Part shown: positions 1 through 64,000 of the stretch, one piece after another
Layout: each line of letters starts with the position of its first letter
Numbering within the stretch: the first letter of the stretch is position 1
DNA from: Methanobacteriota archaeon
Lineage (GTDB): Archaea; Thermoplasmatota; Thermoplasmata; RBG-16-68-12
DNA: 64,000 nt
Direction of reading: 5' to 3'
Assembly (NCBI GenBank): GCA_005878525.1
Contig: VBMB01000135.1
Coordinates: forward strand, 39 to 64,038
Made by a program: the position numbers and the translations under genes
Notes under the pieces: generated by a model
What the model was told of the DNA's origin: nothing
What the model saw: the letters and a program-made list of their open reading frames with translations, nothing else
Databases searched by the model: none

Positions 1-184
1 CGTTGCGGACGTACGTCTCGTTCACCACCGTCGCCGTCATGAGGCCGCGACCCGCCGCTTCCCAGAAGCTCATCGCGTCCGCCTGGACGTGGGCCGTCGG
101 TCGGCCGAGTTGCAGCGAGCCGACCGCAACGAGTGCCCCAACGAGGAGAATTACGACTGTACCCTTCGGCGAAAAGACTCTCAT
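1..184 (-). CDS. Secreted protein of unknown function; only the N-terminal 61 codons are in the window (MRVFSPKGTVVILLVGALVAVGSLQLG...) and the 3' end lies beyond the window start
   Basis: Reverse-complement reading from ATG at 184..182 gives a positively charged n-region, a hydrophobic h-region and an AxA-like site. Not in the ORF track because it is incomplete. Confidence 0.4.
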   Translation of the reverse strand, partial: MRVFSPKGTVVILLVGALVAVGSLQLGRPTAHVQADAMSFWEAAGRGLMTATVVNETYVRN

Positions 185-354
185 CCCGCCCCGATCCGCT
201 CTGTTAATCGAACACATGAAATCGAGTTTGCTTAAGGGTGCCGGCACAATTCTCAGATGTTTCGCAGCGTGATTTTCAATCGTGATAAGATCGTCTGGAG
301 GGCCCAAAATGGCCGCGACGATGCCTTGAAGTCGCCTCCGGCGCTCCCTCGGCC

Positions 355-1362
355 GTGCTCGTCTACGATCCTCGGTTCCTCGACCACGTATCCTCGCCCC
401 TCCATGTGGAGCGGCCGGATCGCCTCCGGTCCATCGTTTCTCACCTAGAACGAGAGGGCCTCTTCACCGACGTCGAGGGGGCGCTCCCTGCGACGGTCGC
501 GGAAGTGAAGCGGGTCCATCGGGAAACGTATATCGAATACTTCCAGAACCTCGGCGAAGGGCTGCTTGATCCCGAGACGGCCGTGCACCCGGGGACGTTC
601 GACCTCGCGCTCCTCGCGGCGGGGGCGGTCCTTGAGGGGACGCGATCCGCCGTGCGGGACGGCCGACCGGCAGTCGCACTCGTACGACCTCCGGGCCATC
701 ACGCGGGCCCCGACTACGGAGGCGGCTTCTGCTACCTGAACAACATCGCGGTCGCGGCCGCGGACCAGGTGGCCGCGGGAAGGCGCGTCGCCATCCTAGA
801 CTATGACGCCCATCACGGAAACGGAACGCGCGACATCTTCGCCGACAGCGCGTCCGTCTTGTATCTCTCCACGCACGAGTACGGAATCTACCCGGGCACG
901 GGTCCCGCCGAGGACGTCGGGACGGGAGAAGGCCGCGGATTCACGGTAAACATCCCATTCTCGGCGGGGTGTGGAGACGCTTCGTACCTCGCGGCTCATG
1001 ACCGGATCGTCGAGCCGATCGTCGAGCAGTTCCGGCCGGATCTGATTCTCGTGAGCCTCGGGGTCGACGCGCACTACCGCGACCCGCTCACGTCGCTCGT
1101 TGTGTCCTCCCCTGGTTATGTGGAACTCTTGACCCGGAGCGCGGCCCTCGCGACCCGTCTCTGCGGGAGCCGATTCGCCGTGGCTCTGGAAGGCGGATAT
1201 CATCTCGATGCGCTGGGCGAGGTGATCGCCGGCGTCGTCGCCCGCCTCCGCGGACGATCGATTTCGCTGGCGCTTTCCGAGGTCCTCGATGACACGGGTC
1301 GTGGCGGTCCCGCCATCGAGGCGACGATTCGAGCCCATCGTCCATTCTGGAACCTACGTTGA
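355..1362 (+). CDS. Histone deacetylase / acetoin utilization (AcuC) family deacetylase
   Basis: GTG start. HDAC-family motifs are present: RPPGHHA, DYDAHHGNGT, EGGY. Confidence 0.8.
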   Translation: MLVYDPRFLDHVSSPLHVERPDRLRSIVSHLEREGLFTDVEGALPATVAEVKRVHRETYIEYFQNLGEGLLDPETAVHPGTFDLALLAAGAVLEGTRSAVRDGRPAVALVRPPGHHAGPDYGGGFCYLNNIAVAAADQVAAGRRVAILDYDAHHGNGTRDIFADSASVLYLSTHEYGIYPGTGPAEDVGTGEGRGFTVNIPFSAGCGDASYLAAHDRIVEPIVEQFRPDLILVSLGVDAHYRDPLTSLVVSSPGYVELLTRSAALATRLCGSRFAVALEGGYHLDALGEVIAGVVARLRGRSISLALSEVLDDTGRGGPAIEATIRAHRPFWNLR

Positions 1363-2505
1363 CTGGTGGTGCCGCTTCCGCTCCGTGACCTTGCGCTCCT
1401 TCTCTTTGACGATCCGCTTGTAGAGCGTGTCCAGGAGCTTCGTCAGGGCGACCCGGAGGTCCCAGTCGAACTCGTGCGCGTAGTAGATCCGGTGAGCCGT
1501 CGTGAAGCGCGCCCGGATGGAGTACTTCCAGCGGTCGCCCTCCGGCTTGTACTTCTGGAAATGGATCGTGAGGGTTCGAGGCTGTACGAGCGGCGCGATG
1601 CGACGCATCTCCTTCTGGATGACGGCGTAAATCTCGTCGTACGCTTCTTTCGGCTCGTCCTCGAGCCCGCCGATTTCCACGAAGAGCTGCTCTCGCTCCC
1701 GGAGTCCCGCGAGGAACTGCATGAGGTCCTGCGACGTGATGATCCCCACGGGCTCGTCTTTGTCCGTCACGATGATCGAGGAGACGTGGTGCTTGGCCAT
1801 CAGCTCCGCCGCGCGCTGCACGTCGGCGTCGGGCCCGACGATGAGCGGCGGGTAACGCATGACGCTTTTCACTTCGATGACGGCCTTCTCCTCGCGGCCC
1901 GCGCGGTCTCCGTACTGCTCGCGGACTTTCGGGCGGGAGAACAGGTCGACGACATCCTTCAGCCCGACCACGCCCCTCAGATGGCGGTGCTTGTCGACGA
2001 CCGGTACGGAGCGTTCGCCGAGGGACCGCATGATCTGCACCGCGTGCTCGACCGTGTCGTCCTCCGCCACGGCCTGCGGGTTCGGTGTCATGAAGTCCCG
2101 CACGATGACGCCCTCCAGGGCCCGCGTCTCGACGAGGGCGCGGACGATGTCTGATCGGGAGATGATTCCGACGAGCGCCTTCCCCTTGACGACGGGGATC
2201 GCACGGAACCCGGCCGAGATCATCTTCTCCGCGGCTTCGGGAAGCGGGGTCTCCGGACTGATTTGTGGCGGGATTTCAAGGACCGTTGATACTTTCGTGG
2301 CCGGGGGGAGATTGCGTCGCCGCATCAGCTCGCGCATCGTGACGACGCCGACGAGCTTCTTGCGTTCGATGACCGGGAGTTCGTGGATGTCGTTCGATTT
2401 CATCTTGCCGAGGACGTCCCCGAGCGTCTCGTCCGGGCTCGCGGTCACGAGGTCCGAGGACATGAAGTCGAACACCCGGAGGTCCTGGATTTTGTTCCGC
2501 TTCAT
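1354..2505 (-). CDS. CBS-domain protein (tandem CBS pairs plus a C-terminal domain)
   Basis: Repeated CBS signatures (VMT..ELM, GIISRSDIV, VGIITSQDLM). Start trimmed to the MKRNKIQDL ATG at 2505..2503. Confidence 0.75.
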   Translation of the reverse strand: MKRNKIQDLRVFDFMSSDLVTASPDETLGDVLGKMKSNDIHELPVIERKKLVGVVTMRELMRRRNLPPATKVSTVLEIPPQISPETPLPEAAEKMISAGFRAIPVVKGKALVGIISRSDIVRALVETRALEGVIVRDFMTPNPQAVAEDDTVEHAVQIMRSLGERSVPVVDKHRHLRGVVGLKDVVDLFSRPKVREQYGDRAGREEKAVIEVKSVMRYPPLIVGPDADVQRAAELMAKHHVSSIIVTDKDEPVGIITSQDLMQFLAGLREREQLFVEIGGLEDEPKEAYDEIYAVIQKEMRRIAPLVQPRTLTIHFQKYKPEGDRWKYSIRARFTTAHRIYYAHEFDWDLRVALTKLLDTLYKRIVKEKERKVTERKRHHQST

Positions 2506-2637
2506 GGAAGAACCCGCCCGCCGGGAGAGAGCGATAGCGGGCTGGCGTATAAGAAAAGTGCGGCGACCCGTTGCCGAAACCGGCGAAACCAGAACTCGAG
2601 AGAGAGCTGCCGGCAAGACCTAGAACGGCCGCCGCGG

Positions 2638-3411
2638 CTACGGCTTCCGGGCTTCGATGATGAAGCGGCTCTCGGTGAGCGCGACTCCGTCCGGTGTCGT
2701 GAGCCGCTCCTCGACTCGGCGAAGCGGGGCGAGATCTCGCCCTAGTGGATTAAAATCAGGAATCGTCCAAGGCGAGACGCAGAGCAGATAGACGAGCTCG
2801 CCGAGTCCGCGGTACGCCACGCGGATGTCACGCGTTTCGGCTCGAGCGACGATCATTCCCGCTCGCCGGAATCCCCGCGCATATCGATCCAGGAGCGGGC
2901 CGAAGTCTTGCATCCGGGGGAAGAACGGTCGCAGTTCATTCCACTCGTTGCGGCCAATTTGCTGCGTGTAGACCGTTCCTCCCGGTGCGAGGACTCGATG
3001 GACCTCGTCGGGATCCATCTCCTCGTGCCGATCGAGGACGAGATCGAACGCATCATCCTGAAACGGGAGGCGGAGGCTGTGGGCGCGAACCACCTCGATC
3101 CGCAGATCCGACAGCGCTCGTTTGGCAATCGGCGCGTTGACGGCCCACGGCTCCGAGGCGACCGCACGTCCGCGGTACGCGTCGCAAAGTTCTGCCAACA
3201 GTTCGCCGCCACCCGTTCCCACGTCGAGCGCATACGAGGCGCGTGCCAGGAGCTCCTTCGCCCGTCGTTTGTAATCCCACGGCAGCCCGGGTCCGATTCG
3301 TTTCGACGAAACGCGCTCAAGATTCCATCCGACGAACGCCCGGGCGCGTTCGACGTACGGTCGGAGGCGATCGATGGAATCTGAATCCGCCTCTCGAGCG
3401 GCTCCCGGCAT
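2638..3411 (-). CDS. Class I SAM-dependent methyltransferase
   Basis: Motif I LDVGTGGGELL and post-I acidic motif DLVLD. Start set at MPGAARE (ATG 3411..3409); the upstream part of the ORF is low-complexity and overlaps acyP. Confidence 0.7.
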   Translation of the reverse strand: MPGAAREADSDSIDRLRPYVERARAFVGWNLERVSSKRIGPGLPWDYKRRAKELLARASYALDVGTGGGELLAELCDAYRGRAVASEPWAVNAPIAKRALSDLRIEVVRAHSLRLPFQDDAFDLVLDRHEEMDPDEVHRVLAPGGTVYTQQIGRNEWNELRPFFPRMQDFGPLLDRYARGFRRAGMIVARAETRDIRVAYRGLGELVYLLCVSPWTIPDFNPLGRDLAPLRRVEERLTTPDGVALTESRFIIEARKP

Positions 3412-3474
3412 CGTCTGCTCGAATCGCCAGTCGCCACGATAAAGTTCTTTCTCGTCGTCTCGTTTCGCGTCGCG

Positions 3475-3750
3475 GTGAAAGTCCGCGCGGTCGTCGTGTT
3501 TCTCGGACGCGTGCAAGGGGTCAACTTTCGAGCGTATTGTGCGGAGAAGGCGGAGTCGCTGGGACTTGACGGGTACGTCGAGAACCGATGGGATGGAAGT
3601 GTGGAGGCGGTCTTCGAAGGCGATCGGTCCATGATTGAGACGTGCATCGAGTGGAACAAGACGTCCCAACCCTACGCAAGGGTCGAATCGGTCGAGGTGT
3701 CGTGGTCCGATCCGAAGGGAGAATTCCGCGGTTTTCGCGTCCGGCGGTAG
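3475..3750 (+). CDS. acyP: Acylphosphatase
   Basis: 91 aa with the canonical VxGxVQGVNFR and GYVxN..GSVE signatures. Confidence 0.85.
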   Translation: MKVRAVVVFLGRVQGVNFRAYCAEKAESLGLDGYVENRWDGSVEAVFEGDRSMIETCIEWNKTSQPYARVESVEVSWSDPKGEFRGFRVRR

Positions 3751-3798
3751 CGGAGACGAGGAAGTGGAAGCTCGGCATCACAAACTGGCACGATGCGA

Positions 3799-4632
3799 TT
3801 AGTTGATCTGGATGCGGTAGGTCCTTTCCGGCAAATCGTGGTGGATCGACCAAGCCTGCTCGGTTGTGAGCGACCCTCTCTCCAGCCAGGCCTTGGTCTT
3901 CTTCGGTACGGTCGCGGGTCCCAAGACGGCCCCGGGCCGGCGCGGATCGTCGATGTAATCGGTTTCCAGGAGGAATGGGGAGCCGCCTTTCAGAGCCTGC
4001 ACCACGAGCTGTTCCTTGGCCAGAATCGAAGGCACGAGTCCCGAGGTGTCCTCGCGTCGCGTGAAGGGCGTCGAATGATGCTTCACGACGTACTTGGGGT
4101 CGAGCCCCGCCCTCGCGGCCATTCTCGCGAATTCCGCGAACGTCGTCGGGGTCGGATCCTCGGTATGCAAGACGACCGCGCATTCGAGGCTCTTGGCCTG
4201 AGCCATCGCATACACGACAAGGTCGTTACAGGCCCGGATGATGTCCTCGCCGACGGGAAAGTGCGGTCTCCCGATTTCGCCGAAGGCGACGGCCCTCCCC
4301 TGGCGAATGTCGTTCGCGGCAAGGTCGATCGCATGTTTCATCGCATCCGTCGCAGATTCGTGGCCGAGCGTTTCCCGCAACTGGATGAACTCGACCGGAT
4401 ACGGACCCAGCGCGACGAACACTTGGAGGTGAGTGGCGGCCCGGACGGCGTCGGCCATGGCCAGCGTCAAGCCGTACGCCTTTTCGTAATCGGCCGCGCG
4501 GGTAATCGGCACCTCGGCGTATGGGCTGTGAGTGAGCAGGATCGCGGTGCCGCCCGACTTCTCGAATGTCTTCGCGGCCTCGACGCCTTTGAAGCTCGCA
4601 CGCAGATGGATGTGGTTGTCGAAGATGGCCAC
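3799..4632 (-). CDS. TatD-related metal-dependent hydrolase (TIM-barrel)
   Basis: N-terminal IFDNHIHL metal-binding motif; conserved His/Glu/Asp spacing consistent with the TatD/amidohydrolase superfamily. Confidence 0.6.
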   Translation of the reverse strand: MAIFDNHIHLRASFKGVEAAKTFEKSGGTAILLTHSPYAEVPITRAADYEKAYGLTLAMADAVRAATHLQVFVALGPYPVEFIQLRETLGHESATDAMKHAIDLAANDIRQGRAVAFGEIGRPHFPVGEDIIRACNDLVVYAMAQAKSLECAVVLHTEDPTPTTFAEFARMAARAGLDPKYVVKHHSTPFTRREDTSGLVPSILAKEQLVVQALKGGSPFLLETDYIDDPRRPGAVLGPATVPKKTKAWLERGSLTTEQAWSIHHDLPERTYRIQIN

Positions 4633-4656
4633 GCCTCGCCAAACGAGGGCGGTCTC

Positions 4657-5121
4657 TTAGGCTTTCCCGGTTCCGGGCCGAGTCGCGGGAGGGACGTTGA
4701 TGCGTGCTTGGAGCGCGCGGTTCATCTCCTCGAATCCTCGGCGGGCGTCACGATTGAGGCTCCGAGCCAGGAGGGGGACGAGCAGACCGCGGAATTGCTC
4801 CCGCTGAATGAACCGAGTGCGCATCGATCCGAGGGGTTCGATTTGAAAAATGTGTTCGCCGTCGAAGAGTCGAGGAAGGCCGAGGCGGCCCAGCCATCGC
4901 AGCTCGCGGTTCGGGATGACCGCCTTGACGGTGGGTCGAAATCGCATCGGCCGGGTCCCCGTCGCCCCGATGAGCACGTCGAGTCGCGAGCCGACCTGCA
5001 TCTTGCCATGGATCCGCCGGATGAACGGGTTCCACTCCGGGAACCTCTCGAAATCGGTCAGGATTTCCCACACGCGTTCGACTGGCGCGTCGATCTCAAC
5101 CTCGGTTCGAAGATCTAACAT
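4657..5121 (-). CDS. SRPBCC (START / polyketide cyclase-like) family protein
   Basis: 154 aa; the ERVWEILTDFERFPEWNP pattern is typical of SRPBCC proteins. Confidence 0.65.
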   Translation of the reverse strand: MLDLRTEVEIDAPVERVWEILTDFERFPEWNPFIRRIHGKMQVGSRLDVLIGATGTRPMRFRPTVKAVIPNRELRWLGRLGLPRLFDGEHIFQIEPLGSMRTRFIQREQFRGLLVPLLARSLNRDARRGFEEMNRALQARINVPPATRPGTGKA

Positions 5122-5125
5122 CGCG

Positions 5126-5674
5126 CTAGCGGAGCAGCCCGGCGGCCTTCAGCTCCTGCGTAATCTTCTCAACGGCCTCCTCGACATCCGAGGGCTTCCG
5201 GGCGCCCGTGCACACGAGCTTGCCGCTCCCGAACAGGAGGACGACCACCTTTGGCACGTCGATCCGGTACACGAGGCCGGGGAACTGCTCCGGCTCGTAC
5301 TCGACCTTCTCGAGGCCGAGAGAGATCGCGATCGCGTTCAGGTTGATTTCAGTCCCGAGGTCCGACGAGGCGACGATGTTCTGGACCTCGATCACCGGGT
5401 TCTTCTTGATCGGGATGCCGGCCGCCTCGATCTGTTTCGCGACCATGTCGATTGCAATCTTGACGTGCTCGAGGCTCTTTGCGCCCGTGCAGACGACTTT
5501 CCCGCTGCGGAACAGGAGCGTCGCCGTCTTGGGTTCCTTCAATCGGTAGATGAGTCCCGGGAACTGTTCCGGCTCGTACTCCGCCCCTCCGAGGGCGAGG
5601 GCGATCGCCTGGAGGTCGAGTTCCTCTCCCAGGGACGTCGAGGCGACGACGTTCTCAATCTTGATTTTGGCCAA
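5126..5674 (-). CDS. tbp: TATA-box binding protein
   Basis: Two direct repeats (IENVVAS..GAKS / IQNIVAS..GARK), 182 aa, classic archaeal TBP. Confidence 0.95.
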   Translation of the reverse strand: MAKIKIENVVASTSLGEELDLQAIALALGGAEYEPEQFPGLIYRLKEPKTATLLFRSGKVVCTGAKSLEHVKIAIDMVAKQIEAAGIPIKKNPVIEVQNIVASSDLGTEINLNAIAISLGLEKVEYEPEQFPGLVYRIDVPKVVVLLFGSGKLVCTGARKPSDVEEAVEKITQELKAAGLLR

Positions 5675-5747
5675 AGTTACACCACCTCTCGCTGTGGCCT
5701 CGAGAGCCGCAACGGGGTTGAGTACTAGAGGGGAGTCAAAGAGTAGT

Positions 5748-6710
5748 TTATAAGGTTTGGTCGCGAACGTTCGCCCCCGAGACCGCGCGGAAGGCCGCCT
5801 CCTTGCCCCGCACGAGCGCGTACAGCGCCGCGTTCAGGGGAACGGGGATCCGATGGCGTCCTGCGGCCCGTACGATTGATCCGGTGATCGCGTCGATTTC
5901 TGTTCGATGGTGCCGGTCCAAGTCTTGGAGCATACTCGCCCGGTTCGCGGCGGTCCGCTTCGCGACGAGGATCGTGCGATGTCGCAACTCCTGTTCATCG
6001 ACGTGCGCGCCTTCGGCCTTCGCGACCGCGGTCGCCTCGCGGCACACATTCTCGATGAGGCCCACAAGGCGCTTGTCCCGTACGAGCCGCCCGTTCGGGA
6101 CCTCCGCAAGAGCGGCAATCGGATTGATTGATGCGTTCACGACGAGCTTGGACCACAGTTCTGTTTGAATGTCACTCGTCACGCTCGCGACGATTCCAAC
6201 GTCCGCGAGGAGATCCCGCAAGCGGACGAGGTCCGATTCGTCGACGCGAGTCCACGCGCCAAGTACAGTTTCGCCGACGCCGGCATGCCGGATCTCGCCC
6301 GGGCCGACGAACGTGACGCCGTGCGCCGTTGTGCCCGCGACGACGCGCCGTGCGGCCTTCTCGATTGTCTCGGCGTTCCCGAGACCATTTTGAAGCGTCA
6401 CGAAGATCGCGCGGTCGGCGAAGGGACGCAACGCAATCATCGCGTTCGCGGTATCGTACGACTTCGTCGTGATGAACACGAAGTCCGGTTTCGCGTTCTG
6501 CGGCACGCGGGTTGCGGCGCGCGGTTTCGCAATAATCGCCGTCTTTCCACGAACTCGAAGGCCGTGGGATTTGATCGCCGAAATGTGCTCCGCCCTCCCG
6601 ATGAGAGTCACATTGTGCCGTTGAGAAAGAAGGCCTCCGAAGAAGCTTCCCATCGCGCCCGCACCGAACACCAAGATTTCCACGGCGCGTGTGATGCGGA
6701 TGCACTCCAA
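5748..6710 (-). CDS. panE: 2-dehydropantoate 2-reductase (ketopantoate reductase)
   Basis: Rossmann motif ILVFGAGAMG, and the ApbA/PanE C-terminal domain with conserved K and E positions. The true start may be the GTG near 6683. Confidence 0.8.
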   Translation of the reverse strand: MECIRITRAVEILVFGAGAMGSFFGGLLSQRHNVTLIGRAEHISAIKSHGLRVRGKTAIIAKPRAATRVPQNAKPDFVFITTKSYDTANAMIALRPFADRAIFVTLQNGLGNAETIEKAARRVVAGTTAHGVTFVGPGEIRHAGVGETVLGAWTRVDESDLVRLRDLLADVGIVASVTSDIQTELWSKLVVNASINPIAALAEVPNGRLVRDKRLVGLIENVCREATAVAKAEGAHVDEQELRHRTILVAKRTAANRASMLQDLDRHHRTEIDAITGSIVRAAGRHRIPVPLNAALYALVRGKEAAFRAVSGANVRDQTL

Positions 6711-6915
6711 AACGGTTTCGCTGCATGCTTCGCATCTTCTCCTTTTTATATAAATCGTAGAATGGACGAATTTTTGTCGCTTCGCTACTTTTAAGACCCC
6801 TTTTGACTATACAGAAAATAGGGAGGAAAGAAGTGGCCAAGAAAAAGAAGGGCAAGAAAAAGAAGAGATAGGCGCTTGCCCGGCCAGCCCTCGCGATGAT
6901 TTGTCGCTCGGCGAC

Positions 6916-7992
6916 TCATCGCGTCGCACCCTTTTCCCGTTTTTCATTCCTCTTATTCCTTTTCATCTCCCGGCCAATTCGATCTGCGATCTTCAGCGGT
7001 TCGGGATATCTGCGGAGGGTTGACGCGCGAACCACTTCGAGCGCGCGATCCAGAGAGATGCGGTGGCCGACGGAGACAAAGTTCGGCCGCTCGCAGCCCG
7101 GCGGAGTCCACGCGTATCCGCGGACCTGACCTCGGAATTCGATCGCCGTCACACCTGAGGGCGAATGGCCTCTCTTCGTCACACGACCAACCAGCGGGTG
7201 CTTCGCCACGCCGATCGTCGGAAGGTCGAGTCGTACTCCCACGTAGCACGCGATTCCGAAGAGAGCGGGATGCAGACGGCCGTGACCGTCAACGAGGAGG
7301 ACGTCCGGTCGCTGATTGAGGCGACGAACGGCTGCCTCGATTCCCGGAAACTCGCGATAAGCCAGGTATGTCGGGATATACGGAAAATCGACGTGATGCC
7401 TTACCGCGGCAATGTCGATTGGATTGAGATCCTTTAGGTCGACGCATGCGGCCACGACATACATCGCATCTCCGTCATAGCCTGCGTCGACGCCGGCGAT
7501 GCGTTCGAATTGTCGGCCCGTGTCCAGTTCGACGACGCGGTCGCTGAGCTTCCGTTGCTCGTCTCGGAGCGTGGTGAGAAGGCCGACGGGTTGCAACACG
7601 TCAAGGATGCGTCCCGATGAGACACGCCCACGCACTAGCTGGAAACCCTCTCGCTCGAGTTCCGATGATGCGGATACGAGAACCGGACGGCCATCCGCGC
7701 GGACGACGCGGTGGCTCCCCGCCGTGTCCGGATGAGTGTTCAACCATGTGGCCACCGATCGGGCCGCCCGAATGTCGCCCAACGCCCGCGCGATGGCTCC
7801 GCACGTCGCCACGCGGCCGGGTCCGACTTGATCGAGGCATTCTTGAAGAGCCTTCGAGAAATCGACGTCCACGCGCGCACAGGGACTTGCGTCCGCAATA
7901 CTCTTGCCATTTCCAGGATTCGCAACGGCAACCATTCCCGTCTCTCCGATTGCGCGGGAAGCCGCGAAAACCCTTTCTACGGCTCGTCCCAT
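6916..7992 (-). CDS. nfi: Endonuclease V fused to an N-terminal MGMT-like (Ada/Ogt C-terminal) domain; the position equivalent to the catalytic Cys of PCHRV is Ser (GSHRVV)
   Basis: EndoV motifs GVDAGYDGD, HPALFGIACYVG and PTIGVAKH. The N-terminus carries the MGMT HTH region (ATCGAIARALG) followed by SHRVV. Start set at MGRAVERV (ATG 7992..7990); the first about 95 codons of the listed ORF are low-complexity and overlap mtaD. Confidence 0.8.
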   Translation of the reverse strand: MGRAVERVFAASRAIGETGMVAVANPGNGKSIADASPCARVDVDFSKALQECLDQVGPGRVATCGAIARALGDIRAARSVATWLNTHPDTAGSHRVVRADGRPVLVSASSELEREGFQLVRGRVSSGRILDVLQPVGLLTTLRDEQRKLSDRVVELDTGRQFERIAGVDAGYDGDAMYVVAACVDLKDLNPIDIAAVRHHVDFPYIPTYLAYREFPGIEAAVRRLNQRPDVLLVDGHGRLHPALFGIACYVGVRLDLPTIGVAKHPLVGRVTKRGHSPSGVTAIEFRGQVRGYAWTPPGCERPNFVSVGHRISLDRALEVVRASTLRRYPEPLKIADRIGREMKRNKRNEKREKGATR

Positions 7993-8005
7993 CGACGGGC
8001 CACCG

Positions 8006-9292
8006 ATGTCCCTCCTGCTTCGCGGTGGCCTCATTATCACCCAGGACGAAAAGCGTCGGCTCGTGTCCGGTGACCTTCTCGTGGAAGACGGGCGAATTGT
8101 CGCGGTGGGCGAGGCGGATCGCACCGCGGACGAGGTCATCGATTGCTCCGGGTGCGCCGTCCTTCCCGGTTTCATCAACCTCCACCACCACGTCGCGAAC
8201 ACGCTCCTCCGCGGCATTGCGGACGACATGCCGCTCGAAGAGATGCTTCCAAAAGCCTCCGCGATCGACGCGAAGCTCACGCGGCGCGACGTGCAAATCG
8301 GTGCGCTCCTCGGATGCGTCGAGATGATCCGTTCGGGGACGACGAGCTTTCACGACCTGTTTTACTGGGAAGACGAGATCGCGCGGGCCGTGCGCGAATC
8401 GGGGATGCGTGGGTTTCTGTCGTGGGTCACGCTCGATGAGGCCTTCACGACGCAGCACGGCAGCCCGGTGAAGAACGCCGACGCATTCGTCGCGAAGCAG
8501 AAGGGCGATCCTCTCGTCACGCCCTCCGTCGGCGTGCAGGGCGTCTACTCGGCCTCGGAGGAAACCTACACGAAGGCGAAAGAAATCGGCGAGCGACGCG
8601 ATGTCCGACTCCACACGCACCTCTCCGAGACGCGCGGGGAGGTGGAAGCCCATCGCGAGAAGACCGGCCTTCGACCGGTCGAGTGGCTCGAGAAGATCGG
8701 GTTCCTCGGGGAGCGGGTCACCGCGGCGCATTGCGTTTGGGTCACGATGAACGAAGTCCGCGCCCTCGCCCGTTGCGGCACGAGCGTCGCTCATTGCCCG
8801 GTTTCCAACATGAAGCTCGCGGGTGGCGGCGTCGCGCCGGTGCCCGAAATGATCGAAGAAGGCGTCGTCGTCGGCCTCGGGACCGACTCGCCGATCTCGA
8901 ACAACGGGATGGACGTCTTTGCGGACATGAAGGTCGCCGCGCTCCTGCACAAAGCGACCCGGTGGGACGCGCGGGTGATGTCGGCGCAGACCGTCCTCGA
9001 CCTCGCGACGATCCAGGCAGCCCGCGCGTTACACGTCGAACAGGAAATCGGTTCGATCGAGCTCGGGAAGCGTGCGGATCTCGCGGTCGTCTCTCTGAAA
9101 GGCGCCCACACAACTCCTTTTTATCCGGAAACCGTCATCCGGCACCTCGTCTACAGCGGCCGGGGGAGCGATGTGCAAGCGACGATCGTCGATGGCCAGA
9201 TTCTAATGTCGGGGGGCGTCGTGCGAACCGTCGACGAGGCGGACGTCATCGCTCGAGCGCAAGAGACGGCCCGCGAGCTGTTCGAGGCGTGA
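8006..9292 (+). CDS. mtaD: Amidohydrolase, 5-methylthioadenosine/S-adenosylhomocysteine deaminase family
   Basis: Metal-binding HHH motif (INLHHHVANT), HTHLSE and GTDS motifs; 428 aa from the MSLLLRGG ATG at 8006. Confidence 0.8.
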   Translation: MSLLLRGGLIITQDEKRRLVSGDLLVEDGRIVAVGEADRTADEVIDCSGCAVLPGFINLHHHVANTLLRGIADDMPLEEMLPKASAIDAKLTRRDVQIGALLGCVEMIRSGTTSFHDLFYWEDEIARAVRESGMRGFLSWVTLDEAFTTQHGSPVKNADAFVAKQKGDPLVTPSVGVQGVYSASEETYTKAKEIGERRDVRLHTHLSETRGEVEAHREKTGLRPVEWLEKIGFLGERVTAAHCVWVTMNEVRALARCGTSVAHCPVSNMKLAGGGVAPVPEMIEEGVVVGLGTDSPISNNGMDVFADMKVAALLHKATRWDARVMSAQTVLDLATIQAARALHVEQEIGSIELGKRADLAVVSLKGAHTTPFYPETVIRHLVYSGRGSDVQATIVDGQILMSGGVVRTVDEADVIARAQETARELFEA

Positions 9293-9295
9293 GCC

Positions 9296-9946
9296 GTGAT
9301 CGTCGGCGTCGACGAGGCGGGGAGAGGTCCCGTCCTCGGTCCGCTCGTCGTGGCCGGCGTCGCGGTCGAGTCCGACGTCGCGTTGCGCCACATGAACGTC
9401 CGAGATTCGAAGAAACTCTCGCCGGAGAAGCGGGAGGCGCTGGCGCCCGAGATCGAGAAGGTCGCGACCTGGGAGCTCCTCGTGATTCCCGCCGAGGAGA
9501 TCGATATGATGCGCGCGGAGATGTCCCTGAACGACTTCGAGGCGAAGCTCTTCGCTCAGCTCATCGAGCGGCTTCATCCGGAGACTGCCTACGTCGACGC
9601 CGCGGACGTGGACGAGATCGAATTCAAGCGCCGTGTGCAGCGGGAACTGCGTTTCGCCGTCGAGGTCGTCTCCCAGCACAACGCGGACGAGCTCTTCCCG
9701 GTCGTGAGCGCGGCGTCGATCTTGGCGAAAGTCCGCCGAGACCGAGAGATGCGTGCGATCGAGGCCGAAATCGGCGATACGATCGGCTCGGGTTATTCGT
9801 CCGATCCGGACACGATCACGTTCCTGGAAAAGTGGATTAAGAAAAACGGGACGCTGCCGCCGCACACGCGGACCTCGTGGGACACCGCCCGGCGGTTGCT
9901 CGCGGAGTCGCGGAACCGAAAGCTCGATGAATTCGGCGGTCGGTAG
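9296..9946 (+). CDS. rnhB: Ribonuclease HII
   Basis: GVDEAGRGPVLGPLVVAGV N-terminal active-site motif and the DSK motif. Confidence 0.9.
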   Translation: MIVGVDEAGRGPVLGPLVVAGVAVESDVALRHMNVRDSKKLSPEKREALAPEIEKVATWELLVIPAEEIDMMRAEMSLNDFEAKLFAQLIERLHPETAYVDAADVDEIEFKRRVQRELRFAVEVVSQHNADELFPVVSAASILAKVRRDREMRAIEAEIGDTIGSGYSSDPDTITFLEKWIKKNGTLPPHTRTSWDTARRLLAESRNRKLDEFGGR

Positions 9947-9948
9947 CG

Positions 9949-10278
9949 ATGAGGGAGATGCTCGAGGACCTGATTCGCAAGTTCAACGCGAAGGTCGCGT
10001 CCGATCCCGCGCTCGGAGCGGAGCTCGTCGGCCTCCGGAAGACCGTCCTGATCGAACTGAAGGACGGCACGAAGTATCACTTCACTCTCGCGGATCGGAA
10101 GGTGGCCGGTCTGATCGACGGTGGCGTCGATCCTGCAGACATCACGATTTCCACCGATGCGGACACACTGCGCGGACTCATCCTCCGGGAGATTGGTCCG
10201 TTCAAGGCGTACGCCACCGGCAAGATCAAACTGAAGGGAACTCTCGAGGACCTCGCGCGCTTCCGAAAGTTTTTCTGA
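9949..10278 (+). CDS. SCP2 sterol-carrier-like domain protein
   Basis: 109 aa; matches the SCP-2 family pattern (FTL.D..GLIDGG...DADITISTDADTL..L..G...P..A...GKIKLKG). Confidence 0.65.
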   Translation: MREMLEDLIRKFNAKVASDPALGAELVGLRKTVLIELKDGTKYHFTLADRKVAGLIDGGVDPADITISTDADTLRGLILREIGPFKAYATGKIKLKGTLEDLARFRKFF

Positions 10279-10361
10279 GCTGGCGCCCGCGATAGGTTTA
10301 TCCGACACGTTCCAATGCGGACGGACGACCGCCGGCGCGCCGTGGCTCGATGTGCTGAGGT

Positions 10362-10498
10362 AGCGGGGTGGGGTAGCCAGGATATCCCGTCGGGCTCATA
10401 CCCCGGGACTCCCAGGTCCCCGGTGAGACACCCGGAGATCGATGGTTCAAAAGGGCGGTGAGGAACGGCCTCAGGCCCGGAAAGTCCATCCCCCGCTA
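10362..10498 (+). tRNA. Initiator tRNA-Met (anticodon CAT) with two predicted introns: a canonical one at 37/38 (10401..10429) and a T-loop one at 59/60 (10452..10484)
   Basis: Spliced sequence is AGCGGGG-U-G-GGGU-AGCCAGGAUA-UCCC-G-UCGGG-CUCAUAA-CCCGG-AGAUC-GAUGG-UUCAAAU-CCAUC-CCCCGCU-A. It has an A1:U72 pair, three G:C pairs in the anticodon stem and a near-consensus archaeal initiator 5' half; all stems pair. CCA is not encoded. Confidence 0.6.
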
Positions 10499-10563
10499 TC
10501 GAGTTCCGACGTCGGCGGCGGTCTCTTCGTTGTGGCCATCGTGTCGATTTCGCAAAGTCCGAG

Positions 10564-10591
10564 AAAGTTAACCTCGTTTAAGGTTAACTTT
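10564..10591. promoter_or_regulatory. Perfect 11-bp inverted repeat AAAGTTAACCT-N6-AGGTTAACTTT about 95 bp upstream of KaiC-like gene 1; a near-identical copy sits upstream of the KaiC-like gene at 62186
   Basis: Read directly from the sequence. It is an AT-rich palindrome in a 65% GC background and recurs at 62288..62309. Confidence 0.5.
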
Positions 10592-10636
10592 CGGCTCTCT
10601 CCTGTGACTCATCTTGTGGCCTGATTCTCACGACGG

Positions 10637-10644
10637 AGCTTTTA
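10637..10644 (+). promoter_or_regulatory. Putative TATA box (TTTTATGC) for KaiC-like gene 1
   Basis: AT-rich octamer about 45 bp upstream of ATG 10686; the spacing fits an archaeal BRE/TATA element. Confidence 0.3.
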
Positions 10645-10685
10645 TGCATTATGGGCCGGGTGGTCCGGCGCTCGGCAGGCTTTCA

Positions 10686-11771
10686 ATGGATCGCGTCAAG
10701 ACGGGCGTCGTAGGTCTCGACACGATGCTGACCGGCGGCCTGCTGCCTGCGCGACCGTACGTCGTCTCGGGCCCGACCGGGAGCGGCAAGACGATTCTGG
10801 CCCTCCACTTCCTCCTCGAAGGGCTCCGACAGCAGGAACCGTGTCTTCTGGTCACCCTCGATGAGCCGCCGATCGAGGTCAAGGCGAACATGGCCACGTT
10901 CGGGTGGAACCTGGACCGTCTCAAGATCCTCGATGCGACCCCGGACATCCGCGCGCACAAACGCCAGCGGTCCGTGATCGACGTCGGCACGTCCCTCGAC
11001 GTGCGGGACATGGAGGACGTCACGGAGATCCGCCAGTCCTCCCAGATCCGCGCCCTCGAGGTCACCGTGCACAGCGTACAGAAGATGATCAAACAGGAAT
11101 TCTTGCATCACCTCGAGCGGACGAAGCAGCGATACAAGCGCGTCGTCATCGATTCGATGACCGCGCTGAAGATGTTCGCGATGCAAGGCCAGGACAGCCG
11201 AATCCTGATCCAATCGTTCGTCCGGTTCCTCGCGGAACTGGAGGCGACGACCCTCATCATCTCGGAACGCCTCAACAAGAAGATCCTCGAGACGGAGTTC
11301 TTCCTCGCACGCGGCGAGGTACGGCTCCACAAGTGGATCGACGGAAGTGTGATCCGCCGCGCGATTTCGATCGACAAGTTCCGCGGTTCCTCGTTCGACG
11401 ATCGGATGCATCCAATCTCGATCGGGGACAACGGAATGGTCGTCTACCTGGACGCCCCCGCGCAGACGCGGGTGTCGAGCCCCGCTCCGAAGCCGGGTGA
11501 ATCGCTCCTCGAGACCCGGCTCATCGACGAGGTCTCGAACGTGATTGAGTCGATCATGCGTCACATCGAAGACGCCCATCGACGCCAGGTCCCGATCCGG
11601 GACATCGAGGTGTCGTTGTCTCGAGCAATGCTCGCCTTCCAACGCCGGAACTATCAGAAGGCGATGAAGCTCGCCCTCGCGTGCGACGCGGAAGTCCGAG
11701 AGCGCCTCGCGCAGGCTCCGCCTCCGCCGCCGACCTCGCAGCTGCCGCGTCCGCCCCAGGTGATCCGCTGA
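10686..11771 (+). CDS. KaiC-like RecA-superfamily ATPase (single domain with C-terminal extension)
   Basis: N-terminal IKTG..GLD..L.GG motif (VKTGVVGLDTMLTGG) and Walker A GPTGSGKT. Start set at MDRVKTG; the ATG at 10644 is an alternative. Confidence 0.85.
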   Translation: MDRVKTGVVGLDTMLTGGLLPARPYVVSGPTGSGKTILALHFLLEGLRQQEPCLLVTLDEPPIEVKANMATFGWNLDRLKILDATPDIRAHKRQRSVIDVGTSLDVRDMEDVTEIRQSSQIRALEVTVHSVQKMIKQEFLHHLERTKQRYKRVVIDSMTALKMFAMQGQDSRILIQSFVRFLAELEATTLIISERLNKKILETEFFLARGEVRLHKWIDGSVIRRAISIDKFRGSSFDDRMHPISIGDNGMVVYLDAPAQTRVSSPAPKPGESLLETRLIDEVSNVIESIMRHIEDAHRRQVPIRDIEVSLSRAMLAFQRRNYQKAMKLALACDAEVRERLAQAPPPPPTSQLPRPPQVIR

Positions 11772-12550
11772 CCGCCGCGGCCAAGATCCGGACCGGCATC
11801 CCGGGTCTCGACAAGATGCTGCACGGCGGCTACGTCCCGGGACGGCCGTACATCGTCTCGGGTCCTCCGGGCGCCGGCAAGACGATCCTCGCGATGCAGT
11901 TCCTGCGGGAGGGCCTGGAAGGCGGGGAGCGATGCCTGTTCGTGGCCCTCGAAGAGCCCCCGAACGAGCTGAAGATCAACATGCGCGGATTCCGCTGGAA
12001 CCTGGACGACCTCGACGTCCTCGACGCGAACTCCGATATCCGACGGTTCGAGCCCACGCCGATCCTCGAGATCTCCACGGAGGAAGAGCCCGCGAAGATG
12101 CGAGCGATCGGGGAGCGGATCCGGAAGACACCGGACTTCGAGAGCAAAGAAGTCACGGTCCACTCGTTGCAGCAACTGCTGAAGAACCTGTTCCTGAAGA
12201 GAAACTACGAGCGCGTCGTGATCGATTCGATGACGGCCCTCAAATATTTCTGCATGCGCGAGTTCGAGGAGACCGTCACGACGCAGTCGTTCATGCGATA
12301 CCTCGCGGAGTCGAAGGTCACTTCGCTGCTCACCCTCGAGCTCCCGGAGGAAGGCGAAGTCCCTCCGGAGGCGTTCCTGGCGCGCGGGGAGCTCCGCCTC
12401 CACAAACTCCGGGACGAGACGGGCATCAAGCGCTTCCTGTCCGTCGAGAAGTACAAAGGCTCGTCCCACGACGAGTCCGTGTATCCGTTCGAGATCACGA
12501 ACGCCGGGATCGTGATCAACATGGCCCCGATGGCCGCGACGGCCCACTGA
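11681..12550 (+). CDS. KaiC-like RecA-superfamily ATPase, tandem paralog
   Basis: IRTGIPGLDKMLHGG, Walker A GPPGAGKT, Walker B VVIDS. Only a GTG at 11681 is available upstream of the conserved N-terminal motif, which gives a 91-bp overlap with the upstream paralog; the start is uncertain. Confidence 0.8.
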   Translation: MRRGSPRAPRAGSASAADLAAAASAPGDPLTAAAKIRTGIPGLDKMLHGGYVPGRPYIVSGPPGAGKTILAMQFLREGLEGGERCLFVALEEPPNELKINMRGFRWNLDDLDVLDANSDIRRFEPTPILEISTEEEPAKMRAIGERIRKTPDFESKEVTVHSLQQLLKNLFLKRNYERVVIDSMTALKYFCMREFEETVTTQSFMRYLAESKVTSLLTLELPEEGEVPPEAFLARGELRLHKLRDETGIKRFLSVEKYKGSSHDESVYPFEITNAGIVINMAPMAATAH

Positions 12551-12618
12551 AGCCCCTTTTCCGTGGCAGCCCTTCGGCGGATGTCAACGCGGCGTTTGTC
12601 AGACAGATGTATGACTAC

Positions 12619-12627
12619 TTTTAAATA
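12619..12627 (+). promoter_or_regulatory. TATA box TTTTAAATA upstream of ftsZ
   Basis: Canonical archaeal TATA about 55 bp upstream of the MKSLL ATG. Confidence 0.45.
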
Positions 12628-12679
12628 GGGCAAGATGGATTCGTCCGCCCGTCAGTCTCCATCGGGATGGGATGGCACA

Positions 12680-13816
12680 ATGAAATCACTTCTCAACGAA
12701 GCCCTGGCCCGGCACCAGGAAGCCGAGGCGAAGGAAGAGCGCGAGTCCGAGAAAGCCAAGGCCGTGGAAAAGAAGAAGAACGGCGACGACGAAGAGATCG
12801 AAAAGATTGTGGAGTCGATCAATGTCTCGATCAAGATCGTCGGCTGCGGCGGGGGCGGATCGAACACGATCAACCGATGCAGCGAGGCCGGGATCACGGG
12901 CGCGCAGCTGGCCGCCGTGAACACGGACGCCAAGCACCTGCTCTCCGTCCACGCGCCGAAGAAGATCCTCATCGGCAAGCGCCTCACGAAAGGCCTCGGT
13001 GCCGGAGCCCTCCCGGAGGTCGGCGAACAGGCCGCCCACGAGAACGAGGAAGAGATTCGAGACTTCCTCCGCGGTTCTCACGTCGTGTTCATCACCGCGG
13101 GCATGGGCGGCGGGACCGGGACCGGCTCCGCACAGTACGTCGCCCGCGTCGCGAAGGAGGAAGGCGCCCTCACGATGGGCGTCGTCACGATGCCCTTCAA
13201 GTCCGAAGGCCGCATCCGGATGGAGAACGCGGAGGCCGGCCTGGACAAGCTCCGCAAGTTCAGCGACACGACGATCGTCATCTACAACGACAAGCTCCTC
13301 GAGCTCGTGCCCCGACTGCCGATCAACGCCGCGTTCAAGGTCGCGGACGAAATCCTGATGCAGTCGATCAAAGGCATGACGGAGATCATCACGAAGCCCG
13401 GCCTCGTGAACCTCGACTACGCGGACCTCATGACGATCATGAAGGGCGGCGGGGTCGCGATGATCGGAATCGGCGAGAGCGAGGAAGAGCGGGACCGGAT
13501 CGACTACGCGATCAACGAGGCCCTGGAATCCCCGTTGCTCGGCGAGGTCGACCTGACCCACGCCCGCGGCGCCCTCGTGCGCGTCGTCGGCGGACCCGAC
13601 TTGACCGTGTCCGAGGCGGAGAAGGCCGCGGAGATTGTGGGCCAGAAGATCAACCCGCAGGCGCGGATCATCTGGGGTTGTTCCGTCGAGGACGACCTGC
13701 AGAACACGGTTCGCGTGCTCCTGGTGATCACGGGCGTCAAGTCGAAGTCGCTCCTCGGCAAGGACGTGTACACGGGCCTCGTCAAGACGTCCGCCGAAGT
13801 GGACGAAGTACACTGA
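12680..13816 (+). CDS. ftsZ: Cell division GTPase FtsZ
   Basis: Tubulin/FtsZ signature GGGTGTG and [11 protein letters not shown]. Start chosen at MKSLL (12680) because the in-frame ATG at 12635 lies only 8 bp downstream of the TATA box. Confidence 0.9.
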
Positions 13817-13868
13817 CCTCCTCCTCTTTTTACCCGAACCTTTTTCCATTTCTCCCCCATCGCCGAGC

Positions 13869-14198
13869 GTGAGCACGCACCGCCCGCGGTATCGATACAT
13901 CGCGTTCCGGGTTGACGGGTCACGGCCGTTCCGACGCGAAGAGGTGCTGGAGGCCCTGCGGACGACGTCGCCGCGACTCTGGCTCGTCGACTTCGCGGGG
14001 ACGTTGGGCCTCGTCCGGACCACCCATCTCGAGAAAGACGCCGCGATTCATGCGCTGAACGACATCGGTGCCATCGGCGGAGAAACGGTCCGCGTGACGA
14101 CGGTCGGCACATCGGGAACGATTCGCGCGGCGACTCGCAAATACTTGGACCGCGCGGACAGCGCTCGCCGAGAACACAAAAAGAACCCTTATAAGTGA
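13869..14198 (+). CDS. RNase P protein component Pop5 (Rnp2)
   Basis: 109 aa; RYRYIAFRV N-terminal motif typical of archaeal Pop5; conserved position at the head of the exosome/proteasome superoperon. Confidence 0.6.
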   Translation: MSTHRPRYRYIAFRVDGSRPFRREEVLEALRTTSPRLWLVDFAGTLGLVRTTHLEKDAAIHALNDIGAIGGETVRVTTVGTSGTIRAATRKYLDRADSARREHKKNPYK

Positions 14199-14228
14199 CC
14201 GCTTGATTAGCGGCCCGAGGTTTATCAT

Positions 14229-14954
14229 ATGCAGCCGGGCCAGATGGCGTACGACCGCGCGATTACGGTCTTCAGCCCAGACGGCCGCCTGTTCCAGGTG
14301 GAATACGCTCGCGTGGCGGTCACGCGGGGCAACACCACCGTGGGTCTGAAGTTCAAGAACGGCATCGTGCTGATGGCCGACAAGAAGATCGGATCGCGGC
14401 TCGTCGAAACGTCGTCGATCGAGAAGATCTTCCAGATCGACGAACACGTCGGGGCGGCGACATCCGGCCTCGTAGCCGATGCGCGGGTCCTCGTGGACTA
14501 TGCCCGGCTCGTCGCGCAGATCAACAAGGTCACGTACAGCGAGAAGATCGGGGTCGACCTCCTCGTGAAGCGGATTTGCGACTACAAACAGAACTACACC
14601 CAGTACGGCGGCGTGCGTCCGTTCGGGACGGCGCTCCTCGTCGCGGGCGTGGACGACCTCGGAACCCATCTGTTCGAGACGGACCCGAGCGGCGCCCTCG
14701 TGTCGTACAAGGCCGGGAGCATCGGTCAGGGACGCCAGGCGGTCATGGAACTCCTCGAGGAGAAGTACAAGGAGAACATGGCCCAGGACGACGCGATGAT
14801 CCTCGGCCTGCAGGGCCTCCAAAAGGCCGCGGAAGGCGAGAAGCTCGACGCCCGCGCGATCGAGGTCGGCCTGATCGTCGAGGGGGAGAAGTTCCGACGG
14901 CTCTCGGAGACCGAAGTCGGTCAGTATCTCACCCGGATCCCGACGGCGTCTTAG
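14229..14954 (+). CDS. psmA: Proteasome alpha subunit
   Basis: YDRAITVFSPDGRLFQVEYA N-terminal signature. Confidence 0.95.
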   Translation: MQPGQMAYDRAITVFSPDGRLFQVEYARVAVTRGNTTVGLKFKNGIVLMADKKIGSRLVETSSIEKIFQIDEHVGAATSGLVADARVLVDYARLVAQINKVTYSEKIGVDLLVKRICDYKQNYTQYGGVRPFGTALLVAGVDDLGTHLFETDPSGALVSYKAGSIGQGRQAVMELLEEKYKENMAQDDAMILGLQGLQKAAEGEKLDARAIEVGLIVEGEKFRRLSETEVGQYLTRIPTAS

Positions 14955-14966
14955 GCGAGCGAGGTC

Positions 14967-15707
14967 ATGCCTAAAGAGCTCCGATCGGACCGTCGCGACG
15001 ATATCTTCAAGGAATATGTGATTGCCCGCATCGAGAAGGCGGGCGAGAAGTTCGAGGTCCTCGTGAAGCCGGACGCGGTCCAGCGGATCCGGGACGGCAA
15101 AGAGGTCGATCTCCTTCGGGAGCTCGCGATCGACGAGATTTTCAAGGATGCGCACAAGGGCTCGAAAGCGTCCGAGGAGAAGATGATGGAATTCTTCGGG
15201 ACCACGGAGCCCCTCGCGGTCGCCAAGCAGATCGTCCAACGCGGCGAGATTCAGCTGACGACCGAGCAGCGGCGCCAGATGTTGGAGGCGAAGCACAAAC
15301 AGATTGTGCAGTACATCGCCGCGAATGCGATCAACCCCCAGACGGGGGCGCCCCATCCTCCGCAGCGGATCGAGAACGCGATGGAGGAGGCGAAGGTCCA
15401 CGTCGACCCGTTCAAGAGCATCGAGGAGCAGGTGAAGGAGGTCCTCGACGCCCTCCGGCCTCTCATCCCAATTCGCTTCGAGAAGGTTCGGATCGCGGTG
15501 AAGCTCAGCGCCGAGGACAGCGCGAAGGCCTACGGGGACATCAAGTCGTTCGGCACGATCGTCAAGGAAGAATGGTCTCCCACCGGAGCCTGGATCGGCG
15601 TGGTCGAGATGCCGGCCGGCTTGCAGACCGAGTTCCTGGAAAGGCTGAACGCGAAGACGAAAGGAAACGTCGAGACTCGGATCCTCAAGGCCGAGCAGCG
15701 CATTTGA
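14967..15707 (+). CDS. Ribosome maturation protein SBDS/Sdo1
   Basis: SBDS family N-terminal FYSH domain ([10 protein letters not shown]...) and the C-terminal domain. Confidence 0.9.
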
Positions 15708-15782
15708 GATTTGCAGACCGGCCATCCGATCCGGATCGCCGATTAACCGGAAGCCTCAAGTAGCCGCCTCGGTTTCGACGCG

Positions 15783-16502
15783 TTGCGTGAGAGAGAGATA
15801 CCAATGCAGAGCAGTGGGGCGCTCCGCCCGATTGTCATTCCGGGCGAAGCCGTCGGCGGCCCTGGGCTGAAACCCGGGCCTGGCACATACAGCGAAGGCG
15901 GACGTGTTTTCGCGGCACAACTGGGCATTCGGAACGAGCACGAGGGCCTCGTCAGCGTGATCCCGCTCAACGGGCGGTACATCCCGCAACGGGGCGACGC
16001 CGTCATCGGCGAGGTGGTCGACCAAGGCCCATCCCATTGGCTCGTCGATATCAACTCTCCGTATCCCGCTCCCCTCCACGCGACGGAATCGCCCTGGCGG
16101 GTCGAATTCGGCGACACCGCGCGGTACCTGAAGGTCGGCGACGTGATCATGTGTCATGTCCTGAGCGTCGACGAGATCAAGCGCGTCCAACTGACGATGC
16201 AGGAGCGCGAGGCCCGACGCCTGACCGGTGGCATGGTGATCGAGATCTCGCCCACCAAGGTCCCGCGGGTGATCGGCAAGCAAGGGAGCATGGTGTCTCT
16301 GATCATGGACCTGACCGGGTGTCGCATCTACGTGGGGCAGAACGGGCGGATCTGGCTGGACGGGGATGACCGCAGCGCCGCGATCGCGACGATGGCGATC
16401 CGCCTGATCGAGGAGCGGGCCCAGGCGGTCGGCCTGACGGAAGCCGTGCGCGAACTAATCGAGCGGGAGAAAGGACGAGGGCGAGGGCCGAGGCCCTCCT
16501 AA
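15783..16502 (+). CDS. rrp4: Exosome complex RNA-binding subunit Rrp4 (S1 + KH)
   Basis: S1 domain (GDAVIGEVVD...W.VDI) and KH domain (VIGKQGSMVSLIMDLTGCRIYVG). GTG start; the ATG at 15804 is an alternative. Confidence 0.9.
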   Translation: MREREIPMQSSGALRPIVIPGEAVGGPGLKPGPGTYSEGGRVFAAQLGIRNEHEGLVSVIPLNGRYIPQRGDAVIGEVVDQGPSHWLVDINSPYPAPLHATESPWRVEFGDTARYLKVGDVIMCHVLSVDEIKRVQLTMQEREARRLTGGMVIEISPTKVPRVIGKQGSMVSLIMDLTGCRIYVGQNGRIWLDGDDRSAAIATMAIRLIEERAQAVGLTEAVRELIEREKGRGRGPRPS

Positions 16503-16514
16503 GGAAGGTTTTCC

Positions 16515-17345
16515 ATGGAAGACATCGAGCACATCGAAAAAGAGATGAAACTGATTAACTCCGACGGACGCCGACTGGATGGCCGGTCGTTCGATGAGTT
16601 GCGACCGATTCGGATCGAAGCGGGCGTCTTGCGGCGGGCGGACGGTTCCGCGTACATCGAATGGGGCGGGAACAAGGTCCTCGCGGCGGTGTACGGTCCG
16701 CGCGAAGCGCACCCGAGGCACCTCCAGGATCCCGCGCGGGCCCTCGTCCAGTGCCGGTACAACATGGCGCCCTTCAGCGTGTCCGACCGAAAGCGGCCCG
16801 GACCCGATCGGCGGTCCGTGGAGATTTCGAAGGTCATTTCCGAGGCGTTCAGCTCGGTCGTCTTCAAGGAACAGTTCCCGCGCACGTCGGTCGACATCTT
16901 CATCGAGGTCCTCCAAGCGGACGCAGGGACGCGATGTGCCGGTCTGACGGCGGCCAGTGTTGCCCTCGCCGACGCGGGGGTCCCGATGCGCGACCTCGTC
17001 ACCTCGTGCGCCTCAGGGAAGATCGACGACGTCGTCTGCCTCGACCTCAACAAAGACGAAGACAACTTCGGGGATGCGGACTGCCCCATGGCCATCGTGC
17101 CCCGGACCGGGGATGTCGTCCTCTTGCAGATGGACGGCCACCTCACGTACGACGAGTTCCAGAAGGCGATGGGCCTGTCCATCGACGCGACGAAGCGGAT
17201 CTACGAGATGCAGCGCGATGCGCTCCGACGTCGCTATTCCGTCACCCTCGAAGACATCCTGAAGGAGGCGCCTCCCGCGGCGGCACCGGTCGAGCCGGAG
17301 CCCGAACAGCCGCGCGAAGACGACTTCGGCCCGGAGGGGATCTGA
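16515..17345 (+). CDS. rrp41: Exosome complex exonuclease Rrp41 (RNase PH domain)
   Basis: RLDGR phosphate-binding motif and RNase PH fold signatures. Confidence 0.9.
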
Positions 17346-18124
17346 TGAGCGAAGAGATCGTCTCCGAGCTGATGCGGGCCCACGTCTATCGTCTCGCATC
17401 GACGGGACAGCGGGTCGACGGACGTCGCCTCGACGAGCCTCGGAAGGTGAGCGTCGCCCGGTCGTTCGTCAAGACGGCCGAAGGAAGCGCCCGCGTGAAG
17501 CTCGGGAACACCGACGTACTGGTCGGCATCAAGATGTCCGTCGGCGAACCGTATCCCGACACCCCGAACACCGGGGTCCTTTCGACGAGCGTCGAATTGA
17601 TCCCGATGGCGAGTCCCACCTTCGAAGCCGGCCCACCGCGGCCCGATGCGATCGAGCTCGCCCGGGTCGTCGACCGCGGGATCCGCGAGTCGAAGATGGT
17701 GAACATGGAGCGGCTGTGTATCACACCGAAAGAGAAGGTCTGGATCCTGTTCATCGACATCCACGTCCTCGATTACGACGGGAATCTGTTCGATGCCTGC
17801 TCGTACGGCGCGGTCGCGGCCCTCTCCTCGACGATTGCGCCGGCGAAGGGCCAAGGCCTTGGCGACGACTTCCCGCTCCCGGTGGAGCACTGGCCCGTCA
17901 GCGTGACGACCGCGAAGATCAAGGACCTCTTGCTCGTCGATCCGAGCCTCGACGAGGAGCGCATGGCCGATGCTCGACTCACCGTCACGACGGATGAGAA
18001 CGGCGACATCCGCGCGATGCAAAAAGGCTTAAGTGGAAGCTTTACTTACGAAGAGGTGAAGCGGATTATCGAGACGGCCCAGCGCGTCGGCCGCGACATC
18101 CGCCCGCTCCTTCAATCCTCCTGA
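17346..18124 (+). CDS. rrp42: Exosome complex subunit Rrp42
   Basis: ATG overlaps the rrp41 stop (TGATG); inactive RNase PH-like domain; position and length match Rrp42. Confidence 0.9.
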
Positions 18125-18132
18125 GATCCTCC

Positions 18133-18420
18133 ATGGCCCGTCGCACGCGAAAGGCAGGCATCGTCGCCCGTTTCGGCCCCCGCTACGGGGTGCGAATCCG
18201 CCGCCGCGTCCAAGAAATCGAGGAGGGCCTGAAAGGGCGGCACACGTGTCCACGGTGCGCCGCGATCTCGGTCCGTCGGAAATCGACGGGCGTCTGGGCG
18301 TGCCGCCGATGCGGCTACGTCTTCGCCGGCGGGGCCTACCGGCCGATCGTGACGACCTCGTTCAAGCGGGAGGTCACGGAGACCGCGCCGAAGCCGGAAG
18401 CGAAGGCGGAGGAGGCCTGA
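18133..18420 (+). CDS. rpl37ae: 50S ribosomal protein L37Ae
   Basis: C4 zinc ribbon CPRC...CRRC and the KYG.R N-terminus. Confidence 0.9.
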   Translation: MARRTRKAGIVARFGPRYGVRIRRRVQEIEEGLKGRHTCPRCAAISVRRKSTGVWACRRCGYVFAGGAYRPIVTTSFKREVTETAPKPEAKAEEA

Positions 18421-18421
18421 C

Positions 18422-18556
18422 ATGTACAAGTGCGCGAAGTGCCTGGAGCCGATCCGGGCGAACATCAACACGGTCGGGATTCAGTGCGAGCGCTGCGGCT
18501 CCAAGATGTTCTACAAAGAGCGTCCGAACGTGAAGAAGGTCGTCAAGGCGCGATGA
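18422..18556 (+). CDS. rpoP: DNA-directed RNA polymerase subunit P (RpoP/Rpc10), 44 aa
   Basis: MYKCAKCLEPIRANINTVGIQCERCGSKMFYKERP has CxxC..CxxC. Not in the ORF track because it is under 60 aa. It occupies the conserved superoperon position. Confidence 0.75.
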   Translation: MYKCAKCLEPIRANINTVGIQCERCGSKMFYKERPNVKKVVKAR

Positions 18557-18792
18557 CCATGCGGCGCGCGACGATCGTGCTTTCCGGTCCTGAGGCCGGC
18601 GTGGTGTACGAGGCGTTGCGGCCGGAGACCGGACGCGACGTCCCGAAGGCACGCGTCGCGATGCGCTCGGCCCCCGGTCGCCTCACCCTCACGATCGACG
18701 CGGACGACACGGGTGCGCTGCGAGCCGCCGTGAACTCGTACCTGCGCTGGGCCGATGTCGCGGCCCGCGTTCGCCACGAGGTGAAGGCGTGA
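18553..18792 (+). CDS. KEOPS complex subunit Pcc1-like protein
   Basis: 79 aa starting at the ATGACCATG overlap with the rpoP stop. The C-terminal GALRAAVNSYLRW resembles the Pcc1 dimerisation helix. The listed ORF 18430..18792 has a spurious 5' extension. Confidence 0.55.
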   Translation: MTMRRATIVLSGPEAGVVYEALRPETGRDVPKARVAMRSAPGRLTLTIDADDTGALRAAVNSYLRWADVAARVRHEVKA

Positions 18793-19157
18793 AGGACATT
18801 TCCCCGCAGCTTCAGAACCAGATCGCCCAGTACCAACAGCTGCAGAACCAGCTCCAGGTCCTCGGCAGCCAACGCGTCCAACTCGAGGCGAAGCTGCGCG
18901 AGATCGAAGGGACCTTGGAGGAACTGAGCAAGATTAAGGACGATACGCCGGTGTACAAGAGCATCGGGATGCTGCTCGTCCGGCAGGACGATCGCGAGGC
19001 ACTGAAGAAAGAGCTCGAGGAGCACAAGGAGACCCTCACGATCCGGGTGAAGTCCCTCCAGAAGCAGGAGAAGGCCCTCACGCAGCGATACGAGGACCTC
19101 GCGACGAAAATCCAGTCGGCTCTCGGCACCGCGCCGACGCCGGCGGACAACGGCTGA
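18789..19157 (+). CDS. pfdB: Prefoldin beta subunit
   Basis: Coiled-coil protein (QQLQNQLQ...) of 122 aa; GTG start overlaps the Pcc1 stop. Confidence 0.85.
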   Translation: MKDISPQLQNQIAQYQQLQNQLQVLGSQRVQLEAKLREIEGTLEELSKIKDDTPVYKSIGMLLVRQDDREALKKELEEHKETLTIRVKSLQKQEKALTQRYEDLATKIQSALGTAPTPADNG

Positions 19158-19213
19158 TTCCCTCCTGATGCGACGCTGCAAATCCTTATATCGGCACGTC
19201 CATTGGCACACCC

Positions 19214-19990
19214 GTGGCCGATGATTCCGGCTCTTCGGATGCCCAAGAGGTAACGGAGGAAGAGGCCGAGGAAGCGACGGACGAGGCGACGGACGACGCG
19301 ACCGAGGAGACGGCCCCGGCGGTCCGGCCGCCATCGCCGTTCAGCCGCGCGAGCCTGTCCCGGTTCCTCATGATTTTCCTGTTCCTCCTCGCGCTGTACG
19401 CGATCATCGACCAGCAAGTGGGGCTCGGGTTCGCGCGCGGGGCGGACGCGATCCTGTTCCCGCTCTTCGGCTTCGGTGGGACCCTTCCGGTCCTGACGAT
19501 TCTCCTCGCGGGCATCTTGACGACGACGATCGGCTCGATCATCCGGGACCACTACACGAACTGGGTGAAGATGGCCCGCACGCAGAAGGTCATGTCGGCG
19601 TGGCGGAAAGAGAATATGGAAGCCATGCGAAAGGGCCAGCAAACGAGGCTCGCGCAGCTCAAGGAAGTCCAGAAGGGGTTCGCGAAGGACCAGATGGACA
19701 TGATGTCGACGCCGTACAAGTCAACGGCGTGGACGATCTTCCTGTTCATCGTGATCTTCACGTGGCTCCGGCTCTTTGTCGACGTCGTGCTGCAGGCCCG
19801 CGGGAACCAGTGGATCGCGGTGCCGTGGTCGAACCACGTGTTCCTGAATAACCCGGGCTACGTGTTCCCGGCCTGGGTCCTGCTGTACTCTCTGCTCGCC
19901 ATCCCGTTCGGGCAGATCGTTGTCCGCGTCCTGAAGTACATCCGGTTCCGACGGCGTCTCCAGGCGATGGGCGTTCCGCTCCGGGAGTGA
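19214..19990 (+). CDS. DUF106 family membrane protein (archaeal Oxa1/YidC/EMC3-like insertase homolog)
   Basis: Acidic N-terminus, three predicted TM helices with a coiled-coil loop; conserved superoperon member. Confidence 0.7.
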   Translation: MADDSGSSDAQEVTEEEAEEATDEATDDATEETAPAVRPPSPFSRASLSRFLMIFLFLLALYAIIDQQVGLGFARGADAILFPLFGFGGTLPVLTILLAGILTTTIGSIIRDHYTNWVKMARTQKVMSAWRKENMEAMRKGQQTRLAQLKEVQKGFAKDQMDMMSTPYKSTAWTIFLFIVIFTWLRLFVDVVLQARGNQWIAVPWSNHVFLNNPGYVFPAWVLLYSLLAIPFGQIVVRVLKYIRFRRRLQAMGVPLRE

Positions 19991-20017
19991 GTGGACGAGA
20001 CCGCCTGAGGGACGTCG

Positions 20018-20557
20018 ATGATCCTCGTCATCGGAGGGCCGCCCGGCAGTGGCAAGACGACGGTCGCGGAGCGGTGGGCCGCGGCGCGCGGATCGGTCCT
20101 CGTGTCCGCGGGCATGCGGTTCCGGGCGATGGCGAAGGAACGGGGCCTGAGCCTCGAAGCGTTCGGCCGCGCCGCGGAGGGCGATCCGAGCATCGACCGC
20201 GCGCTGGATGCCGCCGTCCTCTCGGAGATCCGGACCCACGTGGCCGAGGGCCGGGACGTCGTGGTCGATGGACGGATTCAGGCGTACCTGCTCGTGAAGG
20301 AGCAGATCCCGTGTCTCAAGGTGCTCATCGATGCGCCGCTCGCGGTTCGCGCGAAACGAATCGCCGGCCGAGAGGGGACGACCGTGGAGGAGGCGAAACG
20401 CGAGATCCTCTCGCGCGAGCGGTCGGAACGGATCCGGTACAAATCGATTTACGGAATCGACGTCGGGGACACCCGAATCTTCGATCTCGTGATCGACTCG
20501 CGGGCGCGGACCCCGGACGAAGTCATCGCGAAGATCGCCGCGCGGGTGGGGGGATGA
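20018..20557 (+). CDS. cmk: Cytidylate kinase (archaeal type)
   Basis: P-loop GGPPGSGKTT; archaeal CMP kinase size of 179 aa. Confidence 0.8.
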   Translation: MILVIGGPPGSGKTTVAERWAAARGSVLVSAGMRFRAMAKERGLSLEAFGRAAEGDPSIDRALDAAVLSEIRTHVAEGRDVVVDGRIQAYLLVKEQIPCLKVLIDAPLAVRAKRIAGREGTTVEEAKREILSRERSERIRYKSIYGIDVGDTRIFDLVIDSRARTPDEVIAKIAARVGG

Positions 20558-21510
20558 GCGACCTCGTCGTCCTCCACGAGGTGCCCGACTCGAAGTACGG
20601 AACGAGACCCGAGGACCGGTCGATCGAGGAACGGATCCGACTCGGCGTGGCGATCGCGGACAAGCCGGCGGGCCCGACGTCCCACCAGGTCAGCGCCTGG
20701 GTGCGGGACATGTTCGGCGTCCCGAAGGCGGGCCACTCCGGCACCCTCGATCCGCGCGTGACCGGCGTCCTCCCGGTCGCTCTCGCCGACGCGACGCGAG
20801 CGCTCGAGGCCGTCCTCGAAGGGGACAAGGAATACGTTGGCGTGATGCAACTCCACCAGGACGTCGACGAGCGGCGCGTCCGGTCCATGATGGGCCGGTT
20901 CGTCGGGGAGATCTATCAGATCCCTCCGATCCGGTCGGCCGTCAAGAGGGAGCAGCGAACACGGCACGTCTACGAGCTCGAGCCGCTCGAGGTCGATGGC
21001 CGGAACGTCCTCTTCCGGGTGCGGTGTGAATCCGGCACCTACATTCGCACCTTGTGCGCGGACATCGGCGATGCGCTCGGCGTCGGCGCGAACCTGGTCG
21101 ACCTGCGCCGGACGCGCGCCGCGACGTTCGGCGAAGCGGACGCCCATCCGCTGAACGCGTTCCGGGACGCGCTCGCCTACTGGAAGGAAGACGGCGACGA
21201 CACGTCCGTCCGCGCGATCCTCCGGCCGGTGGAGGACCTCCTGCGGCATCTGCCGCGGATCGTCGTGAAGGATACCGCCGTGGATGCGATCTGCCATGGC
21301 GCGAACCTCGCGGTCCCGGGCGTCGCGAAGCTGTCCGACCACATCCGGGCCGGCGACCTCGTCGGCGTGTACACGGGGAAGGGCGAGGCGGTCGCGATCG
21401 CGAAGGCGCTCATGACGTCGGATCGGATCATCATCGCGAAGTCCGGTGCCGCCGCGGACACCGCCCGCGTGCTGATGTCCCCGGGGACGTACCCGCGACT
21501 CTGGAAGTGA
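20554..21510 (+). CDS. cbf5: tRNA/rRNA pseudouridine synthase Cbf5 (TruB family with PUA domain)
   Basis: Catalytic GTLD motif (HSGTLDPRVTG) and a C-terminal PUA domain. ATG overlaps the cmk stop (ATGA); the listed 507-aa ORF has a spurious N-terminal extension. Confidence 0.9.
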   Translation: MSDLVVLHEVPDSKYGTRPEDRSIEERIRLGVAIADKPAGPTSHQVSAWVRDMFGVPKAGHSGTLDPRVTGVLPVALADATRALEAVLEGDKEYVGVMQLHQDVDERRVRSMMGRFVGEIYQIPPIRSAVKREQRTRHVYELEPLEVDGRNVLFRVRCESGTYIRTLCADIGDALGVGANLVDLRRTRAATFGEADAHPLNAFRDALAYWKEDGDDTSVRAILRPVEDLLRHLPRIVVKDTAVDAICHGANLAVPGVAKLSDHIRAGDLVGVYTGKGEAVAIAKALMTSDRIIIAKSGAAADTARVLMSPGTYPRLWK

Positions 21511-21514
21511 GCGC

Positions 21515-22651
21515 GTGTCGGTCGACGCCTGGGGCTTCGACGTCGAACGTCAGGCGACCGCACGTCGGCTACGGTCGCTGCGCATCCGATTGTCGGCGAT
21601 CCGTTCGGCCGTCGCGGCGGCCCTCACGCTAACCCTCGTGTTCGGCGGGGCGGGTGCGTTGCGCGATTGGGTGCTTTCTTTGCACGTGCCCTCGTGGGCG
21701 GCCAAGGTTACGTTTCTGGCCGCCTTGTTCGCGTTCGTGACCGCGATCGATCTCCCGTTTCGCTACGTCGCTGGATATCGGTGGGACCGGGCGTTTGGAC
21801 TGTCCTCTCAACCCTTCGCCGGATGGCTGAAAGATCTTGCGAAGTCACTCGGCCTCGGACTCGCCGCGACGGTCGCAGTGGGCTACGTCTTGCTCTGGCT
21901 GCTCGCCATCTGGCCGACGTGGTGGTGGCTCGCCGCCTGGATGATGAGCCTCGTCGTCTCTATTGTCCTCGCGTTTCTCGCGCCCATCGTACTCGTGCCC
22001 CTGTTCTATCGCTTCCGACCCCTCGGAGATCCGGACCTCCGGGCCCGTTTCGAATCGCTCGCCGCCCAGGCGAAGGTCCCGATCGTGGGCGTGTTCGAGC
22101 TTCGCGCCTCCGAGAAAACACGGCGTTCGAATGCCGCGGTCATGGGCCTGGGGCGGACGCGGCGCGTCGTGGTCACGGACACGCTCCTTCGCGAGTTCCG
22201 GCCGGAGGAAGTGGAGACCGTCCTCGCGCACGAGCTCGCCCATCAGAAGTTCCTCGATCCGCTCCGCGGCTTCGTGTTGGGTTCCGCGACGTCTCTCGTC
22301 GTCCTGGCGGTCGCCGCGTGGATCTATGGGATTCTGTATTCGTCGTTCGGAATTCGCTCGATCGGCGACATAGCCGGGCTGCCGCTCTTGGCGGCGGTGC
22401 TCGGCCTCGTCTCTCTCCCTCTTCGGCCGCTCGAGCTGTGGTGGTCCCGCGCGCGGGAGGCGCGGGCGGATCGATTCTCCCTCGAGCTCACACATGACCC
22501 GGCGAACTTCGCAACGGCGATGGCGAAGCTCCACGACCAGAACCTCGGCGTGGCGGACCCGAAGCCATGGGAGAAGTGGCTGTTTTACAGCCATCCTCCG
22601 GGCCGCGAGCGCGTCGAACTCGCTCGTTCCATTCGCGCATCGCCCGCGTAA
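21515..22651 (+). CDS. M48 family zinc metallopeptidase (HtpX/Ste24-like), membrane-bound
   Basis: HELAHQ zinc motif plus multiple TM helices. Confidence 0.8.
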   Translation: MSVDAWGFDVERQATARRLRSLRIRLSAIRSAVAAALTLTLVFGGAGALRDWVLSLHVPSWAAKVTFLAALFAFVTAIDLPFRYVAGYRWDRAFGLSSQPFAGWLKDLAKSLGLGLAATVAVGYVLLWLLAIWPTWWWLAAWMMSLVVSIVLAFLAPIVLVPLFYRFRPLGDPDLRARFESLAAQAKVPIVGVFELRASEKTRRSNAAVMGLGRTRRVVVTDTLLREFRPEEVETVLAHELAHQKFLDPLRGFVLGSATSLVVLAVAAWIYGILYSSFGIRSIGDIAGLPLLAAVLGLVSLPLRPLELWWSRAREARADRFSLELTHDPANFATAMAKLHDQNLGVADPKPWEKWLFYSHPPGRERVELARSIRASPA

Positions 22652-22763
22652 GAACCGAGGAATCTTTATTACGACGCAGCCGATGGTCACGGCACTGGGT
22701 GCTGAGGTCGCCTAGTCCGGTGGAGTCCACGCCGACAGTCCCGGAACGGGCTGTTGGCAAAAT

Positions 22764-22872
22764 GCCCGGGTCGCCTAGACCGGTAGGGCGCGGCGCTGGA
22801 GTCGGCCTGAACTACCGCTGCCAGCGACGCCGTGGCTGCAAGGCCTCGGGAGTTCAAATCTCCCCCCGGGCG
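22764..22872 (+). tRNA. tRNA-Ser (anticodon GGA) with a 25-nt intron at the canonical 37/38 position (22802..22826)
   Basis: Acceptor GCCCGGG/CCCGGGC, D-arm GCCU/GGGC, anticodon stem CGGCG/CGCCG found only after removal of the intron, a 15-nt variable arm, T-arm GGGAG-UUCAAAU-CUCCC, discriminator G. Confidence 0.7.
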
Positions 22873-22873
22873 T

Positions 22874-23920
22874 TCAGCTTTTTCGACGAGCGGCGGCGAG
22901 TTTCTGCTTCAGCGCAACAATCGGCTTGAGCACCATCGGATCGACGCGACGCAGGACCGCCAGATACAAGCTCACGTAATCCCCGAGAAACAACGTGCCG
23001 AGCATCCGGCTCACGAGGGTCGGCCCGTCGTCCCGGATCTCCTCGACTTTCGTCTTCCTGGCGATGAGGGAAACGGTGATGTCGAGCTGTCGTCGCATCG
23101 CCGTGCTTTCGTCGCGGTCACGGAGCAGGATAGGGCGATGCGATCGCGCACGCGGATCCTCGACCCATCCGACGAGTTCGTTATGGTCGGCCTCAGGAAA
23201 CGTGGACGAAAATGCGAGGACCTTCGAGTTCTCGTTCAGCTGCGTCTGCCACCGTCTCGCGACGGCCGAGAAGGGAGGCGCCGCATAGATGATCGGCACG
23301 GTGGCTCGAATGCGGACGGCGAGGGCTTTCGCGCGGTTGGAGCGCATGCCGCTCTCCGGACGCAGTTTCGTGCGGATGGATCTCAAGTGCGCAACGGCCT
23401 CATCGAGCTCGCCTCTCGGATCCGAGTACGTCCAATCCCGACTGATCGCCGCGAGGATCCCGAAGAGATGGCCGAATGCGCCTCGCGGCGGGAGTCCCGT
23501 CGGGACATCGAACACAGAGAAGTCGCTCTTCCTCGCGAGGTCTGCCAGCATTCCACCGGATGTGATCGCGATCACGCGGCACTCGAGCTTGATTCCCTGG
23601 GCCGTCGCGGCCAAGGTTTCTTCCGTGTTTCCGGAATACGACAGCGCCACGAGGATGTCCTCGGACCGCGCGTAGGACGGGAGGTGGTAATCTCGGACGA
23701 CCTGGATCGGGACCTTCGAGCGGTCCGCGACCCACGCCGCGAACACGTCGCCGGCGATCGCCGAGCCACCCATCCCGACCAAGAAAATGCGCTGGGCCTC
23801 GTCGACCGCGAAATGGGTCGCCCTCGCCCGGGTCGCCGCGGCGATTTGGTCGGGGAGAGACGCGATGATGTCTCTCATTCTGCCGGGATCGAGCTGTGCG
23901 ACGGCCCGCGGCTCCAACAT
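22874..23920 (-). CDS. Bifunctional phosphoglucose/phosphomannose isomerase (archaeal SIS-domain PGI/PMI)
   Basis: SIS-domain motifs (GMGGSAIAGD, SYSGNTEET); 348 aa. Confidence 0.75.
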   Translation of the reverse strand: MLEPRAVAQLDPGRMRDIIASLPDQIAAATRARATHFAVDEAQRIFLVGMGGSAIAGDVFAAWVADRSKVPIQVVRDYHLPSYARSEDILVALSYSGNTEETLAATAQGIKLECRVIAITSGGMLADLARKSDFSVFDVPTGLPPRGAFGHLFGILAAISRDWTYSDPRGELDEAVAHLRSIRTKLRPESGMRSNRAKALAVRIRATVPIIYAAPPFSAVARRWQTQLNENSKVLAFSSTFPEADHNELVGWVEDPRARSHRPILLRDRDESTAMRRQLDITVSLIARKTKVEEIRDDGPTLVSRMLGTLFLGDYVSLYLAVLRRVDPMVLKPIVALKQKLAAARRKS

Positions 23921-24031
23921 CGGGGGGCCCCATGGGACCGCCCAAAATAAGGCCTCCGCCCCTCCGAGTGAAAACCAATAAAGTGGTTCCTACAACAATC
24001 TTGATATACGCCCCCCAGCTGCTCAGATTTC

Positions 24032-24727
24032 GTGGACCTCGCACGCGCGTTGGCCGCCCTGCAGCGAGGCGAATTCATCCTCGTGTACGACGGCGACGGC
24101 CGCGAAGAAGAGACGGACCTGACGATCGCCAGCGAGTTTGTGAAGCCCGAATCCGTCCGCGCGCTCCGCAAAGAAGCGGGCGGTCTGATCTGCACGACCC
24201 TCTCAGGCGAAGTCCGAGCGCGAATCGGCCTCCCGTTCATGGCGGAGGTCTTGCGGCGATCCGGAGTCGCGTATCCGGTCCTCGATGCGATCTCGAAGGA
24301 GGACATGAAATACGATCGGCACAGCGCGTTCTCGATTTCCGTCAATCACCGCGAGACTTTCACCGGCGTGACGGATGTGGACCGGGCCAAGACGATCTCG
24401 CGCTTCGCGGCCATCGCGAAGGAAGCGACAAAACGGGAGAACGGATGGGCGGCCCATAGGTTCGCCGAAGAATTCCGGTCCCCCGGCCACGTGCCCCTCC
24501 TGAACGCCGTGGATCCGCTCCTCGTCGAACGACGGGGTCACACGGAACTCACAACGGCCCTCATGCTCATGGCAGGACTCGCGCCCACCGCGACCATCTG
24601 CGAAATGATGGCGGACGACGGACGAGCTCTCTCGAAGCAAGATGCAAAGGCATATGCTCGGGCGAGGAATCTCGTCTTCCTGGAAGGGCAGGACATCGTT
24701 CGAGCGTGGCGTTCGTGGTCCGTGTAA
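24032..24727 (+). CDS. ribB: 3,4-dihydroxy-2-butanone 4-phosphate synthase
   Basis: DHBP synthase signatures (REEETDL, RSPGHV). GTG start. Confidence 0.85.
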   Translation: MDLARALAALQRGEFILVYDGDGREEETDLTIASEFVKPESVRALRKEAGGLICTTLSGEVRARIGLPFMAEVLRRSGVAYPVLDAISKEDMKYDRHSAFSISVNHRETFTGVTDVDRAKTISRFAAIAKEATKRENGWAAHRFAEEFRSPGHVPLLNAVDPLLVERRGHTELTTALMLMAGLAPTATICEMMADDGRALSKQDAKAYARARNLVFLEGQDIVRAWRSWSV

Positions 24728-25239
24728 TGGCGACGGGGGTCTTCGATCTCCTCCATCCCGGTCATGTGTATTTCCTCCGCGAGGCCCGAGCGCTCGGCGA
24801 CGAACTCTGGGTCGTCGTCGCCAGGGACAGCACGGCTCGGAAGTTCAAGCACGAACCGATCATGCCGGAGGCGGCCCGGTTCCAGATGGTCGAGGCGCTC
24901 AAGCCGGTCGACCGGGCCGTCCTGGGCCACGAAGGCAATATCTACGACATCCTCGATGAGATCCGCCCGGACATCATCGCGATCGGGTACGACCAGGTCC
25001 ACAGCGAGGAACGGATCCTCGCGGAGTGCCGCAAGCGCGGGCTCACAACAAAAGTCCTCCGGCTCCCGAAGTTCGAAGGGGATCTCGTCGGCACGAGAAA
25101 GATCGTGAGGAAGGTGGCGGAATGGCTCGCGCTCCAAGAACGACTCGACAAAGTCGAACGCGGAAACACGCGTCACGCCGCGGACCCGCCGCCACGGCCT
25201 CGCCGGCGAAAACCGGCGGGCCGAAAGCGAAACGCCTGA
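24727..25239 (+). CDS. ribL: FAD synthase (archaeal RibL, CTP-dependent nucleotidyltransferase)
   Basis: GVFDLLHPGH nucleotidyltransferase motif; TAATG overlap with the ribB stop; Arg/Pro-rich C-terminal tail. Confidence 0.75.
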   Translation: MATGVFDLLHPGHVYFLREARALGDELWVVVARDSTARKFKHEPIMPEAARFQMVEALKPVDRAVLGHEGNIYDILDEIRPDIIAIGYDQVHSEERILAECRKRGLTTKVLRLPKFEGDLVGTRKIVRKVAEWLALQERLDKVERGNTRHAADPPPRPRRRKPAGRKRNA

Positions 25240-25709
25240 AACGGATCGGGATCGTCGACACGTCCTTCTCGCGGTACGACATGGCTTCCGCCGCGATCAA
25301 CGAACTGCGAAAGCAGGGGGAGGGCTTCACGGTCGAGCGGTACACGGTTCCCGGCATCAAGGACCTCGCCGCGGGCGCACGAATCCTGTTCGACCGAGGG
25401 TGCGATCTCGTGTTGGCGCTCGGGATGGTCGGACGCCAGCCCGTGGACAAGGACTGCGCCCTCGCGGCGGACTTCGGCCTCCAAGCGGTGCAGGCCCAGA
25501 TCGGCAGGCACATCCTCGGCGTCATGGTGCACGAAGAAGAGGCCGCGGACGAGGCCGAGCTCGCCGGGCTGTTCGACCGACGGACTCGCGAGCACGCGGC
25601 GAACGCGTACGATCTTCTCTTCCGGCCGGCCGCGATCCGGGCGCGGGCGGGGACGGGTCAGCGGGAGGGATTCGCCGACGCAGGGCCACTCCAGGTGACG
25701 CGGACGTGA
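25122..25709 (+). CDS. ribC: Riboflavin synthase, archaeal type
   Basis: IGIVDTSFSRYDMA and VPGIKDL motifs of archaeal riboflavin synthase (MJ1184 family). The only in-frame ATG is at 25122, which overlaps the ribL 3' end by 118 nt; the start is uncertain. Confidence 0.65.
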   Translation: MARAPRTTRQSRTRKHASRRGPAATASPAKTGGPKAKRLKRIGIVDTSFSRYDMASAAINELRKQGEGFTVERYTVPGIKDLAAGARILFDRGCDLVLALGMVGRQPVDKDCALAADFGLQAVQAQIGRHILGVMVHEEEAADEAELAGLFDRRTREHAANAYDLLFRPAAIRARAGTGQREGFADAGPLQVTRT

Positions 25710-26113
25710 GGCTCGTCATCGTCGCCGCGGAGTTCAACCGCGAGGTCGCCGACCTCATGGTGAAGAGAGCTCTTGCGCGGGCGGAAGAACGCGACATCCG
25801 AGTCACGTCCGTTGTCCGCGTGCCGGGCGTATTCGAGATTCCCCTTGCGGTCCAGCGGCTCCTGGAGCGTGCGGATGTCGATGCGGCGGTCGCAATCGGC
25901 GCGGTGATCAAAGGCGAGACCCTGCACGACGAGGCGCTTATGGCCGCGGTGCCGAAGGCCCTGCTTGACATCGAACGGGCGACACACAAGCCGATCGGTC
26001 TCGGGATTACGGGTCCGGGGATGACCGACGAACAGGCGATGGCCCGCGTCGACAAGGGCGCGGAGGCCGTCGACGTGGCCCTCGCGATGCACGAGCTGCT
26101 CCGAGGGATCTGA
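25706..26113 (+). CDS. ribH: 6,7-dimethyl-8-ribityllumazine synthase
   Basis: GTG start overlaps the ribC stop; lumazine synthase fold motifs (VPGVFEIPLA, AIGAVIKGET). Confidence 0.85.
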   Translation: MRLVIVAAEFNREVADLMVKRALARAEERDIRVTSVVRVPGVFEIPLAVQRLLERADVDAAVAIGAVIKGETLHDEALMAAVPKALLDIERATHKPIGLGITGPGMTDEQAMARVDKGAEAVDVALAMHELLRGI

Positions 26114-26191
26114 CGATTTTCCCCTTGAGATTCAAGCCGGAAAGGTTTAATCCCGCACCCGTTCCATGTCGGCCGGCCTGGAGCACACGCC

Positions 26192-26551
26192 ATGGTCGAC
26201 ACGACCGCCCTCGAGTCCCTTCTCCACGAAGTCGAGCAGAACGAGGGTGTGCAGGAGGCGATGCTTGTTTCCCGGGCGGGAACGTATCTCGGGGGGAGCT
26301 TTCCCCGCGGCGTCCACGTGGATACCTTCGGGTCGATGTTCGCCGTCCTGGTCGGCTCCGCGATGACCATCACCGATGAAGCGAAGGATTCGCTCGAGTC
26401 CGTCGTGATCCATTCCAAGTCGAACAAGTACCTCATCGTCCACGCGGGCCGCAAGGCACTGCTCGTGATGCGCCTTCCCCCTTCCGCCGATCCACAAAAG
26501 ACGAAGACCGCGGTCGAGAAGTACATCCCGCGGATCGAGGAACATCTGTGA
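26192..26551 (+). CDS. Roadblock/LC7 (MglB-like) domain protein
   Basis: 119 aa with the typical Roadblock/LC7 secondary-structure pattern (A.LVSR.G...G). Confidence 0.7.
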   Translation: MVDTTALESLLHEVEQNEGVQEAMLVSRAGTYLGGSFPRGVHVDTFGSMFAVLVGSAMTITDEAKDSLESVVIHSKSNKYLIVHAGRKALLVMRLPPSADPQKTKTAVEKYIPRIEEHL

Positions 26552-26552
26552 C

Positions 26553-27215
26553 CTAGATCCTTCGCATCCCGCGGAGGATCCACTCGCTCACGGCCTTCGA
26601 CACGTATCGGCCGGTCGCGGCGGCTCCGCGATCCGTCCCCTGCCCCGATGTCCGGCCCTGCGAGAGGAGCTGAAGTACGTCGTCCAAGCGCAACGCGCCG
26701 GCGTCGACGGCGGTCACCCCCTCCGCGACTTCATCGAGAAAGTGACTGTCGCTGCCTCCCGTTTCACCGAGCTTCCGTTCGCGGGCCAATGCTCGCGCGC
26801 GGACGTTCCCCCGTCGAAGCGTCCGGGCGTTGCACGTCTCGTATGCCGGGAACTGGGCCTCTGCAACCGCGGTGGGGCCGAGCCCGGACCAGAACCGGAA
26901 CGGGTGGGCCGCGACGGGGACGCCGCCCAATGCGACGATCCGTTCCGCGGTCTCCGCCACCGAGAGATTCCGGGGGATGACCTCGCGGATTCCATACCCG
27001 AGGACATGGCCGGATCTCGTCGAGACCTCGATTGCCGGGATCACGAGGAAGTCGTGGCCTGCCGCGGCCTCCGCGACCGCGATCCCGCCCACGGAATTGT
27101 GGTCTGTGATCGCGACTCCTGCAAGACGCATCTTTCGGGCGACACCCACAAGCGCCGCCGGATCGACGCGGGAATCGGGAGAGTACTTCGTGTGGTTGTG
27201 GAGGTCGAGGAGCAT
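26553..27215 (-). CDS. PHP-domain metal-dependent phosphoesterase
   Basis: LDLHNHTKYSPD N-terminal His motif, ITDHN and GGSDSH motifs. Confidence 0.75.
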   Translation of the reverse strand: MLLDLHNHTKYSPDSRVDPAALVGVARKMRLAGVAITDHNSVGGIAVAEAAAGHDFLVIPAIEVSTRSGHVLGYGIREVIPRNLSVAETAERIVALGGVPVAAHPFRFWSGLGPTAVAEAQFPAYETCNARTLRRGNVRARALARERKLGETGGSDSHFLDEVAEGVTAVDAGALRLDDVLQLLSQGRTSGQGTDRGAAATGRYVSKAVSEWILRGMRRI

Positions 27216-27280
27216 GAAGGGGGCCGCACCGTGGCCCTTTCGCTTAAAGGCTTGCGCACCGGGATTCCCCGCGAGCTCTT

Positions 27281-27748
27281 ATGCGGCCGGGCCTCGATGT
27301 CGAGACCGTGATCGTCGAGTCGAAGCTCGGCATCCTGCGAGACCGAGTGCTTGTCGGCGGCCGAGAAATCGCGGTTCGCCGGGGTCGGCATGGGTGGCGT
27401 CTCGTCGTCGGAGCTCGCGGCGGGGTCGGCCGCGTCCAGTACGATGGCTGGTGGGACCGACTCACGATTCAGTCCCCGTCCGGCTCGTTGGAGATTCGAT
27501 TCCAGTGGCGCAACACGACGTTTCCTTGGCGGGGGCGCATCTACCGCGTCGGCTCGATGCTCGGCAATCGAGTGACCCTCTTCCGGGGCAGCGAACCGGT
27601 TGCCGTCGGTAAGATCACCTGGGGCGGTGTCCGGTTCGAGATGATGGACCCGGAGTTCATGACATCGAACGGGAGCTCGCACTCGGATTCGGCCTCCGCG
27701 CACAGGCGATTGCCGTGGCGGTCATCGCGGGCGTCCACTGATGCCTAG
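27281..27748 (+). CDS. Hypothetical protein (Trp-rich, 155 aa)
   Basis: The only ORF with protein-like composition in the 530-bp gap between the PHP gene and metG; no recognisable domain. Confidence 0.3.
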   Translation: MRPGLDVETVIVESKLGILRDRVLVGGREIAVRRGRHGWRLVVGARGGVGRVQYDGWWDRLTIQSPSGSLEIRFQWRNTTFPWRGRIYRVGSMLGNRVTLFRGSEPVAVGKITWGGVRFEMMDPEFMTSNGSSHSDSASAHRRLPWRSSRASTDA

Positions 27749-29880
27749 TGCACCCACGTCCCTTCTTTCATGCCCTTGTCGACTTTGAGAGGAGTGCCGT
27801 CCACCGCGAGGGTGGTTCGTGCTTCCCCCTCCGGACTGAGGAAGAGGACGGTTCCATCCGGGCCGACCTGGAGCTTGTACTTCTGAAATTCGGAGAATGC
27901 CAGGATCGGCGCCCCTCGCACCCCGAGGACCTGCGATCCGGCCGGTGCGGCGTCCGGTGGTCGCACGAGGCCGACGTCCGCTTTGTCTTCCCCCGCCAAT
28001 AGCATTCCCCGGCTCTCGATTCCCCGGAGCTTGGCCGGCTCCAAGTTCACGAGGACGACGATTTTCCGACCGCGAAGTTGGTCCTTGGGGTAATTCTTTC
28101 GGATGCCGGCGACGATTTGTCGTCTCTCCCCTCCGATGTCCACTTGGAGGACGTACAGGTTGTCGGCGTTCGGAAGCTCCTGGACATCCGCGATTTGAGC
28201 GACCCGGAGATCGAGGCGGTCCGCGGATGTCTCCTTCGCCTCGCTGAGATCGATCTTGGTGAACAGCGGCTTGCCGACGCGCAGCGCTTGGCCGGCGGGC
28301 ACGTCCTCGAGGGCCCCCTCCCACGTCTGCGAATGGACGTCCGTGTCATATCCGAGCGCCTGCCAGAGACGTGACGAGCTGAAGGGAAGGAACGGGGCCA
28401 TGATGATGGCCAGGGATCGGCTGACCCGCAAGGCGACGTGGAGCACGGTCCCGCAGGCCACGCGATCCTTCTTGACGAGTTCCCACGGCGCCTTCTGGTC
28501 GAAGTACTGATTTCCGAGGCGCGCGAGCTGGATCGCCTCCTTCATCGCGTCCTTCAGGTGAACGTACTCCAGGTTCTGGCCCACCTTGTTCCACTCCTGC
28601 TCGATCGCGCGGATCATCTTCTTGTCCGCGGCATCGAGGAAGTCCGCCGGCGGGACGGCATGGTCGAAGTTCTTGTCCGCGAAGGTCATCGCGCGGTGGA
28701 CGAAGTTCCCGTACACGGCGAGGAGCTCGCTGTTGTTCCGCTGCGCGAAGTCCTCCCACTCGAAGTCCGTGTCCTTGGTCTCCGGCATCGTCGCGACGCC
28801 GTAGTAGCGAAGCTGATCCGGATCGAACCGCTCGAGGAGGTCGGAGAGCCAGACGCCCTTCCCGCGGCCCGCGCTCATCTTCTCCCCGGAGAAGTTCAGG
28901 TATTGCGTGGCCGTCACGTCGTACGGCAGGTCGAGTTTGGCGTCGTATCCGAGGAGGATTGCGGGCCAGATGATCGTGTGGAACACGATATTGTCTTTCC
29001 CGACGAAGTAGTAGTGGCGCGCCTCGGGATCGTGCCAGAAGTCTTTCCATCCATCCGGCTGGTTGCGGCGGCGGTACCATTCTCTCGTCGCGGTCAGATA
29101 TCCCATCACGGCCTCGAACCAGACATAGATCCGCTTCGTCTCGTAGCCGGGAACGGGGACCTCGATGCCCCAGTCCAGGTCGCGGGTGATCGGCCGGTCC
29201 TTCAAGCCCTCCCGGAGCCAGCTCCGCATGAAGGTGAGCACGTGGTGCCGCCAATGTTCTTTGTCTTTCGCGGCCCATTTGGTGAGCGGCGTTTCGAACG
29301 CGCTGAGCCGGAAGAAGAAGTGCTTCGTCTCCTTCGGGATGGGCGTCGTCCCGTGGATCTTGCACTTCGGATCCTTCAGCTCGAACGGATCCAGGAGATT
29401 GCCGCAGTTCTCGCACTGGTCGCCGCGGGCGCGGGGGAAGCCGCAGTGAGGGCACGTTCCCTCGACGTAGCGATCCGGGAGGAACCGCTGGTCCGTCGTG
29501 CAAAAGGGGGAGACCATCACCGCCTCGTAGACGTGGCCTTTCTCCTTCAGCGCAAGGAAGATTTCTTGCACCCACGCCTTATGGTGCGGGTCCGCCGTGT
29601 TCCAGTAGAGATCATAGCGGACGCCGAGCTGCTCGATGTTCTTCAGGTGCAGCGCGTGGTACCGCTCCGCGATGACGTTCGGGGGCACCCCTTCCTCGTC
29701 GGCTCGGACCGTCACCGGGGTGCCGTGCATGTCGCTTCCGCCGACCATGAGGACCTCGTCCCTTTTCATCCGGTGGTACCGCGCGAAAATATCCGCGGGG
29801 ATGAACGTCGAGACCGCGTGGCCGAGATGCCGCGGACCCGACGCGTACGGCCAAGCGACGCAGACGAGGATCTTCGCCAT
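27745..29880 (-). CDS. metG: Methionine--tRNA ligase with C-terminal EMAP/Trbp111-like tRNA-binding domain
   Basis: HIGH-type motif (PYASGPRHLGHA), zinc knuckle CPHCG...CENCG, KMSKS-like motif, C-terminal OB-fold domain. Start at MAKILV. Confidence 0.95.
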   Translation of the reverse strand: MAKILVCVAWPYASGPRHLGHAVSTFIPADIFARYHRMKRDEVLMVGGSDMHGTPVTVRADEEGVPPNVIAERYHALHLKNIEQLGVRYDLYWNTADPHHKAWVQEIFLALKEKGHVYEAVMVSPFCTTDQRFLPDRYVEGTCPHCGFPRARGDQCENCGNLLDPFELKDPKCKIHGTTPIPKETKHFFFRLSAFETPLTKWAAKDKEHWRHHVLTFMRSWLREGLKDRPITRDLDWGIEVPVPGYETKRIYVWFEAVMGYLTATREWYRRRNQPDGWKDFWHDPEARHYYFVGKDNIVFHTIIWPAILLGYDAKLDLPYDVTATQYLNFSGEKMSAGRGKGVWLSDLLERFDPDQLRYYGVATMPETKDTDFEWEDFAQRNNSELLAVYGNFVHRAMTFADKNFDHAVPPADFLDAADKKMIRAIEQEWNKVGQNLEYVHLKDAMKEAIQLARLGNQYFDQKAPWELVKKDRVACGTVLHVALRVSRSLAIIMAPFLPFSSSRLWQALGYDTDVHSQTWEGALEDVPAGQALRVGKPLFTKIDLSEAKETSADRLDLRVAQIADVQELPNADNLYVLQVDIGGERRQIVAGIRKNYPKDQLRGRKIVVLVNLEPAKLRGIESRGMLLAGEDKADVGLVRPPDAAPAGSQVLGVRGAPILAFSEFQKYKLQVGPDGTVLFLSPEGEARTTLAVDGTPLKVDKGMKEGTWVH

Positions 29881-30016
29881 TCGCGGCGGGTCCAAGAAGA
29901 GAGGCTCATTTAAACCATTCGCGGCCGGGGTCTTCCTCCCGTAGAGTGCGGACGGAACCGGTCCTGATTATCACCGCCTGCAAGTCTTGGCGAATAGGTG
30001 ATGGGAGAACACCGCG

Positions 30017-30664
30017 ATGCGCCGGCGACCGATGGGACGTGGTCCAACGGTGTTGCAGCAGCGCGCGTATCAAGACCCGAACTCGCCTCGAGACTTCGAC
30101 AAGCTCATCTCGAATCTGGGGACGATGCCGCGGATCCTCTGTTGGAAGTGCCGCAAGCTCACGCCGTTCGAACTCGATCGATGCGAGCACTGCGGCTCCC
30201 CGTTCGCCGGGAGCACCGGCGGCGTCTACGGAGGCGACCGCAAATCGCGGCCTCGCGCGACGTCGACGCCGAAGCCGTCGTCCGCGCCGCGGAAGCGCAC
30301 GCTCCTCGAGATCGTGGAAGATCTCCGCCACGTCAACGAAGGGACGACGTCCGTCCGCGGACGTCCGCGGGAGAAAGAGCTCTCCGTCCGGTTGTATCAA
30401 TGCCCCACCTGCGGCCGGTTCGTCTCGGAGCAGTCGACCGAGTGCGTCTGCGGTGTCCGATTCGCCCCGATGTCCGCCGTCACGTTCTCGTGTCCGGAGT
30501 GCGGGTCCCGCGTCCCGTCGGATGTCGGTGCATGCCCGGTCTGCGCCCGAGGCTTCGGCCCCTCGGGCGGAGCCAGTGATTACGTGTATGCATGCCCGCG
30601 GTGCGGGGTCCACGTGACCTCCGAGGCGGTCCGCTGCTCCTGCGGAGCCTGGTTCGAGGACTGA
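30017..30664 (+). CDS. Multi-zinc-ribbon protein (five CxxC...CxxC pairs)
   Basis: Repeated C-P-x-C-G motifs; the start may be further downstream (MPRILCWKC). Confidence 0.5.
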   Translation: MRRRPMGRGPTVLQQRAYQDPNSPRDFDKLISNLGTMPRILCWKCRKLTPFELDRCEHCGSPFAGSTGGVYGGDRKSRPRATSTPKPSSAPRKRTLLEIVEDLRHVNEGTTSVRGRPREKELSVRLYQCPTCGRFVSEQSTECVCGVRFAPMSAVTFSCPECGSRVPSDVGACPVCARGFGPSGGASDYVYACPRCGVHVTSEAVRCSCGAWFED

Positions 30665-30772
30665 TTCCTCAGAGTATCAGTTTCGAGAACCGTCCAACAA
30701 GCCCTTTATCGTTCGACCGCGTCGATTCTTCTGACGACGGACCCACCCCCGTCGGAAGGAACCCAACCCACG

Positions 30773-31063
30773 ATGAAACCGAAACGCCCCCGGATGTCCG
30801 GCCGGAAGACGTACTATCTCGTCCTCTGGTGGATGTCCCAGACGCCGTACGCGGCGATTTTCGAGAACCAAGTCGCCGCGGAGGCCGCGGCGAACGTGCG
30901 CAACGCCCTCATGGTCACGATGTCGGGCCGCGACGTCAAGGTGGACCAGGTCCAAGACTGGTACCGCCGCGACGAATCCGGCGCGCCGATGCCCGCGGAA
31001 TGGCGGGACCTCGTCGGGCAGATCCACGTCCCTTGGCTCGCGAAGCCGAAACCGTCCCTCTGA
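30773..31063 (+). CDS. Hypothetical protein
   Basis: 96-aa ORF with balanced composition; no recognisable domain. Confidence 0.3.
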   Translation: MKPKRPRMSGRKTYYLVLWWMSQTPYAAIFENQVAAEAAANVRNALMVTMSGRDVKVDQVQDWYRRDESGAPMPAEWRDLVGQIHVPWLAKPKPSL

Positions 31064-31189
31064 CCGCGGACCGCAGCGGGCCGCACCGCCCCGCGTCCCG
31101 GCAACCGAGCGAGTTCGGATCCGTCTCTATCAATTCGGATAGAGGGGAAGAAACGACTATAGGCTCGTAGCACAGGAACCGGCTCATCC

Positions 31190-31648
31190 ATGGCGTCTTC
31201 GCAAGGCCTCGTCGCGGAGTGCCCGACGTGCAAGTCCATCGTGCCCATCGACGCCCCGGAGTGCCCTCAATGCGGGGAACTGTTCGAAACGGAAGAGTCG
31301 GCCGGGACCACCGCCGCGCCGCCCTCCGCGAGCGCCGAGGGTTCGGCCAACGACGATGACGAGGTCAAAGAGAAGACGGGCTTCCGCGAGAAGTTCCTGT
31401 TCTACGCCGGCATTTTCCTAATCCTGCTCGGCGGCCCGGGGATCGCCCTGGGATCTTGGCTCCACGACGAGCTTCGGATCAGCGTCGGCGAATTCACCGC
31501 GTTCGATGCCTTCGGTCCGTGGAACCGGCTCGTCACCGCGATCGGGCTCATCGTTCTGATTGTCGGCATCGTCTGCTTGATCCTGAGCCTCCGATTCTCT
31601 CGTCCCTCCGACGTCGAAAAGGACCTGAACGCGCTGCGCCAATCGTGA
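31190..31648 (+). CDS. Zinc-ribbon membrane protein
   Basis: N-terminal CPTC...CPQC ribbon, an acidic linker and two TM helices. Confidence 0.5.
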   Translation: MASSQGLVAECPTCKSIVPIDAPECPQCGELFETEESAGTTAAPPSASAEGSANDDDEVKEKTGFREKFLFYAGIFLILLGGPGIALGSWLHDELRISVGEFTAFDAFGPWNRLVTAIGLIVLIVGIVCLILSLRFSRPSDVEKDLNALRQS

Positions 31649-31683
31649 GTTTCGCGCGCCCTCGGTGGGCTCGACCCCTATAT

Positions 31684-31694
31684 CATTATATACC
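31684..31694 (+). promoter_or_regulatory. TATA box (CATTATATACC) for the TRAM-domain gene
   Basis: Strong TATA element about 45 bp upstream of ATG 31738. Confidence 0.45.
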
Positions 31695-31737
31695 GTACAG
31701 CGGATGCGAAACGCGGCGGTGGCAGAGGGGCCACCAC

Positions 31738-31971
31738 ATGGAGTCGTGGATGGCGTATTCGGGGTCTGGCTTCCGACCTTCGAACCTCCCGGTGGAGGAG
31801 GGGAAGGTGTACGAAGCCAAGATCGAAGACATCGGACGGGAAGGCGACGGACTCGCGCGGATCCAGAACTTCGTGGTCTTCGTCCCGGGGACGAAGATCG
31901 GGGACGAGGTCAAGATCCGCATCACGAAGGTCCACCGACGCATGGCGTTCGGAGAAGTCGTCCGCGAATGA
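31738..31971 (+). CDS. TRAM-domain protein (77 aa)
   Basis: EGKVYEAKIEDIGREGDGLARIQNFVVFVPGTKIGDEVKIRITKV is a canonical TRAM OB-fold. The upstream part of ORF 31456..31971 is low-complexity. Confidence 0.75.
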   Translation: MESWMAYSGSGFRPSNLPVEEGKVYEAKIEDIGREGDGLARIQNFVVFVPGTKIGDEVKIRITKVHRRMAFGEVVRE

Positions 31972-32095
31972 TGGCGCGCCGGTGCGGGGAGTCGGGGGAG
32001 GCCGAGCGTGAGCCCGGGCGCGCTCCCGGAGCTTCGAAAACCGTAGAATAAGCTCCTTATAGGCGCCGGCCCCCATCGAGTCCAAGGACGGTTCT

Positions 32096-33169
32096 GTGCT
32101 CCGCTCACGGCAGGTTGTCCTTGCGGCCGCCGCGGCCGGCGCCGCCGCGCTCCTCATCGGTTCCACGCTGGCGGTGCTGACGCTCCGGCCCGCCGAGAGC
32201 GACTCGGACGGAGATGGCATCCCGGATTCGGTCGAGGCGGCGACCCAGCGCAACGTCGTCGCGGCATCGGCCGGGAATGAGTTCTCGATCGTGAGCCGTC
32301 TGGCGAGCGCCCCGTTCTCGGATCAGTTCCAGGTGTCGTACGAAGCCGGCACGTTCTTCGTCTCCTATCAGCGGGCCCGAGGAAGCGACAGCTCGTACCA
32401 GCTCGAGCTGAGGAACCTCGTCGAATGGATGGACAGCAACGGGAACAACCGGATCGATCCGGGCGAGACCGTCGGCGTCGGGACGACGTTGGGGACGACC
32501 GCGTTCGCCAACGCCCCCGTCACGAAGACCCAGCTGGAGAGCGCGGATGGCGGGCTCGTCACCGAGTTGTCGATCCGAAGCACCACCGTGAACATGACCT
32601 TGAACGTCACGGTGGCGGAACGGTTCATTCGCCTGTCCAACCATCGAGTCCTGACTCCCATGGAGGTCAAGCTCGACCTGACAGTCGATGGGGTGACCGT
32701 CTCGCCCGGGGCGAGCCTGGGCCTCGACGTGCGCATCAACACGACGAAGAGCCTCGAGTACGGCAACCGGAGCTGGGATGACGTGAACGAGTTCGCGGAC
32801 GGCGAGGCTGGCATCAACGTGACCGGAGGCCCGGAGGCGAGCCCGGCGACCGTGTTCTTCTCCTGGTCCAAATCGGCGATCGCGGACGGTCTCGAGATCC
32901 CCGTGAGCTACTCGAACTTCTCGACCGGGGTTCCGAATTCCTACGAACTGTACCTGGCCTACTCCCTGACCAAGGCCCGGTCCCCAGTGAGGCTCGTCCA
33001 CGATCCGGTCCTCGGCGTCGATAGCGCCGCGTACAAGGGGGTCGTGACACGTCCGCCCGAGCTCCAGGGGGACCTGGTCCTCTACGCGGGGTCGCTCGCC
33101 GCCGCGGTGATCCTCATCGCGCTCACCGTCATCGTTGCGGATCGCCGCCGCAAGAAACGCGAAGAATAA
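32096..33169 (+). CDS. Cell-surface protein with signal peptide and C-terminal TM anchor plus basic tail
   Basis: N-terminal hydrophobic signal, many NxS/T sequons, C-terminal LAAAVILIALTVIV-ADRRRKKREE anchor. Confidence 0.6.
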   Translation: MLRSRQVVLAAAAAGAAALLIGSTLAVLTLRPAESDSDGDGIPDSVEAATQRNVVAASAGNEFSIVSRLASAPFSDQFQVSYEAGTFFVSYQRARGSDSSYQLELRNLVEWMDSNGNNRIDPGETVGVGTTLGTTAFANAPVTKTQLESADGGLVTELSIRSTTVNMTLNVTVAERFIRLSNHRVLTPMEVKLDLTVDGVTVSPGASLGLDVRINTTKSLEYGNRSWDDVNEFADGEAGINVTGGPEASPATVFFSWSKSAIADGLEIPVSYSNFSTGVPNSYELYLAYSLTKARSPVRLVHDPVLGVDSAAYKGVVTRPPELQGDLVLYAGSLAAAVILIALTVIVADRRRKKREE

Positions 33170-33215
33170 GGCCGGAATCCTTAACACCCGGGCCCTTTAC
33201 GGTGGGGGGCGGTCC

Positions 33216-33485
33216 CCAATGGTGGCCATCGAGAACGTTCTCCTCGCGGCCGAATCGGTCTTCGCGCTCGTGCTCACGGTGATTGCGGTCCTTGCCCTCC
33301 GGAGGGCGAAGGACATGCATCTCGCGTACCTGGCCGCGGCGTTCGGCATCTTTTTCTTGAAGGCCCTCGTGTTGACGATTTCCTTGTTCGCCCTCTCGCT
33401 CCCCTCGGGACAGATCTTCCTGCTGTCCGGATCGCTCGACCTCGTGATCCTCGCTCTGTTCTACGGCTTCACTCTGCGGCGCTGA
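33216..33485 (+). CDS. Small membrane protein
   Basis: Three hydrophobic segments; start taken at MVAIENV; sits immediately upstream of the wHTH regulator. Confidence 0.4.
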   Translation, partial: PMVAIENVLLAAESVFALVLTVIAVLALRRAKDMHLAYLAAAFGIFFLKALVLTISLFALSLPSGQIFLLSGSLDLVILALFYGFTLRR

Positions 33486-33500
33486 GCGCCGCGTGGTCTC

Positions 33501-34049
33501 ATGGACCGGGAGATCCTGTCCGTCAAGACCCGGAAGGACCTGTATGACTTCGTCCGCAAGAATCCGGGTTTCCATCTTCGTGAGCTATCGCGAGCCCTGA
33601 ACCTGTCGATCACCCTCGCGGATTACCATCTCCGGTTCCTCGAGAAGCACGAGCTAATCACGTCCGCGATGGATGGGGAGTACAAACGATTCTATCCGCG
33701 ATCGACGCCGGGTCAGGCGGAGGTCCGCGCCGCCCTCACGGAGGCGGAGAAGCAGATCCTCGCGTTCCTGCGGCAGCCGGTGCCCCTGAAGGTGATCGAC
33801 TTCCTTATGGAACGGGAGGGGGCGACCCACAAGGAGATCCTCGAGCAGGTGCCCGTCTCGCCGTCGACCCTCTCGCATCACCTGAAGAAGATGCAGGCCG
33901 CGGGGATCGTCGAACATGCCGACCGGACCGAGCGCCAGTACCGCGTCGTCGACCCGAAGTCGGTCGCGCGCCTCATGACCGCGTACGAACTGGCGACGCC
34001 GGACCAGGTTGACACGTTCATTCGCGTGTGGGGCGAGTTCCGCTTGTGA
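33501..34049 (+). CDS. Winged-helix (ArsR/TrmB-like) transcriptional regulator with two wHTH domains
   Basis: Two HTH segments (LRELSRALNLSITLADYHLRFL and HKEILEQVPVSPSTLSHHLKKM). Confidence 0.7.
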   Translation: MDREILSVKTRKDLYDFVRKNPGFHLRELSRALNLSITLADYHLRFLEKHELITSAMDGEYKRFYPRSTPGQAEVRAALTEAEKQILAFLRQPVPLKVIDFLMEREGATHKEILEQVPVSPSTLSHHLKKMQAAGIVEHADRTERQYRVVDPKSVARLMTAYELATPDQVDTFIRVWGEFRL

Positions 34050-34056
34050 CGCGATC

Positions 34057-34554
34057 TCAGAGGATCCGCAGGAGTTCCACCGCGACCCACTCGACGAACT
34101 CCTTGTCCGTTGGCGTGAACGCGTTCAGCTGGTCCGAGTCGATGTCGATCTCCGCGATCGCGGCGCCGTCTCGGAGGATTGGCACGACCATTTCCGCCCG
34201 TGTGTTGATGAAGCACTGGAGGTACCGCGGGTCGTCGTTCACGTCCGGCACGATGACCGTCGCCTTGTCCATCACGGCGGCCCCGCAGATGCCTTCGCCG
34301 ATCGGGATGCGCAGGTGCAGGGTCGCGCTGGGCCCGGACCAGGAGGCGAGGACCAGCTCCGATCCGTCCACGTTGTAGATTCCGACCCACGTGTAGTGCG
34401 GGATCTTCCGCAGCTCCCGGCAGACGAAGTCCGTGATCGGCTTGCGTTGGCTTCCGGAGTGGATGATCTTCTCGAGGCGAGCGGCGACCTCGTCGTAACT
34501 GACCTTGCCCTTCTCGCCGGCCATGACTTCGCCGAACTTCCCGACTCCTTTCAT
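34057..34554 (-). CDS. GAF-domain protein (free methionine-R-sulfoxide reductase-like)
   Basis: The W.GIY...L.L....G.....IP.G.GICG.A pattern resembles the fRMsr/GAF family. Start set at MKGVGKF (34554); the upstream part of the ORF is low-complexity. Confidence 0.65.
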   Translation of the reverse strand: MKGVGKFGEVMAGEKGKVSYDEVAARLEKIIHSGSQRKPITDFVCRELRKIPHYTWVGIYNVDGSELVLASWSGPSATLHLRIPIGEGICGAAVMDKATVIVPDVNDDPRYLQCFINTRAEMVVPILRDGAAIAEIDIDSDQLNAFTPTDKEFVEWVAVELLRIL

Positions 34555-34729
34555 CGTGGCGCGCCGCTCCGTCGAACGGCCGAGGTCGCCATAAGGCTTG
34601 CGGAATTTCGTGACAAGGGATTCGCGACCGGCCGTCGCTCCGTTGGAGCAACGACTCAGGACTAGGTTCCGAGCCTCGTTCGAACCGGATGATGAAATGT
34701 TCAAATATCACTGGCCTCTAGGAACGGTT

Positions 34730-34798
34730 ACAAGCATCCCTCCACAACGAGGCCGTTCCCCGGTTTTCTTGAAACGGCGAACGGCCTACCCTTTTTTT
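34730..34798 (+). ncRNA. Candidate small RNA gene A: conserved 29-nt 5' block ACAAGCAUCCCUCCACAACGAGGCCGUUC, hairpin (GGCCGUUC...GAACGGCC), U7 tract
   Basis: A TATA-like AAATATCA lies about 25 bp upstream, and a hairpin plus T-tract terminator-like end follows; a paralogous unit lies 158 bp downstream. Confidence 0.4.
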
Positions 34799-34887
34799 CT
34801 TTCGCTTGCCGGATACGTCTTTCCACGGTCCGCCGAGCGACGTCGGAAAACCGTCTTATAGCATTTGTCCATTGTCAGGTCGCTTAG

Positions 34888-34943
34888 ACAAGCATCCCTC
34901 CACAACGAGGCCGTTCAGAATTCCTGGACGGCCCTTTATTTTG
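34888..34943 (+). ncRNA. Candidate small RNA gene B, paralog of unit A (identical 29-nt 5' block, divergent hairpin, T-rich end)
   Basis: A TATA-like TCTTATAGC lies about 28 bp upstream; the identical 29-mer is followed by the GGCCGTTCAGAATTCCTGGACGGCC hairpin and CTTTATTTTG. Confidence 0.4.
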
Positions 34944-34960
34944 TGGCCCATCTCGGTGGG

Positions 34961-35602
34961 CTAGGCCATCGGCGGGATCTTGATTCCGCGGGTGTCGATC
35001 CACACGCGTCGGCCGTCCACGTTCAGGCGGCCCTCCGCGAAGAGCCGTACCGCGAGCGGCAGGAAGACATGCTCCTGCTCGAGGATGCGGGCGGCGAGGG
35101 TCTCCTCCGTGTCGTCCTCGTGGACCGGCACCGCTTTCTGCAAGATGATGGGCCCCCCGTCCACGGACGCATCGACGAAATGGATCGTGCAGCCGGAGAC
35201 CTTGACGCCGGCGGCGATCGCGTCGCGCTGCGCGCGAGCTCCGGGGAACGCCGGGAGGAGCGATGGATGGATGTTGATGATTCGGTTCGGGAACTCGCGG
35301 ATGAAAGACGCCGAGACCAGGCGCATGAAGCCGGCAAAGACGACCAGCCCGACCTCTTTTGCCCGAAGGACTTTCACGACCTCCCGTTCGAAGCCTTCGC
35401 GGTCCTTGCCGAACGGGCGGTGATCCACGACGACCGCAGGGACTTTCGCGGCTTTCGCGCGTTCGAGCACGGGCGCCCCCGGGACGTTGCAGACGAGGAC
35501 CGCGAGGTCGACGTCCAAGTCTCCGTGCTTGCGCGCGTCCACGAGGCTTTGGAAATCCGTGCCCCGCCCCGAGGCGAGTACTCCGACCTTGGTTCGGCCC
35601 AT
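34961..35602 (-). CDS. purN: Phosphoribosylglycinamide formyltransferase
   Basis: Formyltransferase motifs ([16 protein letters not shown], conserved D). Confidence 0.9.
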
Positions 35603-35611
35603 CGCGGTCCC

Positions 35612-37147
35612 TCAATGTTTGAACAACCGGATTCCCGTGAACACCATGCCGATTCCGTGCTCGTCGGCGGCTGCGATGACCTCGTCGTCGCGGATTGATC
35701 CGCCCGGCTGAGCCACCGTCGCGACGCCGCCTTTCGCGAGTTCGTCGACGCCGTCGCGGAACGGGAAGTACGCGTCGCTGACCGCGACGCTCCCGCGGGC
35801 CGCGGCTTTCGCCTTGTAGCATGCGAGCATGCACGCATCGACGCGGCTCATCTGTCCGGCGCCGACCCCGACCGTTCGCTCCCCCTTGACGAGGACGATC
35901 GAGTTCGATTTCACGTAGCGGCTCACGAGGATCCCGAACAGGATGTCGCGCATCTGGGCCGCGTTCGGCGACACTTTCGTCACGACCTTGAAGGTCTCGG
36001 GACGCGGGGTTGGAAAGTCCGTCGTCTGGAGCAGGACCCCGCCCAGGACGCGGACCATGTCGATCCCGTGGTCTTTCCGGAACGGTCCGCGAGTCCGCAG
36101 GATCAGGAAGGTCCCCTTCTTCTTTGATTTCAGGAGGTCGAGGGCTTGCGGCTCGTACTCCGGCGCGATGACGGCATCGAGGACGTCCTTCCTCATCGCC
36201 TTCGCGGTGGCGAGATCGACGGGACGATTCAATCCGACCACGCCGCCATAGGCGGAGACCGGGTCCGCGGCATGCGCGAGTGGATAGGCTTCGGCGAGTG
36301 TCGACGCCAGGGCCACCCCAGACGGATTCGTGTGTTTGATCACGACGGCCGCCGGTCGATCAAATTCCGTCGCGAGGCGCAACGCCGCATCGAGGTCGAT
36401 CAGGTTGTTGTACGACAGCTCCTTCCCCTGCAACTTCTCCGCGGTCGCCGTCGCGGCGAACGGGAAGGGCTCATGGTACAGAGCCGCCTTCTGATACGGG
36501 TTCTCCCCATAGCGGAGGTCACCGACTTTGTCGTACGCCAGGCGCAGCGCAGGCGGGAGCGCGGTCCCTTGTCGCTTCGCGAGGTAATTGAAAATCGCGG
36601 CGTCGTAGCGGGACGTGTACTCGAACGCCTCTATGGCGAGTTCGTTTCGGAGCTTCTCCGGGATTGATCGGTGTTCCCGGAGCGCGTGGAGGACGTCCGA
36701 GTACCGCTCGGGCCGGACGATGACAGTGACCCGCGCGGCGTTTTTCGCGGCGGCCCGGATCAGCGACACGCCGCCGATGTCGATGTTCTCGACGGCCTCC
36801 TCAAACCCGACGTCCGGCTTCGCCACCGTGGCTTCGAACGGATACAGGTTCACGACGACCATGTCGATCGGGACGGCACCCAGGTCCGCGAGGTCCTTCT
36901 CATCGCCGCGGGGAGCGAGGATGCCGGCGAAGATTTTTGGGTGGAGCGTCTTCACGCGGCCACCCAAGCCCTCGTGGAGCCCGGTGTAGTCCGCGACGGT
37001 CATCACCGGGAGACCCGCATCCTTCAGGGTCTTCGCCGTCCCTTCCGTGCCAATCAATTCGAAACCGATCCCGCGCAAGTCCCGAGCGAACTCGACGAGG
37101 CCCTCCTTGTCCGACACGCTGAAGAGAGCCCGGCGGGGGGAAACCAT
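35612..37147 (-). CDS. purH: Bifunctional AICAR transformylase / IMP cyclohydrolase
   Basis: MGS-like N-terminal domain ([15 protein letters not shown]) and the AICARFT domain. Start at MVSPRRA. Confidence 0.9.
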
Positions 37148-37224
37148 CCCTATTACCGGGTGGCAATGGGGAGAATGCAATTAAGTCTTCGGTGAGTCCA
37201 GATGACCGCGCGCGGGAAATGCCC

Positions 37225-38172
37225 TCACGGCGTCGGATCGGGCCGAGGAAGGAGCCCGGCCTCCCTCACGAGATCGGGCACGATTTCCTCCCATCCGATC
37301 GGCATGATGTGGACCCCGCGGACGCCCTCGATTTTCTTGAGTGCCTTGATCGTCCGCACCGCGATGCTCACACCTTCCGCCTTCGGATTCGGAGCGCGTT
37401 CCATTCGGTCCAAGATGTGTTTCGGGACGACCGCGCCCAGCTTCTCGACCATGAACCGGGCCATTTTCGCGGACTTTAGCGGGATGACGCCCGCGAGGAT
37501 GTACACCTTGTCGTGGAGCCATTCCTTCCGCACCAAGCGCATCCATTCCTCGAACGCGTCCACATCGTAGACGCCTTGGGTCTGGACGAAGTCCGCGCCC
37601 GCGGTGACCTTTGCTCGAAGCTTCCCAAATGATTCCTCCTTCGAACCGCGGAACGGGTCCGCAGCCGCGCCGATGAACACCTTGGGCGCCTGCTCGACTT
37701 TGTCGCCGCCCCGCAGGATCCCAGTGTCCCGCAGCGCTCGGAACGTCGCAATCATCTCCTCCGTGCTGAGGTCGAAGACGGCTTTCGCGTCTTTCTCGTT
37801 TCCTGCGGTCGGAGGGTCGCCCCACAGGCAGAGGACATTGTGGATTCCGAGGGCCGAGGCCCCGAGGAGATCCGATTGGAGGCCGATGCGGTTTCGGTCT
37901 CGCGAGACCATCTGCATAATCGGCTCGACGCCTTCTTGCAGGGCGATCGTCGCGGCAGCAAGGGAGGAAATGCGGACGAGCGCGCGCTGGCCATCGGTCA
38001 TGTTGCACGCATCCACAGTCCCCCGATAGACGGCCGCATGGCCTCGAATCTCCGACGCGTCGGCGGACGCCGGCGGGGCGATCTCCGCGGTCACCGCGAA
38101 CACCCCCGAGGCGAGGATCCGCTCGAGACGACTGCCCGCGCGGATCGCACGGCTCGCGACCTCCGCGGGCAT
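37225..38172 (-). CDS. metF: 5,10-methylenetetrahydrofolate reductase
   Basis: MTHFR TIM-barrel signatures (NVLCLWGDPP, FVQTQ). Confidence 0.75.
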   Translation of the reverse strand: MPAEVASRAIRAGSRLERILASGVFAVTAEIAPPASADASEIRGHAAVYRGTVDACNMTDGQRALVRISSLAAATIALQEGVEPIMQMVSRDRNRIGLQSDLLGASALGIHNVLCLWGDPPTAGNEKDAKAVFDLSTEEMIATFRALRDTGILRGGDKVEQAPKVFIGAAADPFRGSKEESFGKLRAKVTAGADFVQTQGVYDVDAFEEWMRLVRKEWLHDKVYILAGVIPLKSAKMARFMVEKLGAVVPKHILDRMERAPNPKAEGVSIAVRTIKALKKIEGVRGVHIMPIGWEEIVPDLVREAGLLPRPDPTP

Positions 38173-38233
38173 CGCGCGCGGGAATGCCGGAGGAGCTATC
38201 TAAGCTTCGGTCGATGGTACGAAGAAATCTCGA

Positions 38234-39385
38234 TTACCATCCGTATCGGTCGCACAGCTCGAGGGCGAGGATCATCCGATAGAATTCGCGCGCGTGGATT
38301 CCCAGCCACGGCTTTCGGAGGAGTACGGACAAGATCATTCGTGGGTTGACGGCCCGCCAATCGAGTCCGTCCAATTCCTCGCCGACGGAATTCATCAGGC
38401 GATCACCCCATCGACGGATGCGCTCGATCATCCAGAACAGGAGAGGGTCGAGGAACGGGGACGCTTTCATCGCCCGGTCATAGGTCATCATGGACGTCGG
38501 ATCCTCCCGCTCCAATGCGGTCACCGCGAACTCGCCCGCGATTCGCCCGCTGAAGATTCCGGGGTGGATCCCCGCCCCATTGAGCGGGTTCGTGATGCCC
38601 GCGGCATCTCCCGCGATTGCCAAGCCGGGAGCCGCGAGCGCGGTCAGGTCGTACCGCGACGGAATCGAACCGGCGATGGTCTGCGTCTTCCGGTCGACGT
38701 CGATGCCGAACTTGCGGCAGAAGTCCACCGTGGCGGCGTGCGCGTCGATGTGACCTCCGGCGCCGACATTGACTGAATCGCCTTTCGGGAAGATCCACGC
38801 GTAACCGCCCTTGTACGCTTCGCCGATGTAGAGGAGGAAGAACTGCGGATCCAGGAGGGGGACGTCTTCGCGGCGGAACCGGTACTCGTATGCGCCGATT
38901 CGTTCGAGGCTCCTCACGAGGCCCGCCTGGCGCGCAACGAAGCTCGCCGGTCCGTCCGCACCGATCACGATGTGCGTATCAATCGTCTGGCCGTTCGCCT
39001 CGACCCGCCATCCGCCGTCGTGACGGGTAATCCCGGTGACCTTGGTCGATGTGCGCAGCTCGGCGCCATCGTCCACCGCGCCGTCGACGAGCCAGCGATC
39101 GAACATCGGGCGGTTGATCGCGTAGCCCGGAAGGCGGGTGATGTAGAACCAGGTCCCGTTCGGCACGATGCATTTCGCGCCGGAGACGCGCTGGGCGACC
39201 CACTCATCCCGAGGTCGGAGGCCGTTCGACGCGAGTCCGAACTCGCTCACGCCTTCCGCGCACTGGACGGGCTCTCCGACGACTTTCTTCTTCTCAAGGA
39301 TCGCGGTCCGGAAGCCCGCGGCGGCGAGGGCCCGTGCGGCCATTCCGCCGGCCGGTCCGGCGCCCACCACGACCGCGTCGTACAT
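38234..39385 (-). CDS. Geranylgeranyl reductase family FAD-dependent oxidoreductase
   Basis: YDAVVVGAGPAGG FAD-binding motif; GDAAG motif. Confidence 0.8.
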   Translation of the reverse strand: MYDAVVVGAGPAGGMAARALAAAGFRTAILEKKKVVGEPVQCAEGVSEFGLASNGLRPRDEWVAQRVSGAKCIVPNGTWFYITRLPGYAINRPMFDRWLVDGAVDDGAELRTSTKVTGITRHDGGWRVEANGQTIDTHIVIGADGPASFVARQAGLVRSLERIGAYEYRFRREDVPLLDPQFFLLYIGEAYKGGYAWIFPKGDSVNVGAGGHIDAHAATVDFCRKFGIDVDRKTQTIAGSIPSRYDLTALAAPGLAIAGDAAGITNPLNGAGIHPGIFSGRIAGEFAVTALEREDPTSMMTYDRAMKASPFLDPLLFWMIERIRRWGDRLMNSVGEELDGLDWRAVNPRMILSVLLRKPWLGIHAREFYRMILALELCDRYGW

Positions 39386-39420
39386 TCGGAGATGGTGAGG
39401 GAATCGGGGCTATTTCGGCC

Positions 39421-39948
39421 TTACGCGGTCGCCTCTGCCGGGAACCGCATCGCGAGGTCTTCGCCATGGGCCGTCGGGCGGTACACATACGGAGGCACGC
39501 CTCGTCGGACCGCCGGGCCGCGCTGCTTGGTGATCAGCTGCACGGCCATCAGGACCCGCAGGCTGTTGACCGTCGTGTACTCGGAGAGACCGAGCTCCTC
39601 GGTAACCTCGGTCACGCTCGCGTCCGGGTGGAGGTGCAGAAAGCGAAGGATCGTGACCGTGTTCCGGTCCAGGACCTCCGCGGTCTGCTTCTGTTCCGGC
39701 CGCGGCTCGAGCTCGAGCCGCTCGTAGACGCGCTTGCCTTGTTCGGAAGGTGAGACGACAACGTTCAGGAGCGCGGTCTTCTCGATCTCCAGCAAATGCT
39801 TCGCGACGGCCGCGGGAGCGATGCCCATCTGGGCCGCCAGCTCGGGGATCTTCGAATCCCGATTGCGGTACACCTTGTTCTCCACGACGATCGTGAGGAC
39901 CTCGCGCTGACGTTCCGTGAGGAGGCGAGACCAGTCGCTAGAGTGCAT
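39421..39948 (-). CDS. HTH-type transcriptional regulator
   Basis: wHTH segments; start set at MHSSDWS. Diverges from folD. Confidence 0.55.
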   Translation of the reverse strand: MHSSDWSRLLTERQREVLTIVVENKVYRNRDSKIPELAAQMGIAPAAVAKHLLEIEKTALLNVVVSPSEQGKRVYERLELEPRPEQKQTAEVLDRNTVTILRFLHLHPDASVTEVTEELGLSEYTTVNSLRVLMAVQLITKQRGPAVRRGVPPYVYRPTAHGEDLAMRFPAEATA

Positions 39949-40124
39949 CCGGCCGCCGAACGTCGCGACCGGACTTAAGCGTTTTCGTGGAACGCCGCCG
40001 GAGGGTCGTTGTCTGACGACATCGGCGTACGATTCTGTGGCACCCGTCGGTGTGTCGGACGCACGCCGCATGTCTCGCGCTCAAGGCTATATCGAGCGAA
40101 CCGATTCCGCCTTGAGGTGCCCAC

Positions 40125-41027
40125 GTGCCCGGCAACGTCATCGATGGTAAGCGGATTGCGGACGACGTTCGGACCGAGCTGAAGCCGCGGACCTCGAAGC
40201 TCGCGGATGAGGGCGTGGTCCCCGGACTCGCGGCGGTCCTCGTCGGGGAAAATCCCGCGTCGCAACTCTACGTCAAGATGAAAGGGAAAGCCTCCGAGGA
40301 GATGGGCATGGCCCACTGGACGATTGAGCTCCCTGGCGATGTACCCGAGGTTCGTCTCCTCCAGGAAATCGGACGATTGAACAGCGATCCGAAGGTCCAC
40401 GGGATCCTCGTCCAGCAGCCGTTGCCCGACCAGATCTCGGTAGACAAGGCGGTCTCCGCGGTGAGCCCGCTCAAGGACGTGGACTGCTTCCACCCCGTGA
40501 ACGTCGGCCTCGTGCTGATTGGCCGCCCGCGGTTCGCGCCCGCCACGCCCTCCGGCGTCGTCGAGCTCCTCACGCGGAGCGGGTACGATCCGAGCGGGCG
40601 GGACGTCGTGATCGTGGGCCGAAGCAACATCGTTGGGAAACCGCTCGCCGCCCTCCTGATGCAGAAGGGTCCCAAGGCGAATGCGACGGTCACGGTCGTC
40701 CATAGCGGGACGCACGAACTCGCGGCGCACACGAGACGGGCCGAGATCCTTATCGCGGCGATGGGCTCCCCGCGATTCATCAAGGCGGACATGGTCAACA
40801 AGGGCGCCGTCGTCATCGACGTCGGGATCAATCGAGTCCGCGATGAGAGCGTGAAGAGCGGCTATCGCACAGTCGGCGACGTGGACTTTGATGCCGTGCG
40901 TCCAAAGGTGGAGGCGATCTCGCCCGTCCCCGGAGGCGTGGGACCGATGACGATCGCGATGCTCCTCTCGAATACGGTGTATGCGGCGGAGCTCGCCTTG
41001 AGAGCCGCCGGCCCCGCCCCAACGTAA
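40125..41027 (+). CDS. folD: Bifunctional methylenetetrahydrofolate dehydrogenase / methenyltetrahydrofolate cyclohydrolase
   Basis: FolD signatures (HGILVQ.PLP, VVIVGRSNIVGKP). GTG start; a TATA-like GCTATATC lies 35 bp upstream. Confidence 0.9.
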   Translation: MPGNVIDGKRIADDVRTELKPRTSKLADEGVVPGLAAVLVGENPASQLYVKMKGKASEEMGMAHWTIELPGDVPEVRLLQEIGRLNSDPKVHGILVQQPLPDQISVDKAVSAVSPLKDVDCFHPVNVGLVLIGRPRFAPATPSGVVELLTRSGYDPSGRDVVIVGRSNIVGKPLAALLMQKGPKANATVTVVHSGTHELAAHTRRAEILIAAMGSPRFIKADMVNKGAVVIDVGINRVRDESVKSGYRTVGDVDFDAVRPKVEAISPVPGGVGPMTIAMLLSNTVYAAELALRAAGPAPT

Positions 41028-41072
41028 CGGCTATCCTTCGCTACACCGATTCCTCCCGCCTCGGAGGGTGGT

Positions 41073-41419
41073 CCGACGATCACGGGCGTTCAAGACGTCT
41101 ACTACGAAGTCCAGGACATGAAACGCGCGATCGCGTTCTACCGAAATGTGCTGAATCTGGCGGTAACGGAGGAGAGCGCCGACTGGAGCGCCATGAACGT
41201 GGCAGGTCTCCGCGTCGGGCTCGATTCGACCGACGGCAAGCCGACCCCGAAGCGCGCCATCTTGACGTTCAAGACGACGGATATCCGAGCCACGTCAAGC
41301 GACTCCGAAACAAAGGCGTGAAGTTCGTCGGGGAAATCGGGGACTATCCGTGGGGCAGTGTCGTGACGTTCGAGGATTCCGAAGGGTCTTTCCTCAAGCT
41401 CATGCAGCCGCCGAAGTGA
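41073..41419 (+). pseudogene. VOC (glyoxalase/bleomycin-resistance) family gene disrupted by a frameshift and lacking a canonical start codon
   Basis: The N-terminal half (VQDVYYEVQDMKRAIAFYRNVLNL...FKTTDI) and the C-terminal half (VKRLRNKGVKFVGEIGDYPWGSVVTFEDSEGSFLKLMQPPK) are in different frames, with the switch near 41290. Confidence 0.5.
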
Positions 41420-41484
41420 TCCGGATGTTGGGCGCGCGTGCGCGAAACTAGAAATCCCGACAGCCACTTTCTCCGCGTCGGATC

Positions 41485-42810
41485 ATGAAGGTCCTGGTGG
41501 TTGGGGGCGGCGGCCGCGAGCATGCGATCGTCGAAGCGCTCCATCGAAGTCAGGCGGACGTCTACGCCGCCATGTCGAACCAGAATCCCGGCATCCGTCG
41601 GCGCTCGAAAGACGTCGTCCTTGGGGACGTGACCGACGTCGAGCGCATCGTCTCCTGGGGGAAGGGGCACGGGATCGAACTCGCGGTGATCGGACCGGAG
41701 GCGCCGCTCGAGAAAGGCATCACGGATGCCCTCGAGGCCGCCGCGATTCCGACGGTCGGCCCATCCCGGGAAGCGGCTCAGCTCGAGACGAACAAGGAAT
41801 TCACACGGACTCTGATGCGGGAGCATCAGATTCCCGGGGTCCCGCCATTCTGGGCGTTCGACAATCTCGCGGGCTTCGAAGAGTTCGTGAACGACTCGGA
41901 CTTCGAGTTCGTGATTAAGCCCCTCGGCCTGACGGGCGGCAAAGGCGTGCGCGTCTGGGGCGATCACTTCTCGAGCAAGGCGGAGGCGCTGGCGTACGGC
42001 CGCGAGATCCTCGATAAGAAGATCGGCGGCGTGGCGCGATTCCTCATCGAGGAAAAACTCGTCGGGGAGGAGTTCTCCCTCCAGGCGTTCTGCGACGGCC
42101 GGGCGCTCGTCCCGATGCCGCTGGCCCAGGATCACAAGCGCGCGTATGAGGGGGACAAGGGACCGAACACGGGGGGCATGGGCTCGTACAGCGACGCGGA
42201 CCACCGGTTGCCCTTCCTCACGAAGGAGGACTTCGACCACGCCCTCGAGACGATGACGAAGACCGTGGAGGCGATGGCCGCGCGCGGCACCCCGTTCAAA
42301 GGCATCCTGTACGGCGGCTTCATGGCGACGAAAGACGGTCCCATGCTGTTGGAGTACAACGTCCGGTTCGCGGATCCGGAATCGATGAACGTCCTCCCAA
42401 TCCTCGAGACGGACTTCCTCGAAGTCTGTTCGCGCCTCACCGCAGGAAACCTCCCGTCCGGCGTCTCGTTCGCCCGCAAGGCCACGGTATGCAAGTACAT
42501 CGTCCCGATGGGGTACGGCTCGCATCCGAAGGCGGGGGAGCAGCTCAAGGTCGACGAAGAGAGCATTCGCCGCACCGGGGCGAAACTCAATTACGCGAGC
42601 GTCGACGAGAGAGGCGGACACCTGTACACGACGTCCTCTCGGTCCCTCGCGATCGTCGGGATCGCGTCGAATCTCGCGGACGCCGAGTCGATCTCCGAGG
42701 AGGCCCTGGCCTTCGTCTCGGGGAGCTTCTACGCGCGGCGGGACATCGGCAAGCCCGAGGTCATTCAGCGCAAGGTCGAACGGATGCGCAAGATCCGCGA
42801 AGGCCACTGA
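41485..42810 (+). CDS. purD: Phosphoribosylamine--glycine ligase
   Basis: MKVLVVGGGGREHA N-terminus and ATP-grasp motifs. Confidence 0.95.
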   Translation: MKVLVVGGGGREHAIVEALHRSQADVYAAMSNQNPGIRRRSKDVVLGDVTDVERIVSWGKGHGIELAVIGPEAPLEKGITDALEAAAIPTVGPSREAAQLETNKEFTRTLMREHQIPGVPPFWAFDNLAGFEEFVNDSDFEFVIKPLGLTGGKGVRVWGDHFSSKAEALAYGREILDKKIGGVARFLIEEKLVGEEFSLQAFCDGRALVPMPLAQDHKRAYEGDKGPNTGGMGSYSDADHRLPFLTKEDFDHALETMTKTVEAMAARGTPFKGILYGGFMATKDGPMLLEYNVRFADPESMNVLPILETDFLEVCSRLTAGNLPSGVSFARKATVCKYIVPMGYGSHPKAGEQLKVDEESIRRTGAKLNYASVDERGGHLYTTSSRSLAIVGIASNLADAESISEEALAFVSGSFYARRDIGKPEVIQRKVERMRKIREGH

Positions 42811-42966
42811 GTCCGACGGCGGAGAAACGGCGCCATCTTCGCACGACCGGACGCCAACGGAGACTGAGGCGCTCCTCGCACATCTCGATAGTTCTCGTAC
42901 TTTCCGCGACCCCTCCCGAACATCGTTAAATACCCCCGCCGCTTCGACCGGCCCAAAGGTGTCATC

Positions 42967-43350
42967 ATGGCAGACCGACCAAAACCCGGAGCGATTGTGC
43001 ACGTCGAGTTCCACGTCAAGGAACCGAAGAAGGTGGAGAAGTTCTATGAGAGCCTGTTCGGTTGGAAATTCCAAGAGGTGCCGGGGATGAACTACTCGTT
43101 GTTCCAAGCGCCGAGCGGCCCGGCGGGAGGCATCGGTGGCCTGCAGCCCGGGAACTGGCAACCGGGCGTCATCAACTACATTTTGGTGAACTCGGTCGAC
43201 GAGCACGTCGAGAAGATCAAGAAGGCGGGCGGCAAGATCGTCGCGCCGAAGAACGAGGTGCCGGGCCAGGGATGGTTCGCCATCTTCGAGGATCCTTCGG
43301 GGACTCGCTTGGCTCTCTGGCAACAGAATCCCAACGCCCCGCAAATGTAG
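42967..43350 (+). CDS. VOC family protein (glyoxalase-like)
   Basis: 127 aa; the HVEFHV N-terminal strand and a GG..GG loop typical of the VOC fold. Confidence 0.7.
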   Translation: MADRPKPGAIVHVEFHVKEPKKVEKFYESLFGWKFQEVPGMNYSLFQAPSGPAGGIGGLQPGNWQPGVINYILVNSVDEHVEKIKKAGGKIVAPKNEVPGQGWFAIFEDPSGTRLALWQQNPNAPQM

Positions 43351-43436
43351 CCGCCAGGCGACCAAGCCACCCCGTCCGTCGACTTGAGTTCCGGCGCCAG
43401 ACGAAACCTTAAGACGCGCGGGGCACGTCCCTCCTC

Positions 43437-43838
43437 GTGGAGAAGTTCGACAAGTCGAAGCTTCGGCAACAGCTCTCGCCGTTGCAGTACGACGTCTGCA
43501 TCAACAAAGGGACCGAGCGGCCCTTCACCGGAGAATACTGGAACAACCACGACCCGGGTGTGTACATCTGCGTCGTCTGTGGGCGAGACCTATTCGCCTC
43601 GGACACGAAGTACGACTCCGGGACGGGCTGGCCGAGTTTCTGGGCGCCGGTCCGGAAGGAAAGCATCGATGAAAAGGCGGATCGCAGTTTGTTCATGCGG
43701 CGGACCGAGGTCGAGTGCGCCAACTGCGGGGCCCACTTGGGGCATGTGTTCGACGACGGTCCGAGGCCGACGGGTCTCCGGTATTGCATCAATTCAGCTT
43801 CGCTCAAGTTCCGTCGCGGAGGAAAGGGCCCGGGCTAA
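43437..43838 (+). CDS. msrB: Peptide methionine sulfoxide reductase MsrB
   Basis: CxxC...CxxC zinc site and RYCINSA catalytic motif. GTG start. Confidence 0.9.
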
Positions 43839-43853
43839 TCCTCAAATAACGGG

Positions 43854-44489
43854 ATGGGCCATCCTCGCGGCGTGAAGAATCTCGATGACGTCATCTCCGA
43901 GATCGAGGGCCGGTTGGACGAGAAAGACGAGGTCCGAGAGCTGACGATCAAGTCGTCCCGCACGATCGCTCGGCTGAGCGGGAGCGCGATCCAAGCGATG
44001 CACCGGGGCCAGGATGTTGGCACGGCGCTCCAGGAGACGCGCGAGGAGATCCTAAAGCTCCGGAGCCTTCTGAAGGACCATCCGGACCTGTACCACACGG
44101 GGATCGTCGAGAACGCGATGCAGGAAGCGGGCGAGGCGTTCCTCGTCCATGCGATCCTGGAACAGGATCCCCTTCCCAGTCCGAGGGACCTGGGCCTCAC
44201 CGACACCGCGTACCTCCTCGGCCTCGGAGACGTCGTCGGGGAGCTCCGCCGATTCGCACTCGAGCACCTGCGTCGCGGGGATGTGAAACTGGCGTCCGCC
44301 TTCTTGGAGAAGATGGAACGGATTCTGGACTCCCTCATGCGCTTCGACTATCCGACGGCTTTGGTCGCCCTCAAGCGCAAGCAGGACGTCGCGCGCAGCC
44401 TGATCGAGAAGACCCGCGGCGAGGTCGCTGTCGCGTCGCGGAGCCAGGAGCTCGCCGACAAACTCGACTCGGTCCGCGAGAAACTCTGA
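43854..44489 (+). CDS. Translin family protein
   Basis: All-helical 211-aa protein whose conserved helix pattern matches archaeal translin/TRAX-like proteins. Confidence 0.6.
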   Translation: MGHPRGVKNLDDVISEIEGRLDEKDEVRELTIKSSRTIARLSGSAIQAMHRGQDVGTALQETREEILKLRSLLKDHPDLYHTGIVENAMQEAGEAFLVHAILEQDPLPSPRDLGLTDTAYLLGLGDVVGELRRFALEHLRRGDVKLASAFLEKMERILDSLMRFDYPTALVALKRKQDVARSLIEKTRGEVAVASRSQELADKLDSVREKL

Positions 44490-44711
44490 AGCGCACCGGG
44501 GATGCCCGCCAGGAGGTGAAACCCGCATAATGGGTTCACTCTCGATCCGGTGACGATCGGACAGCGGATTGTCGGCGGCATTGGACCTTGCAGGACGTGC
44601 GGAGATCCATCGACATTCGGGTCTAGGCAGCCTACGACTCGAGGATCGGATGGAAATCCGAGTGTCTTCGCTTCGTGCTCAGGTCGGCGAAGAAGTCGAG
44701 TCGGCTGCTCG

Positions 44712-44756
44712 ACAAGTACCATCCACAACCGGTTGCAGAAAACGAGGCGTTCCCCG
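44712..44756 (+). repeat. Diverged third copy of the 29-nt block found in the 34730 and 34888 units
   Basis: ACAAGTACCATCCACAAC then a 12-nt insertion then ACGAGGCGTTCCCCGG, compared with ACAAGCATCCCTCCACAACGAGGCCGTTCCCCGG. Confidence 0.35.
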
Positions 44757-44823
44757 GAGACGGGAAGCAAGGCATCGTGTGCGGGCGTCGCTAAATGCGC
44801 GTCTCGCGGGCTGCAAAAAGGGT

Positions 44824-45708
44824 ATGGTTCTGATCGTGATTACGTCGAACGTGGTATCATCCGTCTTCGCCAGCCGGGAGTGCGGGCTTTTGCTTGGAGA
44901 CGCCCGAGAAGTGCTCCGAACCCTGGCTGATGATTCCGTGGACTGCACCGTCACGAGCCCGCCGTACTACAGCGGACGTCGGCACGTCGGCGACACTGTC
45001 CTCGAAATCGGAAGCGAAAAGACCGTGGAGGAATACGTTGAAGCCCTCGCGTCCGTCGGGAAAGAGTTGTACCGTGTTACAAGGCCCACGGGAAGTTACT
45101 GGCTCAATCTCGACGACAAGTGCGAACGGAAGGAATGGCTGGGAATCCCATGGCGCGTCGCATTCGCGATGCGAGAAATTGGATGGAAAATCAGAAGCGA
45201 GGTGATCTGGCACAAGCCAACGCATGTCCGTAACGCGGCCAAGGACCGACTGACTCCTGCCCACGAGCTGCTCTTCTACTTTGTGAAAAGCAAAGACGCG
45301 TACTACGACATGGATGCGATCAGAAGACCCTCATCGCCACCGATTTGGGGGAAGAATGGTGTCGTGAAAACTCGGAGGGGCAGCGTGCCGACGGATGTCT
45401 GGACCCTTCAAATCGAGGACTCCACTTCTCCTGAGAATCCCTATGCGGCGTTTCCTGAAGCATTGGTTGAACTTCCAATCCGAGCCACATGCCCCCGAGG
45501 CGGAACCGTGCTCGATCCTTTTGTCGGGAGCGGCACGACGGCAGTGGTCGCACTGAGACTCGGGAGGAAGGCCATCGGGATCGACGCCTCAGCCGATTGC
45601 CTCGAGTTCACCAAGAAACGAATCCTGGAGGTCAGGGGACAGCCCGCAACTCCTCGACAAACCCCGTTCAATCACGCCGTGAAGGTGAGCCATGGGTGCA
45701 TGCGCTGA
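44824..45708 (+). CDS. Beta-class N4-cytosine or N6-adenine DNA methyltransferase; no cognate restriction enzyme is recognisable
   Basis: Motif IV SPPY precedes motif I DPFVGSGTT. Start at MVLIVITSN. GC content and third-position usage are clearly lower than in surrounding genes. Confidence 0.8.
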   Translation: MVLIVITSNVVSSVFASRECGLLLGDAREVLRTLADDSVDCTVTSPPYYSGRRHVGDTVLEIGSEKTVEEYVEALASVGKELYRVTRPTGSYWLNLDDKCERKEWLGIPWRVAFAMREIGWKIRSEVIWHKPTHVRNAAKDRLTPAHELLFYFVKSKDAYYDMDAIRRPSSPPIWGKNGVVKTRRGSVPTDVWTLQIEDSTSPENPYAAFPEALVELPIRATCPRGGTVLDPFVGSGTTAVVALRLGRKAIGIDASADCLEFTKKRILEVRGQPATPRQTPFNHAVKVSHGCMR

Positions 45709-45832
45709 GTGCGGAGCGGAAACACGGTTCGAATGGGTCCGGCCGGATGTTTGGAAGCAGAAGATCGAACAGGTCGGACTCGAGGACATCCTCTGCTTGC
45801 GCTGTTACACCCGCCTCCATTGGTCGTAGGGC
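45692..45832 (+). CDS. Small zinc-ribbon protein (46 aa, CAECG...CLRC)
   Basis: Overlaps the methyltransferase 3' end by 17 nt. Below the ORF-track size cut-off; same low-GC islet. Confidence 0.35.
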
Positions 45833-46095
45833 GAATGGCGTGAACAATCCCGTATGGTCGCATGAGCGCGTATTTCAGAACTGCAGGCGACGGTGAAGTC
45901 ATTTGAGAGCTTTGAACTCATTCGTTGAAGCCTATGCTCTCTGCCTTGGGCTACCGCGTGCGTCTCGGTACGGTATACGTTATCAGCCTCGATTCCGGGG
46001 TCGGAATTCATTTAAAAAGCCGCAGGCATCGAATCGCGCATTCTACCCAGCGAGGGCCCGCCCTCCCGACAGAGGGACCGGCACCCAGGGGGAAC

Positions 46096-46992
46096 ATGAC
46101 CATGGCGGACATCGAGAAAGTGGCGAGCGGGATTCCCGGACTCGACGATCTCATCGAAGGCGGATTCTGGCCGAAGTCGACTGTCGTCATCCTGGGCTCG
46201 AGCGGGACGGGTAAGTCCACATTCGCGATCCAATTCCTGATGGAAGGCATCGAGCAAGGCGAGCAGGCGCTGTACGTCACCCTGGAGGAACCTCCGGAAC
46301 AGATCATGCGCGAGGCCGACCTGATGGGCTTCGACATGCGCAAGTACTACGAGAAGAGCCTCTTTTTCATCCATCTCAAAGGCCGCAATTTCAAGAAGAT
46401 GATCGAGGAGCAGCTGCCGCAACTCGTCAAGGCGCGCGCGGACTACAACATCAAGACGCGCGTCGTGATCGACCCAATGACGCCGGTCATTTGGGCGACC
46501 GCGGAGAAGCTCGAGCAACGCGAGTTGATCGGCAAGTTGTTCTACACGCTCAAGGAGCTCGGCGTCGTCCTGTGCACCGTCGAGGAGCACGCGAAGCCCG
46601 GGGAGACAATCGGCGAGGACGTGCTCCTGCCGATCTACCTGTCCGACGGCGCGATCCAGCTCGAGTACTATCCGATCGGCGGGGCGTTCAACCGGACCGT
46701 GAAACTCCTGAAGATGCGCGGCGTCCACCACGGCGAAGGCGTGTACCCGTACCTGTTCGCGCGCGGCGTGGGCATCGTGGTCCGCTCGAGTCCGACTCAG
46801 ATCCCCGAGGAGCAGAGCCGGAGCCACGTCAAGACGTTCGACGAGGCGATCAAGACCGCCGAGGCGATGAAGGCCCCTGCCCGCGTGATCGAACGGATCA
46901 AGCGGATGCAGAAGCACTGGGACTACGACTACTCGCCGGAAGAGGCCCTGCAGATCCTGTTCAGTTCGTACGGGTTGAAGCGGGGCGGATAG
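46096..46992 (+). CDS. KaiC-like RecA-superfamily ATPase with C-terminal extension
   Basis: SGIPGLDDLIEGG, Walker A GSSGTGKST, Walker B VVIDP. Start at the MTMADIEK ATG. Confidence 0.8.
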   Translation: MTMADIEKVASGIPGLDDLIEGGFWPKSTVVILGSSGTGKSTFAIQFLMEGIEQGEQALYVTLEEPPEQIMREADLMGFDMRKYYEKSLFFIHLKGRNFKKMIEEQLPQLVKARADYNIKTRVVIDPMTPVIWATAEKLEQRELIGKLFYTLKELGVVLCTVEEHAKPGETIGEDVLLPIYLSDGAIQLEYYPIGGAFNRTVKLLKMRGVHHGEGVYPYLFARGVGIVVRSSPTQIPEEQSRSHVKTFDEAIKTAEAMKAPARVIERIKRMQKHWDYDYSPEEALQILFSSYGLKRGG

Positions 46993-47781
46993 ATGCCCTA
47001 CGCGGGCCAAGTCGACAAGACGATGGGGGCCGACACGGTCGGCCACCTGAAGCATCTCTTGGAGACGGAGCTCAAGCGGGCGCGGGAGGAAAGCCACCTG
47101 GACATCGCGATGTTCCTCGGGGTGGATGGCCGGATTTTCTCCTCCTCAATCCCGAACCAGCTCGATCCCCGCGAGTACCGGCTGTTGAATCTCCTGAAGG
47201 GCAGCCTGGCGCACATCTGCAGCCAACTCAGTGGGCAGAACATGATGATGTCCGTCCAGCAGTTCGAGGCGGGCACGATCATCATCTCGGGCGTCGGAGA
47301 CCGGGCCTTCCTGGTCTTTCTCACCTCGAAACCGGTCGAGATCACGAAAATGCAAACGATCCTCGCGAACGTCATGAAGACCTCGATCGTCGTCCGCCAT
47401 CTGTTCGAATCGAAGCCGATCACCCCGGAGGTCCTCGCTTCATACGACGAAGCCGTTGCCGGAGAACTGAAGCGACTCACGCGAATCCTGTTCGTCGAGA
47501 AATTCGGGGAGACGAAGGAGTTCAAGAAGAACAAGGAGATCGCGCAATACCTTCAGTCCAAGCTTGCCGCCCTCGTGGGTCCCGGCCTGCTCCAGGAGAT
47601 CGTCACGATGGCGTACAACGAGGTCGGGACAACCGCGCCGTACATGACGTCCGCGCACTGGGAACGGTTCCTGACGATGCTGCTCGATCGTCTCCGGGAG
47701 ATCGAAGGGGACGCGGTCGCTGCGAAAGCGGAGAAGGAATGGCGCGCGCACCTGAAGCAGGTGCTCAGCTCGTTCGTGTGA
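46993..47781 (+). CDS. Roadblock/LC7-like N-terminal domain protein with alpha-helical C-terminal domain
   Basis: The DIAMFLGVDGRIFSS and AGTIIISGVGDRAFLVFLTSKP segments resemble the Roadblock/LC7 fold. Start abuts the KaiC-like stop. Confidence 0.55.
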   Translation: MPYAGQVDKTMGADTVGHLKHLLETELKRAREESHLDIAMFLGVDGRIFSSSIPNQLDPREYRLLNLLKGSLAHICSQLSGQNMMMSVQQFEAGTIIISGVGDRAFLVFLTSKPVEITKMQTILANVMKTSIVVRHLFESKPITPEVLASYDEAVAGELKRLTRILFVEKFGETKEFKKNKEIAQYLQSKLAALVGPGLLQEIVTMAYNEVGTTAPYMTSAHWERFLTMLLDRLREIEGDAVAAKAEKEWRAHLKQVLSSFV

Positions 47782-47803
47782 TGTCCATGGACGGAGGTCA
47801 CCT

Positions 47804-48424
47804 TTGATCGACGTCGCGCTCGCCTCTCTCATCGAGGACATGATCGAGAAGGCCGGGGCCGACGGCGTCGTCGAGTTCTGGCAGCGGGTCGGGGACAACC
47901 TCGCGAGCCGCATGGGGAAGGAGGCATACCTCGGGTGGACGTCGTTCAACGTCGCCGTGCGCGAGGCCCGGACGGCCTTCAGCATCGAAGGCGAGGTGAC
48001 GCCGCTCACGGACATGGCCATCACGGATGTCGACGGGGACGTGGTCGGCTACTTGTACGCGATGCGGCAGTGCTGCTACGTCCCGACGATCTTCCGCACC
48101 CGGTTCGCGGTCGGCCGGATGAGCCCGGCGGACCAGGCCGTGACGGACGAGTACAACGAGAACGTCCACAACATCGCGGTCTGCAACTTCTGCGTGTTCC
48201 ACGAGCGGTTCCGGGAGGAGATCGCGAAGAACATCTCGGTGGCCGGCAACTCGCTCGCGTGCTTCCTGCTCGCCACGCGCGGCTGGAGCGGGGAGACGAA
48301 GATCTCCTCGAAGAACGTGGCCCAGGTGAACATCAACGAGGACCACATGCGCGCCCTCCTGCGGAACTACGAATGCGTGTACGCGCTCGTCATGCGCGGG
48401 GCGCGGATCAAGGGAGAGCGCTGA
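47804..48424 (+). CDS. Conserved hypothetical Cys/His-containing protein, paralog A (possibly V4R-like)
   Basis: TTG start. Shares the LIEDMIEK.G..G.......NLASRM.KE.YL.W.SF and C.F..H.RFRE patterns with the downstream paralog. Confidence 0.5.
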   Translation: MIDVALASLIEDMIEKAGADGVVEFWQRVGDNLASRMGKEAYLGWTSFNVAVREARTAFSIEGEVTPLTDMAITDVDGDVVGYLYAMRQCCYVPTIFRTRFAVGRMSPADQAVTDEYNENVHNIAVCNFCVFHERFREEIAKNISVAGNSLACFLLATRGWSGETKISSKNVAQVNINEDHMRALLRNYECVYALVMRGARIKGER

Positions 48425-48425
48425 G

Positions 48426-49037
48426 ATGGCGTTCGAATCTCGGATCCCGGAGAGCAATCCGTTCGTCGAGATCGCGACGCACCTGTTCCTGGAGGACATC
48501 GCGACGAAGGTCGGCATCGCGGGGCTCAACAACTACCTCGTGTCCCTAGCGAAGAACCTCGCGGCCTCGATGCCGAAGGAGGAGTATGCGAGCTGGTCGG
48601 AGTTCCTCTCCGCCCTGTCGACGGGCCAGTCGATCCTCTCGACCTTCGAGGAAGTCCGTCCGATCACGGAGCACTGCATGTCCACGTTTCGGTCCCCGTT
48701 CGAGCGCGGTTGGCGGGAGTACGCGAAGCGCGTCGGGGCGTTCGCGCCGGTCCACCGGGAGGTGGCGCGATACTACAATCACAAGGTCCGGCCCACGGCC
48801 GTCACGTCGATGCACGTCGTCCTGCATACGTTCCGGGAGGCGGCAGCGGCCCGCGTCCACGTGGGCCACGACGGCGTCCGCTACGAGCCGGTCGCCTCGG
48901 CCTGGGTCGACGGGGAGGTCCAGCTCCCGGAGGGTCCAAACCTCGAGTCGCTGTTGAAGCGCGCCGGCATCTCCCGCACGAAACTCGGGATGTTGATGCG
49001 GAACCACTCGGACGTCTGGCTCATCGAGCCCGCGTGA
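48426..49037 (+). CDS. Conserved hypothetical Cys/His-containing protein, paralog B
   Basis: FLEDIATKVG..G.......NLAASMPKEEYASWSEF and VVLHTFREA match paralog A; ATG 2 bp after the paralog A stop. Confidence 0.5.
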   Translation: MAFESRIPESNPFVEIATHLFLEDIATKVGIAGLNNYLVSLAKNLAASMPKEEYASWSEFLSALSTGQSILSTFEEVRPITEHCMSTFRSPFERGWREYAKRVGAFAPVHREVARYYNHKVRPTAVTSMHVVLHTFREAAAARVHVGHDGVRYEPVASAWVDGEVQLPEGPNLESLLKRAGISRTKLGMLMRNHSDVWLIEPA

Positions 49038-49760
49038 CTAGGCGCGCTTCCTCCGTCGGAGAGCGATGGTCAGGAACATGACGGGCACGAAGACGCCGAT
49101 CCCGATCAGGACCGTCCAGGCCGTACTCAGCGGCGCCGTGCCGCGGTAGAACAGGCTCGTGACGACCGTCTCGCCTTTCGCAGGGTCGATGATGCCGTTC
49201 CCATCCAGGTCGGCTTCCACGCGGATCTGATGGGTCCCCGGTTGGAGTCCGGAAGGCAGGTAGTTGAACGTCTCCGTGACTTGGGCTCCAGGATTGAGTC
49301 GCGCGATCTTCCGGGTGCCGGCCAGCGCGCCGTCGACGTAGAACCGTACGGTTACGTTCACCGCCGCAGTAGTCCCGTCGTTGCGGAACGTGGCGCTCAG
49401 GACGATGGGCGTGATGATGCTGATCGGCTTCTCCGCGGTCGTATTCTCGTACGTCGAGCCGGCTAGGGACGCGATCTGGACCACGAGGCTCACCGTCCCC
49501 TCGGCAGACGGCGCGGTGACGTTCAAGGTGAAGCTGGTCCGGTTGCCGGTCGTCGTGCTCGGATTCGCGGCGTTCGGTAGGCCGCCCGCGATGTTGGCCC
49601 CGGTAAGGTGCCATCGGACCGTGTACGTGACCGCCACGGTCGGCCCGCCGTTGATTGTGAGGTTGTACGCGCTCACCTGACTCGGTGCCAAGGCGTTCGG
49701 TCCCGTGATCGTCCCGAAGATGGGCCCCTGGGCGGCCGCGGGCGCGAGGACGAGGGCGAA
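49038..49760 (-). CDS. CARDB-like cell-surface protein with C-terminal TM anchor plus RRRKRA; a frameshift disrupts the 5' end
   Basis: A signal peptide (AGPIALAILAAVFALVLAPAAAQG) is encoded in frame upstream of the listed TTG but has no canonical start. ATG 49754..49752 (MNDAK) is offset by +1. Confidence 0.5.
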   Translation of the reverse strand, partial: FALVLAPAAAQGPIFGTITGPNALAPSQVSAYNLTINGGPTVAVTYTVRWHLTGANIAGGLPNAANPSTTTGNRTSFTLNVTAPSAEGTVSLVVQIASLAGSTYENTTAEKPISIITPIVLSATFRNDGTTAAVNVTVRFYVDGALAGTRKIARLNPGAQVTETFNYLPSGLQPGTHQIRVEADLDGNGIIDPAKGETVVTSLFYRGTAPLSTAWTVLIGIGVFVPVMFLTIALRRRKRA

Positions 49761-49808
49761 GACCGCCGCGAGGATCGCCAGGGCGATCGGTCCAGCGTTT
49801 CGCGTCGT

Positions 49809-52800
49809 TCATCGCCTCCGACGCGCGAGGACGAGCCCGACCCCGACGGCCGCGATCGCGCCGACGACGACGGCGATGAGCGGCAGGTTCAGCGGCGCCG
49901 ACGGCGTGATGTCGGGCCCGCTCACGGTCGCGCCAGGGGAAGCCAGGACCGGGAGTTGAAGGGTGAACGTCTTCGACGCCGAGACAGACATCGAGTCCTG
50001 CACCGTCACCGCGAGGGCGACAGACGCCCCGCTCGGCCCGCCGGTGGACTGGGCCCGTAGGCCCACCTTGACCGTGCTCGTGGCCTCGACGGTGAGGTTC
50101 GCGAGAGTCGCTCCGACCGCAGATCCTCCGCTGCGGACGAGGCTCACGGACCAGCCGAACGCCGCGAGGTCGTCGGGATTCGTGATCGCCAAGGTGACTG
50201 TCTCGCGCGCATTGCCGGAGTTCGTCACGAGGAGTGTGTAGTTCAGGATTCGCCCGTCGAAGACAGGCGCCGCGGTGTCGAGGGCGAGGCTCAGGCCGCG
50301 CACGCGCAGGATGTCCACCTGGACGTCGACGCTCCCGAGGTTCGTGCCGTCCGTCTCCGACGTCGCGACGATTTTGATGGTGCCGTGATCGACGAGCGCG
50401 TTCGCCGGGCTCTGGATCGTGACCTGGACGGAGGCGCTGCTCGCGGCGTTGCCGAAGCTCAGGGAGACCGAGCCCGGCGCGAACGTGAACTGCCAATCCC
50501 CCGGCTGCCCCGCGAAGGCGAAATTCTCGGCGACGTTCCCCGTGTTGCGTGCGACGATCGCATAGGACACGGAGTCGCCGGCCACGATCGTCCGGCGCTG
50601 GGCCGGATCCCACGTCAGCGTAGCGGACCGGCTGACGACCTTGGTGAGCGCGACGTTCGCAATCGTGTCGGCGCTGAGGACGACGGACAGCGTCGCGCGG
50701 TAGACGACCGGAAGGCCGTTCTCCGTCGCCGACGTCGACGCCGAGATCGTGTACACCCCCGCGGGGAGGAGCACTTGGAACGCCCCGCTCGCGTCCGAAG
50801 TCGTGTCGAGTTCCGCCCCGGACTGGATCGTGACGGGGATCGACACCGGTGCACCCGAGGGATTCCGGACGGTGCCGGACAAGAGGAATCCTTGCGCCAG
50901 GGGCAGGTCCCGCGCGAACGACGCCGCGTGGGGCACCGTGATGCGCGCGAGGAAGACGGAGCTTCCGAACGACCGCGTCACGTAGACGTCGTACGTTCCC
51001 GGTGCCAGGGGGACGGTATAGGAACCGCTCGAGTCCGAGGTCGCTTGGGCCGAGATCGCGCCGCCCCCGCGACCGGTGAGCGTGATGATTGCGGAGATCC
51101 CCGTGCCGGCGAGGGTCGCCATGCCCGAGACCGTCGTGTTGTCGAAGGTCCGCGTGACCGCCAGGTCCAGGCTCAACGACGTTTGGCCTGGGGTGACGGT
51201 CGCGGTGCCGGCGAAGGAATATCGATAGAAACGGGACACGCCGCCTTCCGTGGCGTTGTTCGTCCCCGTCAACGTCACAGTGTAGTTCCCCGGGACGAGG
51301 AACGAGGTGTATGCGCCGAAGGCATCCGTCGACACGGATAGCGAACCGCCCTCGTTGCGGACGAACGACACGGGCATGGGTCCGGGGACCGCGACGCCGT
51401 TGACGAGGGCCCTCCCGGAGACCGTCGTCGCCTTCGTGAGCGGGAAGCTGAGGTTCGTCGCGGACGGAATCGCCGCCATCGACATGAACGCATACTCATC
51501 GGCTCCGATCATCTCGCTTCCTGTGACGGCGTACGACCCGGGGATCAGGTAGACCTCGAATCCAGTCGCCGTCGCGTTCACCGCCCGGCGGTCCGGGCCA
51601 TCGAACGTGAGGGCCGCGGCCCGGGCCGTCCTGTTCAGCGTCAAGTTCCCGACGACGAGGTTCCGCACGACGATGTTGATGTCGTACGGCAGCGTGCCTT
51701 CGCCGACCGCCGCGACGATCCGGTCCGTGCCTTGGTTCTGGTACCGCATGGCCCGCGTCGACGAGACGTTCTCGTCCACGACGAGCGCGTACGTCCCCGG
51801 GACGAGGCCGAAACCGTAGCCGCCGTTCGAATCCGTCTGGGTCGCGCTGCCGACCGCGCCGTTCCCGAGGGGAACCGCGGTGACGGTCACCGGGTGGCTG
51901 AGGACCGCCGATCCGTTCACGAGGACGCTCCCTTGGACTTGGACGGGGACCGGGGTGAGGGCGATCGGCATCAGCGTACGGAGTTGAATCGGGGACGAGG
52001 ATCCGATGGGTCGGTCGGCAAACCCGGCCGCCGTCACGAGTCCTGAGTACGTCCGGTTGGCAAACAGCGGGATCCGGAACTCGCCGGTCCCGTTCGTCGT
52101 GAAGACGATGTGTGCGGCGCGGTCGTCCGTCAGGCCGACGCGAGCCCCGGCGATCGCCTCGCCCGGATTGACCCCGCTATTCCGGTTCACGTCGCGGTAG
52201 ACCGTCCATCCGACCGTTTCCGATGTGGCGAGGAGCGCGATGTTGAGGCGAGTCGTCCCCGCGAAGGTGACGCTCGCGAAGTAGGCGCCTGCCTGGTTGA
52301 ACGCCTCGAGGTCGTACGTCCCGACCGGGAGGAATGTGAAGTACCCTCCGGCCGTGTCGGTCTGGAGCCACACCTGGCCGGCCGCGTTCGCGAGGGCCAC
52401 CGTCGCCCGCGGATTCCGGACCGCGGGGTTCGCATCGCTCACGGTGCCGCTCAGCCGGACGCCTTGCACGAACATCGCGTCGAACGATGTCGTGCTCCCA
52501 CGAGCCACGACGACCCGACCCAACGCCGCGTACAAGAGATTCGACGCATAGAAGCGTCCGCTGACGAACCACTCCCCCGCCGGGAGTCGGATTGAGTACC
52601 GCGCGTTCGCATCGGACGTCGTCTGGCGGACCGTCCGCGGCTCCGATGCGGACTGGAAGCTCAGGGTCGCGAACGGCTGCGCCGTGCCGAACAACGTTGT
52701 GGTGCCGGAGACCGTCCCCACGGGCAGAAGCGTGATGTTCAGCGACTGGTCCGCATTCGCGGCGCGGATGCGCGTCGGGATCGACGCGAGGTCTCCATCC

Positions 52801-55800
52801 GTCGCCGTGAGCGTGTAGTTCCCCGCAAGGAGCGGACGCACTAGGAACGAGCCGTCTGCTGCCGAAGTGACCGGGATGATCGTGGAGTTCGTTTCATCGA
52901 GGAATTCCATCTGAGCCAACGGCTCGATCCCGCCAAGACTCGAGACGGTGAATCCGCGGACCGCTGTATACGGCACGGCGATCCCTTGGGTCGCGTCGGT
53001 CTGCGTGATCGTCAGGGTCGCGGCGGTCAACGTGCGTCCGTTCAACCCGATCGACACGCGATACGAGCCTTCGGGCAGACCCGCGACCGTGTAGGTCCCG
53101 TCGGTCGCCGACGTCGCGGAGCGGCTGTAGCCGAACAATGCATGCGTGAGCGTGATGGTGGCGCCGGGCGCGGAGATGTCCGCCGCCCCGAACGAGCCGT
53201 CTCGGTTCAGGTCGAAGAAGACGGTGCCTTGGGCGGTGTGTGACGCCACGTGGAAGTCCCGCGTGATCATCCAGTCGGGAACCCCGTCCCCGTTTGCGTC
53301 GGCGGGGGCACGGTTTGCTTGGTCGATCGTCACCGGGAGGGTCACGGACGCCAGGGACCGCGCGCCGACCAGGGTCGTCCGGGTCAAGTTGCCGATCGAC
53401 GCGGTGATCGTCACGTTCCCGAAGGGGACGATCGCGGTGTAATGGCCTTGCGCGTCGCTCTGCGTGACGTAGTGCGGCGTGCCGAGTTCGTCCGTCACCG
53501 TGACCCAGACGTGGGGGAGCGGCGTCGAGCCAGCATAGACGGTCCCGCTCACGACCGCGCCGTCGTAGTATCGCAGGAACACGACCCCGTTCGCGACCGT
53601 GGACTGCGTGCTCAGGTCGACGACTCCTTTGAGGGTCCCGGCCTGGATGGCGGACTGCATCCGCTGCGCTTGGTCGAAGTTCATCGCCCGCCACGCGGTC
53701 GTGTGGTTCGCCGGATCGGGGAACGGATTGTAGTACGCGGTCCGGTACACGACCCGCCAGTGGGTAAGGTTCCATGCGGGGACCGGCGGGTTGGCCTGAA
53801 GGGCCTGGCTGAAGCCCGGGACGCCGGTGTCGGTCGAATTGAGGTCCTTCGGCGAATAGCCGATGTAGGCCCGGTAGAACATCGAGTTGTAGAACGCGGC
53901 TTGGTACTGGATCGTCTGGCTCTGGATCTGGTCTCCTGGGGCCACGAACTGGATCGGGATGTTCGAGCCGCGGTTCGTCGTCGCGAGGATCTGGAAGAAT
54001 TCGAACGGCAGGACGCGGCCGTCCGGAAGGTTCAGGACGCGGTGGTCCGACAGCTTCGCGGGCGCATAGAAGATCCCCGTGTTCGAGGCGCTGATCGGGA
54101 ACAGCCGCGCGTCGACCGCGAAGTAGCCGATGTCCCAGCCCGTCGCGGCTCGGACGTCGTGGTACAACGAGACGATGCGGTCCTCGCTCATCCGGCGGGT
54201 GAGGAGGCTCGTCAGGAAAATGAACTGGGCGTTGAGCGGTTGGAGATCCGGCGCCCACAATCCGAACGTGACCGGGTCGGCGAGGACGACCGAGATGTAA
54301 TCCGGGGGTCGCGCGAAGACGCTCCGGATCGTCTCGACAGGAAGGCCCGCGTCCAGGAGGACCGCCTTCACCGCGGGCCGGAAGTCCCGATGGTGCGTGA
54401 CGAAGTCCCCTTCCAAGAGTCGAATCGTGAGGAGGGCGATCCCGGCCGTTTCGTTCTGCGCCGTGATGAACTGGCCGGCGATCGCCACGCCGTCCTGGAA
54501 GTTGTCTGCCACGGTCGGGTGGGCTCCGCGGTCGACGGCTTCGAAGCCATAGTCCCACCACGAGAGGTACGCCGGGCGGAGCTCCGGAGGCGTATTCGAA
54601 TCCTGGGTCGCGAACCACTGCCAAGCTGCCGGATAGTAGTCGGTCGGCTTGGGGACGCTGTAGCCAAACGCCCCGAAATAGAACGGCGACCCGCTGCTCG
54701 GACTATAGCCCGGGGACCGCAGGAACGAGGGCAGGAGATTCGCGACCTGCTGATCGTACTGGGTCTTGAGCTCGAAGGGGATCGAGGCGTCGACGGCCCA
54801 CCAGACGTTGGGGAGGACGACCAGGAACACGATTCCGAGGACCACGAGGACGTGACGCGGCTTGAGCGATTTTCGGACCGCATTCCGCCAGCTGCCGGCC
54901 GCGAGCGAACGGTAGGTGCGCCGCATCGTCGTGAAGTCTGCGCGGACGAGGACCTGATCGATCGCGTACCCCGCGCTGATCGCGAACGCGGGCGAGGCGT
55001 TGAAGATGAACCGCGCGGCCGTGATCGCCATGAAGATCGCGGCGAAGGCCCAGACGACGACGAGGCTGTACGCGGGCTCCCGGCGCCGCGGGATCTGCCA
55101 GAGCAGGTACGCGACCGCGAGGAGGCTCATGCCGAACGTGAACAGGCCGAAGGACAGGATCATCTGCGACATGCCGGGGGACTGGTCCTCCGCGATGGTC
55201 GTGACGACCTTCGTCTGGACAAAGTATCCCGCGCCGGTGAAGAACGCGCTCGCCAGCGTCGGGTTGACGAGGACGCCGATCCCGAGGCCGACGGCTCCGG
55301 CGACCAGGGTGCTCGGGATCACGAGCGTCCACGGGTAGTCCCGGGTGACCGTGAAGGCGAGGCCGAGCACGAACGCCGCGAAGAACAGGTAGGCTGGCAC
55401 GTCGAACCACACGCGGATCTGCGCGCGGACGAAGTACCACTGAAAGGCAAGGGCGAGGGGGGTCGCGAGGGCGAGGGTGAACAGGATCCACGTCCCCATC
55501 GTGTCGTCGTTCCGGAAGCGGGCGAGGAACAGCTCGACCGCGAACCAGACGATCAGGATCACGCTGACATAGGCCCAGCCTTGCCAAGCGAGGGCGATGA
55601 CCGCGACGCACAGCCCGGCGAGGAGTGCGTACAGGACGCTGTTCCGGTTCTCCCGGAAAAAGCCGCGCAGGCCCGACGTGATCGAATCCCGTCGAAACCA
55701 ATTCTCGACCCATCGCTTGCGGTTCATCGTCTTCAGCGCGCGGAGGAAGAAATAGAACGTCGAGACGACGAAGAACAGCGTGAAGGCGTCGTGGTCCGCA

Positions 55801-56312
55801 TCCGTCGAGGCGCTCCGCTGGAGATGCCCGACACTGATCGCGAGCAACAGCGCGGCGACGAGCCCGGCCCGCCGGCCGAACGCCTCCTTGGCGAGGGCGT
55901 ACGTCGGGAAGACCGTCAGGGCGCCGAAGAGGCCCGTGCTCAGCAAGAACGTGAACATGACCGCCTTCCAGGCGTCCCCGAACAACGGCGCGAAGAGCCG
56001 ACCGACGAGGAGGGAGAACCACGGGAAGAGCGGCGGTCGCGGATTCGGCAGGGTGAACGGATAGCTCAGCATCGGGTCCGTGCCCAGGTCCTTGCCGGTC
56101 TGGAAGGAATAGCATAAGGCGCGGTGCCAGTAGTACGAGTCCGAGCCGCCGGACACGGGCAGCGTGTAGATCGTGTCGCAGTTCACGTTCGGTTGGTTGA
56201 AGGCGAGGCCGGCGACGAAGTAGACGCGGAGGAACAGGGCGACGCCGAAGATCAACACGAGGACCGCGGCGGTCCGCCAGTGCGTGCGGAGCCAGCCTTT
56301 CCCATCGTCCAA
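49809..56312 (-). CDS. aglB: Oligosaccharyltransferase AglB/STT3 fused to an approximately 1300-aa sequon-rich beta-repeat surface region with C-terminal TM anchor plus RRRR
   Basis: 13 TM N-terminal domain; the WWDYG motif is present; this is followed by a long Thr/Ser/Gly/Val-rich repeat region with dozens of N-x-S/T sites; it ends with IAVVVGAIAAVGVGLVLARRRR. Confidence 0.8.
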   Translation of the reverse strand: MDDGKGWLRTHWRTAAVLVLIFGVALFLRVYFVAGLAFNQPNVNCDTIYTLPVSGGSDSYYWHRALCYSFQTGKDLGTDPMLSYPFTLPNPRPPLFPWFSLLVGRLFAPLFGDAWKAVMFTFLLSTGLFGALTVFPTYALAKEAFGRRAGLVAALLLAISVGHLQRSASTDADHDAFTLFFVVSTFYFFLRALKTMNRKRWVENWFRRDSITSGLRGFFRENRNSVLYALLAGLCVAVIALAWQGWAYVSVILIVWFAVELFLARFRNDDTMGTWILFTLALATPLALAFQWYFVRAQIRVWFDVPAYLFFAAFVLGLAFTVTRDYPWTLVIPSTLVAGAVGLGIGVLVNPTLASAFFTGAGYFVQTKVVTTIAEDQSPGMSQMILSFGLFTFGMSLLAVAYLLWQIPRRREPAYSLVVVWAFAAIFMAITAARFIFNASPAFAISAGYAIDQVLVRADFTTMRRTYRSLAAGSWRNAVRKSLKPRHVLVVLGIVFLVVLPNVWWAVDASIPFELKTQYDQQVANLLPSFLRSPGYSPSSGSPFYFGAFGYSVPKPTDYYPAAWQWFATQDSNTPPELRPAYLSWWDYGFEAVDRGAHPTVADNFQDGVAIAGQFITAQNETAGIALLTIRLLEGDFVTHHRDFRPAVKAVLLDAGLPVETIRSVFARPPDYISVVLADPVTFGLWAPDLQPLNAQFIFLTSLLTRRMSEDRIVSLYHDVRAATGWDIGYFAVDARLFPISASNTGIFYAPAKLSDHRVLNLPDGRVLPFEFFQILATTNRGSNIPIQFVAPGDQIQSQTIQYQAAFYNSMFYRAYIGYSPKDLNSTDTGVPGFSQALQANPPVPAWNLTHWRVVYRTAYYNPFPDPANHTTAWRAMNFDQAQRMQSAIQAGTLKGVVDLSTQSTVANGVVFLRYYDGAVVSGTVYAGSTPLPHVWVTVTDELGTPHYVTQSDAQGHYTAIVPFGNVTITASIGNLTRTTLVGARSLASVTLPVTIDQANRAPADANGDGVPDWMITRDFHVASHTAQGTVFFDLNRDGSFGAADISAPGATITLTHALFGYSRSATSATDGTYTVAGLPEGSYRVSIGLNGRTLTAATLTITQTDATQGIAVPYTAVRGFTVSSLGGIEPLAQMEFLDETNSTIIPVTSAADGSFLVRPLLAGNYTLTATDGDLASIPTRIRAANADQSLNITLLPVGTVSGTTTLFGTAQPFATLSFQSASEPRTVRQTTSDANARYSIRLPAGEWFVSGRFYASNLLYAALGRVVVARGSTTSFDAMFVQGVRLSGTVSDANPAVRNPRATVALANAAGQVWLQTDTAGGYFTFLPVGTYDLEAFNQAGAYFASVTFAGTTRLNIALLATSETVGWTVYRDVNRNSGVNPGEAIAGARVGLTDDRAAHIVFTTNGTGEFRIPLFANRTYSGLVTAAGFADRPIGSSSPIQLRTLMPIALTPVPVQVQGSVLVNGSAVLSHPVTVTAVPLGNGAVGSATQTDSNGGYGFGLVPGTYALVVDENVSSTRAMRYQNQGTDRIVAAVGEGTLPYDINIVVRNLVVGNLTLNRTARAAALTFDGPDRRAVNATATGFEVYLIPGSYAVTGSEMIGADEYAFMSMAAIPSATNLSFPLTKATTVSGRALVNGVAVPGPMPVSFVRNEGGSLSVSTDAFGAYTSFLVPGNYTVTLTGTNNATEGGVSRFYRYSFAGTATVTPGQTSLSLDLAVTRTFDNTTVSGMATLAGTGISAIITLTGRGGGAISAQATSDSSGSYTVPLAPGTYDVYVTRSFGSSVFLARITVPHAASFARDLPLAQGFLLSGTVRNPSGAPVSIPVTIQSGAELDTTSDASGAFQVLLPAGVYTISASTSATENGLPVVYRATLSVVLSADTIANVALTKVVSRSATLTWDPAQRRTIVAGDSVSYAIVARNTGNVAENFAFAGQPGDWQFTFAPGSVSLSFGNAASSASVQVTIQSPANALVDHGTIKIVATSETDGTNLGSVDVQVDILRVRGLSLALDTAAPVFDGRILNYTLLVTNSGNARETVTLAITNPDDLAAFGWSVSLVRSGGSAVGATLANLTVEATSTVKVGLRAQSTGGPSGASVALAVTVQDSMSVSASKTFTLQLPVLASPGATVSGPDITPSAPLNLPLIAVVVGAIAAVGVGLVLARRRR

Positions 56313-56353
56313 GACTCGACAAACCTCCGGGAGGTTGCGCCCATGAGGGAACG

Positions 56354-56363
56354 CCTATATAGG
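56354..56363 (-). promoter_or_regulatory. Palindromic TATA box CCTATATAGG about 45 bp upstream of the aglB ATG
   Basis: Read directly from the sequence. Confidence 0.4.
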
Positions 56364-56489
56364 CATTGTCGGAATTCTCGGAGGGCGCAGTCCTCCCGAT
56401 GGAACGCGCCGACAAGAGGCTTTTGGAACGGCCCTCGGACGTACGGGCGCGCGATGGGCTTAAGTCGGACGCTCACGTTCCCGCGAGGG

Positions 56490-56657
56490 ATGAAGCGAGA
56501 CCTCATGGAGATCCTGTGCTGCCCCGTGTGCAAAGGGCCCCGGACTTCAAATGAGGCGCGGGATGCCCGGTGCACATCAGGGGCGCCAGCACCAATCCGG
56601 GTTTTCGTGAGAGGACGTTCGTCGATTGGTCGAGCAACTGGCCGTGTCCGTTTGTAA
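56490..56657 (+). CDS. Trm112-like small zinc-ribbon protein (55 aa)
   Basis: The N-terminus MKRDLMEILCCPVCKGP matches the Trm112 family; the C-terminal half is diverged. The listed ORF 56124..56657 has a spurious 5' extension. Confidence 0.4.
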   Translation: MKRDLMEILCCPVCKGPRTSNEARDARCTSGAPAPIRVFVRGRSSIGRATGRVRL

Positions 56658-56762
56658 CCCTAACCGTCAAATACGGGAGGCGTTCGTGGGAGCGGACGCT
56701 CATCGCATGACCAAGCCTAGGCCGAGAAAGACGAACGGAGACCAGAGGCCGGGGGTTACGGG

Positions 56763-56978
56763 GTGAACGGGTCGCGACTCATTCTGCGAGCGGCCCTCAT
56801 CACGGCCGCGTTCGCCGCGGTGGACGGCGTGATCCTCTACTTCGGCACACAGCCTTCCTGGACCTTCCTCCACCGATGGGTTCTGATGGTCGCAGGCGTC
56901 GGGTCCGGAATCGGATGGGCGGCCTTCATGATGAGCACGGGCCATTCGATTAGACGCATGTCCAGCGGCTTCAAATGA
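56763..56978 (+). CDS. Small membrane protein (2 TM)
   Basis: 71 aa with two hydrophobic helices. Confidence 0.3.
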   Translation: MNGSRLILRAALITAAFAAVDGVILYFGTQPSWTFLHRWVLMVAGVGSGIGWAAFMMSTGHSIRRMSSGFK

Positions 56979-57474
56979 AATCCGCTTGCGCGCGGACCAC
57001 GCCCGCGCTGTCTTCGGCCTCCGCGTAGGCATCGAGCGGCTCTTGGTTCAGCGCCAAGAACTGTCCACCCCACGTGAACTTCGAGAGGATCGCACGCGCC
57101 TCCTCCGGGCGGCCGAAGATGACGAGCGCCGCGGCCAACGCCTCGACGGAAGACAGGACGAACGGCTTTCCGTAGTTCACCGGGTTCGCGGCCAAGAGAT
57201 AGGGCAGCGCCCGGGCCACGGCTTGAGGGACCATGGGGAACTTCCCGCGCTTCCACGAGACGTCGACGATGGCGAGGCCGCGACGTTCCGCGCGCGGCCC
57301 GTCTGCGGGAGACAGCGCGCGATCCGCCTCGGGCGTCAAGAGGACGGCGCCGTTCGGCAAGGCCGATGGACGGGGGACGAAGGTCATCAGGCCTAACCGT
57401 CCGAGTCGGCGGGACGTGCACTTCTTCGGGTCGCATTGCCCGGCGTGGTATGCGACGAGGCGAATCGGCCGCAT
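56971..57474 (-). CDS. tsr3: 16S rRNA aminocarboxypropyltransferase Tsr3
   Basis: YHAGQCDPKKCT N-terminal motif characteristic of the Tsr3/DUF367 family. Confidence 0.7.
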   Translation of the reverse strand: MRPIRLVAYHAGQCDPKKCTSRRLGRLGLMTFVPRPSALPNGAVLLTPEADRALSPADGPRAERRGLAIVDVSWKRGKFPMVPQAVARALPYLLAANPVNYGKPFVLSSVEALAAALVIFGRPEEARAILSKFTWGGQFLALNQEPLDAYAEAEDSAGVVRAQADFI

Positions 57475-57484
57475 AGAGGCTCTC

Positions 57485-58348
57485 CTAGGTTTTCGTGAAC
57501 TCGGCGTAGAGCTGGAGCCCGAGCGGGAGCGGCCGGGTCCCCAGACGCGCCACGGAGCGCGACAAGGCCCGCGGGGTGATCTTCATCACGCGATCCGGGA
57601 GCGGGATCCGGTACGTGTAGCCCAGGTCCATCCGAAGGCCCGCGCGGGAGCCCAGGACCACGAGTTCGCGAAGCGTGAAGCCTTCTCGGCGGTGGCGGTC
57701 CGGATGGCCCGCAGACCCCGCGGCCGCGTGGTTATGCAGGAGGTCTGGGTGCAACGTCTCCTGCGTCATGGAGGCGGCGAGCCGCGACACCGCGGCGTCC
57801 GGGAGAAACCGCAGGATCCGATACGGCAGGGCCTGCGCATTCGGCGTCGTCATGAAGAATCGTCCTCCGGGTCGCAGGACACGAGTGGCCTCGGATAGCA
57901 TGCGCCCCGGTTCGTCGACGTGCTCCAGGACTTCCGTGGCCGCGACCGCGTCGAACGACTCGTCCCGATACGGCAGGGCTTCGGCGTCCGCGCGGACGAT
58001 CTGCACGCGCGCCGCGGCCGCCGGATCCCGCGCCGCCTTCTTCGCGCGCACGGAGGAGACGCGTGCCTCGAGGATGTCCATCGCCACGACGTCAAAGCCG
58101 GCACTCTCGGACAACGTGAGGGAGAGGGCGCCATGGCCGCAGCCGATGTCGAGCACTCGCGTATGCGCCCGCTGACCCGATGCCACAATGCCGGTCGCGA
58201 GGAGTCGCTGTCGCGAGAAATATTCCCACTTGACATACTCGGACGGCTGGATGAGATCGATGAGGACGCGGTCAATGCGGTCCTCCCCCGGCGTCCGAGG
58301 CTTCACGGATGGCGCGGAAGCGGCGCGTGCGCCATATAGGTGTCGCAA
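57485..58348 (-). CDS. Class I SAM-dependent methyltransferase
   Basis: Motif I VLDIGCGHGALS, and the DAVAATEVLEHV and LRPGGRFF motifs. Confidence 0.75.
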   Translation of the reverse strand: MRHLYGARAASAPSVKPRTPGEDRIDRVLIDLIQPSEYVKWEYFSRQRLLATGIVASGQRAHTRVLDIGCGHGALSLTLSESAGFDVVAMDILEARVSSVRAKKAARDPAAAARVQIVRADAEALPYRDESFDAVAATEVLEHVDEPGRMLSEATRVLRPGGRFFMTTPNAQALPYRILRFLPDAAVSRLAASMTQETLHPDLLHNHAAAGSAGHPDRHRREGFTLRELVVLGSRAGLRMDLGYTYRIPLPDRVMKITPRALSRSVARLGTRPLPLGLQLYAEFTKT

Positions 58349-58528
58349 CCCGTGGCCCCCTCCTGGCCCTTCGGCACAAAACGTATGACCCTAGCCGGCG
58401 TTCCTTCCGATGCCACCGTGATGATTGAACCGACGCTGATCCGTGATGAATGATGGGCGATCTGAGTGGCCTCGATTTGTCAACGCGGCGCGTCGCGTGC
58501 AGGGATGTTTTAATAGCGAGGTACGCCG

Positions 58529-59023
58529 ATGGGATTTCGGGATGCGCTCATGGTGAGCGGTTTCGACCTCCTCGGGCATAACCGCACGTTTCAAGTGCAT
58601 TGGCTGAAGCGAGTCGTCGCGTTCTTCTTGGACCTGATCACGGTCTTCGCCCCGCTCTGGTCGTTCCTCTACCTCGAAGGCGTCCGGGCGCCGTGGGTCT
58701 ACGGCGTCGCCGGTGGCGTCGTGCTGTACGCCTATTCGACCTTCTCGGAGGCGATCACTCGCACGACCGTCGGGAAGTTCATCGTGGGCCTCGAGGTCCG
58801 ATCCCTTCGCGGGCCGATGAGCTTGTCAAAAGCCGCCGTGCGGAACTTCCCGAAGCTGTTCTGGTTCGCCTTCCCTCTCCTCGACACCCTCGCAGGTCTC
58901 GTCGTCGATGGAGATCCGCGACAGCGGTGGTCCGACAAGATCCTCGGGACCACGGTGGCCCAGTCCCACCTGATCCATGTCCGCGTCCACCCGATCGAGG
59001 CGAGCGACGCCGGCGGGAGATAG
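58529..59023 (+). CDS. RDD family membrane protein
   Basis: Three TM helices in the RDD arrangement with the conserved R..A...D pattern. Confidence 0.65.
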   Translation: MGFRDALMVSGFDLLGHNRTFQVHWLKRVVAFFLDLITVFAPLWSFLYLEGVRAPWVYGVAGGVVLYAYSTFSEAITRTTVGKFIVGLEVRSLRGPMSLSKAAVRNFPKLFWFAFPLLDTLAGLVVDGDPRQRWSDKILGTTVAQSHLIHVRVHPIEASDAGGR

Positions 59024-59075
59024 CCGCACCGCACGGTTATATAGCGTCGGCTCCTGATGCGCCTTCAGTGACGCC

Positions 59076-59330
59076 ATGCTCTTTGTGACGCAGCTCAAGG
59101 TCCTCCCCGGACAGTGGGAGGACGCGACCCGCCTGTTCAAGCACCCGAAGATCCCGAACAACGTCATGGTCCACGAGTTCCTCGGACTGCTCGGCAAGCC
59201 CGACGCGCTCGTGATTTTCGAAGCCGTCGACGCCGCGACGGCGGCCGACTTCATGGTCCAGTTCAGCCGCGTGACGGATGCGACCACCTCGCTCGCGCTG
59301 CCGATCGAAGAGTTCAAGTGGACCTGGTAA
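59076..59330 (+). CDS. Hypothetical small protein (84 aa)
   Basis: Balanced composition, no recognisable domain. Confidence 0.3.
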   Translation: MLFVTQLKVLPGQWEDATRLFKHPKIPNNVMVHEFLGLLGKPDALVIFEAVDAATAADFMVQFSRVTDATTSLALPIEEFKWTW

Positions 59331-59580
59331 CCGCGTCCCGGGGCCGGGGATCACCTCGGGTGAGCAAACAGGAAAAGCGCTAGTGTCGCCTTGGAGGGAG
59401 AGGGTTGACGACACCAGCGCAACATCGTAACCGGCGAAATGCCGGGTCCGACGTCCCTTCCAAGGGGCGGGCATATTAACGGGTTATTGTACGCTGGTGA
59501 AAGGAGAGCGGGCCACGAGCCCGCAAGCTCGAGAAGAAAGAAAAGAGAAAGGGGAAGAGGGTTGGGGGTTTGTCGGCCGC

Positions 59581-60045
59581 CTACGTCAGGGCGTGTGCGT
59601 ACAGGATTCCCTGGGAGTCGGCAATCTGCACCGCGTACCCGCTCGGGTACGTGGTCGTGCTGATCAAGACCCGGTCTCCGACGACGATGGTCGTGCCTCC
59701 GGTCCCGACGAACTGGGCCCTGTTGGTGTTCCACGAGGCCGACGTCAGGGATGCGAAGGCGGTGGGGCTGAGCGACGTCAAACCTCCCGAGGTGGTGATC
59801 GTCAGCTTAACGGCCGACGTCGTCAGGCCACTCGGTGTCGTCGTGATCAACAGCGTCCAGTTCGTTCCATCGCCGGATCTCCCGATATTGACACCCATCA
59901 CACGAGGTCCTTGACCCGTGGGCGTCAGCAGGCCGGATACCATCACGTACAGCACCGCGGCCAGCACGACCGTAATCGCGACCATCAGGATGGTCGCAAT
60001 CACGGGCGACACGGCTGCCTCATCCTTTCGGATGATGCTCTTCAT
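59581..60045 (-). CDS. Archaeal type IV pilin-like protein with class III (prepilin) signal peptide, copy A
   Basis: MKSIIRKDEAAVSPVIATILMVAITVVLAAVLYV is a class III signal with a FlaK/PibD-type cleavage context; Thr/Ser/Gly-rich mature part. The listed ORF 59581..60363 has a spurious 5' extension. Confidence 0.7.
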   Translation of the reverse strand: MKSIIRKDEAAVSPVIATILMVAITVVLAAVLYVMVSGLLTPTGQGPRVMGVNIGRSGDGTNWTLLITTTPSGLTTSAVKLTITTSGGLTSLSPTAFASLTSASWNTNRAQFVGTGGTTIVVGDRVLISTTTYPSGYAVQIADSQGILYAHALT

Positions 60046-60768
60046 GGTTCTGTCCTCCTGCGGCTTGCGCCGCCATCTCGGCACGGGGGAACCGACGCTC
60101 TTAAACGTGTCGTGGTTAATATTCGAAGTTGAGAACGAACGGATCGGGTACGCGCGGGAAATGGAAAGGAAAGAGAAAAGGGAAGAAGGTTGGGGGCTGG
60201 ATGCTGAGCCTAGCCCAGGGCGTGTGCGTACAGGATTCCCTGGGAGTCGGCGATCTGCACGCCGTACCCGCTCGGGTACGTGGTCGTGCTGATCAGGAGC
60301 CGGTCTCCGACGACGACGGTCGTGCCTCCGGTCCCGACGAACTGGGCCCTGTTGGCGTTCCACGAGGCCGACGTCAAAGACGAGAGGGCGATCGGGTTGA
60401 GCGCCGTCAGGCCGCCGGTTGTCGTGATCGTCAGCTTAACGGCCGACGTCGTCAGGCCACTCGGTGTCGTCGTGATCAACAGCGTCCAGTTCGTTCCGTC
60501 TCCAGACGTGCCGATATTGACACCCATCACACGAGGTCCTTGACCCGTGGGCGTCAGCAGGCCGGATACCATCACGTACAGCACCGCGGCCAGCACGACC
60601 GTAATCGCGACCATCAGGATGGTCGCAATCACAGGCGACACGGCTGCCTCATCCTTTCGGATGATGCTCTTCATGGTTCTGTCCTCCTGCGGCTTGCGCC
60701 GCCATCTCGGCACGGGGGAACCGACGCTCTTAAACGTGTCGTGGTTAATATTCGAAGTTGAGAACGAG
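59587..60768. repeat. Tandem direct duplication (2 x about 552 bp, 78-bp spacer) covering the pilin gene plus about 95 bp of its upstream region
   Basis: 59587..60138 versus 60216..60768 are about 95% identical, including the non-coding upstream segment. Confidence 0.7.
60210..60674 (-). CDS. Archaeal type IV pilin-like protein, copy B (about 93% identical to copy A)
   Basis: Same class III signal peptide; about 10 substitutions in the mature part. Confidence 0.7.
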   Translation of the reverse strand: MKSIIRKDEAAVSPVIATILMVAITVVLAAVLYVMVSGLLTPTGQGPRVMGVNIGTSGDGTNWTLLITTTPSGLTTSAVKLTITTTGGLTALNPIALSSLTSASWNANRAQFVGTGGTTVVVGDRLLISTTTYPSGYGVQIADSQGILYAHALG

Positions 60769-60850
60769 TTCATAAGAGCTAGCGCCGCCAGAGGAAAGTG
60801 CCTCACTGCGGAGGGCGTCCGACGCGGGCGAGACTGACGCCATCGGCGGC

Positions 60851-61426
60851 TCAGACCCCGAGTTCGAGGGCTTCATCGGACACGAGCACGAGCATGTTCC
60901 GGATCTCCTCCGTCTCGTATTCCTGCATCGAGATGATGACGGTGTAGGCGCCGCGGGCGCGCAGGTTGTTCACCAGGATGTGGAGGAACTCGCTCAGGAT
61001 CTTCGTGTTGTTATGGATCGCGAGGCTGTTGATCGAGTCCAGCACGACGAGGGCGTTCCGGTCCGGGTTCTTGCGGAGGAGGAACTCGACCTTCAGCATG
61101 ATGTTCTCGAGCATCGTCGGACTCTCGACGACGATCGAGTGGGGATGGCGCTTCGCCTGGGACATCATGATCTGCGTGATGCAGTCGACGAACCAGATGT
61201 GCTCCACCGGGATCTCGAGGGCCTCCATCGCGTTCAGGATGCTCTGGCTCGGGATCGTCGACGTCACGTAGACGACCTCGAGGTCCTTCTTCGTCGCGAA
61301 CCGGTCGATCAAGCCTTGGATCGCGTCGAAATATTGATCCGCTTTCAGGTGAAGCGCGACGGCGGACGCGACCGGCAAGGCGGAAAGCTTCTCCGAGACC
61401 TCGGCCGGGATGCTCTGTTCAGCCAC
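60851..61426 (-). CDS. RecA/KaiC-fold protein lacking a P-loop (degenerate ATPase-like partner)
   Basis: VVYVTSTIPSQSI occupies the Walker A position without GxxGxGKT; a Walker B-like ALVVLDSINSLA is retained. Overlaps the upstream KaiC-like gene by 8 nt. Confidence 0.5.
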   Translation of the reverse strand: MAEQSIPAEVSEKLSALPVASAVALHLKADQYFDAIQGLIDRFATKKDLEVVYVTSTIPSQSILNAMEALEIPVEHIWFVDCITQIMMSQAKRHPHSIVVESPTMLENIMLKVEFLLRKNPDRNALVVLDSINSLAIHNNTKILSEFLHILVNNLRARGAYTVIISMQEYETEEIRNMLVLVSDEALELGV

Positions 61427-62201
61427 TTCCGGTCACGCTCCCGCCTTTCAGCAACGGCACGAGCAACACGCCGGACGTCGTGAGGTCGAGGACGTACTTC
61501 GCTCGACTGTGGGTCGTGCCCCGCATCTTGACGACCTGCAACGTCCGGAGGAGATCGCCGCGACGCTCGAGGTTCCCCGTCACGATCACGCCGTCGGCGA
61601 GGGCTTCCTCGACCCCCCAGCGGGAATAGCCTTCCTCCGTGGAACGGATCTCCGACACGAGAAGCGAGGTGCATCCCTTCGCGCTCAGGACCGTCCCGAG
61701 GCGGAGCAGGAAGTCCCGGATCCGCTCCTGGTCCTTGATCCGGTAGCAGACGGACGTGACGGAATCGAGGACGAGCCGGCGGATCTTCTGCTCTTCAACG
61801 ATGGAGGCGATGCGGCTGGCGAGGAGGCGGGCCTCCTTGAAGTCCATGTCTTCCTTATCGATGCCGAGCTCCTCGTAGATCTTCGGCATGTCGACGAACT
61901 GGAGCTTCCCCTGCTTCGCGAGACGGTCGTCGAAGAAGTCGAACGGGATGACGTTCTTGAGGAGCTTGTCGGTCGGCTCCGTGACGCTCAGGTAGAGGCT
62001 GTTCTCGCCCTCGAGCGCGCCGCGGATCAGGAACTCGATACAGATCGAGGTCTTCCCGGTGCCGACGGAACCGGAAATCAGGACGGTGTTCCCGCGCGGG
62101 ATGCCTCCATTCAGAATATGATCGATCGCATCGATGCCGGTGACGCATCGCTCACGCTCGCCGTCGTCGCGCTCCATCGTGGGCATCGATTCAGGCAACA
62201 A
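61419..62201 (-). CDS. KaiC-like RecA-superfamily ATPase
   Basis: VTGIDAIDHILNGG, Walker A GSVGTGKTS, Walker B LVLDS. The start could be any of the three Met in the first nine codons (62201, 62186, 62177). Confidence 0.8.
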   Translation of the reverse strand: MLPESMPTMERDDGERERCVTGIDAIDHILNGGIPRGNTVLISGSVGTGKTSICIEFLIRGALEGENSLYLSVTEPTDKLLKNVIPFDFFDDRLAKQGKLQFVDMPKIYEELGIDKEDMDFKEARLLASRIASIVEEQKIRRLVLDSVTSVCYRIKDQERIRDFLLRLGTVLSAKGCTSLLVSEIRSTEEGYSRWGVEEALADGVIVTGNLERRGDLLRTLQVVKMRGTTHSRAKYVLDLTTSGVLLVPLLKGGSVTGSG

Positions 62202-62287
62202 ACTTGGGGCGCGCTATAAGAGATGAACGCGCTGATTATCAGGTCTGAAAGCAGGGCCGGGCTCACGGATTCGGGAGCGACTGAGTG

Positions 62288-62309
62288 GTCAACCTTGTTT
62301 AAGGTTAAC
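62288..62309. promoter_or_regulatory. Inverted repeat GTCAACCTT-GTTT-AAGGTTAAC about 100 bp upstream of the KaiC-like gene; near-identical to the 10564..10591 palindrome
   Basis: 20 of 22 positions are shared with the site upstream of KaiC-like gene 1. Confidence 0.5.
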
Positions 62310-62311
62310 TC

Positions 62312-62959
62312 TCACCCGTGGACGACCTTGAACGCATGGTCCCATCGATTCGTGGCGGAGCCGACCAGAGCCCAGAGGGGCACGAGCGCTTCGATCCAAC
62401 GAGCCCCTTCGATCCCGCCGACGTCGATGGCCCCGGGCCAGCCGAACTCTTTCAGGATCCCGACGACCTGCTTCTTCGCGGCCGCATCGTTCCCGGCGAT
62501 CAGCATCTCCGGAGCGCCTCCGACGAACTTCGGGTCGACCATCTGCGTGTTGGGGACCGTGTTGAAGGCTTTCACGACCTTCGCTCCGGGCAGCGCCCGC
62601 TGCACTCGCTCGGCGAGAGAGTCGTTGAGCCCGACGAACAGGCCGGGGTTCGGTCCCCCGGAGAACTCGAGCGCATTCTGTACGTCGATGACGACTTTGC
62701 CCACGAAGTTCTTCGGCCCCGCGAGGCGCGCGACCTCGTCGAACGCGAATCCGCGCGTCGCAATCACGATCGTCTCACCATGTCGTGCGGCCTCCTCGAA
62801 CGTGCCGGTGGAGGCTTTCCCTTTCACCTCTTTCAGCCACGTCGTGAGAGCCTCGCTCTTCGGAGTCCGCGAGCCCAATTTCACATCGTGTCCGCGGCCC
62901 GCAAAACCGCGACCCAGTGCCTGACCGACATCGCTGCTTCCCAAAACGCCCACGCGCAT
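62312..62959 (-). CDS. npdG: F420-dependent NADP oxidoreductase (NADPH-dependent F420 reductase, NpdG family)
   Basis: N-terminal Rossmann motif VGVLGSSDVGQALG; 215 aa typical of the family. Confidence 0.7.
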   Translation of the reverse strand: MRVGVLGSSDVGQALGRGFAGRGHDVKLGSRTPKSEALTTWLKEVKGKASTGTFEEAARHGETIVIATRGFAFDEVARLAGPKNFVGKVVIDVQNALEFSGGPNPGLFVGLNDSLAERVQRALPGAKVVKAFNTVPNTQMVDPKFVGGAPEMLIAGNDAAAKKQVVGILKEFGWPGAIDVGGIEGARWIEALVPLWALVGSATNRWDHAFKVVHG

Positions 62960-63070
62960 GGGGGCGCCGAGGGCGAGCGTTCCTTTTCCGCCTTTGGGTG
63001 GAGTGGTCGCTCAGTCAAACGGGTCGCGACGCCGCGGGAGTCGTTACGTTTTTAAGATGAGGGCGAGGTA

Positions 63071-64000
63071 AGCACGGTCCATGGAGCCGGTCCTCCAGGT
63101 CGCTTTGGACCACATGCATCTGAAGCGGGCGCTCCTCGCCGCGAAGGAGGCGGTCGAGGGCGGCGCGGACTGGCTCGAAGCCGGGACGCCACTCGTCAAG
63201 TCCGAAGGCATCGAGGTCGTCCGGCAACTCAAGAAGTCGTTCCCCGGCAAGACGATCGTCGCAGACCTCAAGACGATGGACACGGGTGCGTTTGAGGTGG
63301 AGATTGCGGCGAAGGCCGGTGCCGACGTCATCACGGTCATGGGCGTCACCGACGACGCGACGATCTTGGAGGCCGTCCGCGCGGCCCGGCGGTACGGCTC
63401 GAAGATCATGGTCGATCTGATGCGTGTGGCCGACAAACCGGCCCGGGCGAAGGAACTCGAGAAGCTCGGCGTGGATTATCTGAACATGCACGTGTCGATC
63501 GACGAACAGATGATTGCGCACACGCCGCTCCAGGAATTGAAGGCGGTGGCCGCGGCGACGTCGATCCCCGTCGCCGTCGCGGGCGGCCTGAACTCCGAGA
63601 CCGTGGGCGAAGCGCTGAAGGCGGGTGCCTCGATCGTCATCGTCGGCGGCGCGATCATCAAGGCCGAGAACGTCGCGGAGGCCACGCGGACCATCAAGAA
63701 GGCCATCCACCAGAGAAAATCGATCCCGACGGGCCTTTACAAGAAGTACACGGATGCCGATGTGGGCGAAGCGTTCCGCCAAGTGTCCACGCCGAACCTC
63801 GCGGATGCGATGCAGAAACGCGGCGTGATGACAGGCCTCGTGCCCCGGATCAAGCATGGCACGAAGCTCGTCGGTCGGGCATTGACCGTCAAGACCGCGG
63901 ACGGCGACTGGGCGAAACCCGTCGAGGCGATCGACCGCGCGAAGTCCGGCGACGTGATCGTGATCGACGTCGGCGGTGGGCCGACGGCGGTCTGGGGCGA
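63071..64000 (+). CDS. hps: 3-hexulose-6-phosphate synthase (OMPDC-family) fused to an RraA/MenG-like domain; the 3' end lies beyond the window
   Basis: N-terminal HPS motifs (LQVALD, ADLKTMD, VAGGL), then an RraA-like segment (FRQVSTPNLADAMQKRG...ALTVKT..GDW) from about residue 215. Confidence 0.6.

Follow-up and report, generated by a model that had tools for sequence, protein, structure and literature searches.

What does an alkyltransferase (AGT) domain do once its acceptor cysteine is gone and it stays joined to a nuclease? The question is raised by a minus-strand open reading frame that ends at nt 6916 of a 64,000 nt stretch of DNA (the window) from a Methanobacteriota archaeon (GCA_005878525.1, VBMB01000135.1:39-64038), in which an AGT-like domain precedes endonuclease V (EndoV). 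The initial annotation had described an MGMT-like/EndoV fusion with serine in place of the alkyl-acceptor cysteine and had stated that active fusions of this type were described in Ferroplasma and Thermoplasma. Of the two, only that of Ferroplasma is documented in the literature searched: according to the passages of a 2023 review that deal with the subject (PMC10779285), Ferroplasma acidarmanus has a bifunctional AGTendoV (Kanugula et al. 2005, PNAS 102:3617), which transfers alkyl groups. As described in those passages, it belongs to the same archaeal phylum and, like the window protein, carries an AGT C-terminal domain without the N-terminal subdomain, placed N-terminal to EndoV; it has the acceptor Cys and the base-flipping Tyr, whereas the window protein has Ser and Cys at these positions and a shorter loop.

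The same passages credit Tubbs et al. (2009, Nature 459:808) with an archaeal fusion of an alkyltransferase-like (ATL) domain to EndoV which, like the window protein, combines a Cys-less AGT-like domain with the nuclease, and they relay the speculation that EndoV would act there in the manner of the NER nuclease XPG. The review adds that future experiments might test a related hypothesis on the movement of the fusion along DNA (PMC10779285). In the passages concerned, neither the Tyr-to-Cys change nor the loop deletion seen in the soil clade described below is mentioned for the published ATL-EndoV, and a biochemical characterisation of an ATL-EndoV protein was not found in the literature searched. 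The archaeal ATL-EndoV kind, and the speculation that lesions are handed over to the nuclease, are already in print, and the window protein is a further, uncharacterised case.

The fusion gene, its start codon and its surroundings

A PF01035 (DNA_binding_1) match followed by a complete PF04493 (Endonuclease_5) domain in one ORF bears out the fusion of an MGMT-like domain to EndoV (Table 1). The frame had earlier been opened at ATG 7992, giving 358 residues, a start that could not be upheld. In 98 of the 107 homologues listed, the start column is M or V, followed by D-x-D-F, and this column corresponds to residue 41 of the 358-residue frame, which is GTG 7872 in the window. ATG 7992 itself sits in conserved, non-coding DNA, and at two close loci (L004 and L005, 90% and 89% identical, respectively) the frame is closed by a stop, after which come single-base indels. 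Another candidate, ATG 7935, also runs into stops and single-base indels in close relatives. It was because of these interruptions that both ATG codons were rejected as conserved starts, while ATG 7935 is a possible start for the window genome alone. The 13 bp previously given as the distance to the divergent mtaD start become 133 bp when measured from GTG 7872 to the amidohydrolase ATG 8006. The AF2 model of the 318-residue protein has a pLDDT of 92.9 and a pTM of 0.88.

Table 1. Features of the AGT-EndoV fusion locus (positions in the window; aa, amino acids).
Feature	Position (nt)	Strand	Remarks
Fusion CDS, best supported	6916..7872	-	GTG 7872 start, 318 aa, TGA stop 6916-6918
EndoV domain	6979..7551	-	PF04493, aa 148-338 of 358-aa frame
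EndoV catalytic and wedge codons	Asp 7486-7488; PYIP 7372-7383; Glu 7351-7353; Asp 7288-7290; Lys 7201-7203; His 7063-7065	-	Intact
Degenerate AGT C-terminal domain (ATL-like)	7582..7872	-	Residues 1-97 of 318 aa; Pfam, AF2, Foldseek, family profile
PF01035 match	7675..7863	-	aa 44-106 of 358-aa frame
AGC codon, alkyl-acceptor position	7714..7716	-	Ser93 (358-aa frame) = Ser53 (318 aa); equivalent to hAGT Cys145, Atl1 Trp56
TGC codon, Cys for base-flipping Tyr	7801..7803	-	Equivalent to hAGT Tyr114, Atl1 Tyr25; clade-invariant
CGA codon, arginine finger	7759..7761	-	Equivalent to hAGT Arg128, Atl1 Arg39; retained
TATA-like motif GTAGAAAGGGTTTT (minus-strand reading)	7967..7980	.	25 nt upstream of amidohydrolase ATG 8006; conserved, non-coding
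Second conserved block AAGAGTATT	7897..7905	-	24 nt upstream of GTG 7872
Amidohydrolase, TRZ/ATZ / MtaD / 5'-deoxyadenosine deaminase group	8006..9292	+	Pfam PF01979; divergent neighbour

The TATA-like motif GTAGAAAGGGTTTT and its flanks are conserved in the window and in at least 18 related loci, with ATG 7992 lying inside the conserved flank, and the block CGTCGATGGGnCGnGCCGTAGAAAGGGTTTTCGCGG around that codon is likewise conserved at the DNA level. In 12 of these loci, which are more distant, the motif block is found 21–24 nt upstream of the GTG start and includes an in-frame TAG, and the subclade to which the window belongs carries an insertion of ~70 nt. The second block, AAGAGTATT, is conserved in the window and in L004, L005, L010, L007 and L026; its frames differ between the window and L007, so that it is conserved as DNA and not as protein. 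As a candidate TATA-like element proximal to the fusion gene, it could drive a leaderless transcript. Judged by archaeal promoter geometry, transcripts from these TATA-like elements would be leaderless, and the divergent amidohydrolase gene would be the one served by the motif at 7967..7980. A scan for sigma-70 promoters and terminators, the model of which is irrelevant to an archaeon, found nothing.

The order of genes at the locus is FtsZ, two KaiC-like ATPases, SCP2, RNase HII and the amidohydrolase, then the divergent fusion gene, PanE, TBP, polyketide_cyc2 and TatD. The best NCBIfam matches of the amidohydrolase all lie under the curated cut-offs. The divergent amidohydrolase/fusion pair also occurs at 59% and 68% protein identity, synteny being kept down to the lower of these values.

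The endonuclease V domain

The match to PF04493 spans profile positions 2–198 of 198 (E = 1.1e-51; 175.7 bits against a cut-off of 23.4), while the NCBIfam equivalogs for EndoV score 163 against a cut-off of 230, which is under threshold and is expected for a divergent fused form. With phmmer the domain aligned to E. coli EndoV (PDB 4xpu) at E = 7e-34 and 33% identity, the catalytic residues and the PYIP wedge being aligned, and the AF2 model matched the same structure in Foldseek (E = 2e-26, TMt = 0.89, rmsd = 2.0). Residues D129, E174, D195 and K224 and the wedge P164-Y165-I166-P167 are invariant in 80 homologues, across which H270, the last catalytic His, is replaced by Asn in 12 and by Asp in 2 (His in 66). 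These catalytic and wedge residues are held in common with the E. coli (4xpu) and T. maritima (2w35) enzymes (Nfi), from which the window protein differs by the additional N-terminal AGT-like domain and by the replacement of the Arg of the HPR motif with Ala, the family having HPALFG where HPRxxG is usual. On the strength of the conserved residues and the predicted fold, the EndoV domain appears catalytically complete and is presumably an active nuclease.

The N-terminal domain and its altered residues

The protein begins at the first helix of the AGT C-terminal domain, so the N-terminal AGT subdomain is absent, as first described, and the HTH string ATCGAIARALG is present. The PF01035 match (E = 3.4e-10; 40 bits against a cut-off of 27) covers profile positions 1–65 of 81, and NCBIfam agrees with the Pfam domain calls at weaker scores. 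Modelled alone (AF2, pLDDT 93.2) and compared with the PDB using Foldseek, the domain returned vpAtl (2kif, TMq = 0.72) as the top match and Atl1 (3gva, 0.68) as the next, with the C-terminal domains of human, Sulfolobus and E. coli AGT ranking below these ATLs at ~0.6. A profile of the family matched Ada-C, vpAtl and Atl1 at about E = 1e-5. The closest structures are true ATLs, which are tight binders of O6-alkylguanine, a counterpoint to the accessory role favoured below. A search for a second AGT-like domain across the window found none.

The AGC codon is followed by CAC CGC GTC GTC and gives the motif GSHRVV. Aligned with solved structures by phmmer and hmmsearch, the Ser column contains Cys in Pk-MGMT and Ada-C (both PCHRVV) and Trp in Atl1 (PWHRV). 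A multiple alignment in which the acceptor column was anchored on the H/R column, as the loops differ in length, sets the window GSHRVV against PCHRVV of hAGT and PWHRVI of Atl1. The placement of the serine at the active-site position was confirmed by these alignments, in which AGC falls on the Cys of AGTs and the Trp of ATLs. Counts of the acceptor, base-flipping and arginine-finger residues were taken over the 107 proteins bearing the N-domain among the matches listed, and the acceptor residue in these is Ala in 53, Gly in 38, Ser in 13, and Met and Cys in one each. The position drifts between Ala, Gly and Ser within the clade, and the serine is no specific adaptation.

The base-flipping Tyr, reported to be conserved in all AGTs and ATLs (PMC10779285), is present in Ada-C, vpAtl and Atl1 and is Cys in all 107 homologues listed. 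The arginine finger aligns with the Arg of the same three proteins and is Arg in 105 of the 107. Compared with vpAtl, the loop following the hairpin lacks 5 residues, and compared with Atl1, in which it holds Arg69 and walls the alkyl pocket, it lacks 7. Retained throughout the family are the HTH (ARALGD-RAAR-AVA), H-R-V-V, a near-invariant RADGRP hairpin and a Glu/Asp equivalent to hAGT Glu172, and more than 20 positions of the N-domain are invariant or near-invariant across proteins that are ~50% identical. The Asn hinge is Asn in the window and is not conserved in the family. The features by which ATLs and AGTs recognise lesions appear to be kept in part only, the arginine finger being present but the Tyr and the full loop absent.

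Like Atl1 (3gva), vpAtl (2kif) and E. coli YbaZ (eATL), the domain has a single AGT-C-like fold and no acceptor Cys, and it shares with the stand-alone ATLs an HTH with arginine finger, the HRV motif and the lack of a family-conserved Asn hinge. ATLs usually have Trp at the acceptor position and keep the Tyr, whereas the window clade has Ser, Ala or Gly and Cys, respectively; ATLs also have a longer pocket loop and a DNA-gripping C-terminal extension loop, whereas the window protein has a shorter loop and EndoV replaces the extension. With neither an acceptor Cys nor an N-terminal AGT subdomain, the protein should not act as a suicide alkyltransferase; absence of the subdomain is not decisive alone because the active Ferroplasma fusion also lacks it. 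The proposal that the domain is an ATL module and not a suicide enzyme stands as regards the missing Cys and N-terminal subdomain and the closest folds, which are ATLs, but the missing Tyr and the shorter loop weaken it. The domain is probably best called an ATL in the broad sense of a Cys-less AGT homologue and not an orthologue of Atl1/YbaZ, and the sequence makes a specificity for O6-alkylguanine less likely.

Distribution, descent and selection

The first homologue search returned 398 proteins, and the 120 listed were 50–99% identical; nearly all of these were two-domain proteins of uncultured Thermoplasmata, named "endonuclease V" or "deoxyribonuclease V". In a scan of GTDB with one genome per species, relatives were encoded at 259 loci, the closest being that of the soil MAG "Thermoplasmata archaeon SMAG_U13408" (90% identity). 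All GTDB loci at roughly 45% identity or above have [A/G/S]HRVV together with T-C-G, and more distant loci have PCHRVV together with T-Y-G (Methanomassiliicoccales, DHVE2/Aciduliprofundum, Natronoplasma and an Aenigmatarchaeota MAG). Among the Thermoplasmata of soils and sediments, some 35 GTDB species have the Cys-less form. Ferroplasma and Thermoplasma sequences were not recovered by the GTDB scan or by two more homologue searches, with P0180 and an Aciduliprofundum protein as queries, and the same searches gave only uncultured Thermoplasmatota plus one protein labelled Candidatus Aciduliprofundum boonei.

The junction between PF01035 and PF04493 is conserved among the relatives, and PCHRV-type proteins (L045, L058, L082 and others) have it in common with the window protein (…LR.EQ…). 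In a neighbour-joining tree of the EndoV domain alone (midpoint-rooted, no bootstrap, with L010 as a long-branch artefact), the Cys-less and Tyr-less forms make up one clade, because of which the ancestral AGT-EndoV fusion probably lost the Cys once in their line of descent. Scattered independent losses of the Cys are seen within the PCHRV clade of the tree (PWHRVV, PTHRVV, PRHRVV, PFHRVI and PVHRVV). By these comparisons the window domain appears to descend from the AGT-EndoV lineage and not from the Atl1/YbaZ family. When a profile was run against 1.84 billion cluster representatives (50% clustering), it gave 6,595 matches; the best 150 of these included about 100 two-domain fusions, 45 with the Cys and 55 without it (W, A, L, I, V, T and others). 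Fusions being common among the matches and many of them lacking the Cys, the architecture is ancient and widespread and loss of the Cys recurrent.

The N-domain is under purifying selection and is not decaying: its dN/dS is 0.21–0.29 at dS 0.7–1.4, and that of the EndoV domain is 0.15–0.25. In some relatives (L033, L035, L039, L040, P0250, P0145 and P0158) the HRV segment is deleted and the HTH kept. This pattern suggests that DNA binding, over lesion-pocket chemistry, may be the durable function of the domain.

Function of the N-terminal domain

The explanation we favour, at a probability of roughly 0.65, is that the gene specifies an active EndoV with a retained, Cys-less accessory domain, derived from AGT, that binds DNA and probes nucleotides, was inherited from the ancestral fusion and became fixed in a soil clade of Thermoplasmata. 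The product would be a DNA-repair protein of two domains and 318 residues from an uncultured Thermoplasmata lineage of soils, with EndoV forming the C-terminal two thirds and with an N-terminal stretch of 97 residues that goes back to the AGT domain, then active, of an ancestral AGT-EndoV fusion. The ancestral type, with PCHRV and Tyr, would persist in Methanomassiliicoccales, DHVE2/Aciduliprofundum and other Thermoplasmatota. Within the clade, the acceptor Cys would have been lost once and replaced by Ala, Gly or Ser, the base-flipping Tyr would have become Cys, and the pocket loop would have been shortened; these three changes taken together should exclude alkyl transfer. In the E. coli ATL, putting the Cys back did not bring back activity (PMC10779285). 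Selection would maintain the HTH, the HRVVRADGRP hairpin and the arginine finger, and the N-domain would most likely serve as an accessory that binds DNA in the minor groove, probes nucleotides and holds or positions EndoV on DNA. HRVVRADGRP and two clade-specific cysteines are, however, strongly conserved, which suggests a function more specific than generic DNA binding.

A different role for the same domain, raised as a possibility in the initial annotation and already voiced for archaeal ATL-EndoV fusions in the review (PMC10779285), is that of a true ATL. It would flip O6-alkylguanine, bind it tightly and present or distort the site, and the tethered EndoV would then nick close by. By analogy with the recruitment of NER nucleases by ATLs, this would amount to incision repair of alkylation damage by a single polypeptide. 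It would fit with vpAtl and Atl1 being the closest solved structures, with the retention of the arginine finger, the HTH, the HRV motif and the Glu equivalent to hAGT Glu172, and with the purifying selection on the domain; the pTM of the model suggests a defined arrangement of the two domains and hints at a fixed geometry between them that could serve the hand-over of lesions. The composition of the pocket speaks against it. The Tyr that would flip the base is Cys without exception among the homologues listed, the loop that holds Arg69 in Atl1 is 5–7 residues shorter, no Trp or other bulky residue occupies the acceptor site, the linker to EndoV stands where ATLs have the C-terminal extension loop, and sister lineages have deleted the whole pocket while keeping the HTH. 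EndoV, moreover, flips its own substrate base, and therefore the two domains would be unable to hold one and the same nucleotide. The lost Tyr and shortened loop make a hand-over of lesions less likely as far as sequence comparison can tell, and we regard it as unlikely overall.

A little less probable is a dedicated sensor, with the invariant Cys as part of a remodelled recognition site, that redirects the tethered EndoV to incise beside O6-alkylguanine or another alkyl lesion.

That nothing functional is left in the N-domain, as a leftover of the ancestral AGT domain, and that EndoV alone matters, might be supposed from the repeated independent losses of the Cys and the progressive deletions in related lineages. 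A vestige is hard to reconcile with a dN/dS of 0.2–0.3, similar to that of the EndoV domain, with more than 20 invariant or near-invariant positions at about 50% identity, with a fold that is predicted with confidence, and with the keeping of the domain in about 35 GTDB species, and this view is improbable.

It is very improbable that the protein is still an alkyltransferase whose alternative acceptor is Ser53 or the Cys that the clade has at the Tyr114 position, even though the new invariant Cys is found in just the clade from which the canonical one disappeared. In AGT structures the residue at the Tyr114 position touches the flipped base from the opposite edge, and several fusions of the PCHRV type also have Cys at this position. 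As for Ser53, the acceptor position is Ala or Gly in most of the homologues listed, so that Ser cannot be required. The C145S form of hAGT is a stable, non-transferring trap and is used as such in its inactive state (PMC10779285).

Finally, there is next to no chance that the serine is an error of sequencing or assembly (TGC read as AGC) or that the gene is a pseudogene, an idea with nothing found in its favour: the AGC codon is genuine, as independent assemblies at 99%, 97%, 90% and 76% identity share GSHRVV, Ala, Gly or Ser occupies the acceptor position clade-wide, and the ORFs are intact and under purifying selection.

Implications

Fusions of AGT and EndoV are widespread in Thermoplasmatota and have lost the acceptor cysteine repeatedly, and one large soil clade has fixed a Cys-less, Tyr-less and loop-shortened form under purifying selection. 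Labels of the type "methylated-DNA--[protein]-cysteine S-methyltransferase", which some sources give to proteins of such architecture, should be checked at the acceptor residue. If lesions were indeed handed over to EndoV, a suicide repair protein would have been turned into a nuclease-targeting module, an archaeal parallel to the coupling of ATLs to NER; if the domain were instead a dedicated sensor, archaea without canonical NER coupling would have an alternative-excision pathway for alkylation damage in one protein. The family as a whole offers a natural series for the question of what the AGT fold does once alkyl transfer is gone.

N-Domain and Endonuclease V Motifs

Within the clade of the fusion protein, in which the alkyl-acceptor cysteine is replaced by Ala, Gly or Ser, two other N-domain positions carry clade-specific cysteines (table below). 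The acceptor motif itself also varies among other fusions, including those that retain the cysteine. A large group from Thermoplasmatota, including proteins P0182, P0246, P0256 and P0192 and those encoded at loci L041, L043, L059 and L076, has PC[Y/F][R/K]V in place of PCHRV, with Tyr or Phe standing where the Cys-His-Glu triad has its His (C-Y in 58 and C-F in 27 of 317 two-domain proteins). The loss of the triad His raises the question of whether these fusions are active alkyltransferases. A different variant, the string H-x-H-x(3-5)-C-x-C-H-R-V-V directly ahead of the acceptor Cys, is found in P0166, P0169, P0179, P0185, P0219 and others, and could be an additional metal-binding site. These proteins appear to come from large genomes that are probably bacterial; P0166 is encoded on a 12.7-Mb contig.

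The N-domains of L033, L035, L039, L040, P0250, P0145 and P0158 are further decayed, having lost either the H-R motif or the entire HRV segment and the C-terminal helix, while the ALGD-RA-RAV helix-turn-helix (HTH) is still present and the EndoV behind it is intact. The fusion genes at the GTDB loci L010 (1501-2443) and L036 (1501-2299) appear to be frameshifted or truncated. Translation of L036 runs into stops after the HTH, and the long branch on which L010 sits in the tree is an artefact.

The Arg of the EndoV DGxGxxHPR motif is widely conserved in EndoV generally, whereas the family of the window protein mostly carries Ala at this position (A65, T6, S3 and V3 among 80 members). Synonymous divergence (dS) between the window gene (6919..7872) and its 90%-identical relative L004 was 0.05 over the N-domain and 0.34 over the EndoV part, a six-fold difference that could be sampling noise or mark an intragenic recombination breakpoint.

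Features of the fusion gene and its upstream region.
Feature	Position	Strand	Observation
N-domain Cys	7837..7839		Cys in 100/107 family members; Leu/Val in canonical AGT-EndoV relatives
N-domain Cys	7801..7803		Cys in 107/107 family members; Tyr in canonical AGT-EndoV relatives
HPALFG	7282..7284 region (residues 201-206 of 318)	-	Ala replaces Arg of DGxGxxHPR
TATA-like motif	7967..7980; L011-L024, around 1470-1480		GTAGAAAGG(G)TTTT in distant relatives
Insertion, ~70 nt	7873..7966		Between motif and fusion gene
Second conserved block	7905..7897		AAGAGTATT, inside insertion, 24 nt upstream of GTG 7872
Divergent pair	8006..9292 / 6916..7872; L001/L002, 3654..5945	+ / -	Amidohydrolase / fusion gene

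Intergenic Region and Gene Pair

In distant relatives the intergenic region is about 60 bp and the TATA-like motif lies 21-24 nt from the GTG of the fusion gene. At L001/L002, the sole locus with both starts known, it is also about 23 nt from the start of the divergent amidohydrolase gene. It looks like one TATA-like element that drives both genes, each leaderless, in opposite directions. The insertion is found in the window's subclade (the window locus, L004-L010 and L026). The reading frame of the second block varies between genomes, and it is therefore conserved as DNA.

The conserved divergent pair places an amidohydrolase of the adenosine-type deaminase family, with RNase HII directly downstream of it, beside an inosine-specific nuclease. 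It is possible, as pure speculation, that the two are functionally linked through deaminated purine pools and the removal of inosine from DNA.

Follow-up and report, generated by a model that had tools for sequence, protein, structure and literature searches.

Non-canonical and multiple bulge-helix-bulge (BHB) introns in tRNA genes are known from Crenarchaeota, especially Thermoproteales, and from Thaumarchaeota, Nanoarchaeota and ARMAN (reviews, including PMC4090602). Position 59/60 is a recognised non-canonical tRNA intron site (PMC4090602). The multi-intron tRNAs of Thermoproteales and Thaumarchaeota, for example those of Pyrobaculum, are credited to Sugahara (2007/2008) in PMC4090602 and PMC8450103. 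According to the reviews, Euryarchaeota with an α4 or α'2 EndA carry single introns at the canonical position only (PMC4090602, PMC5829648). Three further systems are relevant here. The tRNA-iMet(CAU) of Thermofilum pendens is permuted; it is disrupted at 59/60 and has a 37/38 intron (Chan et al. 2011, PMC3218864). The pre-tRNA-Glu of Methanopyrus kandleri has a relaxed intron, and its (αβ)2 EndA lacks a specific loop (Kaneta et al. 2018, PMC5829648). Ca. Micrarchaeum (ARMAN-2) combines an ε2 EndA with non-canonical tRNA introns (Fujishima 2011, PMC3239211).

Herein, we describe an initiator tRNA (iMet) gene with two introns in a stretch of archaeal DNA of 64,000 nt, the whole of which we call the window. 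The gene resembles those of Thermoproteales and Thaumarchaeota in having several short BHB-bounded introns within one tRNA gene (two here, three in the relative L045), in combining 37/38 with a listed non-canonical site (59/60 here, 20/21 in L045), and in the gain and loss of introns between close relatives. It differs from them in its host, which belongs to an order of Thermoplasmata (Cluster II Euryarchaeota), and its motifs are full or near-full hBHBh', unlike the hBH/HBh' forms of the Thermoproteales type. The iMet gene of T. pendens is the closest single precedent, since the same tRNA species is affected at the same two positions; there, however, the gene is circularly permuted, with its 3' piece placed ahead of its 5' piece, whereas the gene described here is collinear and has an ordinary intron at 59/60. 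M. kandleri is likewise a euryarchaeal exception to the rule of strict, canonical BHB-only tRNA introns, but it belongs to Cluster I and has a heterotetrameric EndA, whereas intron 2 of the window gene is non-canonical in position and almost canonical in structure. ARMAN-2 is, like the present host, an uncultivated archaeon known only from metagenomes with tRNA introns outside the anticodon loop. In ARMAN-2, the link between the introns and a new EndA architecture has been demonstrated, whereas here no EndA turned up among the window proteins scanned or in the retrieved loci.

The gene occupies positions 10362-10498 of the plus strand and consists of three exons of 39, 22 and 14 nt. Read directly from the sequence, its segments follow in the order AGCGGGGTGGGGTAGCCAGGATATCCCGTCGGGCTCATA, 29 nt, ACCCGGAGATCGATGGTTCAAA, 33 nt and TCCATCCCCCGCTA, all on the plus strand and collinear within 137 nt, and the gene is neither permuted nor split. 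Exon 1 (AGCGGGGTGGGGTAGCCAGGATATCCCGTCGGGCTCATA, 10362-10400) covers tRNA positions 1-37 and holds the 5' strand of the acceptor stem, the D-arm, the 5' strand of the anticodon stem and the loop segment CUCAUA with the anticodon CAU. It is followed by intron 1 (CCCCGGGACTCCCAGGTCCCCGGTGAGAC, 10401-10429), which is 29 nt long and lies at the canonical position 37/38. Exon 2 (ACCCGGAGATCGATGGTTCAAA, 10430-10451) covers tRNA positions 38-59 and comprises A38, the 3' strand of the anticodon stem, the variable loop AGAUC, the T-stem 5' strand GAUGG and the T-loop segment UUCAAA. Intron 2 (AGGGCGGTGAGGAACGGCCTCAGGCCCGGAAAG, 10452-10484), of 33 nt, then interrupts the T-loop at position 59/60. Exon 3 (TCCATCCCCCGCTA, 10485-10498), covering positions 60-73, supplies U60, the T-stem 3' strand CCAUC, the acceptor 3' strand CCCCGCU and the discriminator A73. 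The gene does not encode CCA, exon 3 being followed directly by TCG. Upstream lies an SCP2-domain gene (9949-10278), and downstream a KaiC-like ATPase ORF that starts at 10614 (TTG) or 10644 (ATG). A preliminary description of this DNA had reported a 335-bp gap between these two genes, in agreement with the gene coordinates 10278 and 10614, and within it the 5' half of an initiator tRNA with insertions of 29 and 33 nt, which the sequence at 10362-10498 contains as described. Self-splicing group I or group II introns, which run to hundreds of nucleotides around a conserved ribozyme core, were rejected, as the two introns measure 29 and 33 nt and match no Rfam intron family.

When the exons were joined in silico, they formed a perfect cloverleaf of 75 nt that ARAGORN called as tRNA-Met(CAU). 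This call and the intron-less orthologues agree with the earlier proposal that removing both insertions restores a cloverleaf with the T-loop UUCAAAU. When only intron 2 was removed, ARAGORN with the -i option reported a tRNA-Met whose canonical site holds an intron of 29 nt. Initiator tRNAs of Archaea (and of eukaryotes) are marked by A1:U72, by three consecutive G:C pairs at 29-31/39-41 and by R11:Y24. According to the sequence and the ARAGORN drawing, the spliced product carries A1:U72, G29-G31:C39-C41, G11:C24 and A73. For neither junction does the window offer alternative cut positions that would give the same product, and both splice junctions are therefore unambiguous.

The unspliced gene escapes standard prediction. 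ARAGORN, which the preliminary description had suggested as a check, recognises the spliced sequence but in a default run makes zero tRNA calls anywhere in the window, and Rfam gave no tRNA match at the locus at either gathering or permissive thresholds. Controls show that these failures are due to the introns: apart from the call on the spliced sequence, the three uninterrupted relatives tested (L047, L053 and L054) score 56-62 bits against RF00005, while a two-intron relative scored against Rfam as a control gave no match. The routines of tRNAscan-SE 2.0 would probably call the locus.

The host is a soil archaeon of the Thermoplasmata, in the order Ca. Angelarchaeales (GTDB o__RBG-16-68-12). 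An SCP2 protein of identical sequence is encoded on soil-metagenome contigs and in GCA_001919915.1. In the supplement of Diamond et al. 2022, this assembly appears as Euryarchaeota archaeon 13_1_20CM_4_64_14 and is classified as p__Thermoplasmatota; c__Thermoplasmata; o__RBG-16-68-12, the order there named Ca. Angelarchaeales. The window also encodes TBP, the RNase P protein Pop5, the exosome proteins Rrp4 and Rrp41, prefoldin, FtsZ and, at 27748-29895, MetRS, a set that fits an archaeon of this kind. Relatives were collected by searching for and aligning SCP2 homologues, drawing on the best 120 of 213 scored candidate proteins. At least 46 species-level genomes were retrieved through these homologues, all of them Thermoplasmata. 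Ten loci with the identical SCP2, from close strains (L001-L010), are identical to the window across the 137 nt and hence uninformative for covariation. One other tRNA gene seen in the clade, for tRNA-Ser(GGA), has a single canonical intron.

The relatives display several intron states. Both insertions, at the same two sites and with a total length of 135-137 nt, were found in at least 33 species-level MAGs, with SCP2 identities of 55-94% except for L056, which has a partial SCP2 match. Two or more introns, with one outside 37/38, are present in the window and in 32 other species. An uninterrupted iMet gene of 75 nt was found in at least nine more distant genomes (L047-L055; SCP2 identity 36-51%). 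These uninterrupted genes lie directly downstream of SCP2, at the same syntenic site as the gene in the window, and their sequences across the two junctions, CTCATA-ACCCGG and TTCAAA-TCC, are exactly those predicted. The product predicted for the window and the uninterrupted iMet of L053 are the same everywhere but in the T-stem, an agreement that is not due to chance. The locus is truncated in L011, L031 and L034.

Metagenomes were scanned with a pattern designed for intron-less and short-intron alleles with the same exons, whose gap limit leaves out alleles that carry a 32-33-nt T-loop intron alone. The scan returned 94 loci. In 83 of the 94 the gene is full-length and intron-less; these lie mostly on low-GC marine contigs and have a different D-loop, and the predicted product of the window equals uninterrupted iMet genes from metagenomes except at the two variable D-loop positions. 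None of the 94 loci is an intron-less copy that has the D-loop of the clade itself. An exon 1 of the clade's own type is present on two metagenome contigs, L107 and L137 (64-65% GC), together with a 29-nt intron at 37/38. In both, TTCAAATCC is intact; their T-loop is the intact UUCAAAU, and intron 2 is absent. Both are syntenic with the window, with identities of 74% for SCP2, 68-81% for KaiC and 86% for FtsZ. A rough neighbour-joining tree built from RNase HII, SCP2 and KaiC places them within the two-intron clade, as neighbours of RBG_16_67_27 and RBG_19FT_COMBO_69_17, and the intron-less L047 at the base of that clade. The simplest reading of this distribution is that both introns would have been gained at the base of the clade, and that the T-loop intron would later have been lost precisely in one lineage.

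The locus of L045, the sister of L043 and L044, has three insertions and a length of 166 nt. The third insertion, of 30 nt, lies in the D-loop at position 20a/21. When all three insertions are removed, the exact exon sequence of L043 remains, and ARAGORN calls it as tRNA-Met(cat). The D-loop intron has a perfect central helix (UAGG/CCUA) and a 5' bulge of 3 nt. Its 3' bulge is absorbed into a 4x4 internal loop, and the motif is therefore relaxed and HBh'-like.

In the archaeal BHB motif, two tetranucleotides, each lying immediately 5' of one of the two bulges, pair with each other, and each 3-nt bulge is cut between its second and third nucleotides. The junctions of intron 1 have this geometry throughout. 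CUCA (10395-10398, corresponding to C32-A35) pairs with UGAG (10424-10427) in the central helix, the bulges are UA|C (10399-10401) and AC|A (10428-10430), the outer helix h is the anticodon stem, and the inner helix h' is a 7-bp hairpin within the intron. A motif scan found the strict hBHBh' in 28 of 32 sequences, with the window among the exact fits, and h' shows compensatory changes from G-C to A-U. At intron 2, the central helix is formed by UUCA (10446-10449, U54-A57) and GGAA (10479-10482), that is, by three base pairs and an A57•G non-pair. The bulges are AA|A (10450-10452) and AG|U (10483-10485), the outer helix h is the T-stem, and the inner helix GGGC/GCCC is extended by UGAGG/CCUCA. 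In the motif scan, 13 of the 32 sequences had the strict motif at this site, and all 32 had it when one non-pair was allowed in the central helix. The window shares the A57•G non-pair with 18 other distinct sequences. Two 3-nt bulges, their spacing of four positions and both flanking helices are kept in 32/32. The folding of the exon-intron junctions, proposed in the preliminary description as a check, yields a strict BHB motif at intron 1 and, at intron 2, a near-strict one with an A57•G non-pair. Both motifs of the window retain both bulges and both flanking helices, and neither is of the relaxed hBH/HBh' kind.

Free folding recovers this structure in part. The BHB fold of the T-arm is the minimum-free-energy (MFE) fold in six species (L041 and five others); that of the isolated anticodon arm is not the MFE fold. 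On average, the BHB fold costs about 1.4 kcal/mol relative to the MFE in the anticodon arm and about 2.2 kcal/mol in the T-arm. When the whole precursor was folded, the MFE structure recovered the acceptor stem, the T-stem and the intron 2 hairpin, and misfolded the 5' half. Because of this misfolding, we used constrained folds and covariation.

Conservation was computed on the 32 distinct two-intron sequences. In the exons, only 2 of 75 columns vary, both in the D-loop part of exon 1, and exons 2 and 3 are invariant; the mean pairwise identity is 99.5%. In intron 1, 15 of 29 columns vary (89.8%), and in intron 2, 26 of 34 (65.4%). The mean pairwise identity is 42% in the 50 nt upstream and 29% in the 50 nt downstream. 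Such uneven conservation is what strong selection on the gene would produce if the insertions are removed from the product. The proposed pre-tRNA structure is paired in 95.2% of the alignment cells; when partners were slid by 1-3 columns, the figure fell to 35-61%. Seven pairs change on both sides, all of them within the two intron-internal helices, and 0 of 500 shuffles matched the observed pairing or the covariation score. The intron has either A or G facing the invariant U54 and U55, so that pairing is kept. Opposite A57, there is a U in 13 sequences and a G in 19 (n = 32). The preliminary description's reading of two introns, at 37/38 and 59/60, is borne out by the BHB geometry, by the predicted junctions in the intron-less orthologues and by the loss of the T-loop intron in a relative, and is further backed by exons that are far better conserved than the introns. 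The natural intron-less and one-intron alleles confirm the junctions.

The flanks of the gene contain two further features. A BRE/TATA-like element, GCGATAGGTTTATCC (10289-10303, plus strand, with TTTAT at 10297-10301), lies 59-73 nt upstream of tRNA position 1. The same motif precedes the gene in 32/32 distinct two-intron loci, in a flank whose identity is otherwise only about 42%. Judged by the archaeal TATA/BRE consensus, it would act as the promoter. In addition, two segments of the 5' leader (GACCGCCGGCG at 10327-10337 and GGCTCGA at 10344-10350) are complementary to two segments of the 3' trailer (TCGAGTT at 10499-10505 and CGTCGGCGGCGGTC at 10510-10523), all on the plus strand and spanning 10327-10350 and 10499-10523. 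The leader pairs with the trailer in RNAfold structures, the pairing is retained with different sequences in other species, and it is absent from the intron-less relatives. Compared with shuffles, the energy of the duplex is modestly low (median z -1.7). No positionally conserved BHB was found in the stem by a scan whose criteria were stricter than those the real introns pass. We therefore rejected the EndA-mediated excision of the whole tRNA through a leader-trailer BHB, although a negative result from so stringent a scan is weak.

Taken together, the locus is very probably a functional iMet gene of a Ca. Angelarchaeales archaeon, with two BHB introns spliced by EndA and RtcB. The enzymes, the order of the steps and the expression of the gene we infer as follows. 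Transcription would begin from the conserved TATA/BRE-like element and yield a precursor that contains both introns between a leader and a trailer. Each exon-intron pair would then fold into a BHB: nucleotides 32-35 would pair with the 3' part of intron 1, and at the T-loop, nucleotides 54-57 would pair with the 3' part of intron 2, stacked on the T-stem. EndA would cut each 3-nt bulge after its second nucleotide, and an RtcB-type ligase would join the three exons. Trimming of the ends, addition of CCA and modification of the T-loop would complete the 75-nt initiator tRNA. A 33-nt hairpin inside the T-loop would block formation of the elbow between D-loop and T-loop. Since intron 2 turns the T-arm into a long hairpin, the elbow would be blocked until this intron is removed, and its excision therefore probably precedes the elbow-dependent steps.

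Which EndA would perform these cuts bears on how strict the motifs need to be. The relaxed hBH and HBh' motifs of the Thermoproteales type, which lack one bulge or one outer helix, call for an EndA of broad specificity, (αβ)2 or ε2 with a specific loop (L1/L2/L3). None of the 50 window proteins scanned with Pfam matched the EndA and RtcB families (PF01974, PF02778, PF01139), and tblastn of the EndA sequences of M. jannaschii, A. fulgidus, M. kandleri and S. tokodaii against the retrieved loci gave no match. Cluster II Euryarchaeota are all assigned an α'2 EndA of narrow specificity (PMC5829648). A homodimeric EndA from Ferroplasma, a member of the Thermoplasmata, is reported to cleave minimal BHB substrates (PMC8707768). 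Since an α'2 enzyme is expected and a homodimeric Thermoplasmata EndA reportedly cuts minimal BHBs, the near-strict hBHBh' at 59/60 should be within reach of an α'2-type enzyme. In view of the third intron of L045 and of the variants with A57•G, a broadened EndA specificity is conceivable.

Could the locus instead be a decaying tRNA pseudogene with two insertions, while the work is done by a conventional iMet gene at another locus? Standard predictors do not call it, and the view is limited to 64 kb of the genome, as a pseudogene would allow. However, the exons are nearly invariant across 33 species while introns and flanks diverge, the intron helices stay paired through compensatory changes, and the promoter-like motif is conserved. 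The precise removal of the T-loop insertion in one lineage is likewise what would be expected of a gene in use. The preliminary description had named a conventional tRNA-Met elsewhere as grounds for giving up its reading; within the 64-kb window there is none, and the metagenome scan returned none with the clade's D-loop. A pseudogene is thus most unlikely, and the locus is probably, judging from these searches, the host's only iMet gene. We give almost no credence to the insertions being a small ORF or an intron-encoded guide RNA, in the manner of the C/D box sRNA of archaeal tRNA-Trp introns. Mechanically called ORFs of 60-63 aa do overlap the gene (10298-10489 on the minus strand and 10442-10624 on the plus strand), and CUGA occurs inside intron 2 of some relatives. 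Yet length differences of 1 and 2 nt between species inside both introns break any reading frame, introns of 28-33 nt are too short for a C/D box sRNA and have no C box, and the sole local Rfam match, to Pyrobaculum sRNA 205, is on the minus strand at a chance-level E = 1.3. Across the 32 sequences, neither a reading frame nor a pair of C and D boxes is conserved, and we rejected such an sRNA or ORF on length, missing boxes and frame-breaking indels.

A further alternative concerns the T-loop insertion only. If just the 37/38 insertion were spliced, the other would be kept as an expansion of the T-loop or be removed without EndA. The A•G non-pair in the central helix of 19/32 sequences, the window's included, would suit this explanation, as would the narrow specificity described for the expected α'2 EndA. 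On the other hand, the bulges, the 4-position spacing and the flanking helices are intact in 32/32 sequences, the intron side opposite U54/U55 shifts only from U-A to U•G, and 13 species have the fully strict motif. A retained 33-nt hairpin would, moreover, prevent the D-loop/T-loop elbow, and L107, L137 and all intron-less orthologues have the functional sequence UUCAAAU. We therefore consider it very unlikely that the T-loop insertion escapes BHB splicing, and the reading of a gene with two EndA-spliced introns is retained.

In conclusion, the proposed splicing mechanism is ordinary for Archaea, with BHB introns and EndA/RtcB, and it is the lineage that is unexpected. The papers describing Ca. 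Angelarchaeales do not mention tRNA in their main text, and a limited search of the full-text literature found no report of multi-intron tRNAs in Thermoplasmatota. The preliminary description had taken the interrupted gene to be taxonomically informative by reference to Thermoproteales. The gene is informative in a different sense: the two-intron iMet behaves, across the genomes compared, as a marker of the Angelarchaeales clade, and is not a sign of affinity with Thermoproteales. A bolder interpretation, which we regard as doubtful, is that an order expected to have an α'2 EndA is undergoing a Thermoproteales-like gain and loss of iMet introns, with one to three introns and including the relaxed D-loop intron of L045. 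If this were true, its EndA would have a substrate range broadened through a new specific loop or subunit architecture, and would have evolved it independently of TACK and DPANN. The covarying leader-trailer stem that goes with intron-bearing genes might, on this view, serve an unusual course of maturation.

For genome surveys, default ARAGORN and Rfam overlook the gene entirely. Genomes of a widespread soil order could therefore seem to be without an initiator tRNA, and this apparent absence would distort completeness and tRNA-complement statistics. Alleles with zero, one, two and three introns at a single syntenic locus form a clean natural series in which to study how tRNA introns are gained and precisely lost, and allow testing of whether intron position and BHB strictness track EndA architecture. 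For the organisms themselves, the finding would mean that an order of Thermoplasmata depends on double splicing, and in one lineage on triple splicing, for the tRNA of every translation start.

The initiator tRNA-Met gene is flanked by a 5′ leader (10327–10350) and a 3′ trailer (10499–10523) whose sequences are complementary to each other; folded together, they form a long stem with interruptions that carries the tRNA at its end. Comparison of loci L012–L046 from related genomes revealed that this pairing is maintained in other species despite their differing sequences. It is missing in the nine more distant Thermoplasmata whose initiator gene is uninterrupted, and in four species with short leaders. 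When compared with shuffled sequences, the pairing received modest support (median z of −1.7). A motif scan stricter than real introns pass found no bulge-helix-bulge (BHB) in the leader-trailer stem.

Three KaiC-family ATPase genes are present in the 64 kb (10644–12547 and 45925–46989, + strand). Two of the three are in tandem immediately 3′ of the initiator tRNA gene, an order that is kept in relatives. Just 5′ of the KaiC-like gene, a perfect inverted repeat of 11 bp was read from the sequence (10563–10592, + strand), the arms of which, GAAAGTTAACC and GGTTAACTTTC, enclose TCGTTTAA; together, the enclosed element and the repeat may represent a promoter that carries a palindromic operator. 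The methionyl-tRNA synthetase gene (27748–29895, − strand) and the initiator tRNA-Met gene are about 17 kb apart, and the closeness of the two is probably coincidental.

A second intron-containing tRNA gene, at 22763–22873 (+ strand), was called by neither default ARAGORN nor Rfam, and was found using ARAGORN -i and reading by eye. ARAGORN -i labelled it tRNA-Ala(GGC) with an intron of 25 nt. The tRNA is of class II, with G73 and a long variable arm; read by eye, it is tRNA-Ser(GGA). The intron of tRNA-Ser(GGA), read in the same manner, lies at 37/38 within a strict BHB, comprised of the helix CUGG/CCAG and the bulges AG|U and CG|A. Upstream (22664–22762, + strand), sequence reading identified a TATA-like CTTTATTA at 22664–22671 and a stretch of about 65 nt that duplicates part of the 5′ end of the tRNA itself (GGTCGCCTAGTCCGGTGGAG versus GGTCGCCTAGACCGGTAGGG). 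Reading revealed no 3′ half to match it, and the stretch could be a leader, the remnant of a duplication, or a piece of another disrupted gene.

The stretch at 58414–58467 (+ strand) is likely a C/D box sRNA, with the box order GUGAUGA, CUGA, GUGAUGA, CUGA. Its score against Rfam sR2 is 37.5 bits (E = 1.2e-4), slightly below the gathering score of 42.

Initiator genes with other intron counts were also identified. The gene in L045 (CAYOUM010000015.1, 2123–2288) has three introns: one of 30 nt in the D-loop (20a/21), one of 29 nt at 37/38, and one of 32 nt at 59/60. The motif of its D-loop intron is relaxed, with the 3′ bulge fused into a 4x4 internal loop. The genes in L107 (428–531) and L137 (2990–3093), both on the minus strand of their locus, have the canonical intron only and an intact T-loop. 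Since L107 and L137 are syntenic relatives nested within the clade of species carrying both introns, the comparison indicates that the 59/60 intron was precisely lost in L107 and L137.

Follow-up and report, generated by a model that had tools for sequence, protein, structure and literature searches.

A 22-bp palindrome that lies upstream of two KaiC-like operons in the window (the whole 64-kb stretch of DNA analysed here) is probably the operator of a small, autoregulated regulator with many targets, and the KaiC1 and KaiC2 operons would be two clade-specific targets among them. The earlier note, made from the window alone, had taken the palindrome for the operator of a dimeric factor dedicated to the KaiC-like systems. 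A conserved dyad in the promoter region was borne out by our analysis; its dedication to KaiC was not.

Two palindromes and the KaiC-like operons

Site 1 (10563..10592, no strand assigned) has perfect 12-bp arms and a 6-nt spacer when the flanking G/C pair is included; it reads AAAGTTAACCT-CGTTTA-AGGTTAACTTT at 10564-10591 and contains the core 22-mer GTTAACCTCGTTTAAGGTTAAC at 10567-10588. Site 2 (GTCAACCTTGTTTAAGGTTAAC, 62288..62309, also without a strand) has one arm mismatch. Both sequences were verified in the window at the positions reported earlier, and their 22-mers are identical at 20 of 22 positions. Both are intergenic: site 1 is flanked by an SCP2-like gene and the KaiC-like gene, and site 2 begins 3 nt past the stop codon of an upstream F420-oxidoreductase-like gene. 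With up to three mismatches allowed, they were the sole matches in the window, and the third KaiC locus, near 45916, has no copy, as had been noted before. The window has a GC content of 64.1%, and none of 100 dinucleotide-preserving shuffles of it contained a match, in agreement with the earlier view that a chance recurrence is improbable. Neither Rfam nor ARAGORN gave a match in the window. Judged by its homologues, the DNA comes from an uncultured Thermoplasmata archaeon of high GC content whose kind is known from metagenomes of soil.

The distance to the KaiC1 start codon (ATG, 10686) is 97 nt from the end of site 1 and 108.5 nt from its centre; for site 2 and the KaiC2 start codon (ATG, 62186) the corresponding distances are 101 and 112.5 nt. 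The spacings are similar. ATG 62186 is the KaiC2 start that orthologues of 255 aa support, and the TTG at 62201 given previously was probably misassigned.

Operon 1 (10686..13816, + strand, assigned from Pfam matches) consists of a KaiC-like ATPase gene (10686-11771), a second KaiC-like gene (11816-12550) and ftsZ (from 12680 or 12635 to 13816), and its synteny is kept in all orthologous contigs. The KaiC-like ATPase pair is fixed directly upstream of FtsZ clade-wide, within a conserved string of KaiC-like, KaiC-like, FtsZ, Rpp14, proteasome alpha, SBDS and then exosome genes (10686-16502 in the window; contigs L001-L013). In L010 a phage-integrase gene follows SBDS and is itself followed by unannotated genes, including a PCNA-like one (15120-16322), which looks like an integrated element in this conserved superoperon. 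Operon 2 (59581..62186, - strand, assigned from Pfam matches and from relatives with the same gene order) contains a KaiC-like ATPase gene (61419-62186), a degenerate KaiC-like gene (60851-61426) and two tandem archaeal type IV pilin genes (60210-60773 and 59581-60084). Downstream of KaiC2, a direct repeat of about 40 bp (TCTTAAACGTGTCGTGGTTAATATTCGAAGTTGAGAACGA) occurs at 60099-60140 and 60728-60777, at or just upstream of the 5' ends of the two pilin genes. A gene at 49809-56354 (- strand), conserved near the KaiC2-pilin locus in relatives, encodes a 2181-aa STT3/AglB-like oligosaccharyltransferase fused to many CarboxypepD_reg and SdrD_B-like repeats.

Each of the two operons has a proximal promoter of its own. 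For KaiC1 the TATA-like element TTTTATGC (10640..10647, + strand; GTTTATCG in relatives) lies in conserved alignment columns, with its GTTTAT about 40 nt upstream of the ATG, and was present in all orthologues examined. For KaiC2 the element is CTTATAG (62214..62221, - strand; CATATAG in relatives), about 30 nt upstream of the ATG and likewise kept in every orthologue examined. The palindromes, found in one subclade, are 65-80 bp upstream of the proximal TATA in each KaiC operon; with these separate conserved TATA boxes present, the palindrome spacer was rejected as the KaiC TATA box. A further box, distinct from the palindrome, precedes each TATA. The KaiC1 box (CTGATTCTCAC, 10621..10631, + strand; written GGCCTGATTCTCAC in the intergenic alignment) is about 10 nt upstream of it and is kept in orthologues including those without a palindrome, with L010, L011 and L013 having near-matches to CTGATWMTCAS. 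The KaiC2 box (CTGATAATCAG, 62232..62242, - strand), a small dyad itself, is about 13 nt upstream; it is exactly CTGATACTCAG in orthologues L014-19, with or without the palindrome, and is present only as the variant TTGATACTCGT in L020-22. CTGATWMTCAS has three sites in the window compared with 0.13 expected, the third being at 29964-29974, at the 5' end of the MetRS gene, and it is nearly missing elsewhere in 1.4 Mb of related DNA. As a lead to KaiC-specific control CTGATWMTCAS is preferable to the palindrome, and it may be a promoter element specific to KaiC.

Contigs carrying KaiC1 orthologues of 78-96% identity keep the gene order and an intergenic region of 370-400 bp. Across eight of these intergenic regions the arms TTAACCT and AGGTTAAC are invariant while the DNA on both sides has diverged, which indicates that the dyad is under purifying selection; the spacer varies among CGTTTA, TGTTTA, TGTTCA and TGTTTG. 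The other conserved elements of this region are a tRNA gene with its promoter, the box and the TATA-like element, and all three are kept in the KaiC1 orthologues at 73, 69 and 65% identity (L010, L011 and L013), which have no palindrome. At KaiC2 the palindrome is present in L018, L019, L028, L061 and L101 (G01_MAG_00007 is among the carriers) and missing from the promoters of L014-17 (89% identity) and L020-22 (78%). In contigs with a palindrome-less KaiC2, the palindrome is instead found before a Dph6-like PF01902 gene. Retention at orthologous KaiC promoters, on which the earlier proposal had been made to depend, was thus seen only at the closer KaiC1 orthologues and at KaiC2 of some relatives.

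The tRNA gene upstream of site 1 is an initiator-type tRNA-Met(CAT) gene (10362-10498, + strand) with two introns, one at the canonical position 37/38 (10401-10429) and one in the T-loop (10452-10484). It was missed by ARAGORN and by the Rfam gathering threshold, but once spliced by hand to 75 nt the sequence was recognised by aragorn as a tRNA-Met. All orthologous contigs keep the gene together with its promoter, GATAGGTTTATCC.

Distribution and nature of the palindrome

One genome per species (GTDB) was scanned with the pattern GTYAACCTYRTTYRAGGTTRAC, which fixed most positions and therefore biased the sample to near-perfect sites; about four matches were expected by chance. Among the matches listed there were at least 117 stretches, 113 of them in 40 MAGs of Thermoplasmata type (labelled Thermoplasmata, Thermoplasmatota, 'Methanobacteriota' or Methanomassiliicoccales) and four in unrelated bacteria, the latter about as many as chance would give. 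One MAG had at least 11 stretches, and one of its contigs, 170 kb long, alone carried five or six sites, which suggests tens of palindromes per genome. No viral contig carried the motif. A literature search for the motif string returned no paper, and a topical search returned nothing relevant.

Using a codon-model gene caller, 127 of 140 sites (about 91%) were intergenic. Divergent intergenic regions held 37 sites (38%, compared with 27% of the available intergenic length), tandem regions 57 (58% compared with 57%) and convergent regions 4 (4% compared with 15.5%), so that the sites prefer regions that contain promoters. The genes whose 5' end faces a palindrome fall into about 48 clusters with no shared theme, and KaiC1 and KaiC2 are two of these. 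Others encode MogA-like, MutY-like and MoeB/ThiF-rhodanese proteins, Ku, fibrillarin, a RecJ/GAN-like DHH protein, a PKD protein, ribosomal proteins S13 and L3, transporters, and enzymes including enoyl-CoA hydratase, pterin dehydratase, a glycosyltransferase, acetyl-CoA synthetase, isocitrate dehydrogenase (IDH), ribose-5-phosphate isomerase, triosephosphate isomerase, anthranilate synthase and creatininase. Distances from site to start codon range broadly, from 15 to more than 100 nt, with no single geometry. The flanks are unrelated between loci, which indicates that the palindrome is not part of a longer repeat.

Some MAGs of Methanomassiliicoccales type have tandem palindromes with a period of 58-60 bp (L037 735-814, L081 6095-6174, L129 1-52 and L122 984-1125). 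In E29_bin30 the 36-nt stretch between copies is conserved between loci, pointing to a larger repeated module there. Variant sites GTTAACCATGTTTATGGTTAAC, in which the arms change symmetrically from CCT/AGG to CCA/TGG, were seen in L063 (1679), L075 (2775), L139 (3480) and L060 (2418), 62 bp from canonical sites and upstream of a PKD-domain protein gene.

The lineage-wide 22-bp consensus is GTTAACCTT-RWWY-AAGGTTAAC. A relaxed scan of 1.1 Mb gave many sites with zero to three mismatches, very few with four or five and none with six, and the mismatches were mostly at a few tolerated positions; the palindrome is sharply defined to an unusual degree. Its asymmetric centre, RTTY, points toward the downstream gene in nine gene clusters and away from it in ten, and both orientations were found within single orthologous clusters. 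At the T/C variant of arm position 3, a C.A mismatch on the sense strand is about as frequent as a G.U pair. The dyad is not followed by a T tract. In several target groups the palindrome is separated from the gene by a BRE/TATA-like sequence, cGAACCTTTAGA. Regions upstream of genes are enriched in TATA-like hexamers, and AT-rich hexamers are most frequent between -30 and -26 relative to the start codon; the lineage is accordingly largely leaderless, and most sites lie upstream of the transcript. The random orientation, the absence of a G.U preference, the missing T tract and the position of most sites outside the transcript favour a symmetric DNA-binding site over an RNA hairpin. These comparisons support a conserved dyad of the kind bound by a dimeric regulator, situated in promoter-containing intergenic DNA.

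Several other identities were rejected. The two sites are not attL and attR of an element integrated beside the tRNA gene, as the 52 kb between them is conserved core genome. A Xer/dif-type recombination core (11-6-11), of which a replicon should have one copy close to its terminus, was discarded given two sites in 52 kb and at least 11 stretches in one MAG. A CRISPR array was dismissed because there are only two or three copies and the 36-nt 'spacers' are similar among L037, L081 and L129; most sites also occur singly, and cas genes were not observed.

A small protein as candidate binder

Loci with multiple palindromes (L055, L060, L122, L032 and L129) all contain a small unannotated ORF, with one palindrome about 38 nt before its start and another overlapping or following its stop. 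The protein, typically 75-80 aa long, has the pattern MQIGCG-x4-x-I/V-x-G-x2-YLYFWxYE...G...Q...Y.G, after which comes a helical tail. A profile search returned 169 relatives, all of 70-90 residues; those named are all 'hypothetical protein, Thermoplasmata' and lack a Pfam domain, and the relatives named come from Thermoplasmata only. In 1.84 billion proteins searched exhaustively with an HMM there were only 124 representatives. The protein had no match in Pfam (E up to 10), NCBIfam, PHROGs or PDB sequences, where hits to antibody light chains were discarded as spurious. No homologue was found in the window by HMM in all six frames. The wHTH proteins that had been put forward as candidate binders (33501-34049 and 39421-39948) are genuine HTH proteins, and we found nothing linking them to the palindrome.

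We collected 80 metagenome loci by the small protein alone. In 49 of these a palindrome (up to four mismatches) ends 14-15 nt before the start codon, so that it spans -36 to -15 with its centre near -25.5, where the TATA box of a leaderless gene is expected. Since the genes are mostly leaderless, the palindrome at the small gene's own promoter would lie on the TATA box. The remaining loci belong to other subfamilies with different 22-bp dyads at the same position, and these dyads track residues 7-10 of the protein. Proteins with VTTK, LTTK or QTVK at these residues have GTTAACCTT..AAGGTTAAC at their own promoter, those with VYxH have GTTATAGTTAAATAACTATAAC / GTTATAGTTA, and YCVK is found with GTTATCGTTAAATAACGATAAC; the dyads are GGTATCCTTACGTAAGGATACC / GGTATCCTTA for YRVM and LRVM (xRVM), GTTGGCCTTAAGTAAGGCCAAC / GTTGGCCTTA for IRVK and GTTATACCTACTTAGGGATAAC / GTTATACCTA for LATK. 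When the operator types were compared, eight of nine arm pairs showed double changes that keep the dyad (27 cells compared with 6.6 in shuffles, with none of 500 shuffles as high). Several subfamilies have a second cognate dyad just past the stop codon, and in the subfamily of L043 and L119 an AACC-type palindrome follows the stop codon and a different dyad is at the promoter, which tells against the pairing proposed here. A palindrome at the protein's own promoter together with this co-variation is the pattern that would be expected of an autoregulated dimeric DNA-binding protein and its operator, and it ties the window palindromes to the xTTK/QTVK group. Most likely, then, GTTAACCTTGTTTAAGGTTAAC is the putative operator of an xTTK/QTVK-type protein.

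AlphaFold2, given a 56-sequence alignment, returned a confident beta3-alpha model of the small protein (pLDDT 93), with antiparallel strands at 5-12, 15-26 and 29-39 and a long helix at 43-74. The specificity-correlated residues 7-10 are on the first modelled strand. A Foldseek search of the model against PDB and BFVD gave nothing significant. The model has the three-stranded sheet and helix of the AP2/integrase-type fold, and the protein may act like a beta-sheet DNA reader of that kind; membership of the family is not established.

Proposed mechanism, alternatives and comparison with known systems

In the mechanism that we propose, the binder would be a homodimer of the small 75-80 aa beta3-alpha Thermoplasmata protein carrying xTTK or QTVK at residues 7-10. 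The palindrome before its own gene has its centre some 25 nt from the start, on the TATA box, and binding there would compete with TBP/TFB and so repress the gene; from within their promoter regions, further operator copies would serve tens of functionally unrelated genes in each genome. In the subclade of the window the KaiC-KaiC-FtsZ and KaiC-KaiC-pilin operons would each have gained one copy, joined to an older, independently conserved proximal promoter. As the KaiC palindromes are too far upstream to occlude the proximal TATA, the bound protein could modulate the proximal KaiC promoter from upstream; alternatively, the TATA-like centre of the palindrome may provide a second start that can be switched. 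In this account the binding itself, the formation of a dimer and the direction in which the KaiC promoters are regulated are inferred.

A fuller account is possible, which we offer only tentatively. The small proteins may constitute an undescribed family of tiny beta-sheet regulators whose subfamilies read specific 22-bp palindromes through residues 7-10, matching operator positions 4-7, with the operator doubling as a symmetric TATA. The AACC-type member would then switch tens of potentially bidirectional promoters, among them those of KaiC-KaiC-FtsZ cell-division, pilus, ribosomal and DNA-repair operons, by competing with TBP.

Four other explanations were weighed against the multi-target operator. 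A KaiC-dedicated operator of one dimeric regulator co-regulating the KaiC-like loci would account for two copies at similar distances (97 and 101 nt) before two KaiC-like operons in one window, and for the retention of the site at KaiC1 (78-96% identity) and at KaiC2 of some relatives. KaiC-like genes are very common in the genome anyway, however, the window's third KaiC locus has no copy, the palindrome is missing at KaiC1 of L010, L011 and L013 and at KaiC2 of L014-17 and L020-22, and at least 113 further sites face about 45 other, functionally incoherent gene families. The earlier note had itself named occurrence at many unrelated genomic positions as evidence against its proposal, and this is what the scan of species genomes found, with about 48 target clusters and the further copies in 40 Thermoplasmata MAGs among the matches listed. 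We regard dedication to KaiC as very improbable. A hairpin acting in RNA, be it as terminator, as processing site or as part of a 5' UTR, is in our judgement more improbable still: the 8-9 bp stem, the existence of symmetric arm changes and the position of site 2, 3 nt past a stop codon and with an arm mismatch that is a G.U pair on the sense strand, could be read in this way, but no T tract trails the palindromes, their orientation and the choice of G.U or C.A are random relative to the transcribed strand, many sites are upstream of a TATA box and hence outside the mRNA, sites are depleted between convergent genes, and there is no Rfam match.

The other two alternatives are both unlikely. The palindrome could be a symmetric core promoter, a TATA with inverted BRE-like arms read by TBP and TFB that gives bidirectional starts with no dedicated regulator. 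Its centre (CTTAAAC, GTTTAAG) does resemble the enriched TATA-like hexamers of the lineage, the sites are promoter-associated, and at the small gene the palindrome coincides exactly with the TATA position and nothing else close by is AT-rich. Against this, near-invariance over 22 bp is far beyond what BRE and TATA need, ordinary promoters of the same genomes look different, KaiC1, KaiC2 and MogA-type targets have their own TATA between palindrome and gene, and the arms change symmetrically between small-protein subfamilies, which general factors would not require. A selfish or mobile repeat of REP/MITE type without a regulatory role, which may have been dispersed along with the small gene beside it, would fit the near-identical dispersed copies, their patchy presence at orthologous loci and in both orientations at the same promoter across species, the tandem arrays with a 58-60 bp period and the bracketing of the small gene by palindromes in several subfamilies. 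Yet the dyad is unchanged at orthologous positions despite flank divergence, a sign of purifying selection; there are no conserved flanks past it, it is depleted between convergent genes, where REP-like elements are usually found, and it is not on viral contigs. An unsystematic look noticed no transposase or RAYT-like gene adjoining any site, and the modelled 75-aa beta3-alpha protein does not appear to be a recombinase. For the regulon of a transcription factor, near-invariance over 22 bp without a degenerate tail is out of the ordinary, and copy-and-paste spread would be consistent with it too; both orientations at orthologous promoters, with patchy presence, could reflect repeated insertion. 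A copy-and-paste history thus retains some plausibility, given sites that are near-invariant, patchy and orientation-flipping.

An autoregulated small regulator with palindromic operators, which is our preferred reading, is a familiar kind of system. Lrs14, LrpA, MDR1 and Phr are archaeal autoregulated repressors with operators that overlap BRE/TATA. As with these, the putative palindromic operator described here lies on the TATA position of the candidate regulator's own, probably leaderless, gene, and further putative operators lie at other promoters; unlike them, the candidate is predicted to be beta3-alpha rather than HTH, wHTH or RHH and has no Pfam, NCBIfam or PDB sequence match, and the operator is 22 bp long and almost invariant with a TATA-like centre. 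The AP2/ERF and integrase-type domains, including the DNA-recognition region of PI-SceI, share with the model a three-stranded antiparallel sheet on a helix, and the residues of the candidate that co-vary with the operator are on the first strand. The candidate differs from them in having no sequence-profile match, a long helix at the C-terminus and a target that is a palindrome and not an asymmetric sequence, and the structural likeness is modest for a 75-residue fold. CIRCE/HrcA and the LexA boxes are highly conserved global operators, and like them the palindrome is a long dyad nearly identical over many promoters and species. Its targets, in contrast, have no common function, the site is confined to one archaeal class, and the subfamilies into which the candidate regulator family has split differ in their operators. 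REP/BIME elements are also short dispersed intergenic palindromes, sometimes in tandem, but the sites described here have a promoter bias and not a 3'-end bias, number tens and not hundreds of copies and are conserved at orthologous positions, and no RAYT was noticed in our unsystematic look. The protein family, the operator code and the TATA-centred dyad appear not to have been described before, as we found no paper with the motif and no curated family.

The tempting inference of a KaiC-specific regulatory circuit is removed by these results. In its place is a concrete system consisting of a sharply defined putative operator, a candidate regulator of about 77 residues, natural specificity variants and a list of target promoters. 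It occurs in a poorly known archaeal class and, if confirmed, would represent a new DNA-binding protein family in archaeal transcription; the motif could be used to read regulons straight from uncultured Thermoplasmata genomes.

Two further observations were made. At several loci (L189, L203, L146 and L169) an xTTK-type gene is followed by MoaD/ThiS-like and MoaE genes and is divergent from an HflX-like GTPase gene, and MogA/MoaB-like and MoeB/ThiF-rhodanese genes are among the palindrome targets, which hints at a link between the regulator and molybdenum cofactor or sulfur-carrier metabolism. The sequence GTTAAC (an HpaI site) occurs three times in the 64 kb, every time within one of the two palindromes, compared with about seven occurrences estimated from base composition; it may be avoided outside the operator, and a restriction system or selection against spurious half-sites are examples of what could cause this.

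Follow-up and report, generated by a model that had tools for sequence, protein, structure and literature searches.

Two predicted tandem small-RNA genes represent a conserved, apparently undescribed RNA family of Thermoplasmata

LhrC1-5 of Listeria monocytogenes are near-identical sibling small RNAs (sRNAs), with some encoded in tandem in one intergenic region, and each is equipped with its own promoter and terminator. The LhrC RNAs are controlled by LisRK and contain three UCCC motifs that are partly located in loops, and their CU-rich unpaired motifs pair with purine-rich ribosome-binding regions. RsaE/RoxS of the Firmicutes and the csRNAs of Streptococcus are short, broadly conserved RNAs in which C-rich or anti-Shine-Dalgarno/anti-AUG unpaired motifs are followed by a terminator hairpin, and some of them are multi-copy siblings; RsaE regulates central and one-carbon metabolism. 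The bacterial Hfq-dependent siblings Qrr1-5, OmrA/B and PrrF1/2 share an identical seed and differ in the promoter or the 3' part, with PrrF1/2 and OmrA/B arranged in tandem. In archaea, sRNA162, sRNA154 and sRNA41 of Methanosarcina mazei and the Haloferax sRNAs use a TATA promoter and oligo-U termination, and among them are RNAs that mask ribosome-binding sites or target 3' UTRs. To our knowledge, few archaeal regulatory RNAs are conserved beyond the genus, and RNA regulation in uncultured soil and sediment Thermoplasmata is almost uncharted.

The locus described here belongs to a 64,000-nt stretch of DNA (the window) from a soil Thermoplasmata archaeon with a GC content of ~64%, and near-identical strain contigs of the window are contained in several soil metagenomes. 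Two units, A and B, are both located within the 406-bp gap between a GAF-domain gene and purN (Table 1). Judged by comparative sequence evidence, units A and B are real, conserved small-RNA genes, and by analogy they resemble sibling regulatory sRNAs, notable for the breadth and the degree of their conservation. They are similar to LhrC1-5 in being multi-copy siblings with their own promoters and terminators and a CU-rich unpaired motif, pairing being a feature of LhrC. LhrC1-5 differ in being bacterial and unrelated in sequence, whereas archaeal BRE/TATA promoters and only one 5' motif characterize the Thermoplasmata family. The one-carbon regulation by RsaE loosely recalls the purine/folate gene neighbourhood of units A and B, but RsaE/RoxS and the csRNAs belong to another domain of life and display no homology to the units (no Rfam match in the window or in 10 loci). 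Qrr1-5, OmrA/B and PrrF1/2 are likewise paralogues that share a seed and are in part adjacent, although their sequences are unrelated and their regulons are established. An independent TATA promoter and oligo-U termination are common to the archaeal trans-acting sRNAs and the units. Those sRNAs, however, are restricted to a species or genus, usually single-copy and longer, whereas the Thermoplasmata family spans at least 57 species, keeps its core invariant and attains up to 8 copies per genome.

Units A and B share the 29-nt block ACAAGCATCCCTCCACAACGAGGCCGTTC, which occurs exactly twice in the window, at 34730-34758 and 34888-34916 of the plus strand, with a spacing of 158 nt. No further match with up to three mismatches was found in the window, and 100 shuffles gave 0 matches (chance expectation, 0). 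In both units, ~20 unpaired nucleotides are followed by a GC-rich hairpin, with folding energies of -22.4 kcal/mol for unit A (z = -3.5) and -18.4 kcal/mol for unit B (z = -3.9), the latter calculated on 34888-34944, i.e. without the GCUUAG extension. A terminator scan of the window picks up unit B. A covariance model of the family, run with filters off, matches exactly two members in the window, at 34724-34797 (unit A, 77.8 bits) and 34882-34944 (unit B, 67.4 bits). An initial reading of the DNA (hereafter, the sequence-only reading) had proposed two tandem units that share the 29-nt block, each preceded by a TATA-like element and ended by a GC hairpin plus a T-tract, with the flanking genes on the other strand; all of these elements were recovered. 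A bacterial sigma-70 scan, which is irrelevant to archaeal promoters, reported no plus-strand promoter. Unit B is convergent with purN, and the end of its T-tract is 18 nt from the purN stop codon. Upstream of purN are purH and an MTHFR-like gene. Homologues of the GAF protein are named L-methionine-(R)-S-oxide reductase in some sources.

Table 1. Coordinates of the two units, their flanking genes and a rejected copy in the window
Feature	Position	Strand	Description
GAF/fRMsr-like gene	34057-34554	minus	165-aa GAF-domain protein
Unit A predicted promoter	34693-34709	plus	purine-rich BRE-like stretch, then TATA-like box TTCAAATATC (34700-34709)
Unit A unpaired 5' region	34730-34749	plus	ACAAGCAUCCCUCCACAACG; unpaired in MFE and centroid folds
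Unit A hairpin	34750-34787	plus	GC clamp GGCCGUUC/GAACGGCC, interrupted upper stem, U-rich loop
Unit A oligo-T termination signal	34792-34802	plus	TTTTTTTCTTT; includes TTTTTTT at 34792-34798
Unit B predicted promoter	34846-34862	plus	BRE-like GGAAAACC, then TATA-like box CTTATAGC (34855-34862)
Unit B 5' region	34882-34908	plus	GCUUAGACAAGCAUCCCUCCACAACGA; unpaired in fold of 34888-34944
Unit B hairpin	34909-34933	plus	10 pairs including one U-G; loop AAUUC
Unit B oligo-T termination signal	34936-34943	plus	TTTATTTT; from sequence and terminator scan
purN	34961-35602	minus	
Proposed third copy	44712-44757	plus	rejected as family member

A diverged third copy had also been proposed at 44712, and this assignment did not hold. 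The stretch is the best local alignment to unit A in the window outside the units (gapped score, 32.5), and 1 of 40 random Markov-1 sequences scored as high. The covariance model, with filters off and at E<=10, gave no match there. The TATA box, the terminator hairpin and the T-tract are all absent from the stretch, and its fold is no better than those of shuffled sequences (z = +0.5). The stretch at 44712 was thus rejected as a family member on account of the covariance model, the promoter and terminator, and the fold; it is a chance similarity or at best a decayed relic, and no functional member. Decayed family copies exist elsewhere, for example in the locus L034, so that 44712 may be a relic.

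The conservation of the units was analysed in loci of relatives that were fetched through the neighbouring GAF or purN protein (75-90% identity for GAF), the RNA sequence playing no part in the sampling. In the relatives fetched through the GAF protein, unit A is present in all eight and unit B in seven, unit B having been lost in L017. The units of the relatives lie on the strand opposite purN and the GAF gene, as in the window. The sequence AGCATCCCTCCA is invariant in 15/15 units of the protein-anchored loci; these 15 units constitute the unbiased set for invariance, because the set derived from pattern searches is partly invariant by construction. Alignment of the whole spacer reveals conservation in five islands only, which are the GAF promoter (CCATAAGG on the plus strand), the unit A TATA region, the unit A body, the unit B BRE/TATA region (CGAAAAGCGTTTTATAG) and the unit B body. 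The rest of the spacer varies freely, including the stretches between the TATA box and the RNA start. This pattern corresponds to the footprint of two transcription units under selection. Moreover, the unit B hairpin shows compensatory variants in the relatives, such as CAGCACCCCUG and CCGGCUCAUCCGG.

The promoter elements are retained across the family. In the syntenic loci, the unit A box is represented by the equivalent TTGATATAC/TTGAAATAC, whose position is kept while the flanks vary, and the unit B box of the relatives (CGAAAAGCGTTTTATAG) is found at the equivalent position. A TATA-like 8-mer, with at least 6 of 8 positions matching, is present in 111/129 upstream regions. Relative to the A of AGCAUCC, the TATA centres form a sharp peak, at -29.5 nt in type-A-like units and at -32.5 to -35.5 nt in type-B-like units. 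The spacing from the TATA box to the start in archaea is usually ~26 nt, which places the predicted start of type A at ACA|AGC and that of type B at the G of the conserved GCUUAGACA extension. Type B units also keep GCTTAGACA immediately 5' of AGCATCC. For the window, transcription starts are predicted from the TATA spacing at ~34730 for unit A and at ~34882-34886 for unit B, and RNA polymerase that initiates at these positions would halt in the T-tracts. Essentially every family member has a T-tract 3' of its hairpin. Inspection of the alignment of units by eye revealed neither a conserved start codon nor a conserved reading frame. The comparative evidence strongly supports each unit as a small-RNA gene with its own BRE/TATA promoter and oligo-T terminator, in agreement with the independent transcription of small RNAs that the sequence-only reading had put forward.

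The family extends well beyond the soil relatives. A scan for the pattern AGCATCCCTCCACAAC-N1-4-GCCGT over one genome per GTDB species yielded at least 95 stretches with at least 118 units in at least 57 species-representative assemblies. All of these stretches come from MAGs labelled Thermoplasmata, Methanomassiliicoccales, Methanobacteriota or Euryarchaeota, with a locus GC content of 49-70% and 1-8 units per assembly; loci in other genomes contain one or two units each. A metagenome scan added at least 120 further stretches with at least 174 units, on contigs whose names are typical of soil and sediment samples. The covariance model finds ~125 strong members in the loci, with scores of 45-77 bits. 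Two 16-mer matches in viral contigs (20 and 17.6 bits), which lack the hairpin, were dismissed as chance. An assignment to a known family, which had been raised as a check, was not obtained: Rfam 15 gave 0 matches at gathering score in the whole window and 0 in 10 family-bearing loci from other clades, and a permissive scan of 34500-35000 returned noise only (best 13.7 bits, against gathering scores of 50-72). The core sequence, searched in literature full text in both orientations, retrieved unrelated primers only, and a keyword search of the literature gave nothing relevant to the family. This RNA family of Thermoplasmata is apparently uncatalogued and undescribed.

The secondary structure was evaluated on a family alignment of 106 distinct units, from which the covariance model was built. 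In this alignment, AGCAUCCCUCCA is invariant and is usually followed by CAAC. The stem base GGCCGU/ACGGCC never varies in its lower six pairs, and the upper stem and loop are variable in both sequence and length. In the 13-pair helix, 84.4% of the cells are paired, compared with 24-50% in slid registers. Changes on both sides of a pair amount to 110 cells vs 60 +/- 7 in shuffles, none of 500 shuffles being as high, and are located at four upper-stem positions and at the outermost and innermost pairs. The numbers of sequences changed on both sides are 12 for 37:66, 20 for 39:64, 39 for 40:63 and 33 for 41:62. The covariation score is 0.201 vs 0.115 in shuffles (0/500 as high). RNAalifold with default settings returned no structure for the 106-row alignment, which is attributable to a few mis-registered rows, since the stem was recovered with RIBOSUM scoring (-25.2 kcal/mol) and also in a 17-row subset (-9.2 kcal/mol) that consists of the two window units and 15 units from the protein-anchored loci. 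A small 5' hairpin in type B (GCUU/AAGC) was rejected; the AGUUAUCUAAGC and UCGAUUCUAAGC variants, judged by eye, do not preserve the pairing. G-U cells outnumber A-C cells (80 vs 41), and this excess, together with the T-tracts and TATA boxes, indicates that the plus strand is transcribed.

The same data bear on the view that the elements are not RNA genes, being instead a DNA repeat (MITE- or REP-like, transcription-factor sites or an insulator), terminators of the neighbouring genes or a degenerate CRISPR array. Up to 8 copies occur in some genomes, and in one MAG five copies lie inside a ~0.3-0.4 kb repeat with a small GIY-YIG-like ORF, as expected of a repeat. However, a TATA box at fixed distance and a T-tract on one strand accompany every copy, and compensatory stem changes and a G-U excess on the plus strand are observed. 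The units show no terminal inverted repeats, and the similarity between copies mostly stops at the unit start and the terminator: in two 8-copy genomes, the alignment of most copy pairs is confined to the ~70 nt between the predicted start and the terminator. Longer flanks are shared by a subset of copies through recent duplication, including the five copies inside the ~0.3-0.4 kb repeat. A genome-wide MITE-like repeat, the outcome named by the sequence-only reading as opposing its proposal, is matched by the multiple copies in some genomes but not by the promoter and terminator retained at each copy. Intrinsic terminators of the GAF gene and purN were rejected as well; both genes are encoded on the minus strand, and the hairpins read on that strand are followed by UCGUUGUGG rather than by a T-tract. 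As anticipated by that reading, a CRISPR array is contradicted by the one or two adjacent copies, each with its own TATA box and T-tract, by the unequal spacing and by 3' halves that are not repeat-like. Taken together, the view that the elements are not RNA genes is very improbable.

Several known RNA classes were also considered. ARAGORN finds no tRNA or tmRNA gene in the window, and UGAUGA, expected of a C/D-box sRNA, is absent from both units. A tRNA 3'-half or split-tRNA was rejected because the T-loop consensus is unmet and ARAGORN finds nothing. A riboswitch or attenuator was rejected on positional grounds; unit A precedes the unit B promoter, unit B is convergent with purN, and the contexts of the other copies vary.

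The genomic contexts of the units address a possible local role in cis, in which convergent transcription or an antisense duplex with the purN 3' UTR would control the purine and one-carbon genes of the purH-purN operon. Besides the short distance between unit B and the purN stop codon, the first minus-strand T-run 3' of purN is located past unit B, so that a purN 3' UTR would span the complement of the whole of unit B. The gene order purN / B / A / GAF is kept in the soil clade, and other copies are found upstream of purD and ~1.4 kb from purLQ. The gap between purN and unit B, however, is far from constant, measuring 18 nt in the window but ~130-140 nt in L007 and L009; in L012, a HAD hydrolase gene is inserted between them. 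Many copies reside in unrelated contexts, including positions after TRAM-domain, surface-protein or deaminase genes, and several lower-GC MAGs display an M29 peptidase / TRAM / sRNA arrangement. A position near carB occurs as well. In the soil clade, too, TRAM and pur genes are found within a few kb, and the association with pur genes may thus reflect inherited gene order rather than independent functional evidence. A cis role also leaves the invariant 5' sequence of the dispersed copies unexplained. A local effect on purHN is possible for unit B, but we consider control of the purine genes in cis to be improbable as the main role.

Pairing in trans was explored through searches for targets of the conserved 5' sequence. 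In a duplex scan of the seed against the window, the best site reached -25.0 kcal/mol, and shuffled seeds reached -29 kcal/mol. The most appealing site, at 26242 (GGAGGCGATGCTTGT), is located inside a Roadblock/LC7-type ORF and was discarded. The name of this ORF was read from its sequence and from a Robl_LC7 gene at the equivalent place in relatives. Across the start regions of ~30 syntenic gene families in nine loci, no strong site recurred consistently; the highest ranks went to TRAM and purH (means of ~-15 kcal/mol), which show no conservation of the complementary bases. Complementary k-mers are not enriched in 0.9-1.6 Mb of related DNA, coding coincidences aside. Such a coincidence is GGAGGGATG, with 47 occurrences vs ~15 expected, which was rejected as a sign of targets in that it reflects the NIHPS codons of purN on the opposite strand and a codon run in the GxGxxG region of a geranylgeranyl-reductase-like gene. 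The purN of the window reads CATCCATCG and does not keep GGAGGGATG.

The translation signals of the neighbourhood were inspected alongside these searches. Many nearby first genes have a TATA-like box only ~27-40 nt 5' of the start codon, and internal cistrons nearby carry weak GAGG/GGTG motifs only. Many of the nearby first cistrons thus appear leaderless or short-leadered, which would leave limited scope for the classical Shine-Dalgarno-masking model. Pairing of CCCUCC with GGAGG-type ribosome-binding sites is plausible and constitutes a candidate mechanism.

The main rival to pairing with mRNA is that the small RNAs bind a protein or the ribosome, with AGCAUCCCUCCA and the GGCCGU/ACGGCC stem base as the recognition site. 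The RNA might then be a subunit of an RNP, associate with the ribosome or serve as a decoy for a factor that binds C-rich or anti-Shine-Dalgarno sequences. Sequence invariance extends over both the single-stranded core and the lower stem, where structure alone permits change, and a partner of this kind accounts for the invariance about equally well. The mRNA target searches gave no site above background, and the several copies with consensus-like BRE/TATA boxes suggest an abundant RNA. In addition, the core AUCCCUCCA resembles the presumed 3' end of 16S rRNA (AUCACCUCCU). On the other hand, no partner protein gene is consistently adjacent to the copies, whose neighbourhoods differ, and a free 5' region combined with a terminator hairpin is the design of a classical base-pairing sRNA. 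When the 16S, 23S and 5S rRNAs of E. coli were taken to represent the universal core, complementarity to them did not exceed that of shuffled seeds, a result that opposes a ribosomal partner and says nothing on protein binding; no rRNA genes were present in the archaeal loci examined. We regard a protein or ribosome partner as possible, with a distinctly lower probability than pairing in trans.

A bolder variant assigns the family a lineage-wide role as an abundant master RNA. Here, the AUCCCUCCA core would mimic the anti-Shine-Dalgarno end of 16S rRNA and compete globally for GGAGG-type sites or for 16S 3'-end factors, and its dose would be determined by how many copies a genome carries (1-8 genes, with different promoters). 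This is a speculative and rather unlikely reading.

The reading that we modestly favour is that units A (~70 nt) and B (~60 nt) are two paralogous sRNA genes of a conserved Thermoplasmata family that would act in trans. A trans-acting sibling design is suggested by the free invariant 5' region, the terminator hairpin with its U-tail, and the paralogues with differing promoters. In this mechanism, the hairpin and U-tail would shield the 3' terminus, and an Sm-like protein may be bound by them. The unpaired, CU-rich 5' segment would most likely pair in trans with purine-rich GGAGGGAUGC-type sites on several mRNAs, and this pairing would alter the translation or stability of the mRNAs. The shared seed and different promoters of the siblings, which number up to 8 per genome elsewhere, would allow dosage or differential control. 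Most base-pairing seeds would need less than 12-16 invariant nt in genomes that range from 49 to 70% GC, and this degree of conservation is compatible with a protein or ribosome partner as well.

An invariant core of 12-16 nt in at least 57 species, with clear promoters and terminators, makes the family an unusually clean candidate riboregulator or RNP component. Its covariance model is ready for use in annotation, its defined sequence can be sought in metatranscriptomes, and the family could mark how promoters and terminators are built in these archaea. Should ribosome-binding sites or ribosome biogenesis factors be what the core acts on, the family would bear on the control of translation in archaea whose mRNAs are mostly leaderless. 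If the core is indeed an anti-Shine-Dalgarno mimic, the family would represent a layer of translation control that is undescribed in archaea.

The only conserved island in the spacer around the paired sRNA genes, apart from those of units A and B, is a TATA-like box on the GAF side (CCTTATGG on the minus strand), which precedes the start codon of the GAF gene by ~40 nt. This gene thus has a promoter of its own and is transcribed divergently from unit A, ~105 nt apart. In one relative (L017), unit A is present and unit B is wholly lost next to a GAF protein with 75% identity; the A/B pair is therefore not obligatory.

In the sRNA target search, the k-mer count was raised by the purN codons of the catalytic NIHPS(L)LP motif, which read CAUCCCUCC in many relatives. 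The purN sequence and the sRNA core have the same sense, and GGAGGGATG therefore lies on the sRNA strand, ~371 nt downstream of unit B. Since the window's own purN reads CATCCATCG at this motif, the match looks like a coding coincidence.

The region upstream of purH is unusually well conserved (window, L007, L009 and L011-L017), with TTTAAT at ~-40 followed by CCCCATTG and then GGTAATAGGGATGG. This arrangement suggests a very short purH leader, and a regulator site is possible between the TATA box and the start. In L001, L007 and L009, a near-consensus promoter (TATATCATTATATACC) precedes the gene for the TRAM-domain protein, whose leader is ~40 nt long and contains a conserved GGCGGCAG-GGGCCGCC hairpin. 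Relatives of lower GC carry a member of the sRNA family ~190 nt beyond this gene, on its downstream side.

The ORF that follows the rejected third copy of the family contains an SPPY-type DNA methyltransferase motif (VTSPPYYSGR). Within the window, GC content is lowest in the kilobase that holds this ORF (0.568 versus ~0.64), which suggests a restriction-modification gene gained horizontally. In relatives, the translin gene is followed by a KaiC-like ATPase gene, not by the methyltransferase ORF. The window also contains a 300-nt direct repeat (90% identity, 629 nt apart) and a two-block repeat (~70% identity, 1091 nt apart). Judging by the GxxGxGKT-type repeat D9, the latter probably stems from duplication within a gene for a KaiC/RecA-like ATPase.

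Coordinates of the features in the window and in related loci
Feature	Sequence	Position	Strand
GAF TATA-like box	window	34590-34599	minus
purN motif equivalent	window	35255-35275	minus
purH upstream region	window	37147-37190	minus
Methyltransferase ORF	window	44800-45710	
Two-block repeat	window	10700-10951 / 11791-12042	
Direct repeat	window	59579-59878 / 60208-60507	
Upstream of TRAM gene	L007	12795-12860	
Upstream of TRAM gene	L009	12808-12870	
Upstream of TRAM gene	L001	13352-13420	
Unit A without unit B	L017	9707-10000	
Decayed or diverged copy	L034	~4100-4170	
Decayed or diverged copy (second unit)	L018	4222-4286	
Decayed or diverged copy (type A)	L086	3175-3248	
E29_bin30 sRNA repeat region	L052	6641-7421	
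E29_bin30 sRNA copy	L059		
E29_bin30 sRNA copy	L074		
E29_bin30 sRNA copy	L090		
E29_bin30 sRNA copy	L104		

Decayed or diverged family copies occur in L034, L018 and L086. The L034 copy retains CCACAACGAGG but nothing else of the core, the second unit of L018 carries AAGCAUCCCGCUG, and the type-A unit of L086 keeps only CCCUCCA, along with the TATA box and hairpin. In the MAG E29_bin30, each of five sRNA copies resides within a repeat of ~0.3-0.4 kb (92-97% identity). In this repeat there is also a small ORF, which has a GIY-YIG-like motif; the repeat may therefore be a mobile cassette that carries the sRNA.
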